This document shows positions 1-64,000 of a stretch of DNA of 64,000 bases, piece by piece. Both the position numbers and the translations under genes were made by a program. How positions within the stretch are numbered: the stretch's first letter is position 1; every line of letters starts with the position of its first letter. The notes under the pieces are model-generated. The model searched no databases. It saw only the letters and a list, made by a program, of their open reading frames with translations, and was not told the DNA's origin. The DNA is from Actinomycetota bacterium (GTDB taxonomy: Bacteria > Actinomycetota > Actinomycetes > Actinomycetales > Kineosporiaceae), in the NCBI GenBank assembly GCA_030837345.1, contig JAUPKQ010000051.1, positions 717 to 64,716 on the forward strand, in the 5' to 3' direction.

Positions 1-433
1 CGAGAGCCGCCAGCGTCCCGCGGCCCGGACCCTTCCTCGGCCCGGCGACCGGCAGGGGGAAACCTGCCTGCCCGTAGCCGGACGGGGGCCCGCCTGCGGC
101 CGCCTGCGGCCCCTGCGGGTAGCCGGTGCCGGGTGGGTAACCGGTGGCGGGCTGTCCGGCCGGTGGGTAACCGGTGCCTTGCGGGTAGCCGGTGGCGGGC
201 TGTCCGGCCGGTGAGGGCGGGGGGGCGTAGGCCGGTGAGTGGTCGGGAGGGTAGGCCGCCTGCGGGTAGGTTCCCGGCGCTGCCTGCGCGGCGTCCGGGG
301 GGACCGCGACCCCGCTGACAGGGGGTGGCACCACCACGGTCGGGTTCTCATCGCCCCGTTCGGCCGCCGGTGGCGTCCCGCCCGGCAGGGCCCATGGTGT
401 GGGCTTCGGCGACTCGCCTTCGGGACCGGACAT
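1..433 (-). CDS. Partial CDS: the 5' end lies in the window and the gene runs off the left edge. Pro/Gly/Tyr-rich repeat protein of unknown function.
   Basis: Not in the ORF track. My reverse-strand translation from ATG (complement of 431-433) gives MSGPEGESPKPTPWALPGG...PAGQPATGYPQGTGYPPAGQPATGYPPGTGYPQGPQAAAGGPPSGYGQAGFPLPVAGPRKGPGRGTLAAL with no stop before position 1. A GAGGG lies upstream of the ATG. Confidence 0.45.
   Translation of the reverse strand, partial: MSGPEGESPKPTPWALPGGTPPAAERGDENPTVVVPPPVSGVAVPPDAAQAAPGTYPQAAYPPDHSPAYAPPPSPAGQPATGYPQGTGYPPAGQPATGYPPGTGYPQGPQAAAGGPPSGYGQAGFPLPVAGPRKGPGRGTLAAL
117..212. repeat. 48-nt tandem duplication (2 copies, a few mismatches). It encodes the PAGQPATGYP.GTGYP repeat of the partial CDS.
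   Basis: gggtagccggtgccgggtgggtaaccggtggcgggctgtccggccggt (117-164) versus gggtaaccggtgccttgcgggtagccggtggcgggctgtccggccggt (165-212). Confidence 0.8.
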
Positions 434-863
434 ATCCACCCTCGTCTCCCGTCGTTGGTGTTCCTGAGGGTACTGCTCAGGGACCTCCCGGACGGAGGGG
501 CGACCGCCGACCGCCGCCGCCGGCCGCCGCCGATCACCTGCCGGACGGCAAGGAGCGGGCTGTTCGGACGCCCGCCGCGACGATCCGGTGCACCGAAAGG
601 TTCATTTGTTGGGTGTCGCCCGACCGTTCCCGGTAATTCCTCCGGCGTCAGGACCTTCGCCTCTTCGGATTCGTGGCACACCACCAAAGATTGCTTCAAT
701 GCTTCGCCCACGAGGCTGAAGTGGTCGTTCGAGTGACGGCGACGAGGCCGTCCCGAACCCAACGGCATCCGCACCAGGGCCGGCGACACCCGGCGCCGTG
801 CCGCCGCGAGCGGAGCGACGAACGGCTCCGTCCCTCCGAAGCACGACGACGGGAGCGTCTCCT

Positions 864-1535
864 ATGACCACCGCCACGATTCCTGCCCACACCGCGACCG
901 GCGTGCTGGGTGACCTCGCCGCCGCCTACGGATTGACCGCCCGGCTGGTGCTCGCACCGGCCGACCGCTCCCTGCTGCGTGAGTTATCCGAGTCCGGCGT
1001 ACTGGACCGGTGGGCGATGTGCCCGAGTTCCGAGACGATCCGGGGGATCAGTTCGCTGCGTCGCTCGCTGGCCGTGGGGGAGGATCTCGCGATGCTCGCC
1101 GCCGAATACGACCGGTTGTTCACGGACGGGCTCTCGCTGGTCCCGCTGCCCTATGAGTCGGCGTACCGGCCCGCCGAGAGTCCGCTGTCCGATCTTCCGG
1201 TCGTCCCGACGCTCGGGACGCCGCACCTGTTCGGTCTCCAGGACCCGCCGTCGTCCCGCCGGGACGACGGCTGTCTGGAGTGTGACCATCTGGGCCTTGA
1301 GCTCCTCCGCGCCGGGAGGCTCTGTCTGGCGGCGTCGGAGGCGTTCGAGCACGGGGACGCCGTCACCTCGGCGGAGTGCCTCGTCGCCCACCACGATCTC
1401 CTGGAGCGGCACCTGCTCCGCTGGGCGCCGGGGTGCCTGCGCGAGGTGGAGGCCGCCGCCGACACCCAGTTCTACCGGGGTTGGGCGGCCCTCGGCCTCG
1501 GTGTCCTCGGCCACGCCCACACGCGCCTGCCGTAG
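864..1535 (+). CDS. TorD/DmsD-like redox-enzyme maturation chaperone family protein.
   Basis: ORF 798..1535. An internal ATG at 864 is preceded by GGGAG. The 'AAEYDRLF' motif and helical composition are typical of the TorD/NarJ family. No molybdoenzyme partner is visible in the window. Confidence 0.55.
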   Translation: MTTATIPAHTATGVLGDLAAAYGLTARLVLAPADRSLLRELSESGVLDRWAMCPSSETIRGISSLRRSLAVGEDLAMLAAEYDRLFTDGLSLVPLPYESAYRPAESPLSDLPVVPTLGTPHLFGLQDPPSSRRDDGCLECDHLGLELLRAGRLCLAASEAFEHGDAVTSAECLVAHHDLLERHLLRWAPGCLREVEAAADTQFYRGWAALGLGVLGHAHTRLP

Positions 1536-1578
1536 GAGCCCCACGGCGCGAGGGCGCACCACGCCGGAACCTCGCGTG

Positions 1579-2790
1579 TCAGGTCAGGACCAACTGGGCG
1601 ACCACGGCGTTGTCCCGGACCCGCAGGTTGAGGGACGCCTCGGCGCCCACGAACCCCACGAACCGGCCGGTGTCGTCGATGATCTGAAGCATCGCGACGG
1701 TGTGGCCTCCGTACCTTCCGAAACAGGAGCCGCGTTCGCCGTCCACGCCCTGTTTCTGGTGCTGCCAGAAGGCCTGGCGTCCCAGGCCGGTCGGCACCAC
1801 CATGGCGCTGCGCCACGTCCGGTCCGTGTGGAACAGGCAGGTGGCGCGGCGTCCGGAGCAGACTCGCATGCGGCGGATGGCGATCTCGCGCCAGCGTGAG
1901 ACCCGGATCGACCTGCCGAACGAGGCGGAGCGTTCGACGCCGTTCAGGTCGGTGCGGGCGACCTGCTGCGCGGTGGCGCTGAAGGCGAACGAGGCCGTGG
2001 AACCGTACCCGTCGCCGTACAGACCTCCCAGATCGGTGTGGTGGAGAGTGATCCGGGAGAGCTTCGCGGCGGTCCGGACCGTCCAGACCTCCGTGTGCCG
2101 GCCCGGCCATTCGACGACGAGCCGTCGGTGGCGGTCGAAGCTGTAGCGTCCTACGACCCTCGACATCGGCCCCTTTCCCGGCTGGAACCCGCGAGGTGTG
2201 CGGACGTCGCACGCCGCGGCGCACCCGGAGGTGCGGTAGCCGGTGCGGATCTTGTTGTTCTTCGCGGTGCCGTCGAAACTGCTCTGGTACCAGATCCAGT
2301 AGGACTGCGTCACCGTGCCGGAACCGTGGGGTCCGGAGACGAAGGTGTACTCCGCCAGCCGGACCCAGTAGGCGTTGAGCGACCCGCCCACCATCGAGAT
2401 CACGTACCGGGGCCTCCCGCCGGGCAGGGGCGTCGAACCGGGGACAGCCGTGGCGGGGGCAGCTGCGGCGGGGACAGCCGTTGCGGCGGGGGACGCCGCG
2501 GCGGGGGTGGCCCGGACAAGGGCCAGGGCGGCGAGAGCCTGGACGCGCGGGCGCGCGGTTCCGGCGTGGGTCCCGGCCGAGGAGTAGACCAGCGTGACGG
2601 CTGTCCCCATGGCCAGGACCGCCGCGAGAGCGCCGGTGGGCAAGCTGGCGGACAGGCCGGTGGATGGGTCGATCGCACGGCGTTCGGAACGGTCTCGTGA
2701 TCGTGGCACGCCGGTGACGGTATCGGCGGAGGGCACCGAATTCGGTGGGCGTAACCCGGATCCGGGTATTCCGGGGGGTTTCGGTGACAC
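1579..2790 (-). CDS. Hypothetical secreted protein.
   Basis: 403-aa ORF with an N-terminal hydrophobic segment (LPTGALAAVLAMGTAVTLV) and Ala/Pro linker followed by non-biased sequence. The competing overlapping 486-aa ORF (1472..2932) is Arg-rich shadow sequence. The start is uncertain. Confidence 0.5.
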   Translation of the reverse strand: MSPKPPGIPGSGLRPPNSVPSADTVTGVPRSRDRSERRAIDPSTGLSASLPTGALAAVLAMGTAVTLVYSSAGTHAGTARPRVQALAALALVRATPAAASPAATAVPAAAAPATAVPGSTPLPGGRPRYVISMVGGSLNAYWVRLAEYTFVSGPHGSGTVTQSYWIWYQSSFDGTAKNNKIRTGYRTSGCAAACDVRTPRGFQPGKGPMSRVVGRYSFDRHRRLVVEWPGRHTEVWTVRTAAKLSRITLHHTDLGGLYGDGYGSTASFAFSATAQQVARTDLNGVERSASFGRSIRVSRWREIAIRRMRVCSGRRATCLFHTDRTWRSAMVVPTGLGRQAFWQHQKQGVDGERGSCFGRYGGHTVAMLQIIDDTGRFVGFVGAEASLNLRVRDNAVVAQLVLT

Positions 2791-2964
2791 TCGGGGGTTT
2801 TCGTGTCCGGATCTTCGGGGAGCGTGGAGGGTTTCGCCGTCGCGGATCGGTGCCTCGGTGGATCGGCTGAGGCGCCCCCCTCTCTTCGGTCATCCCGGTG
2901 GCATCCGACGCAATGTCACGCCTAGTGTTCACTTGACGCCGAATTGCAATGAGGAGGCCGGTAG

Positions 2965-4209
2965 GTGGGCATTGTGATGGAAGGGCGTCCTGGCCGTCGC
3001 TCCGATCCCGGAGCCGCCGCCTACCGCACCACCGTGCAGCGGTGGTTCGACGTGACGATCGGACCGGGTCCCCTCACCGAACCCCCTGGGTCGTCCGGTG
3101 CGGCCGACCGGGGTTCCCTGGCCTCCGTGGTCCGGCGCATGGCCGACCTCGCCCGGCACGACGCCCGCTGGGCGCGCCTGACGCCGTCCGTGCTGGCGGG
3201 AACCGCCGTCGGGGTGATTCTCGCGGTCCTCCTCGACCGGTACCCGCCGGTCGTCGCGGTGCTGGTGACGGCGGCCGCCCTCGCGTGTCCCCTGACGATC
3301 CTTCCGGTCGCCTCGTGGCTCCCGGCCGCGGTACGCCGCGTCGCCGCGGTCGGACGGCGTCCGGTGTCCGGCCGTCCGCGGGCGTCGTTAGCCTGCTCGC
3401 TGCTGATCGCCGTGCTGGCCACGGCGACCCACACCGTCGGCCGGGAACTCGCGGCCCCGTCCGGACAACCGGCAGGTGACCTTTCGGTCGTCTTCCTTCC
3501 CGGGATGACCGGGCCGGTCACCCCCCTGACGCCGTCCCGCGGCATCGGTGCCGGGCTCGCGCTCGGAGCCGTGCTGGCCCTGGGCTTCGTCGCGCTCGGC
3601 GTCCTGCTCGACCTCGCCGGGGCCGTGGTGCGCCGGAGCAGGGAACGGGCCGATCCCGTCGTGGCCGTCGCGGCACCCGCCGTCGAGGCCCTCCACCTGC
3701 TGCCTCAGGACACGAGCCCTCTCGACCCCGAGGACAAGGCCGCCGTCCTCGCCCCCCTGCGCCGCCTGGCGAGGAACCTCGAAGTGACGCTGCCCCGCCT
3801 CCTCCCGGTCTCGGGACGACGCGAGCAGCGTGACCTCACCGAGTTCAGCGTCCGCGCGGGCCGCGCCGTCCGGTCGTGGGAGCCGCTCGTCGTCGCCTCG
3901 AACCCCGACCGCGTCCACACCCTCCGGGTGAACCTCGAAGCTGTCCTCGCGGCGACCCTGAACGGCGACTACGCGGATCTCCCGATCGCCCGCGACAGCG
4001 GCTCGGGGCTGCGGCGTTCCGCGTGGAGACCGTTCGTGCTCCGGTCGGTGACGATCTCGACGCCCCTGATCCTCGGCGGAGTGGCGCTCGCCGTTTCCGC
4101 GAGCGGGCGATGGGGGACGCTGCCCGCGGCCGCCGTCGGCGCGGTGGAGGCCTTCGCGCGCTTCTGGATCGTGCTCGGACTGCTGATGACGCTGGACGCG
4201 CTCGCGTGA
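2965..4209 (+). CDS. Hypothetical integral membrane protein.
   Basis: 414-aa ORF with several hydrophobic helices (e.g. LAGTAVGVILAVLLD, GAGLALGAVLALGFVALGVLLDLAG, TPLILGGVALAVSA, FWIVLGLLMTL). No family recognised. Confidence 0.5.
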   Translation: MGIVMEGRPGRRSDPGAAAYRTTVQRWFDVTIGPGPLTEPPGSSGAADRGSLASVVRRMADLARHDARWARLTPSVLAGTAVGVILAVLLDRYPPVVAVLVTAAALACPLTILPVASWLPAAVRRVAAVGRRPVSGRPRASLACSLLIAVLATATHTVGRELAAPSGQPAGDLSVVFLPGMTGPVTPLTPSRGIGAGLALGAVLALGFVALGVLLDLAGAVVRRSRERADPVVAVAAPAVEALHLLPQDTSPLDPEDKAAVLAPLRRLARNLEVTLPRLLPVSGRREQRDLTEFSVRAGRAVRSWEPLVVASNPDRVHTLRVNLEAVLAATLNGDYADLPIARDSGSGLRRSAWRPFVLRSVTISTPLILGGVALAVSASGRWGTLPAAAVGAVEAFARFWIVLGLLMTLDALA

Positions 4210-4243
4210 CGACGGCAGGGGCCGGTGACCGTGGGAACCGGCG

Positions 4244-4765
4244 TCAGGACGTCGTGACCGGTTTTCCGGCCGCCTTCCAGGCGTCGATCCCGCCCACGAG
4301 GTCGGCGACCGAGGTGAAACCCGAGGCGGTCAGGCGCTGCAGGGCCTGGCCGGACCGGTTGCCGCTGCGGCAGTAGAGCGCGTACGTCGTCGTCTTGTCG
4401 AGCGCCGCGACGCGGGTGTCGAAGTCGGCGGCCTCGGCGTCGATGAGCCGAGCACCCGCCAGATGCCCCGACGCGAACTCCTGCGGGGTGCGGACGTCGA
4501 GCACGACGACGGACGGCGAGGCGACGAGCGCGGCGAAGGCCGCGACGTCCAGGCGCCGGACACTGTTCGCGGAGGCGGAGCCACCGGGGGAAGATCCACC
4601 CGAGGCGGGGAGGGACCACTCGGACGACAGCGACGCCGGGAGGGTGCCGGACGGCGCCGATCCGGACGGCGCCGACTCCGACCGGCCGCAGCCACCGAGG
4701 AGAACCCCGAGGAGGACGAGGGAAGGGACAACCAGGAAACCTGCGGCGCGGCGGGGGAGGGACAC
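4244..4765 (-). CDS. Rhodanese-domain lipoprotein (sulfurtransferase-like).
   Basis: Lipobox 'LLGGCG' follows the signal peptide. Rhodanese fold motifs 'VVLDVRTPQEFASGHLAGA' and the active-site loop 'YCRSGNRS' are present. Confidence 0.85.
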   Translation of the reverse strand: MSLPRRAAGFLVVPSLVLLGVLLGGCGRSESAPSGSAPSGTLPASLSSEWSLPASGGSSPGGSASANSVRRLDVAAFAALVASPSVVVLDVRTPQEFASGHLAGARLIDAEAADFDTRVAALDKTTTYALYCRSGNRSGQALQRLTASGFTSVADLVGGIDAWKAAGKPVTTS

Positions 4766-5014
4766 GGGACCACCTTCTGTCGATCGTGAGTCAAGGAGAG
4801 CTTACAGACGGTGACGCATCCCGGCTGTGGTCTTCGCCTCGTCGTTCGGGCAGGTCCTTCGAAGGAGGTTCAACGCGTTCTTGACCCCGGCGAGCCCACC
4901 CGTAGCGGCAGAATCGGGACAGGCAGGCTCGACGGGGTTCGCGGACCGAGCGGACGTAACCGCGCCTCGCTGCCGCTCGTAGAGCACACGCACCGACGGT
5001 GGAGGGTTACGGGG

Positions 5015-6316
5015 ATGGTGAACGGCGAGCCTGTGACGGTGACGACCCGTGTCCGGGGCGGTGAACCGCTTCTGGGACAGATGTTTTCGCTGGGGCCCGG
5101 CGATCCGCACCGGGTCGGTGTCTACCCTCTCGCCGGGCTGCTCGCCACGGGCCGGAAGGGACGCACCTACCTGGCGGACACGCCGTCCGGGCCTGTCGTG
5201 CTGAAGCTGCTGGACCGTCACTGGGTCGGCGGCCGGAGCGGGGCGTACGCCCTGACGATGGCGCTGACAGCCGCGCGCCGCCTCCGGGTGGACGACGCCG
5301 TCGCACCGCTCCTTGACACCGAACTCGGGACGGGCGAGCCCTACGTGGTCAGCGAGTTCGTCCCGGGGCCGTCGGTCCGCGAACTCGTCGAGGCCAGGGG
5401 CGCGCTCACCGCGGAGACCGTGTCCGAGCTCGCCGTCGCGACGGTCCGGGCGCTCGCCGCGATCCACGCCGTCGGGCTGGCCCACGGCGACGTCCACCCC
5501 AACACCGTCATCCTCGGTCCGGACGGTCCGAGGACCGTCGACGTCGGGCTCTTCCCCGTCCGTCCGGAACGGCCCGGGGCGTGCGCGGGGTCGAGCGACG
5601 GCCTGCCGGCCCGGGACTCGTCCACCACCCGGGCCGCCCAGCAGGCGGACCTGACGGCCTGGGCGGCGATGCTGGCGTACGCGGCGGCGGGCCGGGCCTC
5701 GCTCCTCGATCTCGCGGGCAGGTCCGGCGCCCAGTCGGAGAACCCACGGGCCCGGGATGTGCTGGAGGCCCTCCCGAAACCGCTGCCCCGGATCGTGTAC
5801 GCCTGTCTGGTCCCGGCGCCCTCGCGCCGGCCCACGGCCTGCCAGGTCCTGGAGCAGCTGGCCCCGGGCCTGGTGACGAGCCGTCCCCGGACGGGGGGCC
5901 TGTCCTTCCGGGCGCCCTCCGCCCCGTGCGCGTCGGCGGCGAGGGACGGCGGGACCTCCTCGGACCGCGCGGCGTCCCGTGACGGCGACAGGTCAGGACG
6001 TGACCTGGTTCGCGGTGACCTCGTCGCGGGCGGAGCAGCCGCCGGCGGTCCCGGCCTGGCGGAGAGGCGGGGACCCGCGTCGCCGGAGCGGTACCTTCCG
6101 CCCCCACGGCCGCCACGGCCCGTCCTGCCCGCTCAGCTGCGCTCGGACCACGACGACGTCCCGGCGTCCGGCGAGCCGGAGCCGACTGCGACTGCGACTG
6201 CGGTGAAGGGTGGCACCGCGGCCAGCCGCTCGCTCGTGGACCTGGCACGGTGGGCGAGGCGGGCGCGGCGTGTTCTCCGGCGAAGCCTCACCCCCGGGGG
6301 ACGGGCTCGTCGATGA
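5015..6316 (+). CDS. Ser/Thr protein-kinase-like protein with a possibly degenerate catalytic loop and a low-complexity C-terminus.
   Basis: ATG at 5015 is preceded by GGAGG. The kinase core has 'VVLKLL', 'VSEFVPGPSVRELV' and 'GLAHGDVHPNTVIL' (HGD in place of HRD, H in place of the catalytic-loop K). 'VDVGLF' stands where DFG is expected. Confidence 0.6.
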   Translation: MVNGEPVTVTTRVRGGEPLLGQMFSLGPGDPHRVGVYPLAGLLATGRKGRTYLADTPSGPVVLKLLDRHWVGGRSGAYALTMALTAARRLRVDDAVAPLLDTELGTGEPYVVSEFVPGPSVRELVEARGALTAETVSELAVATVRALAAIHAVGLAHGDVHPNTVILGPDGPRTVDVGLFPVRPERPGACAGSSDGLPARDSSTTRAAQQADLTAWAAMLAYAAAGRASLLDLAGRSGAQSENPRARDVLEALPKPLPRIVYACLVPAPSRRPTACQVLEQLAPGLVTSRPRTGGLSFRAPSAPCASAARDGGTSSDRAASRDGDRSGRDLVRGDLVAGGAAAGGPGLAERRGPASPERYLPPPRPPRPVLPAQLRSDHDDVPASGEPEPTATATAVKGGTAASRSLVDLARWARRARRVLRRSLTPGGRARR

Positions 6317-6692
6317 GCACCCGGACCCACTTGCCCGTCGACGTCGGCTCGACGGCCCAGGCGTCCGCGACGTTGGCGATGACGAGCATCCCTCGTCCGC
6401 TGAGGTCGAGCAGCTGAGGTTCCCGCCGGGACTCCGGCCTCGCGACCGGGTCCTCGTCGTGGACCCCCACCTCGACGCCGTCCTGGATGTCGAGACGGAC
6501 GACGAACTGGTCGCTCGTCGTGTGGCGGACGACGTTGCCGGTCAGCTCGCTGACGAGCAGTTCTGCCCGTTCCACCGTTTCGGACGGGACTCCGATGTCG
6601 GTCAGTTGCCGGCCCGCCCAGGTACGGGCCTCCGGGATGGAGCGAGGCTCGGCCGGGAACACCCTGAGCCTGGGTTCCACGTTCAGCACCAT
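6288..6692 (-). CDS. ATP-binding protein of the anti-sigma-factor / RsbW-like HATPase family.
   Basis: Start MVLNVEP is preceded by GGGAGGG. 'ARTWAGRQL...AELLVSELTGNVVRH' and 'SGRGMLVIANVADAWAV' match the small actinobacterial HATPase_c regulators. Confidence 0.75.
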   Translation of the reverse strand: MVLNVEPRLRVFPAEPRSIPEARTWAGRQLTDIGVPSETVERAELLVSELTGNVVRHTTSDQFVVRLDIQDGVEVGVHDEDPVARPESRREPQLLDLSGRGMLVIANVADAWAVEPTSTGKWVRVLIDEPVPRG

Positions 6693-7568
6693 CGTCGTGA
6701 TCCGGTCCCTCCCTGGAAGCCCTTCTCCTCGACCACCCTTGCAGGGAGACTCCGCCGTGGGAAATCCACCTCCCGGCGGATGACGCTGATTTGACAGTTC
6801 CTGAACAGGCGAGCCGGTGTGCGAGCCGCGAGCCGACGGGAGGAGATCCTTATCTGGCGCGCGGGCCGTGCCGGGACCGTGTGAGCACCGCGCCGATGAC
6901 GTCCGGCGTGTCGGCCGTGAGCCGGACCGAAGGGAGTGAAGTGGTGGCCCCACGGGTGAAGGAGTTTCACGTCGGGAAGGCGTCTAACTGGTGCCGGAGC
7001 TCCTTTACCTGGTATTCGGTGGCCATTTCCCCGGCTGATTCTACGTAACGGGGTCCTGCCGTGTCGGCGGTGAATGACCAGAGGGCGGTGAGTGATTCCC
7101 TGGTTCCGTGCCGACGGGTGGTCCGGTGTCCTCTCAGCCGGGTGGCGCGCCGGAGGTCCGGACGGCGGGAGCGCGCGCGCCGGAGCGTCGCCGTCCGGGC
7201 GGGTGTCCGCCGCGCAGCAGGCAGATGCGGGCCACGGAGGCACGCCACCGGCCTGTGGCCAGCGAGGGGACGGCCGGGACCCAGAAGGTCGCGTCCGCCG
7301 GGGTCGCTGTCGTGGCCGCGAACGCGTCCCGGCGGCGTCGCTAAGAGGTTTCGCTCCGGCCCGGACGTCGTGGACGGAACCGGCCGGAGGTATGACCGGC
7401 GCTCTCGGAAGGAATTCGTTCTTCGTCCGCCGGCCGAGGGGTGATGGTTCGGTGGCGGAAAGGCGAAGGTTGGCTGGAGGGTTGTTCCGACCTACTCTCG
7501 GAGGAACCCGGGCGAGGTACAGGGAGAGGCCTTCACGGGAAACTGCGACCTGCGGAGAGGAAACCGAC

Positions 7569-8552
7569 GTGAAGAATGTCAAGAGGCAGCTCGGCAGGAG
7601 GACACGTTCTCTGCTCGCGGGAGCGGGCACGGTCGTCCTGGCCCTGGGGGTTCTGACTCTCCTGCCCAGCGGCGCCAACGCGGCGATCTCCGGATCGCTC
7701 TACGTCGATCCGGACACGGGGGGCGCCCGGTGGGTCGCCGTCAACTCGGGTGACCGGAGGGCGAACCTCATCAAGAGCAAGATCGCGGGCCAGCCCCAGG
7801 CCCGGTGGTTCACCAACGCGAACGCCGGCCAGATGGCCACGGCGATGTCGTCGCACATCGCGGCGGCGAACGCGCAGGGGAAGATCCCCACGGTGGTCTA
7901 CTACGCGTTGCCGAACCGGGACTGCGGTGGGGCGAGCGCGGGCGGGGCGAAGGACCTGAACGCCTACGCGTCGTGGGTGTCGACCGTGTCGAAGGCCCTG
8001 GGGACGAACCCGGTGATCGTCATTCTCGAACCGGACAGCCTGGCCCTGCAGACCTGCCTGAACGCCTCCGAGGCGACGGCACGCGGCAACGCCCTGTCGG
8101 CCGCGGTGACGACGATCAAGTCGGCGAACCCGGCGGCGAAGGTCTACCTGGACGCCGGGCACTCCGGCTGGAACCCCGCGGGCACCGCGGCGCAGCGGTT
8201 GACCCAGGCGGGCGTGTCCAAGTCCGACGGTTTCTACTCGAACGTGTCCAACTTCCGCACCACCGCCGCCGAGATCTCCTTCGGGCAGCAGGTCCTGTCG
8301 TCGCTCGGCAACTCCTCGCTGAAGCAGGTGATCGACACCAGCCGGAACGGTGCCGGTCCGGGTGGCGGTGACTGGTGCGACGACCGCCTGCCGTCGACAC
8401 GACGGCTGGGATCGGCTCCGACGCTGTCCACGGGCACGGAGACGGTCGACGCGTTCTTGTGGGTGAAGTTGCCGGGCGAGGCCGACGGTTGCCAGAACCA
8501 GGCGGGGTCGTTCCAGCCCGCGAACGCCTACTCGTTGGCCGGAGGCTCGTGA
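7569..8552 (+). CDS. Secreted glycoside hydrolase family 6 (endoglucanase/cellobiohydrolase-type) catalytic domain.
   Basis: GTG at 7569 follows GGAGAGG and a signal peptide is present. GH6 hallmarks: 'VVYYALPNRDCGG', 'VIVILEPDSLA', 'VYLDAGHSGW', 'FYSNVSNF', 'FLWVKLPGEADG'. Confidence 0.85.
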   Translation: MKNVKRQLGRRTRSLLAGAGTVVLALGVLTLLPSGANAAISGSLYVDPDTGGARWVAVNSGDRRANLIKSKIAGQPQARWFTNANAGQMATAMSSHIAAANAQGKIPTVVYYALPNRDCGGASAGGAKDLNAYASWVSTVSKALGTNPVIVILEPDSLALQTCLNASEATARGNALSAAVTTIKSANPAAKVYLDAGHSGWNPAGTAAQRLTQAGVSKSDGFYSNVSNFRTTAAEISFGQQVLSSLGNSSLKQVIDTSRNGAGPGGGDWCDDRLPSTRRLGSAPTLSTGTETVDAFLWVKLPGEADGCQNQAGSFQPANAYSLAGGS

Positions 8553-8589
8553 CCTTCTGACGTGGACTCGTGAGCTCGCCTCGTGAACG

Positions 8590-8624
8590 GTGGGGCCGAC
8601 CGCGCCCGGTGCGGTCGGCCCCAC
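8590..8624 (+). terminator. Stem-loop terminator candidate after the GH6 gene.
   Basis: Perfect 14-bp inverted repeat gtggggccgaccgc / gcggtcggccccac with a 7-nt loop, 38 nt after the stop. There is no T-tail, which is common in actinomycetes. Confidence 0.6.
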
Positions 8625-8712
8625 CCGCGTGCGATCTCCGCGGTCCGTTTGGTGGGCGAGGGAGTGCCGGTGGGCATCTGGCTCGGTGAGGGGCAGCGGA
8701 TGGCCGCGGCGA

Positions 8713-8793
8713 TATCATCGCCCCGGAGGAGACTCCGGTGATGTGGATACGGTTCGTATCGACCCCGAAATTCCGGATCGCTTCCTCCCCCAC
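8713..8793 (-). pseudogene. Possible remnant of an esterase/PHB-depolymerase-family gene (nucleophile-elbow region only).
   Basis: The reverse-strand translation 'EEAIRNFGVDTNRIHITGVSSGAMI' resembles '...VDxNRVYVTGLSxGGxM' of secreted esterases. Flanking frames are broken and Arg/Pro-rich. Confidence 0.3.
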
Positions 8794-9546
8794 GTTTCAG
8801 GGCGGCCGGTGACGCAGACGTCGAAACACCTGTCCGACGCCGGGACGACCATTGCCGGAGGCGCGGGGGTGGTCGAAGTAGGCAGGTGATGACCGATCTG
8901 AAGGCACGGTGAGGGGACGTCGCGTTCCTCCTTCCAAGAGGTGGGGAGGAGCCGCCGAGAAACGCTTTGGAGTATCGGCGACGGTCGTCCTGTGCGGTCT
9001 GTCCGGGAGGTGTCCTCCCGGGGTCCGGCCTCTCGACCAGCGTCGCGACCCCAGGGGGGCGGTTGCGGCGACGACGGACGGGTGCCCCGATGGTCCCGGG
9101 GCACTCACCGCCGGGGGCGCGACGGAGGGGGAGGGGGAGGGGGAATGTTAGGTATTTCAGGCATCATCAGTGCGGGGGTGTTGTGGCCATGATCAGGGGA
9201 CCGAGAGCAGGTCTGGAGATTGTTTCGATGGATGTATTTCACCGTCGCACCGTCAGAGAGGGGTGGGTCGGTGGGCGCACGACGATGTCTGGTTTCGATG
9301 TGATCGACCGTGAATGTCACGACAGAACGACTTGCGACCTGCGGTATCGTCCGGGCGTGCCGGTGAAGGAAAGTGATTTTCTCCTTCAGGGAGTGTCGCG
9401 TCCTAGTGATCAGGGATGCCGCTCATCCCTCGGTCGATCGTCGTTCGTATCGTCGGTCATACACTCGAGCATCCTTCAGGGCAATCGATCGGAACATTCG
9501 GAACACCAGGTACGTCCCGATCTGTGAATCGAACAGGAGACAGCAG

Positions 9547-9996
9547 ATGAAGAGGCCAAGCAACCTGGTTCGCACTCTCGCAGCGGTGTCCGTCATCGCG
9601 TCGTCGCTCGTCCTGGCCCAGGCCGGTCCTGCCGCCGCCGCTCCCGGGAGCCGTAGCGCGGCTCAGGAGAGCGACAGCAAGAACTGCGGGATCATCGGCT
9701 TCGACAAGGCCACCGTCGTCACGGAGACCGTGGCCGGCGCGAAGAAGTACACCCTCGTCGTCAGCGGCGTCAATCCCATCGCGGGGGTCTCCGTGTCGCT
9801 GGAGCCGCTCGTGTACGTCCGGCAGCCGGAGTTCTGGGGGATCGAGGTGACAGCCTGTGCCCCGGTCATCGGACTCCCGGTCATGACCCCTTACACCGAG
9901 AAGCTCGACGTCACTCACGCGCTCGGGACGAAGGGCGTCGAGGTCATCGGGGCGTTCTCCACCGAGAAGATCCCGGTCCGTCGCGACGGGCTCTGA
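9547..9996 (+). CDS. Small secreted protein, unknown function.
   Basis: ATG at 9547 is preceded by AGGAG. Signal peptide 'MKRPSNLVRTLAAVSVIASSLVLAQAGPAAA' is followed by normal-composition sequence. Confidence 0.6.
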   Translation: MKRPSNLVRTLAAVSVIASSLVLAQAGPAAAAPGSRSAAQESDSKNCGIIGFDKATVVTETVAGAKKYTLVVSGVNPIAGVSVSLEPLVYVRQPEFWGIEVTACAPVIGLPVMTPYTEKLDVTHALGTKGVEVIGAFSTEKIPVRRDGL

Positions 9997-10179
9997 CCGA
10001 GATCCTGAACGTGATCCACCGGCGCCTCTGATCTGCCCGGGCCACCCAGGAGTCGTGGGCAGGTCCGCGGGGCGCCGCAGGGCGGGGCCGGTCCGGTGTC
10101 TCAGGGCCGGCCCTGACGCTGTCCGGCCCTGACGCTGTCGGGCTCCCACGCTGTCGGTGCCGCGACCTAGCCTTCACCC

Positions 10180-10485
10180 ATGACGCGGATCGGGACCTTC
10201 GAGTTCACGGCACCTCTCGTGGTGCATCCGGGAGGTAGCTGGCACTTCGCGACGGTGCCTCCTGATGTCAGCGAGGACATCACCGACATCAGCACCGGGA
10301 TCAGGAGGGGATTCGGGTCGGTCCGCGTGGCCGTCGTCGTCGGCGGCACCTCGTGGCGGACGTCGGTCTTCCCCGACAGGGGGGCGGGTACCTACCTGCT
10401 CCCGGTGAAGAAGGCCGTCCGGGTGGCCGAGCACCTGCACGCCGGGGACGACGTCGAGGTCCGGTTCGACCTCGTCGACCTCTGA
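10180..10485 (+). CDS. DUF1905-domain protein.
   Basis: 'FEFTAPLVVHPGGSWHFATVPPDVSEDI...GFGSVRVAVVVGGTSWRTSVFP...YLLPVKKAVR' matches the DUF1905 pattern. Confidence 0.8.
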   Translation: MTRIGTFEFTAPLVVHPGGSWHFATVPPDVSEDITDISTGIRRGFGSVRVAVVVGGTSWRTSVFPDRGAGTYLLPVKKAVRVAEHLHAGDDVEVRFDLVDL

Positions 10486-10614
10486 CGCGGTCGGCGGGCA
10501 CTCACCCCTGGGGTTCCGTCGCGCACGGAGACGACAACGCACCTGTGGCGTTGCTGGCTGTGACCCTTCGATGTCGGTAAGTTTCTTTCCGGCCCGCGGG
10601 TCCGTGCGGCTGCC

Positions 10615-11031
10615 GTGCCGGGAGGAGACCACATGGACATGGCTGAGGACAGCTACCTGGCCGGGGGAGCCTTCTCGGTGGCATCCGATGCCGCCGACGA
10701 TGTCGACACATCGCAGTGGGGGCCGTTGGAGGCCGCTCGCTGCGCCGCCGCGAACATGCGGGCGTGCCGTGAGGCGCTGGACGGCGAGAACCGCATCTCG
10801 GCCCTGGACTCCGCCCTGGTCGTCGGATCGATGATCTCGACGATGAACTCCGTGCGGGGCGTGCTGGTCAGCCTGACGTCACGGCTGGACGACGACACCG
10901 ACGGCGTCGTCCGGGCGAGGACCGTCGCGCTGCAGCAGCTGGACGAGCTGGTCGGCAGGCTCGCGGAGGTCCGCCGTGAACTCGCCCGGGTGGCCGACGG
11001 CGAGCCCACGGCGTCCCGGAGCGAACGGTAG
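10615..11031 (+). CDS. Hypothetical protein. The start may be the downstream MDMAEDS.
   Basis: 138-aa ORF with acidic, helical, non-shadow composition. No family recognised. Confidence 0.4.
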   Translation: MPGGDHMDMAEDSYLAGGAFSVASDAADDVDTSQWGPLEAARCAAANMRACREALDGENRISALDSALVVGSMISTMNSVRGVLVSLTSRLDDDTDGVVRARTVALQQLDELVGRLAEVRRELARVADGEPTASRSER

Positions 11032-11096
11032 AGCGACTGTCCGGAACCCCGGCGACCGGAACCCCGGCGACCGGGCGACGGTGGGAGCGGCGCCGG

Positions 11097-11807
11097 TCAG
11101 AGTCCGGCCCCGGCGAGCACCGCCTTGGTGAGTTTCGACAGCGCGGGTTGTGACTCCAGGGCGCAGTCGGTGGTCCGGGCGACGCGGCCGCCAGCGCTGA
11201 CGACGTAGGTGAACCCGTCAGGGCAGGGGGAGTTCGCCGCGCCGGACGCCCCGGCCTGCCACGATCCGGCGACGAAGCCCTGAAGGGCGCGGAGCGAGGC
11301 CGGGGCCAGCTGTCCCTTCGCTCCCTTCGCCCCACGGCTCGTCGCCGTCCAGGCGCCGCCGACGGTGATGACGACGGTCTCCTGGACGCCCGCGATGCCG
11401 CCCGAGCGTTGCACCGTCACCAGCGTGCCCGTGGCGGCGGCCGCCTGCGGAGCCGCGACGGCGGCCGGGCCGCCGTCCCGGACCGTCGTCCTGGGCTTCG
11501 CGGACCCGCCCGCGCCGGTGGACGGCACGGCGGACGACGCCGCCGGACCAGTTCCGGACGCCGACGCGGATGCCCCGCCGGACGCCGACGCGCCGCCGGA
11601 CGGCGAGGGGGCCGGTGTGTCCGAGGTGGTCGCCGACGACGCCGGGGACTCGGCGACCGACGACGCGGGCACGGGCTGAGAGACCTGCTGGGTGCCGCCT
11701 CCGCAACCGGCGAGCACCAGAACGAGCGGGACGAGCAGCCGACGGCGCCGGGTACGGCGGGTCGGGGGCAGCAGGTCACCGTGGAGGGGAAGAGAGATCG
11801 TCGTCAT
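11097..11807 (-). CDS. Hypothetical lipoprotein.
   Basis: Lipobox 'VLVLAGCGG' is followed by a Ser/Ala/Pro-rich linker and a C-terminal globular part with Cys pairs. Confidence 0.6.
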   Translation of the reverse strand: MTTISLPLHGDLLPPTRRTRRRRLLVPLVLVLAGCGGGTQQVSQPVPASSVAESPASSATTSDTPAPSPSGGASASGGASASASGTGPAASSAVPSTGAGGSAKPRTTVRDGGPAAVAAPQAAAATGTLVTVQRSGGIAGVQETVVITVGGAWTATSRGAKGAKGQLAPASLRALQGFVAGSWQAGASGAANSPCPDGFTYVVSAGGRVARTTDCALESQPALSKLTKAVLAGAGL

Positions 11808-11997
11808 AGCGCCAGACCGTCCGGATCAGGAGTGGTGTTCCAGGAAAAGTGTGACCCTGATCCACCCGCTTCCCCGGTGGCGAGAGGAAACCTTTGCGCC
11901 GACATGACGTTCGCTGTCATGAACGAGCATGGTCAGGTGGTGTTCAGTTGGCTTCCGGCAACGACAGGCGCAACCAACGCCTTTTCCGGGAGAACTA

Positions 11998-14301
11998 ATG
12001 CGTAAAACACTGGCGGTGGTCGGTACCTCGGCACTGGTCATCGGCCTTTCCGTGTGTATCGGTCATGCTGCCGCGGGGCCGGCGTCCGGGACATCCGCGT
12101 CCGGGGCTGAGACCTCGGTCAAGGGGCCCGAACAAGGCCCGGACTCGAGTGCGGTGGTGGCTGTCGAAAGTCCTCCCGCCGCGACCTCCGGTGCGACCGG
12201 AGGTGGAACCTCCCCCACCTCCGGCGGGGCAGCGGTCGACCCCGCCGAGGCGGTGAAGAGGGCCCAGGCCAATCTGAAGGCCCACAAGTCGGCGATTCGC
12301 GCGGCGAACGGTGACACCTACGCCGTCAAGCGGGTGATCAGGGACGGCAACGGCACCTCGCACGTCCGCTACGGGCGGACCTTCAAGGGCGTGAACGTCG
12401 TGGGGGGTGACTTCGTCATCCACAACACCCGGGACGGCAAGTTCGCGGGCTTCTCGGCGGGCCATCACGCCCCCCTGACCATCAACACGACGCCGAAGGT
12501 CAAGGACGACGCCGCCACGGCCGCCGCCCGGAAGGCCTTCGAGGGCACGGTGGCGAAGGCCGCCGAACCCAAGCTCCTCATTGACGCCACTGGGCAGTCG
12601 AGCAGGCTGACCTGGGAGACGGTCGTCGAGGGCATGCGCCCGGACGGGCAGACGCCGTCACGGCTGCACGTCTTCACGGACGCCGTCACCGGGGCCGTGA
12701 TCAGTTCGCAGGACGAGATCCGGTCGGTCGCCGGAACCGGGAAGAGCCAGTACTCCGGGACCGTGAACATCGACACCACCCAGTCCGGCAACTCCTTCCA
12801 GCTGCGGGACGACGCGCGTGGGGGATCCACCACCTGCGACATGAACAACTCCACGTCGGGCACCTGCACGGTCCTGACGGACGCGGATAACGCGTGGGGG
12901 AACGGGTCCTCCGGCAACCGTCAGACCGCGGCCGTCGACGCCCACTTCGGTTCGGCGAAGACCTTCGACTACTTCAAGTCGACGTTCGGACGGAACGGGG
13001 TCTTCGGCAACGGGAAGGGCGTCCAGAGCCGGGTCCACTACGGCAACAACTACGTCAACGCCTTCTGGAACGGCTCCCAGATGACCTACGGCGACGGCAG
13101 CGGTAACGCCAAGCCGCTGGTGTCGCTGGACATCGCGGCCCACGAGATGACCCACGGCGTCTCGGACGCCCTCGCCAGCCTGACGTATTCCGGTGAGTCG
13201 GGCGGTCTCAACGAGGCGACCAGCGACATCTTCGCCGCGATGGTCGAGTTCTACGCGGGGTCGAGCGCGGACCCCGGTGACTACGACATGGGCGAGAAGG
13301 TCGACCTCCGGGGCAACGGCAAGCCGCTGCGGTACATGTACGACCCCTCGCTCGACGGCGCCTCCGACAGTTGCTGGTCCACCTCGACCGGCGGCAAGAA
13401 CGTCCACTACTCCTCCGGCGTCGGAAACCATTTCTTCTTCCTCCTCGCCGAGGGCAGCGGCGCGACGAAGTTCGGGACGTCACCGGTGTGCAACAACGCC
13501 CCCGCCGTCAGCGGGATCGGTCGCACCGACGCGGCCTCGATCTGGTACCGCGCGCTGGACACGTACTTCACGAGCTCGACGAAGTACAAGGACACCTCGT
13601 CGGCCAACAACGACGCCCGCAACTACACCCTGAAGGCCGCCACCGACCTGTTCGGCTCGTGCAGCAAGCAGTACCGCGCCGTCCAGGCCTCGTGGACGGC
13701 GGTCAACGTCGCCGGTGAGGAAGCGGCCTGCGGTGGTACCGCGCCGTCGACCTCGACCTCGACCTCGAAACCCACGTCCACCCTGAGCACCTCGACCACC
13801 GAGAACCCGACGTCGACCAGCACGACGACGTCCAGCACGACGACGAGCCCGACGTCCAGCACGACGTCGGGGAGCACCACCGGCCCGACGTCCTCGACGA
13901 CGACCCGGACCAGCACCTCGGGCACCACGACCACGGGCCCGTCGCCGTCCCCGTGCGCTCCGGTGACCAACGACCAGAAGATCTCCATCCCCGACCGCGG
14001 GCGCCCCGTGACCAGTTCCGTCACCGTGTCCGGTTGCGCCCGCAAGGCGTCGGCGACCACCAAGGTGCTGGTGCGCTCCACCCACCCGTTCCGCGGTGAC
14101 CTGATGATCACCTTGATCGCTCCGGACGGGTCGATGTACCGGCTGAAGAACGCCAACGGCCGCGACGGGAGGGCGGACGTGAACAGCATCTTCACGCTGA
14201 ACGCGGGCGCCGAGACCGCGAACGGGGTCTGGAAGCTCGCGGTTCAGGACGTCTTCCGCCGGGACACCGGGACGCTGACCACCTGGACACTGACCGTCTG
14301 A
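11998..14301 (+). CDS. Secreted M4 (thermolysin-family) metallopeptidase with a Thr/Ser-rich linker and a C-terminal proprotein-convertase P-domain.
   Basis: ATG at 11998 with a signal peptide. The zinc motif 'AAHEMTHGV' has HEMTH at 13141-13155, followed by 'GGLNEATSDIFA'. The linker reads 'TSTSTSKPTSTLSTSTTENPTSTSTTTSS...'. The P-domain reads 'ISIPDRGRPVTSSVTVSG...HPFRGDLMITLIAPDGSMYRLKN...NGVWKLAVQD'. Confidence 0.9.
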   Translation: MRKTLAVVGTSALVIGLSVCIGHAAAGPASGTSASGAETSVKGPEQGPDSSAVVAVESPPAATSGATGGGTSPTSGGAAVDPAEAVKRAQANLKAHKSAIRAANGDTYAVKRVIRDGNGTSHVRYGRTFKGVNVVGGDFVIHNTRDGKFAGFSAGHHAPLTINTTPKVKDDAATAAARKAFEGTVAKAAEPKLLIDATGQSSRLTWETVVEGMRPDGQTPSRLHVFTDAVTGAVISSQDEIRSVAGTGKSQYSGTVNIDTTQSGNSFQLRDDARGGSTTCDMNNSTSGTCTVLTDADNAWGNGSSGNRQTAAVDAHFGSAKTFDYFKSTFGRNGVFGNGKGVQSRVHYGNNYVNAFWNGSQMTYGDGSGNAKPLVSLDIAAHEMTHGVSDALASLTYSGESGGLNEATSDIFAAMVEFYAGSSADPGDYDMGEKVDLRGNGKPLRYMYDPSLDGASDSCWSTSTGGKNVHYSSGVGNHFFFLLAEGSGATKFGTSPVCNNAPAVSGIGRTDAASIWYRALDTYFTSSTKYKDTSSANNDARNYTLKAATDLFGSCSKQYRAVQASWTAVNVAGEEAACGGTAPSTSTSTSKPTSTLSTSTTENPTSTSTTTSSTTTSPTSSTTSGSTTGPTSSTTTRTSTSGTTTTGPSPSPCAPVTNDQKISIPDRGRPVTSSVTVSGCARKASATTKVLVRSTHPFRGDLMITLIAPDGSMYRLKNANGRDGRADVNSIFTLNAGAETANGVWKLAVQDVFRRDTGTLTTWTLTV

Positions 14302-14323
14302 CCGCCGTCCAGAACGGCTGATC

Positions 14324-14369
14324 GACCGCACGGGGCGGGACCGGGATATCGGCCCCGCCCCGTGCGGTC
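14324..14369. terminator. Bidirectional stem-loop between the convergent M4 protease and lsr2 genes.
   Basis: Perfect 16-bp inverted repeat gaccgcacggggcggg / cccgccccgtgcggtc with a 14-nt loop. Confidence 0.6.
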
Positions 14370-14521
14370 ACGCGTCTTCGTCGCCGAACCGAAGCCGAAC
14401 CGGAGTTCACGGCAGCCGCCGTGACGACCGCGGGCAGGAACGACGGCGCGCGAAAGGACGGGGACGGGGAACGGCCCGGCCATTCCGCAGAGGGGAAGAC
14501 CGGGCCGTTCGGGGCTGGGAT

Positions 14522-14875
14522 TCAGGCCTGGGCCGCCTTGAATGCCTCCACGATCTCGGCCTTGATGCGGCCTCGCGGGCTGACGTCGTAGCCGTTCTCC
14601 TCGGCCCACGCCCGGACCTGGGCCGGGTCGACGTCCGAGGCGCTGCGTCGGGCATCCCCGGACCGACGCAACGGGACCACGTTCACCTTGCCGGTACGGC
14701 GGGCGTGCTCGATGTAGGAGGACATCGCCTCGTGGAATTTCCGCGAGTTCTTCGTGTCCAGGTCGATGCTGTACGTGTACCCCTGGAAGGCGAAGTCGAT
14801 GGTCTCGCCCTCCCCCTCGGGGATCTCTTTTCCGGTGATGTCATCGGTCAGCAGGGTGACAACCTTCTGGGCCAC
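14522..14875 (-). CDS. lsr2: Lsr2-family nucleoid-associated protein (xenogeneic silencer).
   Basis: GTG start (complement of 14873-14875) follows GGGAG. 'VAQKVVTLLTDDITGKEIPEGEGETIDFAFQGYTYSIDLDTKNSRKFHEAMSSYIEHARR' is joined to the C-terminal DNA-binding part 'VRAWAEENGYDVSPRGRIKAEIVEAFKAA'. Confidence 0.9.
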   Translation of the reverse strand: MAQKVVTLLTDDITGKEIPEGEGETIDFAFQGYTYSIDLDTKNSRKFHEAMSSYIEHARRTGKVNVVPLRRSGDARRSASDVDPAQVRAWAEENGYDVSPRGRIKAEIVEAFKAAQA

Positions 14876-15027
14876 GATAGGTCTCCCGTATCCGGAGGAA
14901 TGAACATATGCCAGCTTGCATTCCCCTCGGTGTGAATGCAAGCTCACTGAAGCAACCTCAAGCAGGAGAGGCCGCGGTCCGGCACATTTCACCCGTTCTG
15001 CCGACCTCTGCCGGCCCTGGGGCCGGT

Positions 15028-15894
15028 TCAGGTCCGGATTTCGTCGGGAGCCGTGCCGCGCGCGGGATCGGCCGGTGACACCGGTAGTTCGCCACGGTGC
15101 CAGGATGTCGCCGCGATCAGACTCTCCAGAATCTGCCGGGTCCGGAACAACTCGGCCCGCAACTCCGCGGCGGCGGCCTCGGTCGCCCGGGTTCGCCGGT
15201 GGAGGATCCACCCCACGGCCCCGCAGACCCCGGCCATCACCAGGATGACGGCCCACCACATCCACGCCGCTGATCCACCGGAGGAGGAGAGCGTCGTCGC
15301 CGTCTGCGGGGTGACGGTCCAGGCGGCCATCCCGGCGGGTGCGGGGATGGCCGCGACGGCGGACGGGTTGAGCGAGGCCAGGGACTGCGGGACCACGAGA
15401 TCGGGGTGGGCCTTCAGCACCGCCGTGATCTGGACCCGGGCCGCGTCGTCGTATCCCTCGTCGTGCAGGCGCTTCGCCGCCAGCCAGATCCGGTCGACAT
15501 CGCCGGGACGGCGAGTGACCCGCGCGAGCCCGGCGGCGGCGTCCCCGTTGCCGTAGTCGAGCTCCAGAGCGGCCTGGAACGACCGGCGGGCCTCGGTCAG
15601 ATCCCCCGTCGTCTCGGCGGCCTGACCCTTGGCGGTGCTCGCCAGCGCCTGGCCCCGGCGCTTCGCCACCTTCTCCAGCCCTTTGAGGGCGCACCGGCCT
15701 TCGCCCCGGCGTTCCCCCGTCGCGTAGGACTGGGCGGCCCGGGACAGCTGGGCCTGCCGGACGAAGTCGTCGGCTCGATCGCAGTTCGGCGTGTCACCAC
15801 CGCATCCACCGAGCACCGACACCCCCACCGACAGCGCGAGGACGAGCAGCACTGCTTTCCCACGACCGCGAGACCGCGGTGACCAGGCACTCAT
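15028..15894 (-). CDS. Lipoprotein with a TPR-like helical region and a C-terminal transmembrane segment.
   Basis: Start MSAWSP with lipobox 'VLGGCGG'. Helical repeats such as 'AQLSRAAQSYA' and 'ARRSFQAALELDYGNGDAAAGLA' are followed by the TM segment 'WMWWAVILVMAGVCGAVGWIL'. Confidence 0.55.
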   Translation of the reverse strand: MSAWSPRSRGRGKAVLLVLALSVGVSVLGGCGGDTPNCDRADDFVRQAQLSRAAQSYATGERRGEGRCALKGLEKVAKRRGQALASTAKGQAAETTGDLTEARRSFQAALELDYGNGDAAAGLARVTRRPGDVDRIWLAAKRLHDEGYDDAARVQITAVLKAHPDLVVPQSLASLNPSAVAAIPAPAGMAAWTVTPQTATTLSSSGGSAAWMWWAVILVMAGVCGAVGWILHRRTRATEAAAAELRAELFRTRQILESLIAATSWHRGELPVSPADPARGTAPDEIRT

Positions 15895-16055
15895 GATCTC
15901 CAGTTTGGTCCATTTCGTCCCGCAGGGGACCGCCCAACGGTCCCGGAGGGACTCTTCTGTCCACGGAAGCCCCCGCTCGGCTGGCAGGATCGCGCTCGCG
16001 TCGTCCGGGGAACGGACCCCGGCGGAACCCCCAGGACAGTCCGAGGAGCAGGACA

Positions 16056-16469
16056 ATGGCCGCAACCGGGCCCCGGAAGTGGACAGTGAACAGCGAGGTC
16101 CTGGAGCGGATCGCCGGGCGCTTCGAACCGGTGCCGCCCAACGGCCTCGGCCTGCCGGAGGACCCTGACACGATCCAGCTGCGGATCGGCACCCTGGCCG
16201 CCGGCACGAACTGGGCGGAGATCTCCGAGCTGCTCGGGGTGCCGGAGGCCAAGGGCGATCCCGAGGGGATCAACGTCGCGTTCCCGGCGATCCAGGAGGC
16301 CGTCCGGCGCCGTCACGACCTGGCCCGGCGTCTCATGATCCGCGTGTGGGAGGAGCCGGGCCTCAGCGACCGGCTGATGGACCGGGTCCGCCCCGGCAGT
16401 CTTCGCCGGGTCCGCAGCGATTGGCTGGTGTGGGGCGAGGGTGCCGGGCGCTGGCGCGAGGAGCCCTGA
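16056..16469 (+). CDS. Hypothetical protein.
   Basis: 137-aa ORF of normal composition. No family recognised. Confidence 0.4.
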   Translation: MAATGPRKWTVNSEVLERIAGRFEPVPPNGLGLPEDPDTIQLRIGTLAAGTNWAEISELLGVPEAKGDPEGINVAFPAIQEAVRRRHDLARRLMIRVWEEPGLSDRLMDRVRPGSLRRVRSDWLVWGEGAGRWREEP

Positions 16470-16473
16470 CTCC

Positions 16474-17352
16474 TCAGGCCGCCCGGCGGCGAAGCCCCAG
16501 CGGGGCGGACCGTACGACCGACGCCTCTGCCTCGGTGAGGGTTCCGGTGTCCACGAGCCGGTCCAGCACGTGAGCCTGCCGGGTGCGGGCCCGGCCGAGG
16601 TACAGCAGCGGGTCGTACCGGCTCGGCGCCTGCACCAGCCCGGCGAGCAGACTCGCCTGTGCCCAGCTGAGCTGGTCCGCTTCACGGCCGAAGTACCCCC
16701 GGGCGGCGTCGGCGAGCCCGTAGTGCCCGTGGCCGAAGTAAGCGACGTTCACGTACATCAACAGGATCTGGTGCCTGGTGTAGATCTGGTCGTTCTTCAT
16801 CGCGAGGACGATGACCCGGGCCGGTCCGAGCGCCCCCTGAGCCTCGTCGGGGTAGGCGAGTTTGGCCAGCTGCTGGTCGATGGTCGACCCGCCCTGGTCC
16901 CCCCGGCCGAGGATCGGGGAGATCAGCGGTTTCACGGCTCCCAGGGGGTCCAGCCCGTACCTCTGACCGAAGAACCGGGAGTTCTCGGTGGCGATCAGGG
17001 CCTGGACGGTCCGGTCGGTTCCCGAGATCGAACGGAGCTCGGTGGCCCGATGGGCGCGCAGCTGGGTACTGACCCGCTCGCGGGTACCGTGCCCGTCCGG
17101 GGTGATCCACCAGATGCCCGCGAGCATGACCAGCGCCGTGAGCACCACGCCGGTGATGAGCCGGAACGAGGCCACCGCGAGGCGGCGTGTCCGGGAGCCC
17201 CTTCGCGGCGACGGCCGTCTCGTCGCCGGTTTCCTCGTCGTCGTGCGGCGCGTCGTCGTGCGTCTGGCCGCCGGTTTTCTCGCCGTCCACCTGGTCCGTG
17301 CTGACGGCGTCCGTGAGAAGCGGGTCGGGCTTCCGAGCCGGTCCATCGTCAC
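16474..17352 (-). CDS. Monofunctional peptidoglycan glycosyltransferase (GT51 transglycosylase domain), membrane-anchored.
   Basis: Basic N-terminal tail and TM segment 'ITGVVLTALVMLAGIWW'. GT51 motifs: 'ATENSRFF', 'GGSTIDQQLAKL', 'KNDQIYTRHQILLMYVNVAYFG'. Confidence 0.85.
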   Translation of the reverse strand: MTMDRLGSPTRFSRTPSARTRWTARKPAARRTTTRRTTTRKPATRRPSPRRGSRTRRLAVASFRLITGVVLTALVMLAGIWWITPDGHGTRERVSTQLRAHRATELRSISGTDRTVQALIATENSRFFGQRYGLDPLGAVKPLISPILGRGDQGGSTIDQQLAKLAYPDEAQGALGPARVIVLAMKNDQIYTRHQILLMYVNVAYFGHGHYGLADAARGYFGREADQLSWAQASLLAGLVQAPSRYDPLLYLGRARTRQAHVLDRLVDTGTLTEAEASVVRSAPLGLRRRAA

Positions 17353-17665
17353 AATCTCCCTGGGCGGTCGTCCGACGCCGTCGTGCTCTCCGAGGCGAAG
17401 CCCTCACATCGTGTCACCTCGGGGGGCGGCGTTCCGGGTCAGCACGCGCGATCCTCACCTGACCCTCACAGGACCTCCACACCGACGGGTCTCCGGCTCC
17501 CGGGACGTCCTCGCGTTCCTCGGCGATCCGGCACCCGTCGTCGAGCGTGAGCCCCGGCCGGTGCGCCGATCATGTCGTACCCCCCGTCTAGCGTGATGTT
17601 CCGGTGGACGGGGTACCCCCCTGGGGACCGTTCGCCCGCACGTTCCTCGGGGAAAGGACCATGTC

Positions 17666-19096
17666 ATGGCCGGGCAGACGACGTATCTGGAGTTGTCGGA
17701 GGACGACGGCACCGCGCACAAGTTCTACGAGGTGACCGTCGACGGCGACACCCTGACCCTTCGCTACGGCCGGATCGGCGATCACGGCCAGGTGCGGTCC
17801 ACGATCTTCGCAGACACGGCCAGGGCGTCGTCCGCCGCGGCGAAGAAGATCGGGGAGAAGATCCGTAAGGGCTATGCCCCCGCCACCCCAGGAGCGAGGC
17901 AACGCCGTCCGGTGTCCCGCCGGCAGATCGTCAGTTCGCGGTCGACCGCCCACCAGGCGCCGGTGCTGTGGCGGTACCGCTCCGGGGAGGCGGCGTTCGG
18001 CGTCTTCGTCGACGACGACGTCTGCATGGTGGGCAACGAGGCGGGTCTGGTCACCACCTTGACCCATGACGCGCGGGTCACCGGGCAGTTCCGGCTGCCG
18101 GACGGCGTGAAGTGCATCGTCGCGGACGCCGGGTGGCTGTACGCGGGGTGTGACGACGGCAATGTCTACGACCTGTCCGGCAAGATCCCGCGTGTGGCGT
18201 ACCGGATCGCCCCCGATATCGACATCTACTGGCTCGACATCTTCGACGGTGTGCTCGGGGTCTCGGACGCCGACGGAGGCGTGGCCGCGATCGATCATGA
18301 GGATGAGATCCTCTGGAGGAAGCGGAGCCGGGGCTCCGCCGCCTGGATGGTCCGCTGCGACGAGTACGCCGTCCACCACGGGCACTCCCGCGGCGTGACG
18401 AGTTATGACTGGCGGACCGGCCGTGAGATGTGGCACCAGTCGACGCGCCCGGTGCTGTTCGGCTGGCAGGAGGAGGACGCCGTCTACGCCGGGACGTCCG
18501 GTGGACAGGTGATGCGCTTCGGCAAGGACGGCGGGCCTCAAGGGGCATTCGCCTGCGACAGTGCCGTCTTCTCCTGTGCGTCGGCGCCCGCGGGCCGGTA
18601 CGTCTTCGCCGGTGACAACTGCTCGTCCGTGTACTGCTTCGACGACAGGGGCACCCGGCTCTGGAAACTCGGTACGGGATGCGGCTCGGCGTACTCGATG
18701 CAGTACCACCGCGAGCGTCTGTACATCGTGACCACCGACGGCTCCCTGGCGTGCCTCGACGCGAGTGAGGCCGCCGTCCACGCGGCGCAGTCGGGCACGA
18801 TTCCGAGCGCCGTCGACGTCTTGGCACCTGTCGGCGTGCGCGAGGTCACCCCTGCGGCACCGGTCAGGACCGTCTCCCACCGTGACGACCCCGGGGACGA
18901 CGTGATCGTGGAGTGTTTCGACCACCGGGGCCGGTTGCGGGTCCGGGTCCTTTCGCCGGGGTATCACGAGGACTGGTGGGTGCAGTTCCCGAAGGACATC
19001 CGTGAGGCAGGGGCCCGGTATCTCGTGCCCGGCGTGCGGGTGAGTGAGCGGGGCGGGTTCTACCGGGCGTTCGGGGAGATCCGGCGTCTGGTGTGA
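17666..19096 (+). CDS. WGR-domain protein fused to a PQQ/BamB-like beta-propeller.
   Basis: WGR domain: 'TYLELSEDDGTAHKFYEVTVDGDTLTLRYGRIGDHGQ...KKIGEKIRKGY'. Propeller-like repeats: 'LYAGCDDGNVYDLSG', 'VYAGTSGGQVMRFGKDG', 'YVFAGDNCSSVYCFDDRGTRLWK', 'LYIVTTDGSLACLD'. Confidence 0.8.
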   Translation: MAGQTTYLELSEDDGTAHKFYEVTVDGDTLTLRYGRIGDHGQVRSTIFADTARASSAAAKKIGEKIRKGYAPATPGARQRRPVSRRQIVSSRSTAHQAPVLWRYRSGEAAFGVFVDDDVCMVGNEAGLVTTLTHDARVTGQFRLPDGVKCIVADAGWLYAGCDDGNVYDLSGKIPRVAYRIAPDIDIYWLDIFDGVLGVSDADGGVAAIDHEDEILWRKRSRGSAAWMVRCDEYAVHHGHSRGVTSYDWRTGREMWHQSTRPVLFGWQEEDAVYAGTSGGQVMRFGKDGGPQGAFACDSAVFSCASAPAGRYVFAGDNCSSVYCFDDRGTRLWKLGTGCGSAYSMQYHRERLYIVTTDGSLACLDASEAAVHAAQSGTIPSAVDVLAPVGVREVTPAAPVRTVSHRDDPGDDVIVECFDHRGRLRVRVLSPGYHEDWWVQFPKDIREAGARYLVPGVRVSERGGFYRAFGEIRRLV

Positions 19097-19181
19097 ACCG
19101 TGAGACGCGAACCCCGAGGTTCTCGCCGGGCTGAGGGGGAAGACCCACCGGGTGCCGTGAGCTCTCACGAACCTGCTCAAG

Positions 19182-19472
19182 GTGACGGTGATGGTCCTGG
19201 AAACCCTGAACGGGCCCGTGCGCCGCGTCGGCATCTTCTCCCCGAAGATCAAGACAGACTCCGGTGTCGGAGTGGGAAGCACCGCTAGACAGGTGCTCGC
19301 CGCGTATCCGAACGCCACCTCGGCCCCGAACAAGTACGTCGACGGCGCGACGGACCTGACGGTGAGTTCCGGCACGCACGACATGCTCTTCGAGGTCAGC
19401 GCCAAGAAGGTTGTCACGGGCTTCCGGATCGGTGAGTCCGAGCAAGTGGCTTACGTGGAGAGCTGCAACTGA
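19182..19472 (+). CDS. Small hypothetical protein, possibly the truncated 3' part of a larger gene.
   Basis: 96-aa ORF of normal composition, followed by a strong hairpin. It has no signal peptide and no convincing RBS. Confidence 0.35.
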   Translation: MTVMVLETLNGPVRRVGIFSPKIKTDSGVGVGSTARQVLAAYPNATSAPNKYVDGATDLTVSSGTHDMLFEVSAKKVVTGFRIGESEQVAYVESCN

Positions 19473-19510
19473 CCGGGCGGCGCTCCCGTCGCCCTGGCGT
19501 GGAGGAATCA

Positions 19511-19554
19511 GCGTGTGCAATCGCTGTCGTTATCACGACGGTGATTGCACACGC
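19511..19554 (+). terminator. Intrinsic-terminator-like hairpin.
   Basis: gcgtgtgcaatcgctgtcgt / acgacggtgattgcacacgc forms a 20-bp stem. The two non-Watson-Crick positions would be G-U pairs in RNA. The loop is 4 nt and 'cgagctttt' follows. Confidence 0.65.
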
Positions 19555-19638
19555 CGAGCTTTTCCGGGCAGCGGTTCGATGTGCTGGGTGATCGGGGGCC
19601 GGGTATTCACCTCGATGGTCCGGCTGCTGTCGATCGGT

Positions 19639-20581
<943 letters not shown>

Positions 20582-20632
20582 CCCGCAAGTGGGCGGAGAG
20601 GGACATTGCGGGAAACGCGAGGGGGCAGCGAG

Positions 20633-21199
20633 ATGACAGGGCTGACCACTGATCCGGGGATACGTGACCAGGTGCTGGCCGCCGCCGACCGGTTGTTCTA
20701 TGCGCGAGGTGTCCAGAACGTCGGGATGGACGCCGTGCGCTCCGAGGCGGGTGTCTCCCTCAAACGCCTGTACCAGGTGTTCCCGTCGAAGAACGCGCTG
20801 CTCGGCGAGGTTCTCCGCCGTCGCAGCGAAACCTGGGACGCCGGGCTCGCCGAAGCCTCGGCCGGAGCCACGACGTCCCGTGAACACCTGCTCGCCATCT
20901 TCGACTTCCTGGACGGCTGGTTCCGGTCCGATGACTTCCGCGGGTGCGTGTTCGTGAACACCTTCGCCGAACTGGGTGCCGTCTCGCCCGAGGTCGCAGC
21001 CGTCGCCCGTGCCCACAAGTCGCGCTTCCACCGGTACGTCGAGGGGTTGGTCGCCGAACTCGGCGGGACGGCGGACCTCGCCGCCCAGATCGCCCTGCTC
21101 GTCGAGGGGGCCCAGGTGACGGCCGCCATCACGGGTTCCCCTGTGCCCGCGCGTCAGGCTTGTGCGGCGACGGAAACGCTCCTCGCCGCCATCGGATGA
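20633..21199 (+). CDS. TetR-family transcriptional regulator.
   Basis: HTH 'AAADRLFYARGVQNVGMDAVRSEAGVSLKRLYQVFPSKNALL'. The start is either 20606 or 20633. Confidence 0.85.
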   Translation: MTGLTTDPGIRDQVLAAADRLFYARGVQNVGMDAVRSEAGVSLKRLYQVFPSKNALLGEVLRRRSETWDAGLAEASAGATTSREHLLAIFDFLDGWFRSDDFRGCVFVNTFAELGAVSPEVAAVARAHKSRFHRYVEGLVAELGGTADLAAQIALLVEGAQVTAAITGSPVPARQACAATETLLAAIG

Positions 21200-21250
21200 C
21201 CCGGGGATGAAGCCTGACCGGGTGGGAGTCCGACGGCTCGGCGACCAGCC

Positions 21251-22108
21251 TCACCACGCTTTGCGACGTGCGCCCTCCTCGTCGACGGTCCGGGTCGACG
21301 CGGGATCCGTGGCCGCGAGCATGGTGACCATCTGGTGGGCGAGGTGGAACTCGAAATCCTCGGCGAGCAGCTTCTTCCACGGGCGCGTGAGGACGGCGTG
21401 CGTCATCCGGCGCGCGAAGCGAGGCCGTTCCATGATTGACCGAGCGATCTCCCAGGCGCGGCCGGTGAGGTCCTCGCGGGGGAGGACCTCGTTCACGAGA
21501 CCGAGTTCGAGCGCCGTCTGTGCCGGGATCGAACGGCCCTCGTAGATGTGGTACGCCGCCCGTTTGGTTCCCATCAGCGCCTGGAGGGCCATTCCGAGCC
21601 CGTCCCCGGGGGTGGTGCCGGCGAGGAAGTGGGGGTCGAGGAAGTCGGCGTCGTCGGTGGCGAGGGTGATGTCGCACAGCAGGGCGAACTCGGTGTGCAC
21701 GCCCGGCCCGTTGACCGCGGCGATCGTGGGGATCTCCAACGAGGTGACGAAGTTCTCCACGAGCTTCTTCGCGTCGTACAGGTTCTGGTAGACGTAGTCG
21801 GGGTTCTCCTCGTGCAGGGGCTTCGCCCATGACCTGCCCATGCTGCCGGTGAACCAACGGTCCCCGGTCCCGGTGAGGATGAGCACCTCGTTGGCCGGGT
21901 CGTTGCCGATGTCCTGCCACACGCGGTTCCAGGCGTTGTGGCCCGCCCAGTTGTGGACGTAGGGACCGCCGTCGGTGTGCATCCGCAGTTCGACGACGCC
22001 CCCTTCCCGGCGCATGACGAAGAAGTCGCGGTAGGTCTTCGAGTACTCCTCGAAGGGGGTGGGGGGCACGTATCCCGCCCACCGGGACTCGATGTCCGAC
22101 TGTGTCAT
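21251..22108 (-). CDS. Enoyl-CoA hydratase/isomerase (crotonase) superfamily protein.
   Basis: Start MTQSD is preceded by GAGGAG. 'VVELRMHTDGGP...NEVLILTGTGDRWFTG' and 'IPTIAAVNGPGVHTEFALLCDITLA' are crotonase-fold signatures. Confidence 0.8.
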   Translation of the reverse strand: MTQSDIESRWAGYVPPTPFEEYSKTYRDFFVMRREGGVVELRMHTDGGPYVHNWAGHNAWNRVWQDIGNDPANEVLILTGTGDRWFTGSMGRSWAKPLHEENPDYVYQNLYDAKKLVENFVTSLEIPTIAAVNGPGVHTEFALLCDITLATDDADFLDPHFLAGTTPGDGLGMALQALMGTKRAAYHIYEGRSIPAQTALELGLVNEVLPREDLTGRAWEIARSIMERPRFARRMTHAVLTRPWKKLLAEDFEFHLAHQMVTMLAATDPASTRTVDEEGARRKAW

Positions 22109-22241
22109 GTGAAGGCTCCTCATTCGCTGGATCACTCCTTAATGCGTCTTCAGTGTTGCATTTGGGAGAGGGGAGGGCAACCGCAGAGTGGCGCCGGGTC
22201 CTTATCCTCGACAGGGCGACGCGACGAGAGGACGTGCGGTC

Positions 22242-22859
22242 ATGGACGGACAACCAGGGGCCTCCGCCGCGGCGCGGTCCCGTCCCGGCGGCCGGACGGC
22301 GCGTGTCCGGGAACAGGTGCTCCGGGCGACCGTCGAGGTCGTCGCGTCACGCGGCGTCGAGGGGCTTCGCTACGACGAGGTCGCTCGCACGGCCGGTGTC
22401 AACCGGGCGACCCTCCACCGCAACTGGCCCGACCGCGACGAGCTGATCCGGGAGGCCATCCTCCACTACGCCGAGGACCTCATCCCGGTGCGGGACACCG
22501 GCGACATCTCGGCAGACCTGACGGAGTTCCTGAGCTCGATGGCGAAGGTCAGCCGGTCACCCGTCGGACAGGCCCTCATGCGCGCCGTCACCTTCGCAGG
22601 GGAGGACGCCGCCATTCGCGAGCTCGGCCTCCAGACCCTCGACCGCCGTCTGGACGCGCTTCAGACGAGGATCGACGACGCCGTCCGGTCCGGTGATCTC
22701 CCACCCGTCGACGCGACGTTCCTCAACGAGATGCTTACCGGCCCGGTGCACCTGCACATCGCCCGGGCGCGGCGTCCGTTCGGGCCGGACGACGCGCGCC
22801 GCATTGTCGGCGTCGTCCTCGCTGGGATCCGCGCCACCGCCTGGGACTGGGCGACCTAG
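22242..22859 (+). CDS. TetR-family transcriptional regulator, divergent from the crotonase gene.
   Basis: 'GRTARVREQVLRATVEVVASRGVEGLRYDEVARTAGVNRATLHRNWPDRDELI'. Confidence 0.85.
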   Translation: MDGQPGASAAARSRPGGRTARVREQVLRATVEVVASRGVEGLRYDEVARTAGVNRATLHRNWPDRDELIREAILHYAEDLIPVRDTGDISADLTEFLSSMAKVSRSPVGQALMRAVTFAGEDAAIRELGLQTLDRRLDALQTRIDDAVRSGDLPPVDATFLNEMLTGPVHLHIARARRPFGPDDARRIVGVVLAGIRATAWDWAT

Positions 22860-22911
22860 GACTGGGCGACCGGGCCCGATCTCCAGCGGCACGCCCGGAC
22901 CATCCGTCGCG

Positions 22912-23253
22912 TCAGCCGACGCAGAACACGTTGCCTTCGGGATCGGTGAGGACCCACCACGTGAACCGGCTGTCCGAGCGCTTCTCCACGACCGCCGCCC
23001 CGAGGGTGACGAGCCGGTCGACCTGCGCCGCGGCGTCCGGGGCCGTCAGGTCGAGGTGGATCCGGTTCTTGCCCGCACGGTCCTCCGGCACGGGCTGGAA
23101 CAGCAGGTGCAGCGTCCCGTCCGGTCCGTGGTCCACCGCCACGTAGCCGTTACCGGAATCCCGCACCGTGCCGGACAAGGCCTCGGCCCAGAACCTCGCC
23201 ATCGCGGAGGTGTCACGGCAGTCGACGGTGACGGCATACATCTGGAGCGTCAT
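22912..23253 (-). CDS. VOC (glyoxalase/bleomycin-resistance fold) family protein.
   Basis: 'MYAVTVDCRDTSAMARFWAEAL...LHLLFQPVPEDRAGKNRIHLDL...WWVLTDPEGNVFCV'. Confidence 0.8.
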   Translation of the reverse strand: MTLQMYAVTVDCRDTSAMARFWAEALSGTVRDSGNGYVAVDHGPDGTLHLLFQPVPEDRAGKNRIHLDLTAPDAAAQVDRLVTLGAAVVEKRSDSRFTWWVLTDPEGNVFCVG

Positions 23254-23383
23254 CCCGGCAGTCTGCCGGAGCGGCTGCCGTCCTCGGCCCGGCGAGCCGC
23301 GCGTCATGGCCCCCTTGCCTCTGACACCGTGTCAGGGTGTGGGCTGATGGGTATGCCCTCTGATCGCTTCATGGGAGGACACC

Positions 23384-23884
23384 TTGTCCGTCGAGATCAA
23401 CCACCGGGTTCTGCCCGCCCGGACCGTCGCCTCGTTGCGCGACCACATCGCCACCTACGCCGACGAGGGGGAGTTGTGGCAGCGGTTGACGGCCGCCCTC
23501 CCGCTCGCCGGCGCCCGGATGGCCCCGACCGCCCAGCCCGTCGCCGTGTTCCACGACGAGGAGTACGCCGAGAGCAACCCCGACGTGGAGGTGCAGCTCG
23601 AGGTCGAGGAGCCGTTCGCTCCTGTCGGTGAGGTGCGGTGCGTCGAGGTTCCGGGGCAGGAGGTCGCCGTCGGCACGCTGCGTGGCGGTTACGAGGCGAT
23701 GGGGACCGTCACCGGGGCCGTCGGCGACTGGGTCGTCAAGGAGGGGTACCGCTTCGCCGGGCCGATGTTCAACATCTACCTCGTCGGCCCGGGCCAGGAA
23801 CCCGATCCGAGCCGCTGGGTGACCGAGGTCTGCTTCCCCGTCGTCCGGGACGGAGACGTGTCCCGGGACGGCGTCGGCGGCTGA
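23384..23884 (+). CDS. GyrI-like small-molecule-binding domain protein.
   Basis: TTG start follows GGGAGGA. 'LPARTVASLRDHI...ELWQRL...PVAVFHDEEY...VEVQLEV...VEVPGQEVAVGTLRGGYE...GPMFNIYLVGP' is typical of the SOUL/GyrI-like effector domain. Confidence 0.8.
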   Translation: MSVEINHRVLPARTVASLRDHIATYADEGELWQRLTAALPLAGARMAPTAQPVAVFHDEEYAESNPDVEVQLEVEEPFAPVGEVRCVEVPGQEVAVGTLRGGYEAMGTVTGAVGDWVVKEGYRFAGPMFNIYLVGPGQEPDPSRWVTEVCFPVVRDGDVSRDGVGG

Positions 23885-23945
23885 CGCTTCGACTTCCTGA
23901 TCATTCCCGCCGTGCACCCCCGATCGGAGCGTGGTGCACGGCCTC

Positions 23946-25367
23946 TCAGGCGAAGGCTGCCACGAGATCCTCCGGATCGATCACGGTGAGGCCCTGGAGC
24001 GTGCTCCCCGTACGGGAGACGACGAGGAGCGGGGTCGACTCGTCCGCTCCGGGCAGGCGTGAACGGTGAATGCTGAGCCTGGCGAGATCGTGGGTGTCGA
24101 ACGGTCGCTGTTCGTGCCACTTCACCGATCCCACAAAGCTGATCCTCCCGGCGACCGGGGAACGGTCGGCGCCGACGAGGTCGATCTCCGGATCGTTGGT
24201 CCTGGTCCAGTAGCCGCCGATCTCGTGGGTCCCGGTCGGCAGGATCCCGTCGGACATACGCCGCAGACCCTCCCGGACCACGGGTTCGACGGCACGTCCG
24301 CGCCACGTTGTCCACGAGGCACGGATCCGGTTGAGAACGAGGTCCCCCCGTCCACGGTCGATCTCCGACAGATGCGGTCCCAGAAAGGCGAGCCAGAACC
24401 GCAGGTGGGGATCGGCCACGAGATAGCGCGTCTCCCGAGAAGGAGTCGTCGACAGTGGCGTCTGCGCCTCGACCACCCGTTTCGCGATGAGCAGGCGCAA
24501 GGCGCGCTGCAGGGATGCCTGGGGCAGTCCTCCGGCAGCTCGGGCGATCAAGGCGAAGCTCCGCTCACCGGATCCGATGGCCTGCAACACGGCGCGGGCC
24601 TGCGACTCGGCCGGGAACTCGGATGCCAGGGCGCGTTCACCGCTCACCAGGAGCGCTGAGGTGGGGTCCGGGATGGTTTCTTCGAGGTGGGCCATGACAT
24701 CCGTCTGCGCTTGCCACTCGCTGAGGACCAGGGGGAGTCCTCCTGACACGAGGAAGGCGTCGATCGCCTGCGCAGCCGGGAGACGGAGCATGTCCGCGAC
24801 GTCAGCGGGACTGAGCGGTGGGACGACCATCTCGGTCGCCCGCTGATGGAACGGACGGCCGTACTCGTTGAGTGCCTCCATCATGGCCAGGTCGGATCCG
24901 ATACCGATCAGCAGGAGCTGACGTCGGGAGAATTCCCTGTCGAAGAGCTTCTGGAGGGTCCCCTCGAAACCGGGATCGTTGGCGATCAGGTAGGGTATTT
25001 CGTCCAGGACGACGATGGCTTGGCCGTCCGTCGGTAGAGCCGACACCAACAGGGTGAGGGCGGCGTCCCAGGACTGCGGGTTCTGGCCGGTGAATACCGA
25101 CGCCCCCGGGAGGTTGGAGGACACCGCTGCCTCGACGAACAGGCGGAGATCAGCTTCGAGGGTCGGCTGGGCAGAGGCTGTGAAGTACAGCGACGGGGTG
25201 TCCTGGCGCTCCACGAACTCCTCCACCAGTCGTGACTTTCCGACCCGACGGCGTCCCCGTATCAGCAGGGCCCGACCGGGACGGCCCGTGCGAGCACCGG
25301 CCCGTACCCGTCCGAGCATCCGCTCAAGAAGGGACAACTCCCGTCGACGACCCACAAAACCGGTCAT
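23946..25367 (-). CDS. AAA-type ATPase (Arch_ATPase/DUF234-like ATP-binding protein).
   Basis: 'FVGRRRELSLLERML...ALLIRGRRRVGKSRLVEEF' (Walker A GRRRVGKS) and 'IVVLDEIPYL' (Walker B). The C-terminal part is like the DUF234 nuclease-fold region. Confidence 0.8.
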   Translation of the reverse strand: MTGFVGRRRELSLLERMLGRVRAGARTGRPGRALLIRGRRRVGKSRLVEEFVERQDTPSLYFTASAQPTLEADLRLFVEAAVSSNLPGASVFTGQNPQSWDAALTLLVSALPTDGQAIVVLDEIPYLIANDPGFEGTLQKLFDREFSRRQLLLIGIGSDLAMMEALNEYGRPFHQRATEMVVPPLSPADVADMLRLPAAQAIDAFLVSGGLPLVLSEWQAQTDVMAHLEETIPDPTSALLVSGERALASEFPAESQARAVLQAIGSGERSFALIARAAGGLPQASLQRALRLLIAKRVVEAQTPLSTTPSRETRYLVADPHLRFWLAFLGPHLSEIDRGRGDLVLNRIRASWTTWRGRAVEPVVREGLRRMSDGILPTGTHEIGGYWTRTNDPEIDLVGADRSPVAGRISFVGSVKWHEQRPFDTHDLARLSIHRSRLPGADESTPLLVVSRTGSTLQGLTVIDPEDLVAAFA

Positions 25368-25380
25368 GTCCCCTCCAAGT

Positions 25381-25455
25381 ACTCATCTGGGAAGCACTCA
25401 TTTTTGAAACACTCATCCATGAACGTATCAAAGATGAGTGCTTCCAAGATGAGTG
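25381..25455. promoter_or_regulatory. AT-rich array of five CACTCAT-type sites (3 direct, 2 inverted) on 15-bp phasing, directly upstream of the AAA ATPase start.
   Basis: ACTCAT occurs at 25381, 25396 and 25411. ATGAGTG occurs at 25434 and 25449. The outer arms form a 21-nt inverted repeat with 1 mismatch (25381-25401 versus 25434-25454). The ATPase RBS and ATG sit at 25365-25375. Confidence 0.6.
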
Positions 25456-25658
25456 CCTCCTGGCGCCACGCCGATCAAAGCGCGCAACAGCCGGGCAGCG
25501 GCTGCGGCGGGGTCGGGCGCGGCGGTGATCGCCGAGATGACGGCGACGCCGTGGGCACCGGCCCTGACCAGGGCGGGGACGTCGTCCGCCCCGACGGTGA
25601 GGGCGACGTCCACGCGGTCGTTGACGACGTGAAGGCGTCCGATCATTGCTGCCGTCAT
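25428..25658 (-). pseudogene. Thiamine-phosphate-synthase-like (ThiE-like) remnant with an internal deletion.
   Basis: 'VVNDRVDVALTVGADDV' (ThiE N-terminal part) is joined directly to 'LVRAGAHGVAVISAITAAPDPAAAAARLL' (ThiE C-terminal part). The central barrel is missing. Confidence 0.45.
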
Positions 25659-25659
25659 G

Positions 25660-25815
25660 CGCTCCGCCCGGGGCTGTCGGAACGATGACCACGGCGTGGA
25701 TGTCGGCCTCTCCGGCGCGCCCGTCGTTGCCAGTCAGCTCCGGGCGGAGCAGGGAGTGGTCGATCATTCCTGCCACTTGGGCGACGGTGAGGGGAATGAG
25801 ATCGGAGTCGTTCAC
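25660..25815 (-). pseudogene. Deoxyribose-phosphate-aldolase-like (DeoC-like) N-terminal fragment.
   Basis: 'LTVAQVAGMIDHSLLRPELT...ADIHAVVIVP' resembles a DeoC N-terminus. The frame then degenerates into Arg-rich sequence and abuts the ThiE-like fragment. Confidence 0.4.
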
Positions 25816-26043
25816 GGGGCGCTCTCCTGGACGCCGACCTGGCTCACGGATCCCTGCATGAGGCCCTCGTCGCGGCCGGGCGCACCCTGACCCGAGGGAC
25901 GGCGATCCTGACCGCCGAACCGGCGGAACCTACCGAATAGGAAGGGAACCTTTCTTCTGCCGGATTCCCGCATCGTCCGCCCAGGTTTACCGTAAAGTGC
26001 GCTCGCTGAAAGTGATGCTGTGTGCCATGAGGGGGACAACGCG

Positions 26044-27069
26044 ATGCCCGCACTCACCGCCTGCGGAGCGAACCACGACGGACGGCGGAACCGCGTAGCG
26101 GGCGTCGTCGCCGGGGTACTGGTGCTGTCCGCCGTCAGCGCCTGCGCGGCCGCATCGCCCGTGGCTCCTCCCGGATCTGTTACGCCGTCGGGTTCCGCGC
26201 CGTCGTCGCAGTCTGGTCCGGAACCGCTGGTCTCCCTCGGGGCAGACGCCGCCGAGCCGGTGGATCCGCAGGTCCGTCCCCTCTCGAAGACCACTGCCAA
26301 GCCCTCGGCGGTCGCTAAGAAGTCTTCGGTGGCAGGGAAGAAGCCTCCAGCGCGGGCCAAGAAACCGAAGAAATCCGCTACCTCGATGCCGAAACGCCCC
26401 GCAGAACCGATGGACGCCCGCGACCTGATGAAGTGGGTGTCGACCGCGGAGGACGTGAAGCGCAGCGCGGCGTTCACCGTCACAACCCCGGATCGCACTC
26501 TCACCGGGGTGAGAACCTTCATCGAGCACGTCGGCCTCGAGGCGGACGTCCGCGCGGTGGGGAAGTGGCCGAACCGGTTCGTCATCATCGACGGGACGAC
26601 GTACTTCCGGTTGGACGAGCCCGTGAAGGGTAAGAACTGGGTGAAGTCCGACGACGTTGTCGTCACCGAGGCGAGTCCTCTCGTCCCCCTGGGCAAGGAG
26701 CTGAGCACCCAGGTGGACCCGGTCCGCGGGTGGCTCTGGTACAAAGGTGCGATGCCCGTCACCCGAGGGCGCAGGGTCACGGTGGAGGGTGTATCGGTGA
26801 CACCGTACTCGTTCCGCAAGAACGCCCAGCAACTCATCGCGGACCTCCCGCCGAAGGACGACGACCCGAAGGAATCGCTCCTTCGGGTCGCTTCCGCCCA
26901 GGTCACCTACTACGTCACCGACCAGGGACTGCCCCTCAAGATTGTCGAGGCGGTGACGAGCCAGGGACGTCGTATGGTCACCACGCAGGTGTACCGGCGC
27001 TGGGGACAGCCGGTCACCGTACCCGTCCCGCCGGCGTCCGATGTCACGACGACTCCTCCGTCGTCCTGA
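26044..27069 (+). CDS. Hypothetical lipoprotein.
   Basis: Signal/lipobox 'VLVLSAVSACAA', then a Pro/Ser/Lys-rich linker and a globular C-terminal domain. No family recognised. Confidence 0.6.
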   Translation: MPALTACGANHDGRRNRVAGVVAGVLVLSAVSACAAASPVAPPGSVTPSGSAPSSQSGPEPLVSLGADAAEPVDPQVRPLSKTTAKPSAVAKKSSVAGKKPPARAKKPKKSATSMPKRPAEPMDARDLMKWVSTAEDVKRSAAFTVTTPDRTLTGVRTFIEHVGLEADVRAVGKWPNRFVIIDGTTYFRLDEPVKGKNWVKSDDVVVTEASPLVPLGKELSTQVDPVRGWLWYKGAMPVTRGRRVTVEGVSVTPYSFRKNAQQLIADLPPKDDDPKESLLRVASAQVTYYVTDQGLPLKIVEAVTSQGRRMVTTQVYRRWGQPVTVPVPPASDVTTTPPSS

Positions 27070-27310
27070 CCGGGTCGCCCCACAGGTTCTCGACGGTGGT
27101 CCGAAGCGTTTCGGCAACCCGAAGAGCGAGGTAGACCGACGGCGCGTAGTCGCCGTTCTCCATCGTGATGATGGTCTGGCGGCTGACGCCGACCCGCCGG
27201 GCGAGTTCCTGCTGGGTCACCGCGAGCGCCTTGCGGCGCTCGCGGATCCGGACCCCGGCGCGGCCGTCGGACTGGTCCGCGCGCACCACGCCTCCCGCAC
27301 GAGCCATCAT
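27044..27310 (-). CDS. XRE/Cro-type helix-turn-helix transcriptional regulator.
   Basis: 'IRERRKALAVTQQELARRVGVSRQTIITMENGDYAPSVYLALRVAETL'. Confidence 0.85.
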   Translation of the reverse strand: MMARAGGVVRADQSDGRAGVRIRERRKALAVTQQELARRVGVSRQTIITMENGDYAPSVYLALRVAETLRTTVENLWGDPVRTTEESS

Positions 27311-27876
27311 CGGGTGCCCGAGCCCCCGTCGTGCTGGGCGTTGTCCTCAGAGTCGTCCCCGGGGTCGTCCTCCGGGGAGTTCTCGTGCGCCTGTTCGCGA
27401 CGCCGGACACGGCTCCAGAACGTGATGCCCAGGGCGAGTCCGATCGTCACGCCGGTGGTCACGCCCAAGGCGCCGGACGTCGTCACCTCTTCCTCAAAGG
27501 CGACGTACAGGCCCACCGTCATCACGAGATAGATCAGCAAGAAGACGCCGGTGAGCGCGATCTGCTTGCTGCTCCAGTGCGTCGGGACCGTGCGGACCCG
27601 GTGACGATGGGCGTAGGCGTTCGTCAGCAGCATCGGCAGATACAAGGTCAGGGCGACCGTGAGCACGGCCGGGGCGAGACGGTGTCCGTCCACCCAGACG
27701 AGGACGGCGAGGGCGAGTGAGATGCCGTACAGCTGCACGCTGGAGACGGCGGCGGTCGCCTCGTACCAGCGCAGGCGCTCCTGCTCGTCGCCGTACATGT
27801 CACCGTCGACGTCGAGGATCCAGTGGAACGTCCGGTCGAGGAGCGAAGGGGAGGTCGTGTTCATGTCCTCCAGCAT
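27307..27876 (-). CDS. Integral membrane protein co-transcribed with the XRE regulator.
   Basis: Four hydrophobic helices (e.g. VQLYGISLALAVLVWV, VLTVALTLYLPMLL, ALTGVFLLIYLVMTVGLYVAF, VTTGVTIGLALGITFW). Its stop overlaps the XRE start by 4 nt. The start was chosen at MLEDMN because the palindrome at 27888 lies upstream. Confidence 0.6.
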   Translation of the reverse strand: MLEDMNTTSPSLLDRTFHWILDVDGDMYGDEQERLRWYEATAAVSSVQLYGISLALAVLVWVDGHRLAPAVLTVALTLYLPMLLTNAYAHRHRVRTVPTHWSSKQIALTGVFLLIYLVMTVGLYVAFEEEVTTSGALGVTTGVTIGLALGITFWSRVRRREQAHENSPEDDPGDDSEDNAQHDGGSGTR

Positions 27877-27887
27877 GATGTCTAGTT

Positions 27888-27903
27888 GACTTGACGTCAA
27901 GTC
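27888..27903. promoter_or_regulatory. Perfect 16-bp palindrome, a candidate XRE operator.
   Basis: GACTTGACGTCAAGTC lies 12 nt upstream of the proposed start of the membrane-protein/XRE operon. Confidence 0.55.
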
Positions 27904-28109
27904 CTCTTGACTCGGGGGCCGAAAATGGAAGGATGGTGACATGAAGGATCCGTTAGGTGGCGGAGAGTCACATTGGGGTGAGGCGGCGTCAAGAGTCGGA
28001 CAGCATTGCGTTAAGCGCCTGGATTGAACCGGTATCCGCCTCTACCCTGTGGGGCGTCGATCACCCCGGGGGATGGAAACATCCACCGTTCCGTAGCCGG
28101 GGGAAAGGA

Positions 28110-28991
28110 ATGAACGTGAACGACGGGTCATCGCAGGGGCTTCGGGGATCTTGTCGCTGGGTGGTCACGGGCCTGGTCGCCACGGCATTGGCCGGGGGAG
28201 GGTCGCTGATGGTGGCGACCACGTCGCAGGCGGTGCCGTCGACCTCAACTCTCTTGCTCAACGGAAAGTGCCTGGACAGCAACAAGCACGGTCAAGCGTA
28301 CATCGTCGGCTGTAACGCCGGAAAATACCAGAAGTGGAAGTTCGAGAACCTCGGTGGTCGCGGCACCATTGTGAACGAGGCGACCGGACGCTGCTTGGAC
28401 AGCAATCACGCGGGCGCTATCTATACCTTGAAATGCAATGGCGGATCCTTCCAGGATTGGAACGCCCCGAAGCCGGGCTCTTCTTTCCTTGTGAAGATCA
28501 ATAATGTGGCCACCGGACGGAACCTGGGTCTCTCGTCCAAGGCGAAATTGTTGGCCAGCCCTGGGTCCAAATATTCCTGGTCGCTCGGGGACCTCGTCAT
28601 CAACACCGGTACCCATCGCATCGTCGGCGTGGCCAACAAGTGCCTCGGGGCCGCTCGCGGTTCGACGACCGTCGGAACCGCGGCGGACCTGTACGGCTGC
28701 AACGGGGCGGCCACCCAGAAGTGGATCTTCGGCGGCGACCAGACGGTGAGGGCAGGCGGCAAGTGCCTTGAGGTGAAGGCGTCGACCGCCACCGGTGACG
28801 ATCTGCCGGTACGGCTCAACACCTGCACGGGCTCGGCCGATCAGAAGTGGACCTACAAGTCGAGCTCCGACCTGGTCAACCCGACGCGGGACAAGTGCCT
28901 GGGTCTGCAGGGGAACTCCTCGGACGACTACACGGTCACGCAGCTGTCGACCTGCAACGGGTCGTCCGGTCAGAAGTGGAAACTCACCTGA
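28110..28991 (+). CDS. Secreted protein made of two ricin-type beta-trefoil lectin domains.
   Basis: ATG at 28110 follows GGGGGAAAGGA and a signal peptide is present. (QxW)-type repeats: 'GKCLDSN...YQKWKF', 'RCLDSN...FQDW', 'NKCLGAA...ATQKWIF', 'GKCLEVK...ADQKWTY', 'DKCLGLQ...SGQKWKL'. No catalytic domain is attached. Confidence 0.85.
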   Translation: MNVNDGSSQGLRGSCRWVVTGLVATALAGGGSLMVATTSQAVPSTSTLLLNGKCLDSNKHGQAYIVGCNAGKYQKWKFENLGGRGTIVNEATGRCLDSNHAGAIYTLKCNGGSFQDWNAPKPGSSFLVKINNVATGRNLGLSSKAKLLASPGSKYSWSLGDLVINTGTHRIVGVANKCLGAARGSTTVGTAADLYGCNGAATQKWIFGGDQTVRAGGKCLEVKASTATGDDLPVRLNTCTGSADQKWTYKSSSDLVNPTRDKCLGLQGNSSDDYTVTQLSTCNGSSGQKWKLT

Positions 28992-29097
28992 CCCACAGCT
29001 GATCGCCACGATGTGCTCGCGCCCGGTCGTCGTCGATCACCCACCGGAAGTGCCTCGCTGACGTCGATCTCGGGTGGCTTACCCACTGCCCGGGTCC

Positions 29098-29161
29098 GGT
29101 GGGATCAGTGTGCGCGGCTGGTGTCGCGATCGCGACACCAGAGGCACACGCTGATCCCACC
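29098..29161. repeat. 64-bp near-perfect palindrome at the left edge of the low-GC island.
   Basis: ggtgggatcagtgtgcgcggctggtgtcgcga|tcgcgacaccagaggcacacgctgatcccacc. 28 of 32 positions pair. The central 20 bp, GGTGTCGCGATCGCGACACC (29120-29139), is perfect. Confidence 0.85.
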
Positions 29162-29665
29162 CCCGATCCACGCGGCGCATCCTCTACCCGATCCGCGACC
29201 ATTCAGCGCCGGGACCTGCCGCACGGACAGAGGCGGTTGCCTGACCGGTCTTTCAGCCGGATTCGGCGTCCTGCTGGTCGATCGCAACGGAATGGTCGCG
29301 GCCATCGGTACTACTGATGTTGAAATACTGTAGGACATACATGCGGCCGATTTCACAATCCGTGCGTATTGCGGCAGATAACTGTTCATGGAAAAGTGAT
29401 CGATCGAAGATCATTACAAGTGGTGTCATGGATCATCGCCGCGATTCCCCCGCTTCGTTCGGGGTGTAAACCGATACCGACATCGGATCCTGTCTCGCCG
29501 CAATCAGTCGTTTCGGCTTCGGGGATTTGTGTGCTGTACCGGGGTGATTGGCCTGGTAGGCGGTAGGTGTTTCTGGGCCAACTGTGCCTCGTCATTCGCG
29601 GTTGATTCGTTGCGGGTGTTCATGTTCACGAGAATCGTGAATCACACGGTGGATCGGAGGAAATT

Positions 29666-30316
29666 GTGTCAAGAACAAGGGTACTTCTGGTAACTCTCGC
29701 GTTGACTCTGTCGCTTTCACTCACCGGGGCGGAGGCTCGGGCTGCAGGGGCGAATGTTCAAGACCAGTCGCGAGTGGCTCGGATGCGTGTCGTTTCCTAC
29801 GGGCATGGCGGAACCGATGGTCATTCGTTTCTTTTGATCAACAACATCGACACTCTTCCACATTCACTGGTTGGAATGACGGTTGCAGTCGGAGGAGAGG
29901 TCTCCGTAGGAACCTGGGGGAACAAGCCGGACGGCAAAGGTGTGTACTTCAACCTTGAGCGTCACTTCGGCCCTGGCGCATACCCTGGACGCGTCTCATT
30001 GGAGATGAACTTGACGTCGGAGCAGCTTTCTACTGTATCGAAGCGCATAGTGGACAACAATTCGTGGGCCTTGGCGAACAACTGTTCTTCATTTGCGACA
30101 AAGGTCTGGAACTCGGTGGCCACCGTGAAGGTGAAAGCGGGGACCCCGAATACTCCCGCAAAGCTGACCGGTAACATCAAGACCCATGCCGGATGGGTTA
30201 CGAACACCGGGTTCTCCGCGTTGAACGACGACAGCCAGGTGTTTGCGCTGGAAGGCAAAGGCTCACGCAAGAATGTGAGCTCTGGTACGCTGACGAGCGG
30301 TAGTACGAGTGCATAG
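29666..30316 (+). CDS. Secreted protein of unknown function; first gene of the low-GC operon.
   Basis: GTG follows GGAGG with signal peptide 'VLLVTLALTLSLSLTGAEARA'. It contains 'GHSFLLINN' and 'NNCSSFATKVW', loosely reminiscent of the His / NCxxF Cys motifs of NlpC/P60-LRAT-type enzymes. That link is speculative. Confidence 0.6.
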   Translation: MSRTRVLLVTLALTLSLSLTGAEARAAGANVQDQSRVARMRVVSYGHGGTDGHSFLLINNIDTLPHSLVGMTVAVGGEVSVGTWGNKPDGKGVYFNLERHFGPGAYPGRVSLEMNLTSEQLSTVSKRIVDNNSWALANNCSSFATKVWNSVATVKVKAGTPNTPAKLTGNIKTHAGWVTNTGFSALNDDSQVFALEGKGSRKNVSSGTLTSGSTSA

Positions 30317-30345
30317 CTGTATCATCACTACACTAGGTGGCTGGC

Positions 30346-30645
30346 ATGGCGTTCCACTGGTGGTCCATTCCTGGATTCGTTCTCCTGGTCGTTCTGGGAC
30401 TGTTCTTCACGATGCGGGCAGGTCGAGGACTGTCTCGATCGGCCCGTGCTGTGATCTTTGGGGTCGAGGCAATCCTCCTCGGAATCCTGAGCTTTTTTGC
30501 CTGGTGGACGAATCAAGGTAATGAGAACTACTACGGGAATCTGCTCTTTCTTTACTCCATTGGATTCCTGATAGTGATTGTTGCGGTGATGATTGTGATC
30601 GAGTTGGTCCTCGTAGCGAAGGCTCGGGCTCATGCGAATCGTTGA
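30346..30645 (+). CDS. Small three-helix membrane protein.
   Basis: ATG at 30346 follows AGGTGG; the track start is GTG at 30337. Hydrophobic helices: 'WWSIPGFVLLVVLGLFF', 'AVIFGVEAILLGILSFFAWW', 'LLFLYSIGFLIVIVAVMIVIELVLV'. Confidence 0.55.
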   Translation: MAFHWWSIPGFVLLVVLGLFFTMRAGRGLSRSARAVIFGVEAILLGILSFFAWWTNQGNENYYGNLLFLYSIGFLIVIVAVMIVIELVLVAKARAHANR

Positions 30646-30925
30646 GCCGCACGGTGTGCACTTCACCCGGATTAACATCGTCGATAATCAGGTTGATCTT
30701 GAGGCTTCGTTCAGCACATCTGGCACGCGGTGTCTCTGGGTCCGATCGAAGATTATCGACGGGGATCTCTTGCTGTGGGTGTGGGGTTCCTCCGTGTTTG
30801 GAGGACATAGTGTGCGGTTCTGCCGACGCCTAGACCTTGACACTGTGGGCGTGGACCGGATCGTCCTCTGCGGAAGCACCCCGACGTCGAGTCGCACGCT
30901 CTGGTTCCGGGGGGACCGGAGGTGA
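30632..30925 (+). CDS. Hypothetical 97-aa protein.
   Basis: Its start overlaps the preceding gene by 14 nt, and its TGA overlaps the GTG of the next gene (GTGA). No family recognised. Confidence 0.45.
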   Translation: MRIVEPHGVHFTRINIVDNQVDLEASFSTSGTRCLWVRSKIIDGDLLLWVWGSSVFGGHSVRFCRRLDLDTVGVDRIVLCGSTPTSSRTLWFRGDRR

Positions 30926-31761
30926 CTCACCGGATGATTGTGTCGTGGGCGGTCAAAGGTGCGTCCATCGTTCTGGTTCTTGTTCTGATGGCGCTCGTGC
31001 TTCTGTACGGTCTCCAACGCTCGTTGGTGTATTACCTCGACCGGACGCCTGCGGGCACGGTGGCTGATCGGATTCCCGGGGCCGAGGACGTCGTCCTCCA
31101 CGCGATGAGCGGCCTTGATCTTGAAGCATGGATGCTGAAGCCCTCGGGCACCGACCGACGTCAGGCAGTCCTGTACTGCCCGGGTAATGCCGGCAATCGA
31201 CTCGATCGACTCAAGGTCGGATTGGCCCTTGCGTCAAGGGGGTTCACGGTGCTCCTGCTCGACTATCCCGGCGCGGGCGGGAATCCCGGGTCACCAACAG
31301 AGGGGAGCTTGGTGGCTGGTGCTCGGGCAGGTGCGGCCTATCTTAAGAACCGCGGTTTCGACAGCAAGCGCCTGATCTACGTGGGTGAATCCGTCGGGAC
31401 TGGAGTCGCCGCCGAGCTCGCCGCACTGGACCCCCCAGCTGGCGTATTGCTGAGGTCGCCGTTCACATCCCTCGATGATGTGGTCACCGAATCGTATCCC
31501 TTCATACCGGCGAGAGTACTTTTGAGAGATCATTTCGATAGCTCAAGGTACCTGAGCGGCAGTGACGTTCCGGTTCGTATTCTGTGCGGAAGTGCCGATG
31601 ACATTGTTTCTCCACGCTTGTCGATCCAATTGTCTCGTCAGGTGGGTCATCTGCAGGGTCTCGTCGTGATTCCGGATGCCGGACACAATGATGAAATCTG
31701 GTTCGGATCCCGATTGGCTGACGAGGTAACCGTCCTGGCGGACAGCGTCGACGGCCCATAG
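30922..31761 (+). CDS. Membrane-anchored alpha/beta hydrolase.
   Basis: N-terminal TM segment 'ASIVLVLVLMALVLLYGL'. 'LYCPGNAGN', the nucleophile elbow 'YVGESVGTGVA', 'CGSADDIV' and 'IPDAGHND' supply the Ser-Asp-His triad context. Confidence 0.8.
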   Translation: MTHRMIVSWAVKGASIVLVLVLMALVLLYGLQRSLVYYLDRTPAGTVADRIPGAEDVVLHAMSGLDLEAWMLKPSGTDRRQAVLYCPGNAGNRLDRLKVGLALASRGFTVLLLDYPGAGGNPGSPTEGSLVAGARAGAAYLKNRGFDSKRLIYVGESVGTGVAAELAALDPPAGVLLRSPFTSLDDVVTESYPFIPARVLLRDHFDSSRYLSGSDVPVRILCGSADDIVSPRLSIQLSRQVGHLQGLVVIPDAGHNDEIWFGSRLADEVTVLADSVDGP

Positions 31762-31762
31762 C

Positions 31763-32191
31763 TCATCGATGACCGGTTGGCTTGGCGAGGGCCAGGGGCG
31801 ACTGAAACCGACCGCGAATTTGGGTACTGCTTTGGATGACAGAATCTTGGGGGCGTTCATCCTCTTCTCCGAAGCCGATCGTTCGGTATCGGTGGAGAGG
31901 AGTCGGACACAGCGTAAGTGATCCGGTGCGAGCCGGTGGGATCGGGCGACACTCGTGGACCACCTGGTTGGTGTCCGCGACGTGTTCGAGCGCGTCGCAA
32001 CGGGCCACGTCGTCGAACGTGCTGCCAGGGAGCCGCAGGCGCTCGCCGTTCCAGGTCAGACAGGTGATGTCCAGCCGGGAGCTCTCGGCGTGGGCCTTCG
32101 ACGCGTCCGACGTCGAGGCGGGGGTGCCGAACTCACCGATGTCGTCGTCCCACCAGGAGTTCGCCAGGGTGTCGTAGAACGCGTTGTCCAT
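31763..32191 (-). pseudogene. Decayed class I SAM-dependent methyltransferase-like gene (motif I region missing).
   Basis: The N-terminus 'MDNAFYDTLANSWWDDD' and the later 'GSTFDDVARCDALEHVADTNQVVHEC' resemble UbiG-type methyltransferases. The GxGxG SAM-binding segment between them is absent, and the C-terminus is unrelated. Confidence 0.35.
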
Positions 32192-32247
32192 CGCTCAACA
32201 TGTACCCGTTCCTCTGGTTGTCCAGCAGCGCTCGGCCCGTCCTCTGC
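32192..32247. repeat. Diverged copy (49/56 nt) of the 5' end and leader of the GNAT gene at 33677-33732.
   Basis: cgctcaacatgtacccgttcctctggttgtccagcagcgctcggcccgtcctctgc versus cgctcaacacgtacccgttccgctggttgtccatcagtgttccgcccgtcctctcc. This copy encodes (L)DNQRNGYMLSD with ATG changed to CTG. Confidence 0.8.
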
Positions 32248-32401
32248 GACCGCTGAAATCGAACGCGTGACGGTTGGTCCTCCGTGACGAGGCGCTGCAC
32301 AGCGACGTCGGCACGGAGGACTGACCTGTCAACAGTGACCTGACCTATCGCTCGTGACCTAACCGGTCGGAGCGAAGGTGCGGGTGGGTCGGCACCACCT
32401 C

Positions 32402-32887
32402 TCAGCCCGTGTACCAGACGACGCAGCGAGCCGCGCTCGACACATAGTTCTTGCAGGTGGCCGTCTGGGTGTCGCTGATCTTCGTCCAGTTGCCCTGCTG
32501 AACCAGAAGGCTCTTCCCGTCGATCTCCAGATAGTAGGGCCGGTCATTGAAGGTGAAGGCATCGATGTCGGTGCCGGTGAAGTTGCCGCCTCGGGAGGAG
32601 TGCGGGCCGAGGTAGCGCTGCCAGCATTTCCAAATGCCCGGGTCAGATGCCGAACCACCGCTTCTGTTCCATACGTCGCATCTGTCCGTGGCATCGGCGC
32701 TGTTCAATCCGACGGTCGTGTACATCCCGAAGTCGGACTGGTTGTCGACCTTGCCGCAGACAACACCACCCGCGCACCCCGCGGCATGTGCGGGCCCGGC
32801 TGACACGACAACGGAACCGGAGGCGATCAGGGCTGCCACGACCAGCACCCGTGATGCACGGCGTCGGATACTGCTGAGAACTGGCAT
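32402..32887 (-). CDS. Small secreted Cys-rich protein, unknown function.
   Basis: Start MPVLSS with signal peptide 'VLVVAALIASGSVVVSAGPAHA'. The mature part has eight Cys. The long upstream ORF extension is Arg/Pro-rich and was rejected. Confidence 0.6.
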   Translation of the reverse strand: MPVLSSIRRRASRVLVVAALIASGSVVVSAGPAHAAGCAGGVVCGKVDNQSDFGMYTTVGLNSADATDRCDVWNRSGGSASDPGIWKCWQRYLGPHSSRGGNFTGTDIDAFTFNDRPYYLEIDGKSLLVQQGNWTKISDTQTATCKNYVSSAARCVVWYTG

Positions 32888-33233
32888 GGACACTCCTTGG
32901 CTGTGAGGACCGCGAACGAATTGGCTGAGATCCTTCCGAGGCGGGTGAGAGATCGTCAAGCGCTGCGGCGCAGAACGGGACGGTGAGACAACAAGGGGCT
33001 TGCTACCTGCAACGATGCCAGCAGATGGGACGTGTCCATTCCGGGGGTGGGCGTGGCTCGCGCCGTTTTGGGTGGATCGCGTGACGCTCCTTCGTCGAGG
33101 GCGCCGAGGGAGCCGAGGGAGCCGAGGGAGCGGCCCGAGGGCCGGGTGGGAGGCACGGCGGACGTGGAGAAGTCCGGATTCTCGATCAAGAAGTGACCCG
33201 GGGCCACCTCGGTGGTCCCGGGTGCGGCGGCGC

Positions 33234-33710
33234 TCAGGGGGTCTCGGCACCGCCGTGGGAGGCCAGGCCGAGGACGGCCGACCGCGTCGGGCGCCGGTCG
33301 ATCTCCATCCACCGGCCCACACCCTCCAGTTCGGAGAACCCGCACCGGCGGTACACCTCCTGGGCGTCCGCCGTGGCGAGGACGAACCTCGTCACGCCCA
33401 GCGCCGACAGGTCCGAGACGATCTTCTCGACCATCCACGTCCCCAGACCGCGGCCGCGGTGCGCCTTGTCGACGAACACGTCGGCGATCCAGGCGAACGT
33501 CGCCTCGTCGGTGACGGCGCGGGCGAAGGCACACTGCTCACCGTCGGCAAGCACCGAGTAGGCCCGTGAGGTTGTGATCGTCCGTTCGACGACGTCACGC
33601 TCGCGCCCGACCGCCCAGTACGACTCTTCGGACAACCACCGGTGCACCGTGTCGATGTCGACATCCCCCGGGTCGTCGCTCAACACGTACCCGTTCCGCT
33701 GGTTGTCCAT
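33234..33710 (-). CDS. GNAT-family N-acetyltransferase.
   Basis: 'FAWIADVFVDKAHRGRGLGTWMVEKIV' (acetyl-CoA motif A) and 'ATADAQEVYRRCGF'. Confidence 0.85.
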   Translation of the reverse strand: MDNQRNGYVLSDDPGDVDIDTVHRWLSEESYWAVGRERDVVERTITTSRAYSVLADGEQCAFARAVTDEATFAWIADVFVDKAHRGRGLGTWMVEKIVSDLSALGVTRFVLATADAQEVYRRCGFSELEGVGRWMEIDRRPTRSAVLGLASHGGAETP

Positions 33711-33732
33711 CAGTGTTCCGCCCGTCCTCTCC
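33677..33732. repeat. Master copy of the duplicated GNAT 5' segment (see 32192-32247).
   Basis: It covers the first 11 codons of the GNAT gene plus 22 nt of leader. Confidence 0.8.
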
Positions 33733-33811
33733 GGCTGCTGTCCCGTGCCCTCCGATCCTCCCGCACCCGGTGAAGCGGGTCAGGTCGTTATCCGGCGAAG
33801 CGGGTGAGGAG

Positions 33812-34414
33812 TCAGGTCGAGGCCCGGCGTTGCGACCGTGTGCGCACCGCGGCCTGGTAGGCGGTCGCCGCGGAGGGATGGGCCCCGGGGGCGGGCCACC
33901 AGCGGGCGCGGGCGAGGGTGAAGGGGTACCACCTCCGGTCCGGGCCGAGCCGCAGACGGATCCCCGCCGTGACGTCGACGATCTCGCCGGCGCCGAGGGT
34001 GAGATCGTCGGACGCGAACGCCCGCCGTCCGCGGACCTCCTCCGCCGCCGCCTCGAGATCCTCGGCGTCGCACGGTGTGCCCGCGAGGGCCGCGGCGACG
34101 CCGTCGTCGCCACCGTGCCGGTGAGCGAGCACGAGTCGTCGCAGGTCGTCCTCCGGGATGCCGGTGAGCCTCTCCGCCGCGGCGACGTGTCGTGCCCCGG
34201 CCGGGGTGGCGAGCATCCGGACGGCGTCGACGAGGGGATCTCCGGCCGTGGCGGGACCGCCCGCGAGAAGGGCGGTGGCGCGTTCGGCGGCGTCCGAGAC
34301 GAGAAGGCCGAGCTGCTCGGGGCCGGGGACGCCGGACGGCGTGGGCCAGGTCGCCCAGGCGTTCGCGTCTGGGAGGTCAGAGCGAGCCGCCCGGTCCGTG
34401 TCGTCGGTGGCCAT
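33812..34414 (-). CDS. Uncharacterised 200-aa protein translationally coupled to the SNF2 ATPase.
   Basis: The ATG shares one nucleotide with the SNF2 TGA (TGATG). The sequence has an acidic N-terminus and a Trp-rich C-terminus ('RRWYPFTLARARWWPAPG'). No family recognised. Confidence 0.6.
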   Translation of the reverse strand: MATDDTDRAARSDLPDANAWATWPTPSGVPGPEQLGLLVSDAAERATALLAGGPATAGDPLVDAVRMLATPAGARHVAAAERLTGIPEDDLRRLVLAHRHGGDDGVAAALAGTPCDAEDLEAAAEEVRGRRAFASDDLTLGAGEIVDVTAGIRLRLGPDRRWYPFTLARARWWPAPGAHPSAATAYQAAVRTRSQRRAST

Positions 34415-37400
34415 CAGAACTCCTCCTCGCCGGGCTCGGCCCCCGGACCGGTTCCGAGGGACACGAGGTCGGACAACTCGTCGTCGGACAGTTCGGTCAA
34501 GGCCGTACCGCCCGTCCCGAGCACCGCCTCGGTCAGCTCCCGCTTGCGGGCGAGGAGGTCGGCGATGCGGTCCTCGACGGTGCCTTCGGCGATCAGGTGG
34601 TGGACCTCGACGAGACCCCGGCGTCCGAGCCGGTGGGCCCGGTCGGTCGCCTGGTCCTCGACGGCGGGGTTCCACGGCCGGTCGACGTGGATCACGTGGC
34701 CGGCGCGGGTGAGGTTGAGCCCGGTCCCGGCGGCGCGGACGGACAGGATCAAGGCGTCGCCGTCCCCGGACTGGAACCGGTCGACCATCTGCTGCCGCGC
34801 CGCCAGCGGCACCCCGCCGTGGAGGAACTCCGCGCGGATGCCCCGGGCCGCGAGATGCGCGCGGACGAGGTGCCCCATGGTGACGTATCCGGTGAAGATC
34901 AGGGCCGCGTCGTCGGAGAGGACGACGGCCTCCATCAGGTCGTCGAGGGCGCCGAGCTTGCCGGACCGGGCAGCCTGCCGGTCGGCGTCCCAGTCCTCCG
35001 GGGACTCCCGCAGATAGTGGGCCGGGGAGTTGCAGATCTGGCGCAGGGACTGCACCAGGCGCAGCACCTGACCGCGCCGGTCAGGACCGCCGCTTGTCGC
35101 GATCCGCCGCAGGGCCTGGTCGGTGGCGGCGCGGTAGAGGGACGCCTGCTCGCGGGAGAGACCGACATACCGGTTGTCGACCACCTTGTCGGGCAGCTCG
35201 GGGGCGACACCGGGGTCGCTCTTGCGCCGCCGCAGGACGAACGGGGCGATGAGCCGGGCGAGCCGCCCGGTGGCGACCGGTGCGGGCCCGGCTGCCTCCT
35301 GATCGGTTGTCTCCTGCTCGCAGGCACGTGCGTACCGGTCGCGGAACGCCGTCAGAGAGCCGAACAGCCCCGGATTGGTCCAGTCGAGGATCGCCCACAG
35401 CTCCGACAACGAGTTCTCGACCGGGGTTCCCGTCACCGCGACCCGCGCCGCCGGACGCAACAGCCGCAACGCGCGGGCGGCCCGGGACCGGTGGTTCTTC
35501 ACCTGCTGTGCCTCGTCCGCCACGACGAGGTCCCAGGGGACGCCGGCGAGCCGCTCGGCGTCCCGCAGCAGCGTCCCGTAGGTGGTGACGACGACCTCCC
35601 CGTCGGCCAGGCCGTCGAGGGACCGGCCCGCCGCGTGGTAGCGGCGGACGACGACGCCCGGCGCGAACCGGGCGATCTCGCGTTCCCAGTTCGCGACCAG
35701 GGAGGCGGGGCAGACGACGAGCGTCGGCCCGGCGTCCCGGCGGAGCAGCCGGTAGGCGATGACGGTGACGGTCTTGCCGAGCCCCATGTCGTCGGCGAGC
35801 AGCGCGCCGAACCCCGCCGCCGTCACCCGGTCCAGCCAGTGGACGGCGACCTGCTGGTAGCCGCGCAGGGTCGCGGTCAGCCCCTCGGGCGGAGCGGCGT
35901 CGCCGCGCGGGCCGGATCCCGCGTCGCGCAGCGCGGTGACCAGGTCGGCCAGGCTCCCGGCCCCGGAGCAACTGAGGGTCCGTCCCCCGACGGTCACCTG
36001 GCCGGTGAGCGCCGCGCCGAGGGCCTGCGACCCGGTGAGGCGTCCGGCGTGACGGTCACCGGCGATCCTTCGGGTCTCGGCGTCGAGGACGACCCAGCGC
36101 CCGCGCAGACGCAGGACACCGTCGACGGCGTCGGCCGCGGCCTGTACCTCCTCGTCCGTCAGCGGCTCGTCGTCGAGGCTGAGCTGCCAGGCGAGGTCCG
36201 CGACGCCGGTGGGGGAGAACCCGCCCGATCCGCCGGAGGACCCCAAGGAGACGACGACGCCCGCGGTCAACGTCGGCGCTCCCAGCAGATCGGCGTGCCA
36301 CTCGGCCGTCACACCGAGCTCCGCGAGTCGTTCCCCGGCCGGGCCCAGCAGCTGGGAAGCGTCGGCTCCGCCGAGCGTCCCGTCGCGCCGGACCTGCTCC
36401 AGGGGCGGCCAGGCGCGGCAGGCCCGGCGCAGCAGGCGTTGCTCCGCACGGTTCGGAACCGCTCCCGTCGGGAAGAGCAGAGACGCGTGGAGCGGCAGGC
36501 CGACGTCGTCCGGCGGGCACAGGCGGATCACCAGCCGGGCCGGGGAGGCGCCCTCCGGCGTCCCGGCGGCCTCGGCGGCCTCGGCGGCGCTGTCCGCCCA
36601 TTCGGTCACCTCGGCGGTGAGGGGGCGGGGAGCGCCCGCGTACGGCAGATCCCCGATCACGAGCGAGGCCCCGGGCGGGCGCAGCACCGTGTCCGCCACG
36701 GCGTCGAGAATCCCCTCCACTGCCGGATCCGGAGGGCCGGAGGGCGCGACGCGCCAGCGGTCCCGGCCGTCGGCGTCCACGGCCGGGTGGACGCGCCGCG
36801 CGGCGATCGCCTCCAGTGCGGTCCGGGTGGCGAAGGCCCACCGTCGTGCCGAGGGGTGGACCGGGCCGTCGACGGCGAGCGGGTCGAGGGCGAGCAGCAG
36901 GGGCAGCGCTGTCCGGAGTCCGAGCTCGCACCCGGTCAGGGACTCAGGCAGCGGGCCCTCGATCCGCAGTCCCCGGTCGGTGACGCCGAGGGGGCATCCC
37001 GCGCGCATCAGCCGGGCGAAGATCCCCTCGGGGGTCCGGGACTGTTCGCGCCGGGCGCGGGCGAGACGGTCCAGATGAGCGAGTTCCGCGGCGAGTACCT
37101 GGTCGAGCAGGACGGCGGCCGCGGCGGCCTTCGCGTCGTTCTTGCTCGTGGCCTCGCCGGTCCCCGTGCAGGTGCCCGCGGCGTGGACGCACCGGGCGGC
37201 ACACGTGAAGACGGGCCGGTGCGCCGGTCCCGTCGCCTCGTGCGTGAAGGTCAGGTCGGTGATGACGCCGATCTGCGCGCGTTCGTTGAGGAGAGCGACC
37301 GGATGGCCGTCGGGAGCGGGCCCCCCGGACACGCCGTCACCGGTCACGGACGGCGCGAGGTCCCTGACGAGGGCCAGGGCGGCGGAGGCGCGGGCGGCCC

Positions 37401-38412
37401 GGGTCCCGGCGGCGACGGCGGGTTCCCCGACGACCGGTCCGTCCGGTGTCGTGACGACCGCGACCGCCGTGCCCTCGGCCGGCTCGACGTAGCAGGCCGG
37501 GGACCACGACCGGGCCTGGGTCCGCATCGACAGGACCCCCGGCGCCTGGGCCGGGGCGGTGACGAGGGCGTCCCACGCCGCGGCGCGCTGGGCCCGCCAG
37601 CCGTGCGGCGGGGCCTCGAAGAGCAGCAGGTAGAGGGAACGTGCCGTCAGGCGTCCGGCGCGGTGGCGGGCGGCCAGATGGACGGCGAGCTCGGGGTCGG
37701 GCTCCGGCCGGCTGACCAGGTGGTCGAGCCAGGCCTCGACCTCGGCGGGGGTGGCCGAGGGCGCGTCGGCAGCCGGCTCCGTCGTCGGCCGGGTGAGCTC
37801 CGGGGCGTCGATCCCGGTCAGCCGGGTGAGCAGGGCGACCACGGCCTTCTGGGTCGCTCGCTTCTTGGTGCTGTCGTGGCAGGGCCCGCCGCGGACCGTC
37901 GTGCCGTCCCGGTCGAGTGACGCCTGCGCGGTGAACCCTCCCTCGACGGCGGACTCGCTCACCTTCAGGGGCGTCCCTCCGCTCCTCTGGGTCTCCAGGT
38001 GCACGATCTCGACGGCGAGGTGCGGTCGCCGGGCGACGGCGTCCATCGCGGAGTGCCTCGCGGCATGCCACACGGTGTCCCGTGCGACGAAGAGCACCTG
38101 GTGCAGCTCCCGCGCCGCCGCCCCGGTCCCGACGCGGGCTCTGGTCTCGGCGATCAGCGCCGTGTTCGTCGCGCCGTCGCCGCAGGCGCACTTGAGGACG
38201 GCGAAGAACTCCTCGGCGTCCAGGCTCGCGAAGTCCGTCGACGGATCGGCGATCAGAGCACGCACCGAGCGCTGGGCGCGTGCCTTCTCGGGGTCTCTCC
38301 CCGGGCCGGGGCGACTGCTCCGTGACAGGCGCGGCGGCGACGGCGGCCCCGGCGTCCGCCGGACGCGAGCCAGATCGGCGGGCGACGGCGGCTGGGGGGA
38401 AGGCGCTGACAC
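34414..38412 (-). CDS. SNF2-family DEAD/DEAH-box ATPase (1332 aa) with an N-terminal extension of about 440 aa containing dsRBD-like modules.
   Basis: SNF2-associated region: '[17 protein letters not shown]...[11 protein letters not shown]'. Motif I: '[12 protein letters not shown]...[10 protein letters not shown]'. DEAQ box: '[11 protein letters not shown]'. Helicase C: '[43 protein letters not shown]'. The N-terminal '[15 protein letters not shown]...[24 protein letters not shown]' is dsRBD-like. Confidence 0.9.
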   Translation of the reverse strand: [1332 protein letters not shown]

Positions 38413-38521
38413 CAGTCCTGTTTATCGTGGTCGGTCCCCGCCCTGCGACCTTTCCGGTCAGCTCGTCCACCGCACCGTTACGGTGAACCGGCAGAAGCCG
38501 TCGGCAGCAGGGAGAGAGGCA

Positions 38522-39148
38522 GTGACCACGGGAGAGATCACGGGAGTGACCGTCAGGGAGGCGGGCGAGGGGGACTGGCCGGCCGTCGCGGAGATCGTCA
38601 ATCACTACATCGCCGTCTCGACGGTGAACTTCCGCACCGCACCCCAGACGGCGGGTGAGTGGGAGAACCACTGGGCGCGCCACCACGAGAGTCATCCCTG
38701 GCTGGTCGCGGTCGGCGAACGGGCGACCGGGGACGCCGGGGAAGCGGCCGGTGGACCGCCCGACGGGTGCGCCGGCGGAATACAGGTGCTCGGCATCGCC
38801 TACGCCGGACCGTGGAGCGAACGTAACGCCTACGACTGGTGCACCGAGGTGTCCGTCTACGTCCGGCACGGGGCCCAGGGACGCCGGGTCGGTCAGGCGT
38901 TGTACCGGCGGCTTCTCGCCGCCGTGGACGCGCAGGGATTCCGTACCCAGATCGCGGTGATCGGGCTTCCGAACGACGCGAGCGTCGGGTTCCACGAGTC
39001 GTTCGGCTTCCGCCGCGCCGGAACCCTGGCCGCCGTCGGCTTCAAGCACGACACCTGGTGCGACGTCGGCTACTGGCAGCGCACCCCGGTCCCGTCACCT
39101 GAGGCTCCCGGTCCGCTGCTGCCGTGCTCCGCCGTCCTCGGTGACTGA
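38522..39148 (+). CDS. GNAT-family acetyltransferase of the phosphinothricin-acetyltransferase (PAT/Bar-like) type.
   Basis: GTG at 38522 follows GGGAGAGAGG. 'VREAGEGDWPAVAEIVNHYIAVSTVNFRTAPQTAGEW', 'VYVRHGAQGRRVGQALYRRLL' and 'HESFGFRRAGTLAAVGFKHDTWCDVGYWQ' are present. Confidence 0.85.
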   Translation: MTTGEITGVTVREAGEGDWPAVAEIVNHYIAVSTVNFRTAPQTAGEWENHWARHHESHPWLVAVGERATGDAGEAAGGPPDGCAGGIQVLGIAYAGPWSERNAYDWCTEVSVYVRHGAQGRRVGQALYRRLLAAVDAQGFRTQIAVIGLPNDASVGFHESFGFRRAGTLAAVGFKHDTWCDVGYWQRTPVPSPEAPGPLLPCSAVLGD

Positions 39149-40032
39149 CGGAGACTCTCCTTCAGCGTTGTGATCATGTCCAGGGTGTCCTCGACGCTGA
39201 GGGCCCGGTTCCGCAGGTCGTCCCAGGTACGGGCGTAGACGGCGACCTCGGCCGGTTTGGTGAGGTACATGGCGCCGGTGAGGGAGTCCACGTAGGCCAG
39301 CGGCGGCTCCAGCGGCTCGCCGCCGAGCGGGTTCGGCGGGAAGCGCAGAAGGGAGAAGGGGGTCCCTCCGTGGATCCCCGCGCTCCACGGCAGGACCTGC
39401 ACGACGACGTTCGCCCGCAGGGTGACGTCCAGCAGGTGCTGGAGCTGATCGCCCGCCAGGTCACCGGCGGCGGTCACACGGTGCAGGGACGCCTCGGAGA
39501 CCACGACCTCCAGGCGGGGCGCCCGCGGACGGGTGAGCAGTGACTGTCGCTCCATCCGGACCTCGATGCGGCGCCGGATCTCGGACTCCTCCAGGAGGCC
39601 GGCGGGGATCCGTGCGATCGCCTCGGCGTAGGCGGGTGTCTGGAGCAGCCCGGGAAGCAGCTCCGACTCGTACTGGCAGATGGTCTCCGCGGCGTCCTCC
39701 AGGGAGACGTACAGCCCGAACCAGCTCGGGAGCTCCGTCTCGGTGTAGTCGTGCCACCAGGACTTGCGCCGGCCGTTACGCGTCTCGGCGGCCAGGGCGA
39801 GCAGGATGTCGCGATCCGTGTCGTCGGCCCGGTAGAGGTCGAGCATCTGCCGGACGTCGACCTCCCGGAAGCGAACGCCCTCCCCACCTTCCTCGATGCG
39901 GCTGATCGTGGCCCTCGATCGTTCCAGTCGCCGGGCGGCCTCCTCCTGGGTCAGGCCAGCGCCCCGGCGCAGGGCGGTGAACCGCCGGCCGATGTGCCGG
40001 CGGACCAGGGCCGATCCCACGGCGTCCGTCAT
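39070..40032 (-). CDS. XRE-family HTH regulator with a DUF5753-type C-terminal domain.
   Basis: 'LRRGAGLTQEEAARRLERSRATISRIEEG', then 'WWHDY...LPSWFGLYVSLEDAAETICQYESELLPGLLQTPAYAEA' and 'VQVLPWSAGIHGG...FSLLRF'. No adjacent DUF397 partner was seen. Confidence 0.85.
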   Translation of the reverse strand: MTDAVGSALVRRHIGRRFTALRRGAGLTQEEAARRLERSRATISRIEEGGEGVRFREVDVRQMLDLYRADDTDRDILLALAAETRNGRRKSWWHDYTETELPSWFGLYVSLEDAAETICQYESELLPGLLQTPAYAEAIARIPAGLLEESEIRRRIEVRMERQSLLTRPRAPRLEVVVSEASLHRVTAAGDLAGDQLQHLLDVTLRANVVVQVLPWSAGIHGGTPFSLLRFPPNPLGGEPLEPPLAYVDSLTGAMYLTKPAEVAVYARTWDDLRNRALSVEDTLDMITTLKESLRQSPRTAEHGSSGPGASGDGTGVRCQ

Positions 40033-40275
40033 GCCTGGCTCCTTGTCATGGGTGCGTGTGTCAGGTAGAGCGACCGGTAACAGGGCGGTTCGGCTCGTGA
40101 CGACTTCGGTCAGTATGAACCGGGCGGTGCTGTTCTGGACAGAAGAATTTGGGCGGTATCAAAGAAGGCAGTGCGTCTTCTGGGCGTTCGAAGCCGGACC
40201 GGTGATCACGGCAAGATCTCCGCCGGAGATCGGGTTGGGGAACCGGTTGCCATGGTGACGCTAAGGTCACGGTTC

Positions 40276-41178
40276 ATGACTGATCCGGGTATCCTCCGAA
40301 CCCGCAGGGGGCGCCTTCTCGTGGCCGCCGCCGTGGCCGTCGTGCTGGCAGCCTCCGCGCTCACGGGCCTCTACCTGCGCTCGCGGGGCCGGTCCGAGGC
40401 GGAGAGCCCCGCCGTCCCGTCCCCCACCACGACTCCCGAGCCCAGCCTGACGGCGTCGTGCCACCCCGAGGGGACCGGACCGGAGCGGCTGGACACCCAC
40501 TTCACCGCGGACGACGGCGCGGGGACGACGGTGCGTTACAGCATCAGCCTGCCGGACGACTACTACTCCGCGTGCAAGAAGTACCCGGTCCTCTACGCCC
40601 TGCACGGCAAGACCCAGAACAACGTGGGCTTCCTCGACCAGGCCCTGTCGCTGCGCAAGGCGATGGCCGCAGGCGTCCTGGATCAGTCGATCATCGTGAC
40701 GCCGGACAGCTACTCGACGGGCCGCTGGGAGAACCGTGACACCGGCCCGGCCGAGGACAACTTCATCAAACAGCTCATCCCGCACATCGAGGCGAAGTAC
40801 CGCGTCAAGCCCGGCCCGTCGTACCGGCTGCTGGTCGGCTTCTCGATGGGTGGCCACGGCGCCTTCCGGTTCGGTCTGAAGTACCCGCAGCTGTTCGCCG
40901 CCTGCTGGTCCGTGGACGGCGCCATGGCCGACCCGGAGGACTACGCCCCGTTCGTCGAGGGCAAGAGCTCCGGCGATTTCCGGATCCTCAGCGTCGGCGG
41001 CCAGTTGAACGGTCAGCGCGTCGAGAGGCTCGTCGAGGCGCTCAAGGAGCGCGGGGTCGAGATCCCGTACTCCTACCAGGACCTCGAGCACGAGTTCGTC
41101 ACCTTCATCGACGCGGACGAGAAAGCGGGCTGGCCGGCGATGAAATACCTCCAGAAAGGCCTGGGCCGCACCCCGTAG
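40276..41178 (+). CDS. Membrane-anchored/secreted putative esterase (esterase D / PF00756-like alpha/beta hydrolase).
   Basis: TM segment 'LLVAAAVAVVLAASALTGL'. 'YPVLYALHGKTQNN', 'LLVGFSMGGHGAF' (GxSxG) and 'HEF' are present. Confidence 0.8.
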   Translation: MTDPGILRTRRGRLLVAAAVAVVLAASALTGLYLRSRGRSEAESPAVPSPTTTPEPSLTASCHPEGTGPERLDTHFTADDGAGTTVRYSISLPDDYYSACKKYPVLYALHGKTQNNVGFLDQALSLRKAMAAGVLDQSIIVTPDSYSTGRWENRDTGPAEDNFIKQLIPHIEAKYRVKPGPSYRLLVGFSMGGHGAFRFGLKYPQLFAACWSVDGAMADPEDYAPFVEGKSSGDFRILSVGGQLNGQRVERLVEALKERGVEIPYSYQDLEHEFVTFIDADEKAGWPAMKYLQKGLGRTP

Positions 41179-41334
41179 ACGATCGGTTCCACGGGGTCCC
41201 TGAACCGCGTGGACGACGCCGAGGTCCGTCGAGGTGCGTGCCCGAAACACTACCGAATGTGGTTTTCGATAACTAGGGTGAGGGAGCAGCCCGATCCTCG
41301 GAGCGGGCGGATCAGCCTTCGAAAGGTGAACTCC

Positions 41335-42924
41335 GTGACCCGACCGCTCTACCTGCGCCCACGCATCGTGGGCCCGCTGGAGGACCTGCTCCGGGACGGG
41401 CCTCTCCTGCATGACCTGGTGCGGGCCCTCGGCTCCCCGCTCAACCTCGTGATCCCGGACCGCCTGCCGCACAACCTGGAGCACTTCCGTGAGGTCTACC
41501 GGCGGCGGCGGTTGTCGGGAGAGATCTTCTTCGCCCACAAGGCGAACCGTTCCGCCGCGTTTCCCCGGCTGCTGGCGGCCGGGACCGGTGCGGGGGCCGC
41601 CAGGATCGACGTCGCGAGCCTGGCCGAACTGCAGACCGCCCTCGGATCGGGGTTCGAACCGGCCCGCATCCTGGTCACCGGGCCCAAGACCCCCGAGTTG
41701 CTGTGGCTGGCCGCTCGGTGCGGCACCACCGTCCAGGTCGACGGGATCGCCGAACTGCTCGGGCTCGTCGACGTCGTCCGGCGGCACGGCTTCCCGCGCA
41801 GCCGCGTGCTGCTGCGACTTTCCGGATTCGCGTCCACCGGCACGACGGTGATGAGCCGCCCCAGCCGCTTCGGCCTGGCGGCCGAGGAGGCCGACGCCGC
41901 GATCGACGTGTTTCTCACCCACCCCGACACCGTGGATCTCCTCGGCGTCGGCTTCCACCTCGACACCGTCGGCGTCAGGGAGAAGGCCGTCGCTCTGGAG
42001 AGCTGCCTGCACGTCGTCGCCACGTGCCTCGGACGGGGCCTCTCCCCGCGCGTCGTCGACATCGGAGGCGGATTCGGCGTCAGTTATCTCGCCCACGCCG
42101 ACGACTGGCACGCCTGGACGTCGGAGCTGACGCAGGCCGTCCTGGGCCGCAGACCCCCGATGACCTGGGACGGGCACGGGTACGGGCTGCGCGACGACGG
42201 GGGAACCCTGCGAGGAACACTCGGGCTCTACCCCGCGCACCGGCCGGTGTCCGGCCCCGCCTACCTCGACGCCATCCTCTCCGCCCCGGCACCGTCGTTC
42301 GACGGCCAGCCCCTCGCCACCGTGCTGCGGGAACTACTGCTGCACCTGTGGATCGAGCCGGGCCGTGCCCTGCTGGACCAGTGCGGCGCGGTTCTGGCGC
42401 GGGTACTTGAGGTCCGCCCCCGGCCCGGCGGCCACCACGTCGTCCGGCTCGACCTCAACGCCGGCGACGTCAGCCTCGAAGAACACGGCGTCCTCCTCGA
42501 TCCCCTGCTCCTGCGCCGCCCCGATGCGGACCGTGCCGGCCACCCGGACCGTGCCGGCCACCCGGACCGCCACGGGCGGGCCACGCCGCCGGACGGACCG
42601 CAAGGGGTCTACCTGCTCGGGAACCTGTGTCTCGAGGCCGATCTCATCACCCGCCGCCTGGTGTACCTGCCCGGGCTGCCCGAGACCGGGGACCTGCTGG
42701 CCTTCCCCAACACAGCCGGCTACGTCATGGACTTCCACGCGGACCACGCCATCGGCCAGCCGATCGCACGGACGGTCGCAGCCTGGCCGGGGGACGGCCG
42801 GTGGCACTGGTGTCTCGACGAGCAGTACTGGCCGCTCGGCCTCCCCACCGGCGAGGCGGTCGCCGGCGAGGCGGTCGCCGGTGACCGGGCGGCTGACACG
42901 CTCGCGGAGGGGACGCGGGCATGA
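41335..42924 (+). CDS. Fold-type III PLP enzyme (Orn/DAP/Arg-decarboxylase-like, Y4yA-like).
   Basis: GTG at 41335 follows AAAGG. PLP-lysine motif 'FFAHKANRS' (Lys codon 41539-41541). 'VDIGGGFGVSY' and 'LWIEPGRALL' are present. The tail carries two perfect in-frame tandem duplications. Confidence 0.8.
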   Translation: MTRPLYLRPRIVGPLEDLLRDGPLLHDLVRALGSPLNLVIPDRLPHNLEHFREVYRRRRLSGEIFFAHKANRSAAFPRLLAAGTGAGAARIDVASLAELQTALGSGFEPARILVTGPKTPELLWLAARCGTTVQVDGIAELLGLVDVVRRHGFPRSRVLLRLSGFASTGTTVMSRPSRFGLAAEEADAAIDVFLTHPDTVDLLGVGFHLDTVGVREKAVALESCLHVVATCLGRGLSPRVVDIGGGFGVSYLAHADDWHAWTSELTQAVLGRRPPMTWDGHGYGLRDDGGTLRGTLGLYPAHRPVSGPAYLDAILSAPAPSFDGQPLATVLRELLLHLWIEPGRALLDQCGAVLARVLEVRPRPGGHHVVRLDLNAGDVSLEEHGVLLDPLLLRRPDADRAGHPDRAGHPDRHGRATPPDGPQGVYLLGNLCLEADLITRRLVYLPGLPETGDLLAFPNTAGYVMDFHADHAIGQPIARTVAAWPGDGRWHWCLDEQYWPLGLPTGEAVAGEAVAGDRAADTLAEGTRA

Positions 42925-44270
42925 GGTACGACGACATCACCCACGCGATCGGCAACACCCCGCTCGTCCGGATCGACCCGGCGGTTCACGGCCTGGAACA
43001 CATCGACCTCTACGCCAAGCTGGAACTGCTCAACCCGTTCGGGTCGGTGAAGGACCGGACCGCCTGGGCGATGGCCGCCCCGCACCTGGACCGGGCGCGG
43101 GCCGACGGCGCCACCGTCGTGGAACTGTCGAGCGGCAACACGGCCAAGGCGCTCGCCGTCATCGCGGGCATGCACGGGTTGCCCTTCCGCAGCGTCACCA
43201 ACCGGATGAAGGTTCCGGAGATCAAGGACCTGTTGTTGCTCCTGGGGGCCCGGATCGACGAGCTCCCCGGTCAGGGGGAGTGCCTCGACCCCGGCGACAC
43301 CGAGGATCCCCTGACCCGCATGTACCGCACCGTGTCCGCCTCGGCGGACGCGATCCTGCACACGGACCAGTACTTCAACCCGGACAACGTCGGGGCTCAC
43401 GCCACCGGCACGGGTCCTGAGATCATCAAGGATCTGGACGGCGACGTCCCCGGGCACTTCATCGCCGCGGTCGGGACGGCCGGCTCGTCGACCGGAGTGG
43501 CCCGGGCACTGCGCGCCCGTGACGCGAGGGTCGACGTCACCGGGCTGGTGGCGGATAAATCGGACTTCATCCCCGGGATCCGGACGATCGACGAGGTCCA
43601 CGAGGTCGGGCTGTTCGACCCGGAAACCTACGACCGCATCGAGCCGGTCACCTCCTTGGAAGCGATCGACGGGATGCTCGTGCTGCTGCGCCGGTGCGGG
43701 ATCCTCGCCGGGCCGACGGGTGGAGCGGCCTACTTCGGTGCGGTCCGCCACCTCCGCACGGTCGACGAGGGCTTGCGCGCGACCGCCGCCGCGGGCCGAC
43801 CCGTCGCACGCCGGCGGGCCGTCTTCATCGTCTGTGACCGGGTGGAGTCCTACCTGAGTTACGTGCGCGAGCGGCGGCCCGACCTCTTGAACCGGCCCCC
43901 TCGCCCCCACTCGGTCCGAACGGTCACCGACGAGGAGGTGGCGGGCGCGCGGACGTTGGACGTCGAGGCCGCCCGGCCCTGGCTGGCGGCGACGGGGGCC
44001 CTGATCGTCGACCTGCGGGGGCCGTTCGCGTACGCCACCGCCCACCTCGAAGGATCGATCAACATCGCCGACGAGCTGTTCGACGAGATGGTGCGCGGGG
44101 GACTGCCGTTCCCGCCGACGCGTCCGTTGCTGCTCGCCTGCCCGGTCGGAGAGCGGTCCCGGCGGTACGCGGCCCTTCTGGCCCGGATGGGACACCAGGA
44201 CGTCGCCAGTCTCGACGGCGGGATCGTCGCGTGGCGGGACGCCGGCGCCCCTCTGGTCCGGCGGTCGTGA
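42921..44270 (+). CDS. Fold-type II PLP enzyme (cysteine-synthase/CBS-like) fused to a C-terminal rhodanese domain.
   Basis: ATGA start/stop overlap with the upstream gene. 'IGNTPLVRI...LELLNPFGSVKDR' (Lys codon 43050-43052), 'SSGNTAKALA' and 'GTAGSSTG' are present. Rhodanese part: 'ALIVDLRGPFAYATAHLEGSINI' with the active-site loop 'LACPVGERSRR' (Cys codon 44139-44141). Confidence 0.85.
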   Translation: MRYDDITHAIGNTPLVRIDPAVHGLEHIDLYAKLELLNPFGSVKDRTAWAMAAPHLDRARADGATVVELSSGNTAKALAVIAGMHGLPFRSVTNRMKVPEIKDLLLLLGARIDELPGQGECLDPGDTEDPLTRMYRTVSASADAILHTDQYFNPDNVGAHATGTGPEIIKDLDGDVPGHFIAAVGTAGSSTGVARALRARDARVDVTGLVADKSDFIPGIRTIDEVHEVGLFDPETYDRIEPVTSLEAIDGMLVLLRRCGILAGPTGGAAYFGAVRHLRTVDEGLRATAAAGRPVARRRAVFIVCDRVESYLSYVRERRPDLLNRPPRPHSVRTVTDEEVAGARTLDVEAARPWLAATGALIVDLRGPFAYATAHLEGSINIADELFDEMVRGGLPFPPTRPLLLACPVGERSRRYAALLARMGHQDVASLDGGIVAWRDAGAPLVRRS

Positions 44271-45475
44271 TGACACGTCCGGACGGCGTCCTGTCCGAGC
44301 TCGCCGCGTGGCAGGCCGCCGTCCGTGACCAGTTCCCCATCCTCTCCGGTGCTCCGGGCAGTTACCTCGACAGCGCCGCGACCGCGCAGAAGCCCCGCGC
44401 GGTGCTCGACGCCGTCCAGGAGTACCTGACGACAGGCAACGCCAACGCCGGTCGCGGCTCCTACCCCTGGGCCGGGCGCACGACCGCCCTGGTGGACCGC
44501 TGCCGGCGCAGGATCAAGGGTTTTCTCGACGATCCGGAACCAGACCGCTCCGTCGTCCACGTCGTCGGCGGGACGACCGCCGCGCTGCGCACCCTCGCCC
44601 TCGACTGGCTCGTCGACCACCTGACCGACGGCGACGAGATCGTCGTCCCGTTCGCCGACCACGAGGCCAATGTCAGCCCGTGGCGGGAGGCGCGCGACGT
44701 CCTGGCCCGCCGCGGCGTCCGGATCGAGGTCGTGGCGATGCCCTACGAGCCCTCCGGCGACTACGACCTCGCCGCGCTGGCCGCTCTGGTGTCGCCGCGC
44801 ACCCGGTTCGTGGCGGTGACGCACGTGCATCACGTGTTCGGGGTGGACATGAACATCCATCGCCTCCGCGACGTGATCGGTCCGGAACCCGTCGTGTGTC
44901 TCGACGCGGCGCAGAGCCTCGGGCACCTTCCCGTCTCGGTGCGCCGTCTCGACGTGGACTTCCTGGCCTTCTCGGGACACAAGGCGATGGCCCTGCCCGG
45001 TGTCGGCGTCCTGTGGGCCCGCAACACGCGCGGACGGCGCTACGCGCCGCGTGGCTGGGAGGGCAGCCCGAACACGACAGGCCTCGTCAGCCTGGAGGCG
45101 GCCCTGGACTGGTTCGAGGAGACCGGCGTCGAACGGATCGCCCTCTGGACGAGGGCCCTCGGCGCCCGCCTGACCGCCGCGCTCGACACACTCGACGCCT
45201 ACCGGGTCCTCGGCTGCCAGGACAGCCTCGCCGCGGGGTCCACCGTCCAGCGCCGGCAGGGCATCGTGACGTTCCGTCACCGCGGGATCCCGGCCGCCGA
45301 CCTTGGGTTCGTACTCTCGGAGCACGGCTTCATGGTGCGGGCGAACAGCCACTGCCAGGCCGGCGCGACACCGGGCGACGCCTCGGTCCGGGTGAGTCTG
45401 CATGTCTACAACACCGTCGAGGAGATCGACCGTCTCGTCGGGCTCCTCGCGGCGTTGAACGCGGAGTGCGGGTGA
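44270..45475 (+). CDS. Class V aminotransferase-fold PLP enzyme (cysteine-desulfurase-like).
   Basis: The ATG overlaps the upstream TGA (TGATG). 'YLDSAATAQKP', 'VTHVHHVFG', 'FSGHKAMALPGVG' (Lys codon 44981-44983) and 'RANSHCQAG' (Cys codon 45353-45355) are present. Confidence 0.85.
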   Translation: MTRPDGVLSELAAWQAAVRDQFPILSGAPGSYLDSAATAQKPRAVLDAVQEYLTTGNANAGRGSYPWAGRTTALVDRCRRRIKGFLDDPEPDRSVVHVVGGTTAALRTLALDWLVDHLTDGDEIVVPFADHEANVSPWREARDVLARRGVRIEVVAMPYEPSGDYDLAALAALVSPRTRFVAVTHVHHVFGVDMNIHRLRDVIGPEPVVCLDAAQSLGHLPVSVRRLDVDFLAFSGHKAMALPGVGVLWARNTRGRRYAPRGWEGSPNTTGLVSLEAALDWFEETGVERIALWTRALGARLTAALDTLDAYRVLGCQDSLAAGSTVQRRQGIVTFRHRGIPAADLGFVLSEHGFMVRANSHCQAGATPGDASVRVSLHVYNTVEEIDRLVGLLAALNAECG

Positions 45476-45495
45476 CCGTGCTCGTCGCGGTCACC
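45471..45495 (+). terminator. Short hairpin spanning the stop codon of the PLP operon.
   Basis: ggtgaccg / cggtcacc forms an 8-bp stem with a 9-nt loop and is followed by tttgt. Confidence 0.4.
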
Positions 45496-45675
45496 TTTGT
45501 CGCGATCGCCGTAGCGGCACCTTGGCGTCAGCGATGCTCCCCTGGTGAGCGGTCACGTGACGAGGCTCGTCGATCACGCGTCGGCGGAGCGCGTCTGGGC
45601 GCCGTCCTGTGGCTGGAGGAGGAGTCAGGCGCACCGGGAGCTGGCTGTCGGACCAGCGTCGTACGCTACGTGCCG

Positions 45676-47178
45676 ATGCTCACACGAGGTGTAGAAGGCG
45701 CGTATCAGGGGGCACGGCGGGCGTTCCAGAATCCGATGCTCGCCCTGCTCCATCAGACGCACGCGCCGTTCGTGGTGACGATCCTGGCGATGGTCTTCAC
45801 GGCGGAAAGGCCGAGGGTGGCCGTGGCGGACACCCACGCGGAGATCAACGACGCCCTCGGCCAGTTGCGGGCGGCGGGCTACGGCGACGAGGGCAACCAT
45901 CCGCTGCCCGCCGGGAACGCGCGTGACCTGTGCAGACAGTGGGTGCAGGCCGGGTGGCTGGTGCGTCAGGTGTCCGACGACGACGTCGAGGTGTACCGGT
46001 TGTCCGCGTACGGGGTCGGCGCGCTCGAGGTCGCCGGGCGGGTGGGCGGGGTGCGCACGAAGGTGTCGGAGTCGAGGGTCAGGACGTTGCTGGAGGCGAT
46101 CGAGCGGCTCGCCCAGCACGCTGATCCGGATGTGATGTCCCGGATCGCGCGCCTGCACGAGGAGATCCAGCTGAGGCAGAAGGAGGTCGCCCGGCTCGAA
46201 CAGGGCGGCGCCGTCGAGACCGTCGATGACGAGCAGCTGCTCGAAGCGGCCGAGAACGTGCTCCACCTGGCGCGGGAGCTGCCCGCCGACTTCGCCCGCG
46301 TGGCGGAGTCGATCAAGGCTATCCAGCGTGACGTCGTCGCCGAGCTGCGGCACGACGTCCGGCCGACGGGCGAGGTGCTCCGCGAGTACCTCGCCCGGGG
46401 GCAGCAGATCCTCGACTCGACGCCGGAAGGCCGCGCGTTCGCGGGGGCGCTGCGCTTGATCGGTGATCCCGCACAGATCGATGACCTGTGGAATCAGCTG
46501 CGCACGGTACTCCGGCACCGGTTCACGAAGCTGCTGCCGGAACAGCAGCGGCGAGAGCTCACCGAGATCTCGCGGCGGATCGAGCAGGGCGTCAAGGACG
46601 TGCTGACGGCGCAGCGGCAGGCCTCCCACGTGATCACCACCCAGGTCCGCACCCACGATCCGATGCGCGACCGGCAGGTGGATGAGCTGCTGCGGGCTGT
46701 GATGTCCGGTTTCCACATGTGGATCCCCAGCTCCCGCCGTGGCGAGGTCATTGAGCCGATGCGCCGCCTCCCGGTCGCCGAGGTCGGGCATCTGCGGCAG
46801 CGGATGAGTGACCTGCGGCCGCCACAGCCGCCCGTGCCGTTGCCGGAGTGGGACGAGGACGAGGACACGGCGGCCGGGGACACCCGGGCCTGGGGCGGTC
46901 CCCGGTACGCCGAACTGCGCGCTCACCTGGCGGCGTGTTCGCAGGGTGCGGCGAGCGTGGACGTCGTGGCCGCGTTCCGGGAGGCGGCCCGGGACATCCG
47001 GCGGCCGGTCGACCTGCTCGGCCTGCTGGAGATCGCCCATGACACCGGGATGACCGAGACGGCGGAGGTCGCGGTGGTCGATACGATCCGACCTGACCTG
47101 ACCCGGCGGCGGTTCGCCCTGGGCGGCGTGGTGATGACGGATCCGGCGAGGGCGGAGGGGCTCGGTGACGATGAGTGA
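45676..47178 (+). CDS. jetA: Wadjet JetA (DUF3375-type kleisin-like subunit).
   Basis: 500 aa. The N-terminus '[25 protein letters not shown]' and the central coiled segment '[22 protein letters not shown]' fit. Size and position ahead of DUF4194 and an SMC-like ATPase fit the JetA-JetB-JetC order. The upstream part of track ORF 44680.. overlaps the aminotransferase gene and was rejected. Confidence 0.75.
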
Positions 47179-47842
47179 GCCGCGCGGCTCCGACGACGGT
47201 TGGCCGGCTGACACGACGACCGGATTCATCGACCCGGTGTCGATGGAGGACGATCCCACCGAGTTGTTCGCCGGCGACGCGGGCACCCTGGACGCCGACG
47301 TCCGCCGGGTCCTCGTCCAGCTGCTGCGCCGCAAGTTCCTCCTCGCTGAGAAGAACCCCGCCCAGTGGCGCACGTTGCTGGAGAACCAGCAGATCATCGA
47401 ATCGCGGATGCACGACCTGTTCATCCGCCTCGTGGTCGACCACGACCGGGGCGTCGCCTACAAGCAGCAGGTGCGCTCGGCGGAACTGGACGTTCCGATC
47501 CTCCTCAAGGACGACCCGTACACCCAGGCCGAGACCCTGGTGCTGGTGTACCTGAGGACCGTCTTCCAGCGGGAACGCGGCGCGGGGGAGACCTCGGCGC
47601 GGGTGGACATCGAGGAGCTGGAGCAGACCGTCCTCACCTATTTCGATCCGGACGACTACAACATCGCCCGCAGGCAACAGGAGGTCCGCAACGCGGTGCA
47701 ACGCCTGGTCACCGAGGGCCTGCTCACGGAGGAGTCCGCGGGCCGCTACCGGATCACCGCGATGGTGGAGGTCGTGCTGAGCACCGCCAAACTCACCGAG
47801 CTGGAGCAGTGGCTGCGCAGGAAGAACGAGGCCGCGGTGTGA
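47165..47842 (+). CDS. jetB: Wadjet JetB (DUF4194-type, MksE-like).
   Basis: 225 aa. '[54 protein letters not shown]' matches the DUF4194 pattern as I recall it. It overlaps jetA by 14 nt. Confidence 0.75.
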
Positions 47843-47844
47843 AC

Positions 47845-50800
47845 ATGATCGACACCTTGTTCGGCCTGATCCCGGCGGTGTCGCGAGGCCAGCAGTGGGT
47901 GGGGCGCGACCTGCAACTCGTCAACTGGGGCGGTTACGACGGGTACCACCACCTGCGGTTCGCGCCCGGCGCGACCTTGCTCAGCGGAGGCTCAGGCTCT
48001 GGCAAGTCGACGCTGATGGACTCCTACATCGCGTTGCTCATGCCCCACACGACCCCCTTCAACGGCGCCTCGAACGGCGGCGTGGTCGGCAGGCCCCGGG
48101 GAAAGGATCAGCGCAACATCCTCTCCTACGCCCGCGGCAAGCTCGACGAGTCCCGGACCGGCGGCGAGACGAAGGTGCGGGTCCTGCGCGGGGACGGCCG
48201 GGACACCTGGTCCGCCATCGCGATGACGTGGATCGACCACACCGGCGCCGAGTTCACCGCCCTCCGCGCCTGGTACGTCCCGTCGTCCGCGCGAACCCTC
48301 GACGACGTCACGGTGGTACGGGCCACCTGCGACCACGCCTACGCACTTCGCGCCCTCGAAGGTCCGGCCACGCGGAGGCTCGCTCGCGCCGTCGTCACGG
48401 CGACCGGCCTGACCTGCTATGACACCGACCGGGACTTCACCGCGCGGCTGCACACCACGCTCGGCATCGGCGCCGCGGGCGACGGGCACAAGGCGGTCGC
48501 CCTGCTGGGGCGGATCCAGGCCGGGCAGCAGATCACCACTGTCGACGCCCTGTACAAGACGATGGTCCTCGAGGAACCCTCCACCCTGGCCACGGCGGAC
48601 GCCGCGGTCCAGCAGTTCGACGAGCTGTCGGGTACCCGGACCAGAATGATCATCGCCCGCCAGCAGGTGAAGGCCCTGACCCCGATCCGCGAGCACCGGC
48701 GCGCCATCGACGACGCGGTGGACCGGGCGCGGCTGATCGACGAGGTCGGATCGTTCACCGACGCCTCCTCCCCGGCCGCGTTGTGGCGGTACGGACGTCG
48801 CCTCGACCTGCTGCGCGCGGCCGAGAAGGACCTCGCCCAGCGGCTCCGCAAGGCCAAGAACGAACTGGCGGAGACCAGCGCCCTGGCCGAGGCGGCCGAC
48901 GCGCAGCGTGAGGGGGTCGTCGAGACGCTCCGCGCGTCCGGCGGAGACCGCCTGGACACCGCGTTCCGGGAGATCCGCGACGCCGAGCGGCGGCTGGGCG
49001 ACGTCCAGCGCTCACGGGAACGGCTGGACCGCGCGCTCGCCGCCGTCGACGCCACCGTCTCCACCCGCGAGGATTTCGCCGCCCTGGTCGAGACGGCTCA
49101 TCGCTCCCTGACCGACCTCGACGCCAGGAAGACCGTCCAGAACCGGTTCGCCGACGCGATGGTGGAGAAGAAGGACGCCGACCGCGAGCTGGCGCGGTTG
49201 AACGCCGAGCACGCGGCGGTCAGGACACGCCGGGACAACATCCCGACCGAGCTGCACACCGCTCGCGCGATGCTGGCCGACGCCGCCGGGCTCACCCCGG
49301 CGGACCTCCCGTTCGTCGGAGAACTGATCGAGGTACGGACGGAGTTCGAGCCGTGGCGTGAGGCGTTCAACCTGGCGCTCGGCGGATTCTCCACCCGGAT
49401 GCTCATCGACATCGGCCGGCTGCACGCGTTCCGTGAGGCGATCAACGGGGTGTCGACCGCCCGGCGGATCCAGTTCGAGGGGGTGCGCACGGGCCTGCGC
49501 GACGACGTCGGACTGGACGGCAGGACGCTCCCGGGCAGGCTCGACTACCGGCCGTCGCCGTTCACCGCCTGGTTGAAGAGCGAACTCGCCCGGCGGTTCG
49601 ACTTCGTCTGCGTCGAGACGCCCAAGCTGCTGGGGCAGCATCCCCGGGCGCTCACGATCAGGGGCCAGACGTCGGAGGGCGGCCGGGGAGCCCACGGAGG
49701 CCACGGCCGGGCCAACATGCTCGGCTTCACGAACGGCAGGCTGCTCGCCGATCTCGAGGCCCGGATCGGCCGCGCGCGGGACCGTCTCGACGACGCCGAC
49801 GTCTCGGTGGCGAAGGCCGAGGAGGACCTCAACTCGTTCGAAACCAGACGCGCGACGTACCAGACCGTGGCCGAACTGACCTGGGACCAGGTGGACGTCG
49901 AATCCGTCCTCGCCGAACGGGACCGCTGGAACGGTGTCGTCGACGAGATCCGCGCGGGGAATCCGCGGCTCGACGAGTTGCAGCGTCAAATGCACGAACT
50001 CAAGGCGCGGGTGACGCAGCTGACCGAGCGGGTCGGCCGGCAGAAGGTCACGGTGGAGGTGCTCGACCGGTCCTGGACGTCGACCGTCGACGAGGTGGAC
50101 CGTGCCCAGTCCGCGCTCGACACGGCCGCGGAGCAAGGCGCCGACGTCCGCCGGGACCACCGGTCGTACCTGGAGTCGCTCTTCGCCACCGACCCGGCCA
50201 CCGACCCGGCCATCGACCCGGCCGGTTCCGCCGGGGAGGGGATGCTCGCGGAGTTCGACGCGACGGTGAAGCACGCGACCGAGCGGATCCGCGCCGACCG
50301 GCAGTCCGCGACGGAGACGATCACTCGGTCGGGAAAGGCGCTGGCCGACACGTTCTCGACGTTCATCGAGCGATGGCCGAACCCGAACCTCGGCACCGAC
50401 GCGGACGCCTCCTACCGCGACTTCGACCGTCTGCTCACCGACCTGGAGACCAACGGCCTGCACGAGCTGGAGACCGACTGGAGGGACAGCCTCCTCAAAC
50501 TGTCCGGCAACGACCTGACCGGTCTGGACAGCGAACTCGCCTCCGCCGTCCGGGAGATCCGCGACCGGATCGACCCGGTCAACCGCATCCTCGCCGGGCT
50601 GCCGTTCGCCGACGACCAGCACCGGCTGCGCATCGATCCGCAGGAGAGCCATTCCGCCGTGCGCGCCCGTTTCCGCAAGGAACTGCGTGACGTTCGTGTC
50701 GTCATCGACCAGGCGGAGACGGACGACGCCCGGGAACGCGCCTATCACCGGATGGCCAAGGTGATCGACCGCATCCGGCGTACCGCCCCCGATTTCGCCG

Positions 50801-51219
50801 ACCTCGTCGACGTCCGCAACCACGTCCGGATCAGCGCCGAGAAATGCGATCTCGACGGCCGGCACGTCGCCGTCTACGACCACATCGGCGAGAAATCCGG
50901 AGGTGAGTCCCAGGAACTCGTCGCATTCATCGTCGGGGCCGCGCTGCGTTACCAGCTGGGCGACGCGGGCGCGGACCGCCCCCGTTACGCCCCCGTCTTC
51001 CTCGACGAGGCGCTCATCAAGGCGGACGCGCACTTCACCGGCCGGGCGATCGGCGCCTGGCGCGGCCTCGGCTTCCAGCTGATCGTCGGCGCCCCGAATG
51101 ACAAGCACAGCGCGATCGAACCGCACGTGGACGCCGAGTACCTGATCCTCAAGAACGACCAGGGCCGGTCGTGGGCGAAACCCCTGGTCGGGGTGCCGGA
51201 AGTCCTCACCCGGGGCTGA
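47845..51219 (+). CDS. jetC: Wadjet JetC (SMC/MksB-like ABC ATPase).
   Basis: 1124 aa, starting 2 nt after the jetB stop. Walker A is 'LLSGGSGSGKSTLMDS', followed by long coiled-coil arms. The C-terminal signature and Walker B are 'GEKSGGESQELVAFIVGAALRYQL...PVFLDEALIKAD'. Confidence 0.85.
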   Translation: MIDTLFGLIPAVSRGQQWVGRDLQLVNWGGYDGYHHLRFAPGATLLSGGSGSGKSTLMDSYIALLMPHTTPFNGASNGGVVGRPRGKDQRNILSYARGKLDESRTGGETKVRVLRGDGRDTWSAIAMTWIDHTGAEFTALRAWYVPSSARTLDDVTVVRATCDHAYALRALEGPATRRLARAVVTATGLTCYDTDRDFTARLHTTLGIGAAGDGHKAVALLGRIQAGQQITTVDALYKTMVLEEPSTLATADAAVQQFDELSGTRTRMIIARQQVKALTPIREHRRAIDDAVDRARLIDEVGSFTDASSPAALWRYGRRLDLLRAAEKDLAQRLRKAKNELAETSALAEAADAQREGVVETLRASGGDRLDTAFREIRDAERRLGDVQRSRERLDRALAAVDATVSTREDFAALVETAHRSLTDLDARKTVQNRFADAMVEKKDADRELARLNAEHAAVRTRRDNIPTELHTARAMLADAAGLTPADLPFVGELIEVRTEFEPWREAFNLALGGFSTRMLIDIGRLHAFREAINGVSTARRIQFEGVRTGLRDDVGLDGRTLPGRLDYRPSPFTAWLKSELARRFDFVCVETPKLLGQHPRALTIRGQTSEGGRGAHGGHGRANMLGFTNGRLLADLEARIGRARDRLDDADVSVAKAEEDLNSFETRRATYQTVAELTWDQVDVESVLAERDRWNGVVDEIRAGNPRLDELQRQMHELKARVTQLTERVGRQKVTVEVLDRSWTSTVDEVDRAQSALDTAAEQGADVRRDHRSYLESLFATDPATDPAIDPAGSAGEGMLAEFDATVKHATERIRADRQSATETITRSGKALADTFSTFIERWPNPNLGTDADASYRDFDRLLTDLETNGLHELETDWRDSLLKLSGNDLTGLDSELASAVREIRDRIDPVNRILAGLPFADDQHRLRIDPQESHSAVRARFRKELRDVRVVIDQAETDDARERAYHRMAKVIDRIRRTAPDFADLVDVRNHVRISAEKCDLDGRHVAVYDHIGEKSGGESQELVAFIVGAALRYQLGDAGADRPRYAPVFLDEALIKADAHFTGRAIGAWRGLGFQLIVGAPNDKHSAIEPHVDAEYLILKNDQGRSWAKPLVGVPEVLTRG

Positions 51220-51232
51220 ACCGCCAGCCTGG

Positions 51233-52138
51233 TCAGCTCAAGCGGTAGTTCTGTCCCTTCCAGAAGGACGTCGGGTCGGGGTTGTCGAGGACGGGGTCGT
51301 TGACGCTCTTCGACGCCAGGGCGTGACGGCCCGGCCGCATCTCGACGTGGGTGTGGGCGCTGCCGCTGGCCGAGACTCCGCGCCAGCCCTCGGTGGCGAT
51401 CTGGTGGCCCCGGCTGATCTTCTGCCCGGTGCGCAGGTCCGACGCCGGGGCGGAGTGCAGGAAGATGACCGTCTTGTTGGTGCCGGGGTCGTAGATGGCG
51501 ATGGTCGAGAGCCCGCCGCTGCCGTTCGCTCCCCGGACGACGTTGACGACCGTGCCGCCGACGAGGGCATGGACCGGTGAGCCGACTCTCCGGGCGAAGT
51601 CGATCCCCTCATGGCGGCCCGAGGTGGTGGAGTAGCCGTCGAACCGGCAGACGAGGCTCCCGCCGGTGGTTCCGTAGAGCGCGGCCGACAGACTCCGCGT
51701 GCTGCCGGGCTGCGTGCCGCCCTTCGTGGTGCCCAACCTGTGGGAGGCGTTCTCGTTCTTGAGGGCGGCGTCGAGGTTCGCCGAGGATCCGGCGGGGATC
51801 GTCTGGCTCCTGCCGGTGAAGCCGGTGTTGAAGTAGATCGTCACGGGTGTGGAGGTTCTGTTCCTGGCCGACGCCGCGTGGTTCTTCACGCACAGTCCTT
51901 TGCCGGCTTCTTTCCCCCTGAACTCGTAGCACGACGGCTGCGTCGTCCCGTAGTCGGCCAGGGAACCGGTGAAGTCCGACACCGCCCCCTGCTGATTGCT
52001 GTTGTAGAAAAGACAGAACTCGCCCGCTTCGCAGACACCGTTCCTGGCGGACGCCGGGGCGGACCAGGCGGTGACGGCGGAGACGGTGAGAAACGCGATG
52101 GCGGTGGCACCGACGATGACGGTCTTCTTCAAGCTCAT
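51233..52138 (-). CDS. Secreted protein with an I36-like peptidase-inhibitor domain fused to an M23 (LytM-type) metallopeptidase domain.
   Basis: Start MSLKKT is preceded by AGGAG and a signal peptide is present. I36-like part: 'CEAGEFCLFYNSNQQG...CVKNHAAS'. M23 motifs: 'GRHEGIDFA' (HxxxD) and 'SAHTHVEM' (HxH). Confidence 0.8.
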   Translation of the reverse strand: MSLKKTVIVGATAIAFLTVSAVTAWSAPASARNGVCEAGEFCLFYNSNQQGAVSDFTGSLADYGTTQPSCYEFRGKEAGKGLCVKNHAASARNRTSTPVTIYFNTGFTGRSQTIPAGSSANLDAALKNENASHRLGTTKGGTQPGSTRSLSAALYGTTGGSLVCRFDGYSTTSGRHEGIDFARRVGSPVHALVGGTVVNVVRGANGSGGLSTIAIYDPGTNKTVIFLHSAPASDLRTGQKISRGHQIATEGWRGVSASGSAHTHVEMRPGRHALASKSVNDPVLDNPDPTSFWKGQNYRLS

Positions 52139-52183
52139 GGATGGCTCCTTTTTTCGGTTCGTGGTCACGGATCGCCCGCGGGT

Positions 52184-53206
52184 TCAGGGGCGGGGAATGA
52201 CGGCCAGAGGATGGCGGCGGTACTGCTCCCAGGTCCGTAGGCGAATCCGGGGGCCGTCGTCCGGGCCGCGGTTCGCCAGGCCGCCCAGGCCGAGGCAGTA
52301 GTCGCCGGTCTGGTGCTGGGCCTGGGTGGAAAGGTCGGGGTCGCTGATCGCGACGGCGTGGAGGTGCCAGGGCCACGCGCCCTGCCGGGGGGAGCGGAGC
52401 CATGCCGCGAAACCGACCTCGCGAAGAGCGCGGACGGCGGCGGTACGGGTACTGGTACTCAGGCCGGCGACCGAGAGGTCGATGGCGCCGCCGCCGTCGT
52501 GCGTGCCGGCCGAGGTGGGATCCCCGCCGGGGTTGTAGGAGCCCTGCAGGACGACCAGGCGGCGGCCGAGCAGCCGCTCGGCCTCGGCGAGCATCGCCAG
52601 GGTGCGCGTGGTGACGACGTGCCCGTCACGGGAGGTCCGGGCGCCGGGGACGACGGTGCGGATCACCCGGTACCGGCCAGCGCCGAGCCTGGTCAGCGAG
52701 GTCGCGCCGGGCAGCCCGTTCGCGTCCGTCCCGGTGTACCCGAGGGAACGCTGGTAGGCCGCATAGGCGGTGATCGTCTGGGTGCCGAAGTAGCCGTCGG
52801 CCCAGCGCGCGTCCAGCAGGTGCCGGGCCCCGAGCGCCCGTTCGACGGCCAGCACCGAGGCCTTCGCGCCGGGGGTCAGGGTGTTGTCCGGCCGGCGGGG
52901 GTCGATCTGGGCGGCCAGGACCGTCGCCTCCATGTCGACGGCGGGTAGCACCTCGACGGCGGGAAGCACCGTCGAACTGAGGGACGCCGATGAGGCGCCG
53001 TACGCCGGGACGGCGACGATGGCGGCGAGAGCGGCAGCCAGGCCCGCGGCGGTGATCCCGGCAGGCAGGCCCGCGGTGGTGAGACCGGTGGCCAGCCGGT
53101 GAGCGCATCCGGAGGATCCTCGTCGTGTACGGCGGGCGCCGTCGTGGCGAGGCGTACCCTGACGGCGGCCATGGCTGACCGAGGTGGGTGTTTCGGGGGA
53201 TGGCAT
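52184..53206 (-). CDS. Secreted peptidoglycan-binding (PG_binding_1) protein with an M15/LAS-type zinc peptidase-like domain.
   Basis: PG-binding part: 'VLAVERALGARHLL...DGYFGTQTITAYAAYQRSLGY'. LAS signature: 'GTHDGGGAIDL' (Hx6D) and 'WPWHLHAV' (HxH). The start is uncertain (53206 or 53242). Confidence 0.65.
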   Translation of the reverse strand: MPSPETPTSVSHGRRQGTPRHDGARRTRRGSSGCAHRLATGLTTAGLPAGITAAGLAAALAAIVAVPAYGASSASLSSTVLPAVEVLPAVDMEATVLAAQIDPRRPDNTLTPGAKASVLAVERALGARHLLDARWADGYFGTQTITAYAAYQRSLGYTGTDANGLPGATSLTRLGAGRYRVIRTVVPGARTSRDGHVVTTRTLAMLAEAERLLGRRLVVLQGSYNPGGDPTSAGTHDGGGAIDLSVAGLSTSTRTAAVRALREVGFAAWLRSPRQGAWPWHLHAVAISDPDLSTQAQHQTGDYCLGLGGLANRGPDDGPRIRLRTWEQYRRHPLAVIPRP

Positions 53207-53360
53207 GAGGGACACGGTGGTCGGCGCCGCCGAGACGGCCAAGGGCAGGCCCTGCCCCCTGCCCGACGTCGCCGGGCCGGGGAGAGCGGAGTTGCGGCCG
53301 CCCGCAGAGGGCCGACCGGTGTCTGCTGACGGGCGCCACGGGTCAGCGGACGCCCTCTTT

Positions 53361-54032
53361 GTGCTTACTTACTGTGACGAAGAGTATTTCTTCGGTGAAG
53401 GTTCCTGGGGTCGGTTCGGCCGTGACGACGACGTCTGTGAGATCACGGTGTGGAACGAGATCCGCGACGTCTCGCTCTCCCGGGTGGCGGGCGAGATCTG
53501 GTGCGCCGACGGGCAGCTGTGGGTGCGCAATCTGTCCGCCAGTCACGAGCTGGTCGTCCGTGGGGGAGGACGGCCCCAGTGGCTGGGGCGGCGTGAGCCG
53601 GGCTCGCGCGGTGCGGCCTGCTCCGTCCCGGCGGACGGGGCCGTGATCACCGCGCCCAGCACCGGGACCTGGAGGCTCACGGCGTCCTCCCTGTGCGCCG
53701 ACCGGGCGGCCGCTGACCTCACCGCGCAGGGAGCAGCTGCCGCGGACCGGCTCACGACGGTGCGCGTCGAGCCCGTGCCCGAGCGCTACGCGGCGGTGGC
53801 GTCGGCCCTGTGCGCCCCCCTTCTGGCGGACTCCGACGTCCCCGCCACCTATGACGAGGTGGCGCGGCGACTGGGGATCAGCCGCCGCCAGGCCCGCCGC
53901 TACATCGAACAACTGTGCGATTATTACAGAGTCGCACTGCCGGAGAAGGTCCTGCCGCCTCCCTCACCCGGAGTTCCCGCCTATCAGCCGCTGGCCCGGT
54001 TGCTCGTGGCCCGTGGCCTCGTGCGAGAGTGA
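53361..54032 (+). CDS. FHA-like domain protein with a C-terminal HTH-like segment.
   Basis: 'WGRFGRDDDVCEITVWNEIRDVSLSRVAGEIWCADGQLWVRNLSASHELVV' follows the FHA pattern (GR...SR.H..i....g.l.v.dl.S.ng). The C-terminus reads 'ATYDEVARRLGISRRQARRYIEQL'. The start is very uncertain: the track ORF begins at 53184, and I prefer GTG at 53361. Confidence 0.5.
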   Translation: MLTYCDEEYFFGEGSWGRFGRDDDVCEITVWNEIRDVSLSRVAGEIWCADGQLWVRNLSASHELVVRGGGRPQWLGRREPGSRGAACSVPADGAVITAPSTGTWRLTASSLCADRAAADLTAQGAAAADRLTTVRVEPVPERYAAVASALCAPLLADSDVPATYDEVARRLGISRRQARRYIEQLCDYYRVALPEKVLPPPSPGVPAYQPLARLLVARGLVRE

Positions 54033-54042
54033 GGAACGGGAC

Positions 54043-55545
54043 GTGGTGACGGAGGGGGATTCCGGCGTCCCACGGGTGCCACCGCACTTCCGGGCGGTGC
54101 GATTGCTCGGCCAGGGGAGCACCGCGGTCACGTGGCTCGCCCACTACGAGATCACCGGTCAGGACGTCGCGCTGAAGGTGTGGCGGTCTTCGTTCCGTGG
54201 CCAGGCGGACAGGGACCGGTTCGTCAACGAGTGTCGCTGGCACCGTCTCCTTGACGGGGAACGTGGCATCGTCGGCTGGATCTGGGCGTCGGAGCCGGAC
54301 CTCGAACACCCGTGGACCGCGACGCAGCCACACGGGCTGGCCCTGACCGAGTACCTGCGCCGCTACCGGATCAGCCCCGAGCAGGCCGTGCGGCTCAGCC
54401 TGGACCTGCTCGACGGGCTGTCCGCCGTCCACCGCCGGGGCCTGGTCCACCGGGACATCAACCCCAACAACGTCCTGGTGGACGACGCCGGCGCAGCTCT
54501 GTGCGACTTCGGCCTGGCCATGCCCGTCGACGGAACGACCCTGGACCGGGCCGCCGGGACGCCGGGGTTCGTCGCCCCCGAACTGAACGTCGAGGCGCCG
54601 GGTTTCCGGTCGGACGTGTACTCGGCGGCGCAAACCATCGGCCGGCTGCTGACCGCCGGCGTCCCGGCCGCGATCGACCACCTGGTGACGGCGGTCGCCG
54701 GGTCGAGCAGGCCGAGCGACCGGCCCGCCGACGCCGCCGAGTTCGCCCGCCGCCTCCGGGCCGCGGCGGAACACACGCTGACGTCGCACGGTGCGGATCC
54801 CGTGCCGGACACGGTGATCGTCCCGCCGGACACGGCGACCGTTGCGCGGGACACCGCGACCATTGCGCCGGAGGTGGCCTCCCCGCCAGGACCAGCGGGG
54901 ACGCCCGCCGCCACGAGGCGTGGCCACCGTCGGGGGCGTGCGCTCGCCGTTGTCGGGGGAGTCGTCGCCTGCGCCGTCCTGGCCGCCGTCGCGGTGTCGT
55001 GGCCGTGGCTGTCCGGAGGCGCGGGGAACGGGGACGAACGCGTCGTGACGACCTCCAGTCCCGCCACGGCGGCACCACCCGCCACAGTGACGCCACCCGC
55101 CACGGCGGCACCGCGCGCCACGGTGACGCCGCGCGCCACGGTGACGCCGTTCCTGGCGGCCGACATCGGACCGAACGGCGAGCCGATGCTCGGCCCTGCT
55201 CGGCCGGCCGGTCGGTGTGACGGCCGCCTCCGTTCGACCGAGGAGTTGAAGAGCCCGGCTGGTGCTGCCGTCGGGACGATCAAGGTGTACGAGGACTCCG
55301 GCGGGAGGACGTGTACCAAGTTCCTCAAGGCAGAAGGGCCGTTGCGGACGGTGAAGACCTACCTGGCCCTCACCGTCTGCAACCCCCAGGGCAGATGTGA
55401 CAGGGACTGGAACCTGTACCTCCAGGACGCCGGGCCGCTGCGGGTGAGCTCGCCCTCCGGCTGTCTGCGCTGGCGGGTGTCCGCCACCGACGCCGACGGC
55501 ACGACCTGGTTGCTCCGTGACCGCACCGGGTCGTCGGGCTGCTGA
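54043..55545 (+). CDS. Ser/Thr protein kinase with a single TM segment and a Cys-containing extracytoplasmic domain.
   Basis: 'LLGQGSTAVTWLA...VALKV', 'GLVHRDINPNNVLV', 'LCDFGLA' and 'GTPGFVAPE' are present. The TM segment is 'ALAVVGGVVACAVLAAVAV'. A Pro/Ala/Thr repeat linker leads to a C-terminal domain with 6 Cys. Confidence 0.85.
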   Translation: MVTEGDSGVPRVPPHFRAVRLLGQGSTAVTWLAHYEITGQDVALKVWRSSFRGQADRDRFVNECRWHRLLDGERGIVGWIWASEPDLEHPWTATQPHGLALTEYLRRYRISPEQAVRLSLDLLDGLSAVHRRGLVHRDINPNNVLVDDAGAALCDFGLAMPVDGTTLDRAAGTPGFVAPELNVEAPGFRSDVYSAAQTIGRLLTAGVPAAIDHLVTAVAGSSRPSDRPADAAEFARRLRAAAEHTLTSHGADPVPDTVIVPPDTATVARDTATIAPEVASPPGPAGTPAATRRGHRRGRALAVVGGVVACAVLAAVAVSWPWLSGGAGNGDERVVTTSSPATAAPPATVTPPATAAPRATVTPRATVTPFLAADIGPNGEPMLGPARPAGRCDGRLRSTEELKSPAGAAVGTIKVYEDSGGRTCTKFLKAEGPLRTVKTYLALTVCNPQGRCDRDWNLYLQDAGPLRVSSPSGCLRWRVSATDADGTTWLLRDRTGSSGC

Positions 55546-56037
55546 GGAGCCGACAAGGCGGCGGGCGGTCCGTCGCTCATGGGGTGGGCGGTCTGTCGCC
55601 TATGAGGTAGACGACCTGGTTTTGACGGTGTCGTAACAAGGTTTCGCGACCGGCCCGTCACTGATCGTTTAGGTGCCCGTGGGTGGGGACCTGTTGCCTG
55701 GGGATTTTTCTGGCGCCGTGAGTTCTCCCCCCGAGGGGTGCGGCGTCAGGGGGGTGGCGCGGGGCCGGGAAGTCTGGGAAACCTCTTCGTGCCGACTTAA
55801 AAGATCCTTAGGGGACTCATAGAGAGCATTCCTGAGGATTGAGGCAATAGTCGGAAGGGTCACCTCAATGCCTGTCCGGAGGGCAGGCTCTTCCGTCGTC
55901 ATATCCAGCGACTCCCGGAGGTAATCGGCCGGTCACAGGCCCGGGAATAGAAGACTCGATAAGTATGAAGTTATTCGCCGACGGTTCTCCGGTGGTGCGC
56001 GCCAGCGTCCCCACGGAAATGTCGACCCGCTACTTCG

Positions 56038-59000
56038 ATGTGGACGGTCATGATTTCTAGCGATTCGTGGGCCGCTGAGACGGCCGCAGGTATTTCCATC
56101 CCCAAAATGCCCAGGCCGGACGGCGGAACACGCCGGGATCTCGTCATTGGTCTGAGTCCTTTCGGGCGGCCTGACGCGCGTCTCGTCGCGGAGGTGGCGG
56201 CCGCCGGGGCGATGGGGGTTCTCGACCTCGGCGGTCCCCGCCGGGAGGCCCTCACCGAACTCGCCTCCGCCACAACCTGGGCGTCCTCTCCGCTGGGGGT
56301 CCGGGTCAGCCGCGACTGCGCCCTGCGACCCGACGACCTGGAGCCCTTCTCCGGCGCGGTCGACACACTCGTGCTCGGCGCGGACCTCACCGACGACCGG
56401 ACGATGATGTGGCTCGGCGGTGACCTGGCCGTCCGGGTGCTGGCCGAGGTGACGACCGTCGAGGAGGCCGAGGCCGCCGCCCGGTACGGCGCGGCGGGGA
56501 TCATCGCGGTCGGCGGCGAGGCCGCCGGCAAGGTCGGGGAGCTGAGCTCGTTCGTCCTGCTGCAGAAACTCCTCTCCGGGGGGCCGGCGCTGCCGGTGTG
56601 GGTCCGTGGCGGCATCGGCACCCGCACCGCGGCGGCCGTCGTCGCGGGCGGCGCCGTGGGTGTCGTCCTCGACGCCCAGCTCAGCTCCCTGGCGGAGGCG
56701 GACGTCGCCGAGCGCCTCGTCGCCGCCGGTCACCGTCTCGACGGGGAGACCCACGTCGTCGCCGGGTTCCGCGTCGAGGTCCCCTTCTCGGCGCGGGCCG
56801 GCGGGGCGGACCTCGACGCGATGACGCCCGCCGACGTCCTGGCCCGGATGCGCGCCACGCCGTCGGAGGCGTTCATCCCCGTGGGGCAGGACGCGGCCCT
56901 CGCCACCGAGTTCGCCGACCGCTTCGGGACCGTGGCGCGCGCCGTCCGGGGTGTGCGCGAGGCGATCGCCCACCCGGACGCGACGATCCGTGCCGCCCGT
57001 GCCGTGCTGTCGGCGGACTCCCCGCTGTGCGCGGATCTCGGCCTGCGCCGTCCTGTCGTCCAGGGACCGATGACCCGCGTCAGCGACACCCCCGAGTTCG
57101 CCCTCGCGATCGCGGACGACGGCGCGATGCCGTGCATGGCGATGGCCCTGGCCGACCGTGAGGCGACTGCCCGCCTGCTGCACCGGACCCGGGACCTGCT
57201 GCACCCGCGCCCGTGGGGGGTGGGCCTTCTCGGCTTCGCCCCGGAGGAGATCAGGACGGCTCAGCTCGACGTCATCCGCGAGGTGAAGCCGTCCGTCGTG
57301 GTGATCGCCGGAGGACGGCCCGCCCAGGCCGCGCAGCTGGAGGCCGACGGGATCCCGGCGTTCCTCCACGTTCCCTCCCCGCTGCTGCTGCGCCAGTTCC
57401 TCGACGCCGGCGCCCGCCGGTTCGTCTTCGAGGGGATGGAGTGCGGGGGACATGTGGGCCCCCGGGCGAGCCTGCCCCTGTGGGAGTCGCAGCTCGCCGT
57501 CCTCGACTCCTTCCTCGACGAGCGTGAGGCGGGGCCGGACGCCGGTGCCGACGGGCTGTCGGTCCTGCTGGCCGGCGGGATCCACGACGCCCGTTCCGCG
57601 GCGATGGCGGCCGTCGTCGCCGCACCGCTCGCCGCCCGCGGGGTCGCGGTGGGCCTGCTGATGGGGACCGCCTACCTCTTCACCGACGAGGCCGTCCGCA
57701 CCGGGGCGATCCTGCCCCGCTTCCAGGAGCACGTCATCGACGCCTCCTCGACCGCGCTCCTGCGGACCGCGCCCGGCCACCTGACCCGCTGCGTTCCGAG
57801 CCCGTTCGTCGACCACTTCGAGCGGGTCCGCCAGCAGTTGCACGCCGAGCGGGAGACCGGCGCGGACACCTGGAGCGCCCTGGAGTCACTGACCATCGGG
57901 CGCCTGCGCCTGGCGAGCAAGGGCGTGACGAGGGACGCCGGACGCCTCGTCGAGGTCGACGAGGAGCGCCAGTCCGCAGAGGGCCTGTTCATGGCGGGGG
58001 AGGTGGCCGCTCTGCGTGACGCCGCCACGACCGTCCAAGCCCTGCACGACAGCGTCACCGACGGGGCGGCCCGGTTCCTCGGCGCGGCGGACGGCGGTGT
58101 GGCGGACGGCGGCGCGGACAGTGGCGCGGCGGATCCCGGGCGGCGTCCGGTGCCCGCCGTCACCGTCACCGAACGGGACCGGCCCGCCCCTCGGCCCGTC
58201 GACATCGCCATCGTCGGCATGTCCTGCGTCCTGCCGAAGGCCGACGACCTGCCCACCTACTGGGCCAACGTCATCAGCGGCGTCGACGCCGTCGAAGAGG
58301 TTCCCGCGCACCGCTGGGATCCCGGCATCTTCTACCGCGACGATCTCGACGGGAAAGCCAGCGGCCGGTACACGCCGTCGAAGTGGGGCGGGTTCATTCC
58401 CCGGATCTCCTTCGATCCGCTGCGGTACGGCATCCCCCCGTCGATGCTGCCCAGCGTCGAGCCCGTCCAGTTCCTCTCCCTGGAGGTGGCACGGCGCGCG
58501 CTGGACGACGCCCGGCTCGCTCCCGGAACCTTCGACCCCTCGCGGACAGCCGTCGTCTTCGGCACGGAGACCAACAGCGAGTTCCTCAGCGGCATCACCC
58601 TGCGGGGGGCCCTTCCCTCCTACTACGGCGAGGTCCCCCCGGAACTCGACGCGGTCCTGCCGACCATCACGCAGGACACCTTCCCCGGGATCCTCGGCAA
58701 CATCATCGCCAGCCGGATCGCCAACCGTCTCGACTTCGGCGGCCCCGCCTACGTCGTCGACGCGGCCTGCGGGTCCTCCCTCGCGGCCTTGGACATGGCG
58801 TGCAAGGAGCTCGTCCTCGGCACCGCCGACACCGTGGTGTGCGGGGGAGCGGACCTGCACAACGGCAGCATGGACTACCTGCTCTTCTCCTCCCTGGGGG
58901 CGCTGTCGCCGTCCGGCCGCGCGCGGACTTTCGACGCCTCGGCCGACGGCACGACCCTCTCCGAAGGGGTGGTCTGTGTCGTCCTCAAGCGGCTCGAGGA

Positions 59001-62000
59001 CGCGACGCGCCACGGCGACCGGATCTACGCGGTGGTCAAGGCCGTCGGCGGTTCCAGCGACGGCCGCTCCCTCGGGCTGACCGCCCCCCGGCCGGAAGGC
59101 CAGTACCTCGCCCTCCAAAGGGCCTACGAACGCTCCGGGGTGTCACCGACCCAGGTCGGTCTCGTCGAGGCCCACGGGACGGGGACGGTCGTCGGTGACC
59201 AGGCCGAACTGACATCCCTCACCCGCCTCTTCAGCGAGGCGGGAGCGGAGCCCGGCAGCACCCAGCTGGGGTCCGTCAAGTCCCAGATCGGTCACACGAA
59301 GACGGCGGCGGGGCTCGCCGGACTCGTCAAGGTCGCCCTGTCGATCTATCACGGCGTACGGCCCGGAACCCTTCACCTCACCGAGCCCAACCCGGCCTGG
59401 GAACGCGGGAGCAGCCCCTTCGCCTTCGCCTCGACGGCCAGGCCGTGGCCGGTCCCCGCCTCCGACCGCGTCGGCGCGGTCAGCGCCTTCGGCTTCGGCG
59501 GCGCGAACTTCCACGCCGTCGTCACCGGCCACGCCGACGGAGCACCCCACCGGCACGCTCTCGACACCTGGCCGGCGGAGCTGTTCTGCTTCCGGGGCGC
59601 CGACCACGCGGCCGCCCTGACCGTCGTCGACCGGCTCGAACGCCTCCTCGCGGCGAACGACGACGCGGGCCGTCCCTGGCGCCTGCGCGACCTCGCCCGG
59701 ACCGCCGCCGGGTGGGCCGAGCGGTCCTCCGCCCGCGTCCGGATAGCGCTCGTCGCCTCCGGACTCGACGACCTCGCCGATCTGCTGCGCGCGGCCCGCG
59801 CGGCCCGCTCCGGTGAGGCGCCGTCGCGGCGAGGACTCTTCCTCACCCCCGCGGACGACGCCCCCAGGAACGGTGCCTCCAAGGACGACGCCCCCGGGCT
59901 CGCCGTCCTCTTCCCCGGCCAGGGCAGCCAGCGCCCGGGCATGGCCGCCGACCTGTTCGTCGCCTTCCCGGAACTCCAGGAGTACCTCCGCCACGGCCGC
60001 GAGTGGGCCGACCTCATCCACCCACCCACTCCCTTCACCCCGAAGGAGACGGCGGCGGCCCGGGAGGCGCTGACCGACACCCGTGTGACCCAACCGGCCC
60101 TGGGCATCGTCGGGCTCGCCACGTACCACCTCCTGACCAGCCTCGGCATCCGTCCGGACATGGTCGGCGGGCACAGCTTCGGTGAATTGTCGGCCCTCGC
60201 CGCGGCCGGGGCCTTCGACACCGGCACCCTCCTGCGCCTGGCCTCCCGGCGAGCCCAGGCGATCCTCGACGCCGCCCACGACGCCGGAGGGGACACGGGC
60301 ACGATGGCCGCCGTCCGCGCCCCGATCGCCACGGTCGAGCGCCTGCTGGCAGCCGGCGGAATGACCGGTGACGTCGTCGTCGCCAACCACAACGCCCCCG
60401 ACCAGGTCGTCATCTCGGGCACGAAGGACGGCGTCGCCCGGGCTGTCGTCGCCCTGGGCGAGGCGGGGCACCAGGCCGTCGGGCTCCAGGTGGCGTGCGC
60501 CTTCCACAGTCCGCTTCTCGCCTCGGCCCCCGCCAGGTTCGCCGACGCGCTCGCGGCCGAGACGATCGGCGCACCGCAGCTGCCCGTGTACGCCAACCGC
60601 CTGGCCTCCACCTACACCGGTGACGCGCAGTCGATTCGTGCCGAGCTGGCGGCCCAGGTGGGGGCCCCGGTGAGGTTCGTCGAGCAGATCGAAGCGATGT
60701 ACGCGGCCGGTGCCAGGGTGTTCGTCGAGGCGGCTCCGGGACAGGTCCTCACCAGGCTCGTCGGCTCCGTCCTCGGCGACCGGCCACACACGGCCGTCGC
60801 CCTCGACCGGGGAGCGGACGGGATCGAGGGTCTCCTGACGGCGCTCGCCCAGCTGGCCGTGGCCGGTGTCGTGCCCCGGGTCGGCTGGCTGTTCCGGGGC
60901 CGGGACGCCGACGACCTCACCGACGCCGTCCCGCCCCGGCCGTCGGCCTGGAGCATCGACGGGCGGTCCGTCGTCACCGCCGACGGGCGGCCCCTGCCCG
61001 GGGGGCTGCTGCCCGCCCGCCTCGTGGGCCGGACCGGGCCGACCTCCGCGTCCGCACCGGGACCGGTCGCCACCGGACCGGTCGCCACCGGACCCGTCGC
61101 CACGGTGCCCGCGGCCGACGACCGGCGGGAGGTCGTGACGCAGTTCCTGAGCGCCTCCCGCGACATCCTCGCCCAACAGCGAGACGTCCTCCTCGCCTAC
61201 CTGGGCGGCGGCGCTCCCGCCTCCGCCTCGTCCGTCCCCGGCGTCCCCGTTCCCGTCCCCGCAGCCGAGGCAGTCGAGTCACCCGGCGCGGCTGATGCAG
61301 CTGATGCAGCCGAGTCACCCGGCGCGGAGGCGGACGGGAAAGCCGCGGACCGGGAGGCCGGGCGGGTCCGAGAGCCCGCCGACATCCGTTCGGTCGTGAC
61401 GGAGGTGGTGTGCCGGAGCACGGGATACCCGCCGGACATGGTCGAGCCGGACCTCGACCTCGAGACGCACCTGTCGGTGGACTCCATCAAACGCACGGAG
61501 ATCGCGGGCCTGCTCATCCGAGAGCTCGGCTCCCCGCCGAGCCTCGCCGGAGCCGTCGACGAGCTGACGAAGCTGCGCACCGTCCAGGCCGTCACGGACT
61601 GGCTGGAGACGCGTCTCCCGACGTCGCGGACCGAGGGCACGTCGCGGACCGAGGGCACGGCCCCGGCCGCACCCCGCCGGGGCCGGGCGCCGAAGCGGTA
61701 CGTCACGAGGTACCTCCCCCAGCAGTCCGCCACCGTGACGGCCGCGTCGATGGAACACCGCCGCGTGCTGGTGACGGGCGATGTCACCACCTCCGCCGTC
61801 ACCTCACGTCTCACCGACCGGCTGCGCCGGCTCGGCGCCGAGGTGACCGTGCTGGACGCCGGGGACGGCCCCGACGCCGTCCCCGGCAGCCTCGACGCCG
61901 TCGTCTACCTGAGCCGCTGGGACTCCGGTGACGGCGGGCCCGACCTGCCCGGGCACTACACCATGATCCGTTCCATCCTGTCGCGGCGGCCCGGACTGCT

Positions 62001-63270
62001 CCTCGGCGTCGCCCCCCTCGCACCGGCGGGCGGGCCGTCCGTGGGAACGGGCGCCGGCGGCACCCGGACGACGGGCGCCGAACCTGTCGGCGAGGGCTCC
62101 CGGCACGTCGTCGAGCCGGCCGCCGGCCTGCGCGGCCTGTTCCGCTGCATCGCCGTGGAACACCCGGACCTGGTGACGAGGATGGTCGAGATCGACCCCG
62201 ACACCGTCGACGTCGCGGAGGCCGTCGCCGCCGAGCTGACCGCCTTCCCGGCGGAGCCCGACGGAGGCGTCGTCGTCAGGCACACCGCGACGGGCCGTTC
62301 GGCGGCCCGCACGGTCCCCGAACCTCTCGGCCCCGTCGCGACGGCGGGCGCCGGACCCGCTGGCGAGGGCGCGGCGGAAGCGGCGGCCGCGGGCCTCGAC
62401 CGCGACGCCGTCGTCCTGCTGATCGGTGGCGCCCGCGGCATCACCGCGGGGTTCACCACCCTCCTGGCCGGCGCGGCGGGCTGTCACGTGGAGCTCGTCG
62501 GACGCAGTGCTCCACCGCCGCCGGCGGAGGACGAGCGCACCGCCGGCGCGGTCGACGAACAGCAGGTGCGCAAGGCGGTGATCGGCACCGGGGTGCGCAC
62601 ACCCCAGGAGGTGGGGCGCGTCGTGCGCCGGATCCTCGCCGAGCGGGAGATCCGCTCCACCCTCGCCGACGTGCGCGCGGCCGGCGGGACCTCCCGCTAC
62701 CACCAGGCCGACGTCCTCGACGCCGACGCCCTGCGCGCCGTCGTCGAGCGGGTGATCGCCGACCACGGCCGTCTCGACGGCGTCGTGTACGCCGCCGGGG
62801 TCATCGACGACCGGCTGCTCGTCGACAAGGACGAGGCGTCGTTCCGGCGGGTCTTCGACACGAAGGTCGTCGGCGCCCGGACCCTGCTCGCCACCCTGGA
62901 CGACCTCGCTGTCACCCCGAGGTTCGTCGCCCTGTTCGGCAGCATCGCCGGTGTCGCGGGCAACCGGGGACAGGGGGACTACGCGGCGGCCAACGACGCC
63001 CTGGAGACGCTGGGCAGTGCCTGGGCCCGGCGGTCGGGCGTGAGGACCCTCACCGTCCACTGGGGTCCGTGGGCGCCGTCCGACTCCCACCGGGGCATGG
63101 TCGGTCCCGGTCTCGTGGAGGACTTCGCCCGGCGCGGGATCGAGCTCATCGACCAGGAGGAGGGACACCGGGCGCTGCTCGCCGAGCTCGCCTGGGGCGC
63201 CCCCGCCCAGCCAGCGGTCGTGTACACGGCCTCGGAGTGGCCCGTGACGGCGAAGGAGGATGCCGCGTGA
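56038..63270 (+). CDS. PUFA-synthase-like type I polyketide synthase: tandem nitronate-monooxygenase/enoyl-reductase-like domains, then KS-AT-ACP-KR.
   Basis: NMO/ER-like: 'PVVQGPMTRVSD' and 'FEGMECGGHVGP', with a degenerate first copy 'VWVRGGIGTRTAAAVVAGGAVGVVLD'. KS: 'VDAACGSSLAALD' (Cys 58768-58770), 'EAHGTGTVVGD', 'GSVKSQIGHTKTAAG'. AT: 'FPGQGSQRPGM', 'GHSFGE' (60169-60186), 'AFHSPLL'. ACP: 'LSVDSIKR' (Ser 61483-61485). KR: 'LLIGGARGITAG', 'GQGDYAAAND'. The start could instead be 56050 or 56107. Confidence 0.9.
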   Translation: MWTVMISSDSWAAETAAGISIPKMPRPDGGTRRDLVIGLSPFGRPDARLVAEVAAAGAMGVLDLGGPRREALTELASATTWASSPLGVRVSRDCALRPDDLEPFSGAVDTLVLGADLTDDRTMMWLGGDLAVRVLAEVTTVEEAEAAARYGAAGIIAVGGEAAGKVGELSSFVLLQKLLSGGPALPVWVRGGIGTRTAAAVVAGGAVGVVLDAQLSSLAEADVAERLVAAGHRLDGETHVVAGFRVEVPFSARAGGADLDAMTPADVLARMRATPSEAFIPVGQDAALATEFADRFGTVARAVRGVREAIAHPDATIRAARAVLSADSPLCADLGLRRPVVQGPMTRVSDTPEFALAIADDGAMPCMAMALADREATARLLHRTRDLLHPRPWGVGLLGFAPEEIRTAQLDVIREVKPSVVVIAGGRPAQAAQLEADGIPAFLHVPSPLLLRQFLDAGARRFVFEGMECGGHVGPRASLPLWESQLAVLDSFLDEREAGPDAGADGLSVLLAGGIHDARSAAMAAVVAAPLAARGVAVGLLMGTAYLFTDEAVRTGAILPRFQEHVIDASSTALLRTAPGHLTRCVPSPFVDHFERVRQQLHAERETGADTWSALESLTIGRLRLASKGVTRDAGRLVEVDEERQSAEGLFMAGEVAALRDAATTVQALHDSVTDGAARFLGAADGGVADGGADSGAADPGRRPVPAVTVTERDRPAPRPVDIAIVGMSCVLPKADDLPTYWANVISGVDAVEEVPAHRWDPGIFYRDDLDGKASGRYTPSKWGGFIPRISFDPLRYGIPPSMLPSVEPVQFLSLEVARRALDDARLAPGTFDPSRTAVVFGTETNSEFLSGITLRGALPSYYGEVPPELDAVLPTITQDTFPGILGNIIASRIANRLDFGGPAYVVDAACGSSLAALDMACKELVLGTADTVVCGGADLHNGSMDYLLFSSLGALSPSGRARTFDASADGTTLSEGVVCVVLKRLEDATRHGDRIYAVVKAVGGSSDGRSLGLTAPRPEGQYLALQRAYERSGVSPTQVGLVEAHGTGTVVGDQAELTSLTRLFSEAGAEPGSTQLGSVKSQIGHTKTAAGLAGLVKVALSIYHGVRPGTLHLTEPNPAWERGSSPFAFASTARPWPVPASDRVGAVSAFGFGGANFHAVVTGHADGAPHRHALDTWPAELFCFRGADHAAALTVVDRLERLLAANDDAGRPWRLRDLARTAAGWAERSSARVRIALVASGLDDLADLLRAARAARSGEAPSRRGLFLTPADDAPRNGASKDDAPGLAVLFPGQGSQRPGMAADLFVAFPELQEYLRHGREWADLIHPPTPFTPKETAAAREALTDTRVTQPALGIVGLATYHLLTSLGIRPDMVGGHSFGELSALAAAGAFDTGTLLRLASRRAQAILDAAHDAGGDTGTMAAVRAPIATVERLLAAGGMTGDVVVANHNAPDQVVISGTKDGVARAVVALGEAGHQAVGLQVACAFHSPLLASAPARFADALAAETIGAPQLPVYANRLASTYTGDAQSIRAELAAQVGAPVRFVEQIEAMYAAGARVFVEAAPGQVLTRLVGSVLGDRPHTAVALDRGADGIEGLLTALAQLAVAGVVPRVGWLFRGRDADDLTDAVPPRPSAWSIDGRSVVTADGRPLPGGLLPARLVGRTGPTSASAPGPVATGPVATGPVATVPAADDRREVVTQFLSASRDILAQQRDVLLAYLGGGAPASASSVPGVPVPVPAAEAVESPGAADAADAAESPGAEADGKAADREAGRVREPADIRSVVTEVVCRSTGYPPDMVEPDLDLETHLSVDSIKRTEIAGLLIRELGSPPSLAGAVDELTKLRTVQAVTDWLETRLPTSRTEGTSRTEGTAPAAPRRGRAPKRYVTRYLPQQSATVTAASMEHRRVLVTGDVTTSAVTSRLTDRLRRLGAEVTVLDAGDGPDAVPGSLDAVVYLSRWDSGDGGPDLPGHYTMIRSILSRRPGLLLGVAPLAPAGGPSVGTGAGGTRTTGAEPVGEGSRHVVEPAAGLRGLFRCIAVEHPDLVTRMVEIDPDTVDVAEAVAAELTAFPAEPDGGVVVRHTATGRSAARTVPEPLGPVATAGAGPAGEGAAEAAAAGLDRDAVVLLIGGARGITAGFTTLLAGAAGCHVELVGRSAPPPPAEDERTAGAVDEQQVRKAVIGTGVRTPQEVGRVVRRILAEREIRSTLADVRAAGGTSRYHQADVLDADALRAVVERVIADHGRLDGVVYAAGVIDDRLLVDKDEASFRRVFDTKVVGARTLLATLDDLAVTPRFVALFGSIAGVAGNRGQGDYAAANDALETLGSAWARRSGVRTLTVHWGPWAPSDSHRGMVGPGLVEDFARRGIELIDQEEGHRALLAELAWGAPAQPAVVYTASEWPVTAKEDAA

Positions 63271-64000
63271 CGACGACGGATGTCGACCCCACCAGCTCCG
63301 GCTCCGGGAACGAGGCCCGGGCGGTGCCCGTGGCGATCGTCGGCCTCGGGGTGACCCTCCCCGGCGCGCCCGACGTGCGTTCCTTCTGGAACAACCTCGT
63401 CGAGGGCACGGACGCCGTCACCGACGTCCCGCCCCGGCGGTGGGACGCCCGGTTCTACGAGCCGAAGCCGACCGGCCCCCGCCGGGCCGACCAGATCAGC
63501 TGCCGTCGCGGAGGGTTCGTCGACGAGGAGATCGCCGTCGACCTCGCGCGGTTCGGGATCGATCCGGAGCGGGCCCGGACGATCGATCCGGAGCAGCTGA
63601 TCGCCCTCCACGTCGCGGCGGCGGCGATCGAGGACGCCGGAGGCGCCGCGCGCCTCGGAAGCCCCGGCCGGATCGGGATCGTCCTCGGGCACGGCAGCAC
63701 CGTCTCGCCCGGCCTGGCACGGCTGGACCAGCGGGTGCGCACGGCCCGCCAGCTCGTCCACGTCCTCGCCACCTTGATGCCGTCCCTCGTCCACGACGAC
63801 CTCGAACGGGTCCGGACGGCCTTCACCGACGAGCTCGGCACCCCGCCGGGCCCCGAGACGCTCGTTCCCGGCACCCTCGCCTCCCGCCTCGCCGGCTGGC
63901 TGGGCACGCGAGGCCCCGCGTACGCCGTCGACGCGGCCTGCGCGTCGTCCCTGATCGCCGTCGACGCGGCCGTGGCGCACCTCACCGCCGGGCAGTGTGA
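63267..64000 (+). CDS. Second PKS/PUFA-synthase subunit; partial N-terminal KS that runs off the right edge.
   Basis: Not in the ORF track. GTG at 63267 overlaps the upstream TGA (GTGA). My translation is VTTTDVDPTSSGSGNEARAVPVAIVGLGVTLPGAPDVRSFWNNLVEGTDAVTDVPPRRWDARFYEP...GPAYAVDAACASSLIAVDAAVAHLTAGQC, which contains the KS active-site Cys motif. The listed ORF 63260..64000 is an Arg-rich alternative frame. Confidence 0.85.
   Translation, partial: MTTTDVDPTSSGSGNEARAVPVAIVGLGVTLPGAPDVRSFWNNLVEGTDAVTDVPPRRWDARFYEPKPTGPRRADQISCRRGGFVDEEIAVDLARFGIDPERARTIDPEQLIALHVAAAAIEDAGGAARLGSPGRIGIVLGHGSTVSPGLARLDQRVRTARQLVHVLATLMPSLVHDDLERVRTAFTDELGTPPGPETLVPGTLASRLAGWLGTRGPAYAVDAACASSLIAVDAAVAHLTAGQC

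Follow-up and report, generated by a model that had tools for sequence, protein, structure and literature searches.

We asked why a eukaryote-style array of three double-stranded-RNA-binding domains (dsRBDs) should sit on a chromatin-remodeller-type motor in a bacterium, and what the resulting protein might do together with the small gene that follows it. The array was noticed in a window of 64,000 nucleotides (the whole stretch of DNA analysed), whose carrier is a soil actinobacterium. The motor is encoded on the minus strand, as are all other features given with coordinates below, by a SNF2-family ATPase gene at 34414..38412, which starts with GTG and yields a product of 1332 aa with an N-terminus that is kept among homologues. 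In its C-terminal part, Pfam recognized the SNF2-helicase-associated domain DUF3670 (PF12419; aa 680-801, 36010..36375), the SNF2-related ATPase lobe 1, SNF2-rel_dom (aa 852-1131, 35020..35859; 193 bits), and ATPase lobe 2, Helicase_C (aa 1155-1263, 34624..34950; 68 bits), with motifs I (GLGKT) and II (DEAQ) intact, which places the protein in the SNF2 family and agrees with the preliminary description of this motor as an ordinary one. The stretch immediately before these domains (aa ~445-679, 36376..37080) is the N-terminal region common to ordinary SCO1167-type helicases, and the alignment with the plain helicase of locus L016 starts at aa 132 of the latter and aa 543 of the window protein. 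The best NCBIfam match was NF058637 (SCO1167/SCO6262 family helicase), with 861.5 bits against an equivalog cut-off of 1200; its best stretch spans profile positions 273-931. A more distant relative from locus L012 scored 902.8 bits. NF058637 is the closest family, and the window protein lies outside its curated equivalog. The model for RapA, the RNA polymerase-associated SNF2 protein, gave only a partial match of 38 bits against a cut-off of 576, and Ribonuclease_3 was absent from the protein in Pfam searches at E<=1, so that it is not a member of the RNase III family.

The unusual part is formed by the first ~445 aa, made up of two tandem units, in each of which a helical domain precedes a degenerate dsRBD, and of a single canonical dsRBD behind them. 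They open with a proline-rich leader (aa 1-45, 38278..38412), which was outside the structure model and in alignments displays a conserved motif, SPxDLARxRxxP. Helical domain 1 (aa 58-127, 38032..38241), with four to five helices in the AlphaFold2 (AF2) model, is homologous to helical domain 2 (aa 222-285, 37558..37749; hhalign 99.1%, E 1.6e-18), in which the motif YLLLFEA...GW is invariant. Degenerate dsRBD 1 (aa 128-200, 37813..38031) has kept the KKxA motif of helix 2, and aligns onto a region of another cassette-bearing protein, P0163, that contains a Pfam-significant dsrm domain; degenerate dsRBD 2 (aa 286-355, 37348..37557) is supported by AF2, hhalign and a PDB profile search. Canonical dsRBD 3 (aa 368-442, 37087..37311) combines the LNExxQ, GPAH and SKxxAK motifs with a conserved Cys pair (FTCxxxCxH), and is the only module to reach Pfam dsrm (PF00035; aa 371-437, 32.9 bits, E 9.8e-8, gathering score 23).

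Modules 1 and 2 gave no Pfam match at E<=10 when aa 46-207 and aa 221-361 were searched alone, and were therefore tested by structure and by profile-profile comparison. The AF2 model of aa 46-470, with a mean pLDDT of 82.5 and a low pTM of 0.41, contains three alpha-beta-beta-beta-alpha units (aa 131-199, 287-352 and 371-458), the first two of which are each preceded by a helical bundle, and the third by a flexible linker only; the helical spacer that had been proposed in front of every copy is thus present before modules 1 and 2, and missing before module 3. The modules are connected to each other by flexible linkers. When the model was compared with PDB structures by Foldseek, the best matches were the multi-dsRBD proteins TARBP2 (7zpk_C, E 3.7e-5 over 317 columns), Loqs-PB, R2D2, MLE, DRB4 and NF90. 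In hhalign comparisons of family alignments, module 3 was matched by module 1 (94%, E 1.4e-7) and by module 2 (95%, E 2e-8), and unit 1 by unit 2 (99.9%, E 3.9e-33). Finally, PDB sequences were searched with a profile made solely of modules 1 and 2, and the top 11 matches were all dsRBD proteins, with Loquacious at 8.8e-4, and with DRB2, TARBP2, DCL4, R2D2 and RDE-4 among the others. Modules 1 and 2 are, on this combined evidence, real dsRBD-like modules despite their silence in Pfam, and the count of three suggested from the initial reading of the letters is upheld.

Could the extension be a product of faulty annotation, with two genes or a frame error joined into one long ORF in high-GC sequence? 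All 18 database matches to the N-terminus are fragments of 269-751 aa, many of them with frameshifted tails, as might be expected from such an artefact, or from an extension encoded by a separate gene. The fragments, however, come mostly from long-read metagenome-assembled genomes (MAGs) with indels, and tblastn searches of genome DNA recovered an intact frame of ~1225-1558 aa in 10 independent loci. The whole fusion is in one frame in L002, L004-L007 and L009-L011, the more distant L012 and L014 each contain a single long ORF (1545-1558 aa), and an exhaustive search yielded full-length representatives of 1166-1545 aa. These intact frames rule out a separate gene and refute the artefact, to which we give practically no credence. 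The fusion and its partner gene are kept in Dactylosporangium, Sphaerimonospora, Rhizohabitans, a Streptomyces-like contig, whose partner shows 95% identity with a protein of Streptomyces sp., and in several MAGs; the close clade has a patchy distribution, being present in 9 of 185,579 species genomes.

Whether the array can be expected to bind RNA was judged from its contact residues. Module 3 displays the sequence motifs by which type A dsRBDs are defined, with LNERAQ for the helix-1 E/Q, GPAH for the GPxH loop, and SKNDAK for KKxAK. Among 23 family members, its contact positions are occupied by E in 15, Q in 20, G in 17, P in 15 and H in 13, and the basic ones by K in 20 and K/R in 21. The GPxH loop is absent from modules 1 and 2, which may not bind RNA, and it has been lost from dsRBD 3 of a distant clade of 1545-aa proteins. 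While dsRBDs are typically basic, the net charge of dsRBD 3 is -2 in the window protein, and the net charges of the modules are near zero.

An array of this kind might not bind nucleic acids at all, and might instead act as a protein-protein or autoinhibitory scaffold, docking the motor on RNA polymerase, the ribosome or the degradosome, or gating its ATPase; TRBP dsRBD3 and Staufen dsRBD5 are examples of such 'type B' dsRBDs. The near-neutral modules and the two copies that lack GPxH and are invisible to Pfam would fit this role, as would the conserved proline-rich N-terminal motif, the novel helical domains beside the dsRBDs, and the pTM value, which indicates a scaffold-typical arrangement of beads on a string. 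However, module 3 retains all three canonical RNA-contact motifs, strongly conserved in the close clade, module 1 retains KKxA, and the only other host of the cassette is an exoribonuclease, and we therefore consider a pure scaffold rather unlikely.

The exoribonuclease connection emerged from the cassette search, in which each of the 30 mid-sized matches carries an RNB exoribonuclease domain, and each of the 14 long ones carries SNF2. Residues 55-440 of the window protein align to aa 390-747 of one such RNB protein, P0188. In the RNB-cassette proteins (P0163, P0188, P0193 and others), the helical-plus-dsRBD cassette is held in common with the SNF2 protein, but is placed C-terminally on a catalytic domain of the RNase II/R type, and neither a SNF2 motor nor evidence of a partner gene was seen. 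Its occurrence on a class of RNA-degrading enzymes argues that the job of the cassette concerns RNA. It also runs counter to the preliminary statement that bacterial dsRBDs are essentially known only from RNase III, on which the textbook examples are found as single copies.

A cassette common to RNB enzymes would also be compatible with a motor that itself acts on RNA, as a remodeller of dsRNA or ribonucleoproteins functionally analogous to DHX9/MLE, in which two N-terminal dsRBDs are combined with a helicase; it might unwind structured RNA or clear it, and perhaps feed the cassette-bearing RNB exonucleases, and the dsRBD pairs of MLE and DHX9 are among the Foldseek matches. Against this, the motor has the usual SNF2-rel_dom/DUF3670 make-up, with 43-53% identity to actinobacterial SNF2 helicases of the plain kind, and a SWIM-type partner is retained. 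Characterised SNF2 enzymes track the minor groove of dsDNA, and not RNA. An RNA-tracking motor is in our judgement quite improbable.

The partner gene (33812..34414) encodes a protein of 200 aa and begins with an ATG that has one base in common with the TGA of the SNF2 gene, forming a TGATG stop/start overlap (34412..34416). Such an overlap was seen in every dsRBD-SNF2 locus checked, taking the form of GTGA or ATGA in the related loci, most of which have a GGAG-type Shine-Dalgarno-like sequence shortly upstream, and a partner homologue is directly downstream in 11/11 related loci that reach that position. Judged from the nucleotide sequence, the overlap implies translational coupling, and the suspected two-gene module can be regarded as a conserved pair. 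An ORF in L013 (P0016), considered as a possible 'Rosetta-stone' fusion between dsRBD and partner, was rejected as a doubly deleted remnant.

The partner is 100% identical to 'hypothetical protein QG622_814 [Actinomycetota bacterium]' and has no match in Pfam, NCBIfam or PADLOC. Its predicted fold proceeds from helices to a five-stranded sheet and a C-terminal helix; its profile retrieved only noise from PDB sequences (e.g. ESAT-6, E 0.0065), and Foldseek searches of PDB and BFVD with its AF2 model returned nothing at E<0.09. It was at first thought to lack any recognisable family, which proved incorrect. The 413-aa proteins paired with more distant dsRBD-SNF2 genes are homologous to it in their C-terminal half (36% identity, E 3e-16), and the core of the window partner (aa 53-172, 33899..34258), with an invariant RxGxDxRWxP strand motif, aligns to aa 264-383 of a 413-aa SWIM-type partner. 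The profile search further reached the SWIM-annotated P0299 (3e-14) and P0301 (5.6e-5), both of which follow plain SNF2 helicases. The matched proteins are annotated as 'SWIM zinc finger family protein' or 'SWF or SNF family helicase', and their genes are located behind plain DUF3670-SNF2 helicases of 987-1007 aa; a SWIM zinc-finger protein of ~410-445 aa is the usual follower of ordinary actinobacterial DUF3670-SNF2 helicases.

Since Pfam SWIM was not detected on the 410-aa partners (P0299 had only 14.6 bits, below the gathering score), it is the CxCxnCxH motif, together with the source annotations and the homology of the N-terminal half, that carries the SWIM link. The window partner has a single Cys, no such motif and no Pfam match, and neither the window nor the close-clade loci yielded a homologue of the SWIM half. 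The partner is therefore derived from the known SNF2 partner by loss of the SWIM half, and has kept only the conserved C-terminal domain. The locus thus possesses the adjacent, co-oriented homologous partner of a SWIM-associated SNF2 two-gene module, without the SWIM zinc finger. It is a rare variant of this known, unstudied gene pair, and has not been described before; our literature searches found nothing on dsRBD-SNF2 fusions, DUF3670, SCO6262 function, HelZ, or RNB combined with dsRBD.

The placement of the locus beside an accessory island had been taken as compatible with a defence role. Under such a reading, the dsRBDs would act as sensors of phage dsRNA or of replication intermediates, with the SNF2 motor as the effector of an anti-phage or anti-plasmid module, comparable to ZorD, DrmD, DpdE or BrxH. 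The PADLOC models for ZorD and DpdE do match the motor region (E 1e-108 to 1e-57), the distribution of the close clade is patchy, PIN toxin-antitoxin pairs adjoin L011 and L013, and a stretch of lower GC lies 2-6 kb away within the window. Yet the PADLOC and NCBIfam models recognize nothing beyond the generic ATPase core, and in NCBIfam the scores fall far short of the cut-offs (ZorD 233/1500, DrmD 93/950 and 80/610, DpdE 50/500). A nuclease or any other effector domain is missing, as are Zor, Drm, Dpd and Brx partner genes. The window partner has no PADLOC match. We found no defence genes at the locus and no conserved neighbours: the window flanks contain GNATs, an XRE-DUF5753 regulator and hydrolases, and the flanks in every related locus are different, with metabolic or regulatory genes. 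With a GC content of 0.75-0.77, the module does not fall below the window average, and in both Streptomyces loci that were examined the parent SNF2-SWIM pair has an ordinary chromosomal setting. The defence-island reading was rejected on the neighbourhood evidence, and a defence function for the pair appears to us quite improbable.

From the anatomy described above we infer, as the best reading and at about an even chance, that the pair is a DNA translocase directed by RNA duplexes or RNA:DNA hybrids. The dsRBD array would recognise an A-form duplex, which might be dsRNA arising where transcription is convergent or antisense, a nascent transcript with secondary structure, or the RNA:DNA hybrid within an R-loop, although dsRBDs bind such hybrids more weakly than dsRNA. 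Recognition would tether the SNF2 dsDNA translocase at these sites, where ATP-driven translocation could strip off or remodel whatever occupies the DNA, for instance a hybrid, an RNA polymerase that has stalled, or some other protein. The SsoRad54-type motor is reportedly a dsDNA translocase. To judge by gene order, the partner may contribute its C-terminal domain to the motor as a stoichiometric subunit or as an adaptor, and the array may now do the targeting to nucleic acids that in ordinary members perhaps falls to the SWIM half. More tentatively, it is possible that actinobacteria own a mobile helical-plus-dsRBD cassette that builds TRBP-like arrays and has been put on a SNF2 translocase and an RNB exoribonuclease, and that the SNF2 version is an RNA-guided (dsRNA- or R-loop-sensing) DNA remodeller in which the SWIM zinc finger that the ancestral partner possessed gave way to recognition of an RNA duplex.

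If the array does bind dsRNA or RNA:DNA hybrids, it would offer a simple two-protein system for studying an SNF2 translocase directed by RNA structure, and a first means of approaching the function of the SNF2-SWIM gene pair, which is widespread but unstudied; the gain of the array and the loss of the SWIM half constitute a trade that suggests what the latter normally does. Possible roles include surveillance of R-loops or antisense transcripts in high-GC actinomycetes, and an RNA-guided remodeller, if real, would represent a bacterial pathway, unrecognised so far, by which double-stranded RNA or hybrids are linked to the remodelling of DNA.

Comparison with known systems shows that the plain SCO1167/SCO6262-type SNF2-SWIM pair has the same DUF3670, SNF2-rel_dom and Helicase_C motor, with the above-mentioned identity extending over aa 543-1330, and also has its partner immediately downstream, with a homologous C-terminal half; the window motor differs in the extra dsRBD cassette of ~445 aa, and its partner in the absence of the SWIM half. 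The 1545-aa dsRBD-SNF2 clade (P0158/L012 from the Streptomyces-like contig, and L014 from Rhizohabitans arisaemae) has the same cassette and motor and an overlapping downstream partner, but its cassette is only ~28-35% identical, its N-terminal extension is longer, its dsRBD 3 is the one without GPxH, and its partner is a full 413 aa, in which the N-terminal half is kept with a SWIM-like CxCx4CxH motif. Bacterial RNase III has Pfam dsrm in common with the window protein, and the dsRBD region of L012 gives a weak NCBIfam RNaseIII match; the window protein, in turn, lacks the RNase III catalytic domain and has three dsRBDs instead of one. The best structural matches, the eukaryotic TARBP2, Loquacious, R2D2 and DHX9/MLE, display arrays of type A and degenerate dsRBDs on flexible linkers, and in DHX9/MLE the array precedes an SF2 motor, as it does in the window protein. 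Common descent of the whole architecture is not detectable. The window motor belongs to the DNA-tracking SNF2 enzymes rather than to the DExH type, and two of its three dsRBDs carry a novel N-terminal helical domain.

The dsRBD-SNF2 protein is encoded by a 1332-aa ORF on the reverse strand of the window (34414..38412, GTG start), directly followed on the same strand by the 200-aa ORF of its partner (33812..34414), and the two meet in a TGATG junction, in which the partner ATG and the dsRBD-SNF2 TGA have one base in common. Pfam assigns to the 1332-aa protein a dsrm domain (aa 371-437; E 9.8e-8, 32.9 bits vs gathering score 23), DUF3670 (aa 680-801), SNF2-rel_dom (aa 852-1131) and Helicase_C (aa 1155-1263), and both the Walker-type GLGKT and DEAQ are found. 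The dsRBD signature pointed out near aa 371-441 in the preliminary description thus exceeds the Pfam gathering score, and we regard the anatomy and family assignment as close to certain. The proline-rich leader (window 38278-38412, reverse strand, aa 1-45) keeps in all close homologues the motif SPxDLAR[VLI]RxxP, which might dock another protein.

Two weaker dsRBD copies had also been proposed. The corresponding regions, aa 46-207 and aa 221-361, yielded no Pfam match even at E≤10, and other tests of these two modules were therefore required. The AlphaFold2 model of aa 46-470 (13-sequence alignment, mean pLDDT 82.5) displays in aa 46-199 a bundle of helices with an alpha-beta-beta-beta-alpha unit after it (unit at aa 131-199), the same bundle-then-unit pattern in aa 222-352 (unit at aa 287-352), and a plain alpha-beta-beta-beta-alpha fold with a long second helix in aa 371-458; linkers between these blocks have pLDDT <50, and the low pTM (0.41) points to a beads-on-a-string arrangement. 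The top Foldseek matches of the model in PDB are multi-dsRBD proteins: TARBP2 (7zpk_C, from the Dicer complex; E 3.7e-5 over 317 aligned columns), and, among further best matches, Loquacious-PB, R2D2, MLE dsRBD1-2, DRB4 and NF90. Pairwise hhalign comparison of parts of a 24-sequence extension alignment (genome loci and database representatives) relates both dsRBD-like 1 (aa 128-200; 94%, E 1.4e-7) and dsRBD-like 2 (aa 286-355; 95%, E 2e-8) to the Pfam-positive dsRBD 3 (aa 368-442), helical domain 1 to helical domain 2 (99.1%, E 1.6e-18), and the whole of unit 1 (aa 58-200) to unit 2 (aa 222-355; 99.9%, E 3.9e-33). When a profile built from modules 1 and 2 alone was compared with PDB sequences, the best 11 matches were all dsRBD proteins (Loquacious at 8.8e-4, with DRB2, TARBP2, DCL4, R2D2 and RDE-4 also among them); these profile matches, each weak singly, are consistent when taken together. 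Model, Foldseek, hhalign and profile search therefore define the extension as two repeats of a helical domain plus degenerate dsRBD, followed by a canonical dsRBD, and bear out the dsRBD-like nature of the two copies to which Pfam alone is blind.

The third dsRBD retains all three classical RNA-contact elements, as judged over 23 family members: helix 1 (LNERAQ in the window; E 15/23, Q 20/23), the loop (GPAH; G 17/23, P 15/23, H 13/23) and the start of helix 2 (SKNDAK; K 20/23, K/R 21/23). Module 1 retains KKxA and lacks GPxH, and an R/K-A-A-R remnant is all that is retained in module 2. The alternative that the dsRBDs form a scaffold without RNA binding appears unlikely. The beta-strands of dsRBD 3 (window 37087-37311, reverse strand) also carry conserved Cys (21/23), Cys (22/23) and His (11/23) where ordinary dsRBDs have hydrophobic residues; these may constitute a metal or disulfide site.

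Searched exhaustively with phmmer, 1.84 billion representatives yielded 194 proteins at E≤1e-3. All 14 long matches scanned (1166-1545 aa) contain SNF2-rel_dom and DUF3670, and all 30 mid-sized ones scanned (~590-760 aa) contain an RNB (RNase II/R) catalytic domain, which is N-terminal, with the helical and dsRBD cassette at the C-terminus; a Pfam-significant dsrm is present in 36 of these 44. Window aa 55-440 could be aligned onto aa 390-747 of P0188, an RNB protein, and module 1 onto aa 357-524 of another, P0163, which holds a Pfam-significant dsrm at 435-504. Judging from these alignments, the cassette occurs both on a DNA motor and on an RNA exonuclease; dsRBDs in these bacteria therefore extend beyond RNase III, contrary to the preliminary description, which took them to be essentially known from that enzyme only. 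The RNB-cassette family comprises P0163, P0168, P0188, P0193 and 26 further representatives, most with a Pfam-significant dsrm, and the Cys and His residues of dsRBD 3 recur in the RNB-linked copies.

A word-indexed protein search with the extension gave 18 matches, all ≤751 aa and many with arginine-rich out-of-frame tails, which are fragments from indel-prone long-read MAGs. Many database homologues from such MAGs (P0001-P0018 and P0284) are frameshifted in this way; in P0284 (674 aa) the SNF2 C-terminus is read through into the partner. Full-length proteins nevertheless exist: a pattern scan across 185,579 species genomes turned up nine loci, including Dactylosporangium sp. NPDC048998, Sphaerimonospora cavernae, a Kineosporiaceae MAG and Microflora-Danica MAGs, and tblastn recovered the entire ~1320-aa protein in one frame at six of the nine. 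Four more loci (L010, L011, L012, L014) were added via the partner gene. The fusion is real, conserved and rare. In the distant 1545-1558-aa clade (L012:1541-6178 and L014:2328-7004) the extension is longer, ~600 aa, and is matched twice by window aa 336-439, which suggests a possible fourth dsRBD. A decayed module on a JGI metagenome contig (L013:2403-3842) forms a single 479-aa ORF that combines the start of helical domain 1, helical domain 2, dsRBD 2 and dsRBD 3 and passes straight into the final ~65 aa of the partner; the SNF2 motor is wholly deleted, and a PIN toxin pair adjoins.

In all 11 loci with enough downstream DNA (L002-L007, L009, L010, L011, L012, L014), dsRBD-SNF2 is directly followed by a homologue of the partner, an RTGA or TGATG start/stop overlap occurs in every locus checked, and a GGAG-type Shine-Dalgarno-like sequence is found shortly upstream of it in most. 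The genes are thus a strictly adjacent, translationally coupled pair, as had been proposed. The partner matches "hypothetical protein QG622_814" from an Actinomycetota MAG at 100% identity and has 122 close homologues (about 150-220 aa, mostly 185-205 aa); in Pfam, NCBIfam and PADLOC it has no match. Its description as belonging to no recognisable family does not hold, since aa 53-172 are 36% identical (E 3e-16) to the C-terminal half of the 413-aa downstream protein of the distant clade, and the partner-family profile reaches ~410-aa proteins of Streptomyces, Streptosporangium, Nonomuraea, Streptacidiphilus and Rhizohabitans, as well as P0299 (3e-14) and P0301 (5.6e-5). The latter two, annotated as "SWIM zinc finger family protein" or "SWF or SNF family helicase", are each encoded by the gene just after that of an ordinary DUF3670-SNF2 helicase (987-1007 aa). 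The N-terminal half of the 413-aa protein carries a SWIM-like CxCx4CxH motif, FTCACRQAPCQHTAALGHAL, and homology (E 1e-13 to 3e-6) links the N-terminal halves of P0299/P0301 with those of the 410-aa partners; no homologue of this half was found in the 64-kb window or the close-clade loci. The 200-aa protein is thus the classical SWIM partner reduced to its C-terminal domain by loss of the zinc-finger half. Its AlphaFold model is confident (pLDDT 90.7, pTM 0.78); it has helices, a five-stranded sheet with an invariant RxGxDxRWxP motif, and a C-terminal helix, and had no significant match in PDB or BFVD.

Among NCBIfam models, dsRBD-SNF2 is matched best by NF058637, "SCO1167/SCO6262 family helicase"; the score, 861 bits, falls short of the 1200 set for the equivalog, and the best stretch spans profile positions 273-931. 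BLASTP alignment with the plain helicase of locus L016 begins at window aa 543, equal to L016 aa 132, which places the extension boundary near aa 445. Because the 1545-aa clade still has the full partner, the likely sequence is gain of the cassette first and loss of the SWIM half afterwards, the latter in the 1225-1354-aa clade to which the window protein belongs.

The module neighbours two GNAT acetyltransferases, an XRE-DUF5753 regulator, hydrolases and a PLP decarboxylase. The regulator (XRE-type HTH_31 and DUF5753; 39070-40032, reverse strand) lies upstream, with a divergent GNAT gene (~38590-39148, forward strand) in between; neither is kept beside the module in other loci. The flanks of related loci are entirely different, with glycerol metabolism, asparaginase, Mur ligase and a lanthipeptide cluster among them. 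The module has a GC content of 0.75-0.77, at or above the window mean, and defence-system models match the generic ATPase core only, with scores far under their cut-offs. Nothing here supports the suggested defence-island placement, and a defence function for the pair is improbable. The "island" is probably the lower-GC stretch at 28000-32000 (0.58-0.60 vs ~0.70), a feature separate from the module, with one GNAT gene and the gene of a small, secreted Cys-rich protein in between. This stretch holds short ORFs and encodes an alpha/beta hydrolase (30922-31761) as well as a signal-peptide protein of no family (29666-30316).

SsoRad54-type SNF2 motors are established dsDNA translocases, as reported by Durr et al. 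in 2005; that the present motor is instead an RNA or RNP remodeller has, in our view, as slight a chance as defence. We favour an RNA-duplex-tethered DNA translocase, in which the flexible dsRBD array would bind an A-form duplex (dsRNA or else an RNA:DNA hybrid) and bring the translocase to the duplex site to remodel or clear it, with the partner C-terminal domain presumably acting as a subunit of the motor. This explanation as a whole has about an even chance of being correct, and its RNA-directed mechanism is held tentatively, at slightly less than that. No paper was found in the literature on dsRBD-SNF2 fusions, on DUF3670, on what SCO6262-type helicases do or on RNB-dsRBD proteins, and the dsRBD-SNF2 architecture has so far been caught by automatic Pfam matches only. 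A family of SWI2/SNF2 ATPases associated with the SWIM domain was recognised by the Aravind group (PMC5512222); what is new here is the dsRBD-bearing form of a two-gene module already known but functionally unstudied.

Follow-up and report, generated by a model that had tools for sequence, protein, structure and literature searches.

Type I Wadjet operons (JetABCD, also named MksBEFG or EptABCD) are recognized by a DUF3375 kleisin, a DUF4194 KITE protein and a motif-bearing SMC ATPase encoded in the order jetA-jetB-jetC, together with a fourth protein of the same operon, JetD, which comprises a DUF3322 arm/CAP region and a Toprim/DUF2220 nuclease. The nuclease subunit is required for plasmid restriction (PMC10586767; PMC10123090). 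In the 64-kb stretch of actinobacterial DNA analyzed here (the window), an operon carries the first three genes and no jetD, which raises the question of how the nuclease came to be missing and what the remaining genes may still be kept for. A preliminary description of the locus left three explanations side by side: that jetD was deleted, that it is encoded elsewhere in the genome, or that JetABC works with a different effector. In this work, profile searches and a comparison of related loci were applied to these explanations, and to the further one that the operon is merely a relic.

Gene content of the operon and its flanks

The families, sizes and order proposed for the three proteins were borne out by searches against Pfam and PADLOC. 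The first plus-strand gene, jetA (45676..47178), encodes a full-length kleisin of 500 aa that matches Pfam DUF3375 (E = 2.9e-111), PADLOC JetA1 (PDLC00464; E = 1.4e-209, residues 5-494 of 500) and PDB chain 8dk1_A (7.7e-19), and shares 88.8% identity across residues 1-500 with the JetA of a jetD-positive Lentzea locus (L014). The product of jetB (47165..47842, plus strand; 225 aa from the GTG at 47165) is a KITE protein of the DUF4194/MksE type, with matches to DUF4194 (2.2e-39), MksE (5.5e-07; 30.5 bits, cut-off 27) and PADLOC JetB1 (PDLC00473; 1.9e-109). The SMC-like ATPase encoded by jetC (47845..51219, plus strand; 1124 aa) is covered by PADLOC JetC1 (PDLC00517; 1657.6 bits) over residues 1-1119 of 1124, contains the Pfam domains AAA_29 and SbcC_Walker_B, and aligns over residues 18-1108 with PDB chains 8dk2_C (2.2e-49) and 8as8_A (1.2e-48); all three proteins align lengthwise with solved JetA, JetB and JetC chains (8dk1/8dk2, 8as8). 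Walker A (GSGSGKST), the signature motif (SGGE) and Walker B (FLDE) of JetC are intact, as had been proposed, and their columns are invariant in an alignment of 20 relatives. Neither the window JetC nor a database JetC protein, P0001, gave a record in exact-sequence look-ups.

The reading frames lie on the plus strand where they were originally placed, and the spacing between them depends on the starts chosen. An ATG at 47171 is the more likely start of jetB (223 aa), since the same start is called in L014, in a Sphaerisporangium locus (L015) and in the sister strain (L019), so that the overlap with jetA would be 8 nt rather than the 14 nt first reported. For jetC, a GTG at 47839, used in P0001 (1126 aa) and in relatives, may replace the reported 2-nt gap with a 4-nt GTGA overlap with jetB and would likewise give a protein of 1126 aa. 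Whichever starts hold, the three genes are translationally coupled. To judge from its sequence, 45676-51219 is a genuine type I Wadjet JetABC operon without jetD; a kleisin-KITE-SMC operon of three genes lacking an MksG/JetD gene is also what defines MksBEF.

Upstream of jetA, a 200-nt gap (45476..45675, plus strand) follows a class V aminotransferase gene and presumably contains the promoter and leader; the sister strain carries a 13-nt deletion in it, at 45577-45589. A sigma-70 consensus scan of this region gave no signal, such a scan being uninformative in a 70% GC actinomycete, and consensus scans for promoters and terminators yielded no meaningful match in DNA of such high GC content. Downstream, both coordinates and Pfam matches confirm that jetC ends at 51219 and that a convergent gene of the minus strand (51233..52168) begins 13 nt further on; it encodes Inhibitor_I36 (2.4e-12) and Peptidase_M23 (8e-11) domains and is regarded as context outside the system. 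Matches of other neighbors within ~13 kb to the PADLOC models ZorD/DpdE, SspA/DndA and PD-T4-6 were rejected, as they reflect only generic domains: an SNF2 helicase core, a cysteine desulfurase fold and a Ser/Thr kinase. The desulfurase gene belongs to a conserved metabolic trio, which is present without jetABC in locus L020.

Deletion of jetD at the window locus

Searches for the nuclease covered the whole window. With JetD of two relatives as tblastn queries, the best E-values were 1.3-3.7; a six-frame hmmsearch gave a best E-value of 0.39 with a first JetD profile and no match at E <= 1e-3 with a larger one, which is sensitive enough to detect JetD at ~1e-123 beside a JetC only 26% identical to that of the window. 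The initial observation that the 64 kb contain no JetD or Toprim ORF thus holds in every frame. The 13 nt lying between jetC and the convergent gene (51220..51232) contain no jetD remnant either by reading of the sequence or by JetD HMM search.

The nearest relatives, with JetC identities of 78-84%, mostly have a jetD overlapping the jetC stop; the jetD-positive ones include L014 (Lentzea, 84% JetC identity), L045, L016 (Actinoplanes), L017 and L101 (Spirillospora). In DNA alignments with jetD-positive relatives the window is colinear through 51200, two codons before the ancestral jetC stop, and unrelated beyond. The ancestral arrangement, in which the codons for VPDA and the stop overlap the jetD ATG, is replaced by a scar at 51201..51219 (plus strand) encoding a new five-residue JetC tail, VLTRG, and a stop. 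The junction 51200/51201 is identical in L019. In the Sphaerisporangium locus L015 only a jetD stub is left; it is called as 42 aa, and ~30 of these match JetD. Pairwise JetD identity follows JetC identity across loci (r = 0.93), which indicates that jetD co-diverged with the rest of the operon. Together, the jetD-positive nearest relatives, the junction within the last jetC codons and the independent remnants in sister lineages support a clean deletion of jetD that left jetABC intact, and favor the first explanation of the preliminary description.

Selection on jetABC after the loss

Over 13 kb, the sister strain L019 (ENA ERZ25039477 contig_141190) is 99.1% identical to the window; it shares the scar, and its jetABC differs by 13 SNPs, 10 synonymous and three non-synonymous (dN/dS ~0.11). 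A synonymous share of ~31% would be expected (binomial P = 0.001), and the sole jetABC indel between the two is in frame; the synonymous excess and the in-frame indel indicate that the nuclease-less operon has been maintained, and hence that purifying selection has acted on it since jetD was lost. In the flanking genes the ratio of synonymous to non-synonymous changes is roughly 1:1, a contrast that, with a sample as small as 13 SNPs, is not significant by itself (Fisher P = 0.11).

These substitutions bear directly on the explanation that jetABC is a dead remnant, in which the loss of jetD inactivated the defense, for example under selection for taking up a useful plasmid, and left a functionless operon that has not yet degraded. 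Restriction needs all four subunits in the systems tested (PMC10586767; PMC10123090), the divergence of only 0.9% between the window and L019 leaves little time for decay, and frameshifts are found in jetB of L008 and jetC of L013, two jetD-less relatives, which means that retention of jetABC is not universal. Yet a relic would not be expected to show the 10:3 ratio or the preserved frame, and older jetD-less lineages remain full length with dN/dS of 0.03-0.12 at dS of up to 0.37. Moreover, if nothing but inactivation were at work, the 5.5-kb jetABC should be hit no less often than the 1.2-kb jetD. Among these loci, which were found via an intact jetC, it is jetD that is usually gone, while jetA and jetB have nearly always stayed intact. 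We therefore regard a dead remnant as unlikely.

Recurrent loss of jetD among actinobacterial relatives

Among the 57 related actinobacterial loci in which sufficient sequence follows downstream, jetD is absent from 45, reduced to a stub in three (L015, L005 and L025) and kept in nine; apart from the frameshifted L008 and L013, JetA, JetB and JetC remain full length in the jetD-less and remnant loci. The jetD states are dispersed across the JetC tree, and Dollo parsimony places them in 18 jetD-less clades plus the three remnants, which suggests about 20 independent losses. Rathayibacter species with one common jetD-less junction have dN/dS of 0.11-0.12 at dS of 0.31-0.37, and a jetD-less Cellulomonas pair has 0.03-0.07, compared with 0.10-0.29 for jetD-positive pairs. 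Actinomadura macrotermitis RB68, Rathayibacter iranicus, R. agropyri, Nocardioides turkmenicus and Cellulomonas iranensis are among the jetD-less relatives. The jetD-less loci adjoin housekeeping genes, among them argS, glgP, a PBP gene and a phosphate transporter gene. A tandem jetABC-jetABC arrangement without jetD (L018) was excluded as a scaffold artifact, since an N-run begins 29 nt into jetD. By these counts, loss of jetD is the commonest state among the actinobacterial relatives, and the window is a known kind of locus rather than an oddity.

The same loci were used to consider a nuclease acting in trans, encoded elsewhere in the genome, by itself or within another Wadjet operon, and serving the window JetABC. 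Purifying selection on jetABC would fit such an arrangement equally well, the 64 kb are the visible part of the genome, and some actinomycetes may have more than one jetABC set, although the sole case met here is L018, which adjoins the scaffold gap. Against it, every JetD found in 101 loci lies directly downstream of its own jetC, usually overlapping it, and no detached JetD occurs within 6-10 kb on either side of jetC. In addition, residue F919 of E. coli JetC docks JetD (10.1101/2023.11.03.565488); the corresponding position is F or L in all nine jetD-positive sequences compared, F in the nearest jetD-positive relatives and V in the window, in an alignment of ~25% identity whose register is uncertain and may be one position off. 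The valine is thus a hint bearing on JetD docking, and a JetD supplied in trans appears improbable.

The third possibility was that JetABC is partnered by a nearby gene, for which the convergent M23 peptidase is one example, or by a replacement of jetD. The jetD site of one Cellulomonas group is occupied by a small MazG-like ORF in translational coupling with jetC, and a STAND NTPase gene lies downstream in L085. However, no downstream family is common to the jetD-less lineages, the clusters being lineage-specific or antisense artifacts, and the genes following jetC are mostly housekeeping. Individual candidates did not hold up: the ORF downstream in L001, with weak matches to PADLOC SduA/CARF, is a LuxR-type response regulator; of the ORFs of ~400 aa that follow jetC, that of L034 encodes a phosphate transporter and that of L085 the STAND NTPase; and L059 and L064 have ORFs of ~830 aa that encode glycogen phosphorylase. 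The window neighbor itself is convergent, has no PADLOC match and adjoins jetC in no other lineage examined. With no conserved alternative effector in the jetD-less lineages compared, this explanation of the preliminary description is very improbable.

Comparison with known SMC systems

The window operon has the same three core subunits, gene order and overlapping ORFs as type I Wadjet systems, such as JetABCD of E. coli GF4-3 and P. aeruginosa PA14 and MksFEBG of C. glutamicum, and its proteins are 84-89% identical to JetA, JetB and JetC of a complete Lentzea jetABCD. It differs from them in the missing jetD and in the five scar residues that replace the JetC tail, and so plasmid cleavage would not be expected. 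To our knowledge, defense-system finders require all four Wadjet genes, so that three-gene operons of this large group would probably escape them.

Nuclease-free MksBEF, as in P. aeruginosa MksBEF and M. smegmatis MksB-MksEF, likewise consists of kleisin, KITE and SMC genes without MksG. The window JetB exceeds the Pfam MksE cut-off, and the jetD-less relatives of the window are likewise chromosomal, often in housekeeping surroundings. MksBEF operons without MksG form a described class, according to 10.1101/2022.10.04.510915 (citing Petrushenko 2011), PMC11329512 and PMC10586767. The rarity implied by the preliminary description is therefore contradicted both by this class and by the 45 of 57 related loci, while its reservation that the three-gene arrangement might be a standard type proved partly justified. 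MksBEF systems are old and diverged, and a part in chromosome biology or replication has been demonstrated for them (PMC11329512; PMC10586767), whereas the window operon is a very recent derivative, its JetC being 78-84% identical to working-type jetABCD, and is known from sequence alone. No Mycobacterium or Pseudomonas protein was among the best 120 matches to the window JetC or to a Nocardia JetC (P0100), and the P0100 matches, being free of Mycobacterium, gave no link between the window clade and M. smegmatis MksB/EptC.

The M. smegmatis MksB, encoded in an operon with MksEF, tracks replication forks (PMC11329512), and a chromosome or replication role is known only for the P. aeruginosa and M. 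smegmatis homologues (PMC10586767; PMC11329512). In C. glutamicum, strains deleted for mksG share the plasmid phenotype of those deleted for mksB or mksF; a chromosome role was not found for this MksB (PMC10123090), a result that counts against a jetD-independent role of the window JetABC. MukBEF has the SMC-kleisin-KITE architecture in common with the window, with a weak Pfam MukB N-terminal match of 22.2 bits, below the cut-off of 23. Its gene order is mukFEB, unlike that of the window. It is a distant family whose taxonomic range, enterobacteria and relatives, also differs (PMC10586767), and on these comparisons the window operon is not a member of it.

Proposed origin and significance

Taken as a whole, we consider it reasonably probable that recent loss of jetD left a maintained, nuclease-free, MksBEF-like condensin. 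A type I jetABCD operon would have been acquired horizontally, and a single deletion with its left edge two codons before the jetC stop would have removed jetD, leaving the coupled jetA-jetB-jetC to encode the kleisin, the KITE subunit and the SMC ATPase. The predicted JetABC may still assemble as a dimer-of-motors SMC complex that binds DNA, hydrolyzes ATP and extrudes loops, and captured DNA would be left uncut without the Toprim nuclease. Its possible roles include organization of the chromosome or replication forks and non-destructive handling of circular DNA, plasmid-cleaving defense presumably having been given up.

An origin of MksBEF by loss of JetD from JetABCD has been proposed, speculatively, in reviews (PMC10586767). 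On the relation of chromosome-organizing condensins such as MksBEF and MukBEF to the Wadjet nuclease, the window and its relatives provide dated, junction-level examples: the clean scar of the window, the stubs of L015, L005 and L025, and dozens of intact jetD-less operons under purifying selection. These loci also offer natural matched pairs for experiments on JetABC without its nuclease, one such pair being the window JetABC and the 84-89% identical Lentzea JetABCD. More tentatively, Actinobacteria may repeatedly convert the anti-plasmid Wadjet system into a nuclease-free SMC motor kept by selection, the window being among the youngest cases. If so, the route from JetABCD to a condensin of the MksBEF/MukBEF type would be observable in progress, and JetABC would have a cellular function of its own, independent of JetD.

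JetABC genes in the window

In Wadjet systems, JetABC senses circular DNA and extrudes loops, driven by ATP; cleavage is carried out by JetD, a Toprim nuclease. The three ORFs that the preliminary description had read as jetA, jetB and jetC were unambiguously identified as such by Pfam and PADLOC profiles: jetA (45676-47178, plus strand; DUF3375, 2.9e-111; PADLOC JetA1, 1.4e-209), jetB (47165-47842, plus strand; DUF4194, 2.2e-39; Pfam MksE above cut-off; PADLOC JetB1, 1.9e-109) and jetC (47845-51219, plus strand; AAA_29 and SbcC_Walker_B; PADLOC JetC1, 1657.6 bits over residues 1-1119 of 1124). The encoded proteins match lengthwise the solved JetA, JetB and JetC chains of P. aeruginosa and E. 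coli GF4-3, and the Walker A, signature and Walker B residues of JetC occupy alignment columns that are invariant across 20 relatives. The gene order and coordinates stood, with slight changes to the exact starts: jetB probably begins at ATG 47171, giving an 8-nt overlap with jetA that matches the gene calls in relatives, and jetC may begin at GTG 47839, giving a GTGA overlap with jetB as in P0001 (a database JetC of 1126 aa) and in the gene calls of relatives. The coiled-coil region of JetC contains an ATDP repeat of polymorphic length at 50184; the sister-strain contig L019 has an additional 24 nt in frame (ATDPATDP) at about 7775-7800.

Thirteen bases separate the jetC stop (51219) from the stop codon of a convergent gene with Inhibitor_I36 and Peptidase_M23 domains, confirming the 13-nt spacing to an M23 gene first described. 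The earlier reading that the 64 kb contain no jetD was upheld: tblastn with the JetD proteins of two related loci gave a best E of 1.3 in the window, the best E in six frames was 0.39 for a JetD profile run with hmmsearch, and a larger 10-sequence profile gave nothing at E<=1e-3. Even where the neighbouring JetC is only 26% identical to that of the window, the latter profile picks up JetD at about 1e-123, so sensitivity does not limit this negative result. All genes for a complete JetABC core are intact and under constraint; that for the nuclease has been lost.

Ancestry and loss of jetD

The nearest JetC relatives found by protein search are 78-84% identical and belong to Lentzea, Sphaerisporangium, Actinoplanes, Actinomadura and Spirillospora. 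The synteny comparison proposed in the preliminary description located jetD at the orthologous site, in a full jetABCD with jetD overlapping the jetC stop, in L014 (Lentzea), L016, L017, L045 and L101; L015 has only a jetD stub (called as 42 aa, about 30 aa matching JetD), and the close relatives L001 and L021 are without jetD. In DNA alignments, the window is colinear with jetD-positive relatives to 51200; past the equivalent point these relatives read GAC GCA TGA (Asp-Ala-stop) with the jetD ATG embedded, whereas the window continues with unrelated sequence encoding VLTRG-stop. Among jetD-positive loci, pairwise JetD identity tracks JetC identity (r=0.93), which argues that jetD is an ancestral, co-diverging part of the operon and not a repeated late addition. 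As judged from these comparisons, the window operon once had jetD and lost it by deletion, an option already raised and now favoured by the jetD-positive relatives, the L015 stub and the junction at 51200. That jetD acts in trans from elsewhere in the genome is less likely, as every JetD seen among the loci sits directly after its jetC.

Between two other related loci, L039 (3723-5120) and L089 (9168-10568), JetC is 96% identical and JetD only 64%, with the JetD differences mostly in the N-terminal arm/CAP half; in this pair JetD evolves much faster than its partner.

Selection on jetABC

L019, an independent metagenome contig, is 99.1% identical to window positions 42411-55428; it shares the gene order of the window, and its jetC/peptidase junction does not differ; the deletion is therefore older than the split of the two strains. 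Their jetABC genes differ by 13 substitutions, 10 synonymous and 3 non-synonymous, against an expected synonymous share of about 31% calculated from codon content and the observed transition/transversion mix (binomial P 0.001, dN/dS about 0.11), and the sole indel, the 24-nt ATDP-repeat expansion, is in frame. In the flanking genes synonymous and non-synonymous counts are about equal, although with few sites the contrast with jetABC is not significant (Fisher P=0.11). An inert remnant following jetD loss is disfavoured by the substitution pattern, and the nuclease-less operon appears to be kept by selection in this young lineage.

Distribution of jetD among related loci

A genome scan, a metagenome scan and single look-ups together yielded 101 loci, and the 57 in which JetC is full length and is followed by at least 1.3 kb of sequence were scored. 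JetD was absent within the fetched flanks in 45 of these, remnants were present in three (L005, L015, L025) and jetD was intact in nine; virtually all jetD-less loci still encode full-length JetA and JetB. In a neighbour-joining tree of JetC, loci with jetD or a remnant of it are spread over at least five separate clades, and Dollo parsimony, which relies on this tree and assumes no regain of jetD, counts 18 jetD-less clades plus the three remnants.

Purifying selection is clear from substitution ratios in older jetD-less lineages: dN/dS is 0.11-0.12 at dS 0.31-0.37 between Rathayibacter iranicus and R. agropyri, which share one common junction, and 0.03-0.07 in a Cellulomonas jetD-less pair, as compared with 0.10-0.29 in jetD-positive pairs. 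Frameshifts in jetB of L008 (R. iranicus, 9256-9887) and in jetC of L013 (R. tanaceti, 47-2004) represent later decay following jetD loss; the congeneric R. agropyri operon (L011) is intact. The two tandem jetABC sets of L018 (Actinomadura welshii, 16.4 Mb record; 180-11345), in which an N-run begins 29 nt into jetD, appear to result from faulty scaffolding, not from a genuine tandem without jetD.

The genes 3' of jetC in jetD-less relatives include arginyl-tRNA synthetase, glycogen phosphorylase, a phosphate transporter and a penicillin-binding protein, and such neighbours suggest that jetD-less operons reside stably in the chromosome, not in defence islands. By contrast with these housekeeping surroundings, jetABCD of L014 (Lentzea atacamensis) lies inside a dense defence island (1431-6736 and 14757-23345) encoding two TIR-TPR/AAA proteins, N6 methyltransferases, a UvrD helicase, an MmeI-like enzyme and an SNF2 helicase. 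Nothing in the window supports a partnership of JetABC with an alternative effector, and no gene family replacing jetD across lineages was found downstream of jetC in relatives. In one Cellulomonas group (L002 13369-, L007 13369-13719, L010 2329-), a 116-aa ORF overlaps the jetC stop (GTGA) in the place of the jetD start; its Pfam MazG match is borderline (E=1.6e-4, 22.3 bits vs a cut-off of 22), and it may be a replacement partner.

Genomic context of the window

With a GC content of about 70%, a type I polyketide synthase module (56038-63270, plus strand; 2410 aa with KS, AT, ACP and KR domains), a DUF5753 regulator and an SNF2/DUF3670 helicase, the window looks like an actinomycete chromosome. 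The helicase (34414-38421, minus strand; 1335 aa) combines SNF2-family and DUF3670 domains with a double-stranded-RNA-binding motif, and its PADLOC matches to ZorD, DpdE and DrmD cover the helicase core only. The region 28000-32000 has a GC content of 0.58-0.60 vs about 0.70 elsewhere and may be a horizontally acquired island; no tRNA genes were found anywhere in the 64-kb window.

Just 5' of jetA lies a conserved trio of genes (41209-45475) for an Orn/DAP-decarboxylase-like protein, a fusion of PALP and rhodanese domains, and a class V aminotransferase; the trio is probably a small cluster for the metabolism of sulfur or amino acids. The PADLOC matches of this trio to SspA/DndA reflect fold-level likeness only and were rejected as defence genes. 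The related locus L020 (7057-11209), with an aminotransferase 82% identical, has the same trio without jetABC; in the window lineage, insertion of jetABC here is probable.

Discussion

Restriction requires all four Jet subunits (PMC10586767; PMC10123090). The window JetABC would load and translocate on DNA without the ability to cleave, and was most likely kept for a condensin-like role or for handling DNA non-destructively; P. aeruginosa MksBEF and M. smegmatis MksB, the latter of which follows replication forks, are comparable nuclease-free examples (PMC10586767, PMC11329512). In E. coli, JetD docks on the JetC 'larynx' via JetC F919 (10.1101/2023.11.03.565488). At the F919-aligned position, the register of which is uncertain, F or L occurs in 9/9 jetD-positive sequences, V in the window, F in its nearest jetD-positive relatives, and A, Q or H in long-standing jetD-less clades, a hint, to be taken as a lead only, that the docking site may be under relaxed constraint in jetD-less JetC.

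As jetD, one of the defining features of Wadjet (JetABCD), is missing, the operon is not to be filed as a complete Wadjet; it has the structure that defines MksBEF. The derivation of MksBEF operons from JetABCD by JetD loss is already published (PMC10586767), so the window operon adds a case to an already described sort and is not a surprise. A fine-scale picture of this loss, with scar, sister strain and clade together, was not found in the literature searched. Here the scar of the deletion is mapped, a sister strain shows apparent purifying selection after the loss, and some four-fifths of the loci in the clade have lost jetD independently; the locus is a useful natural experiment.
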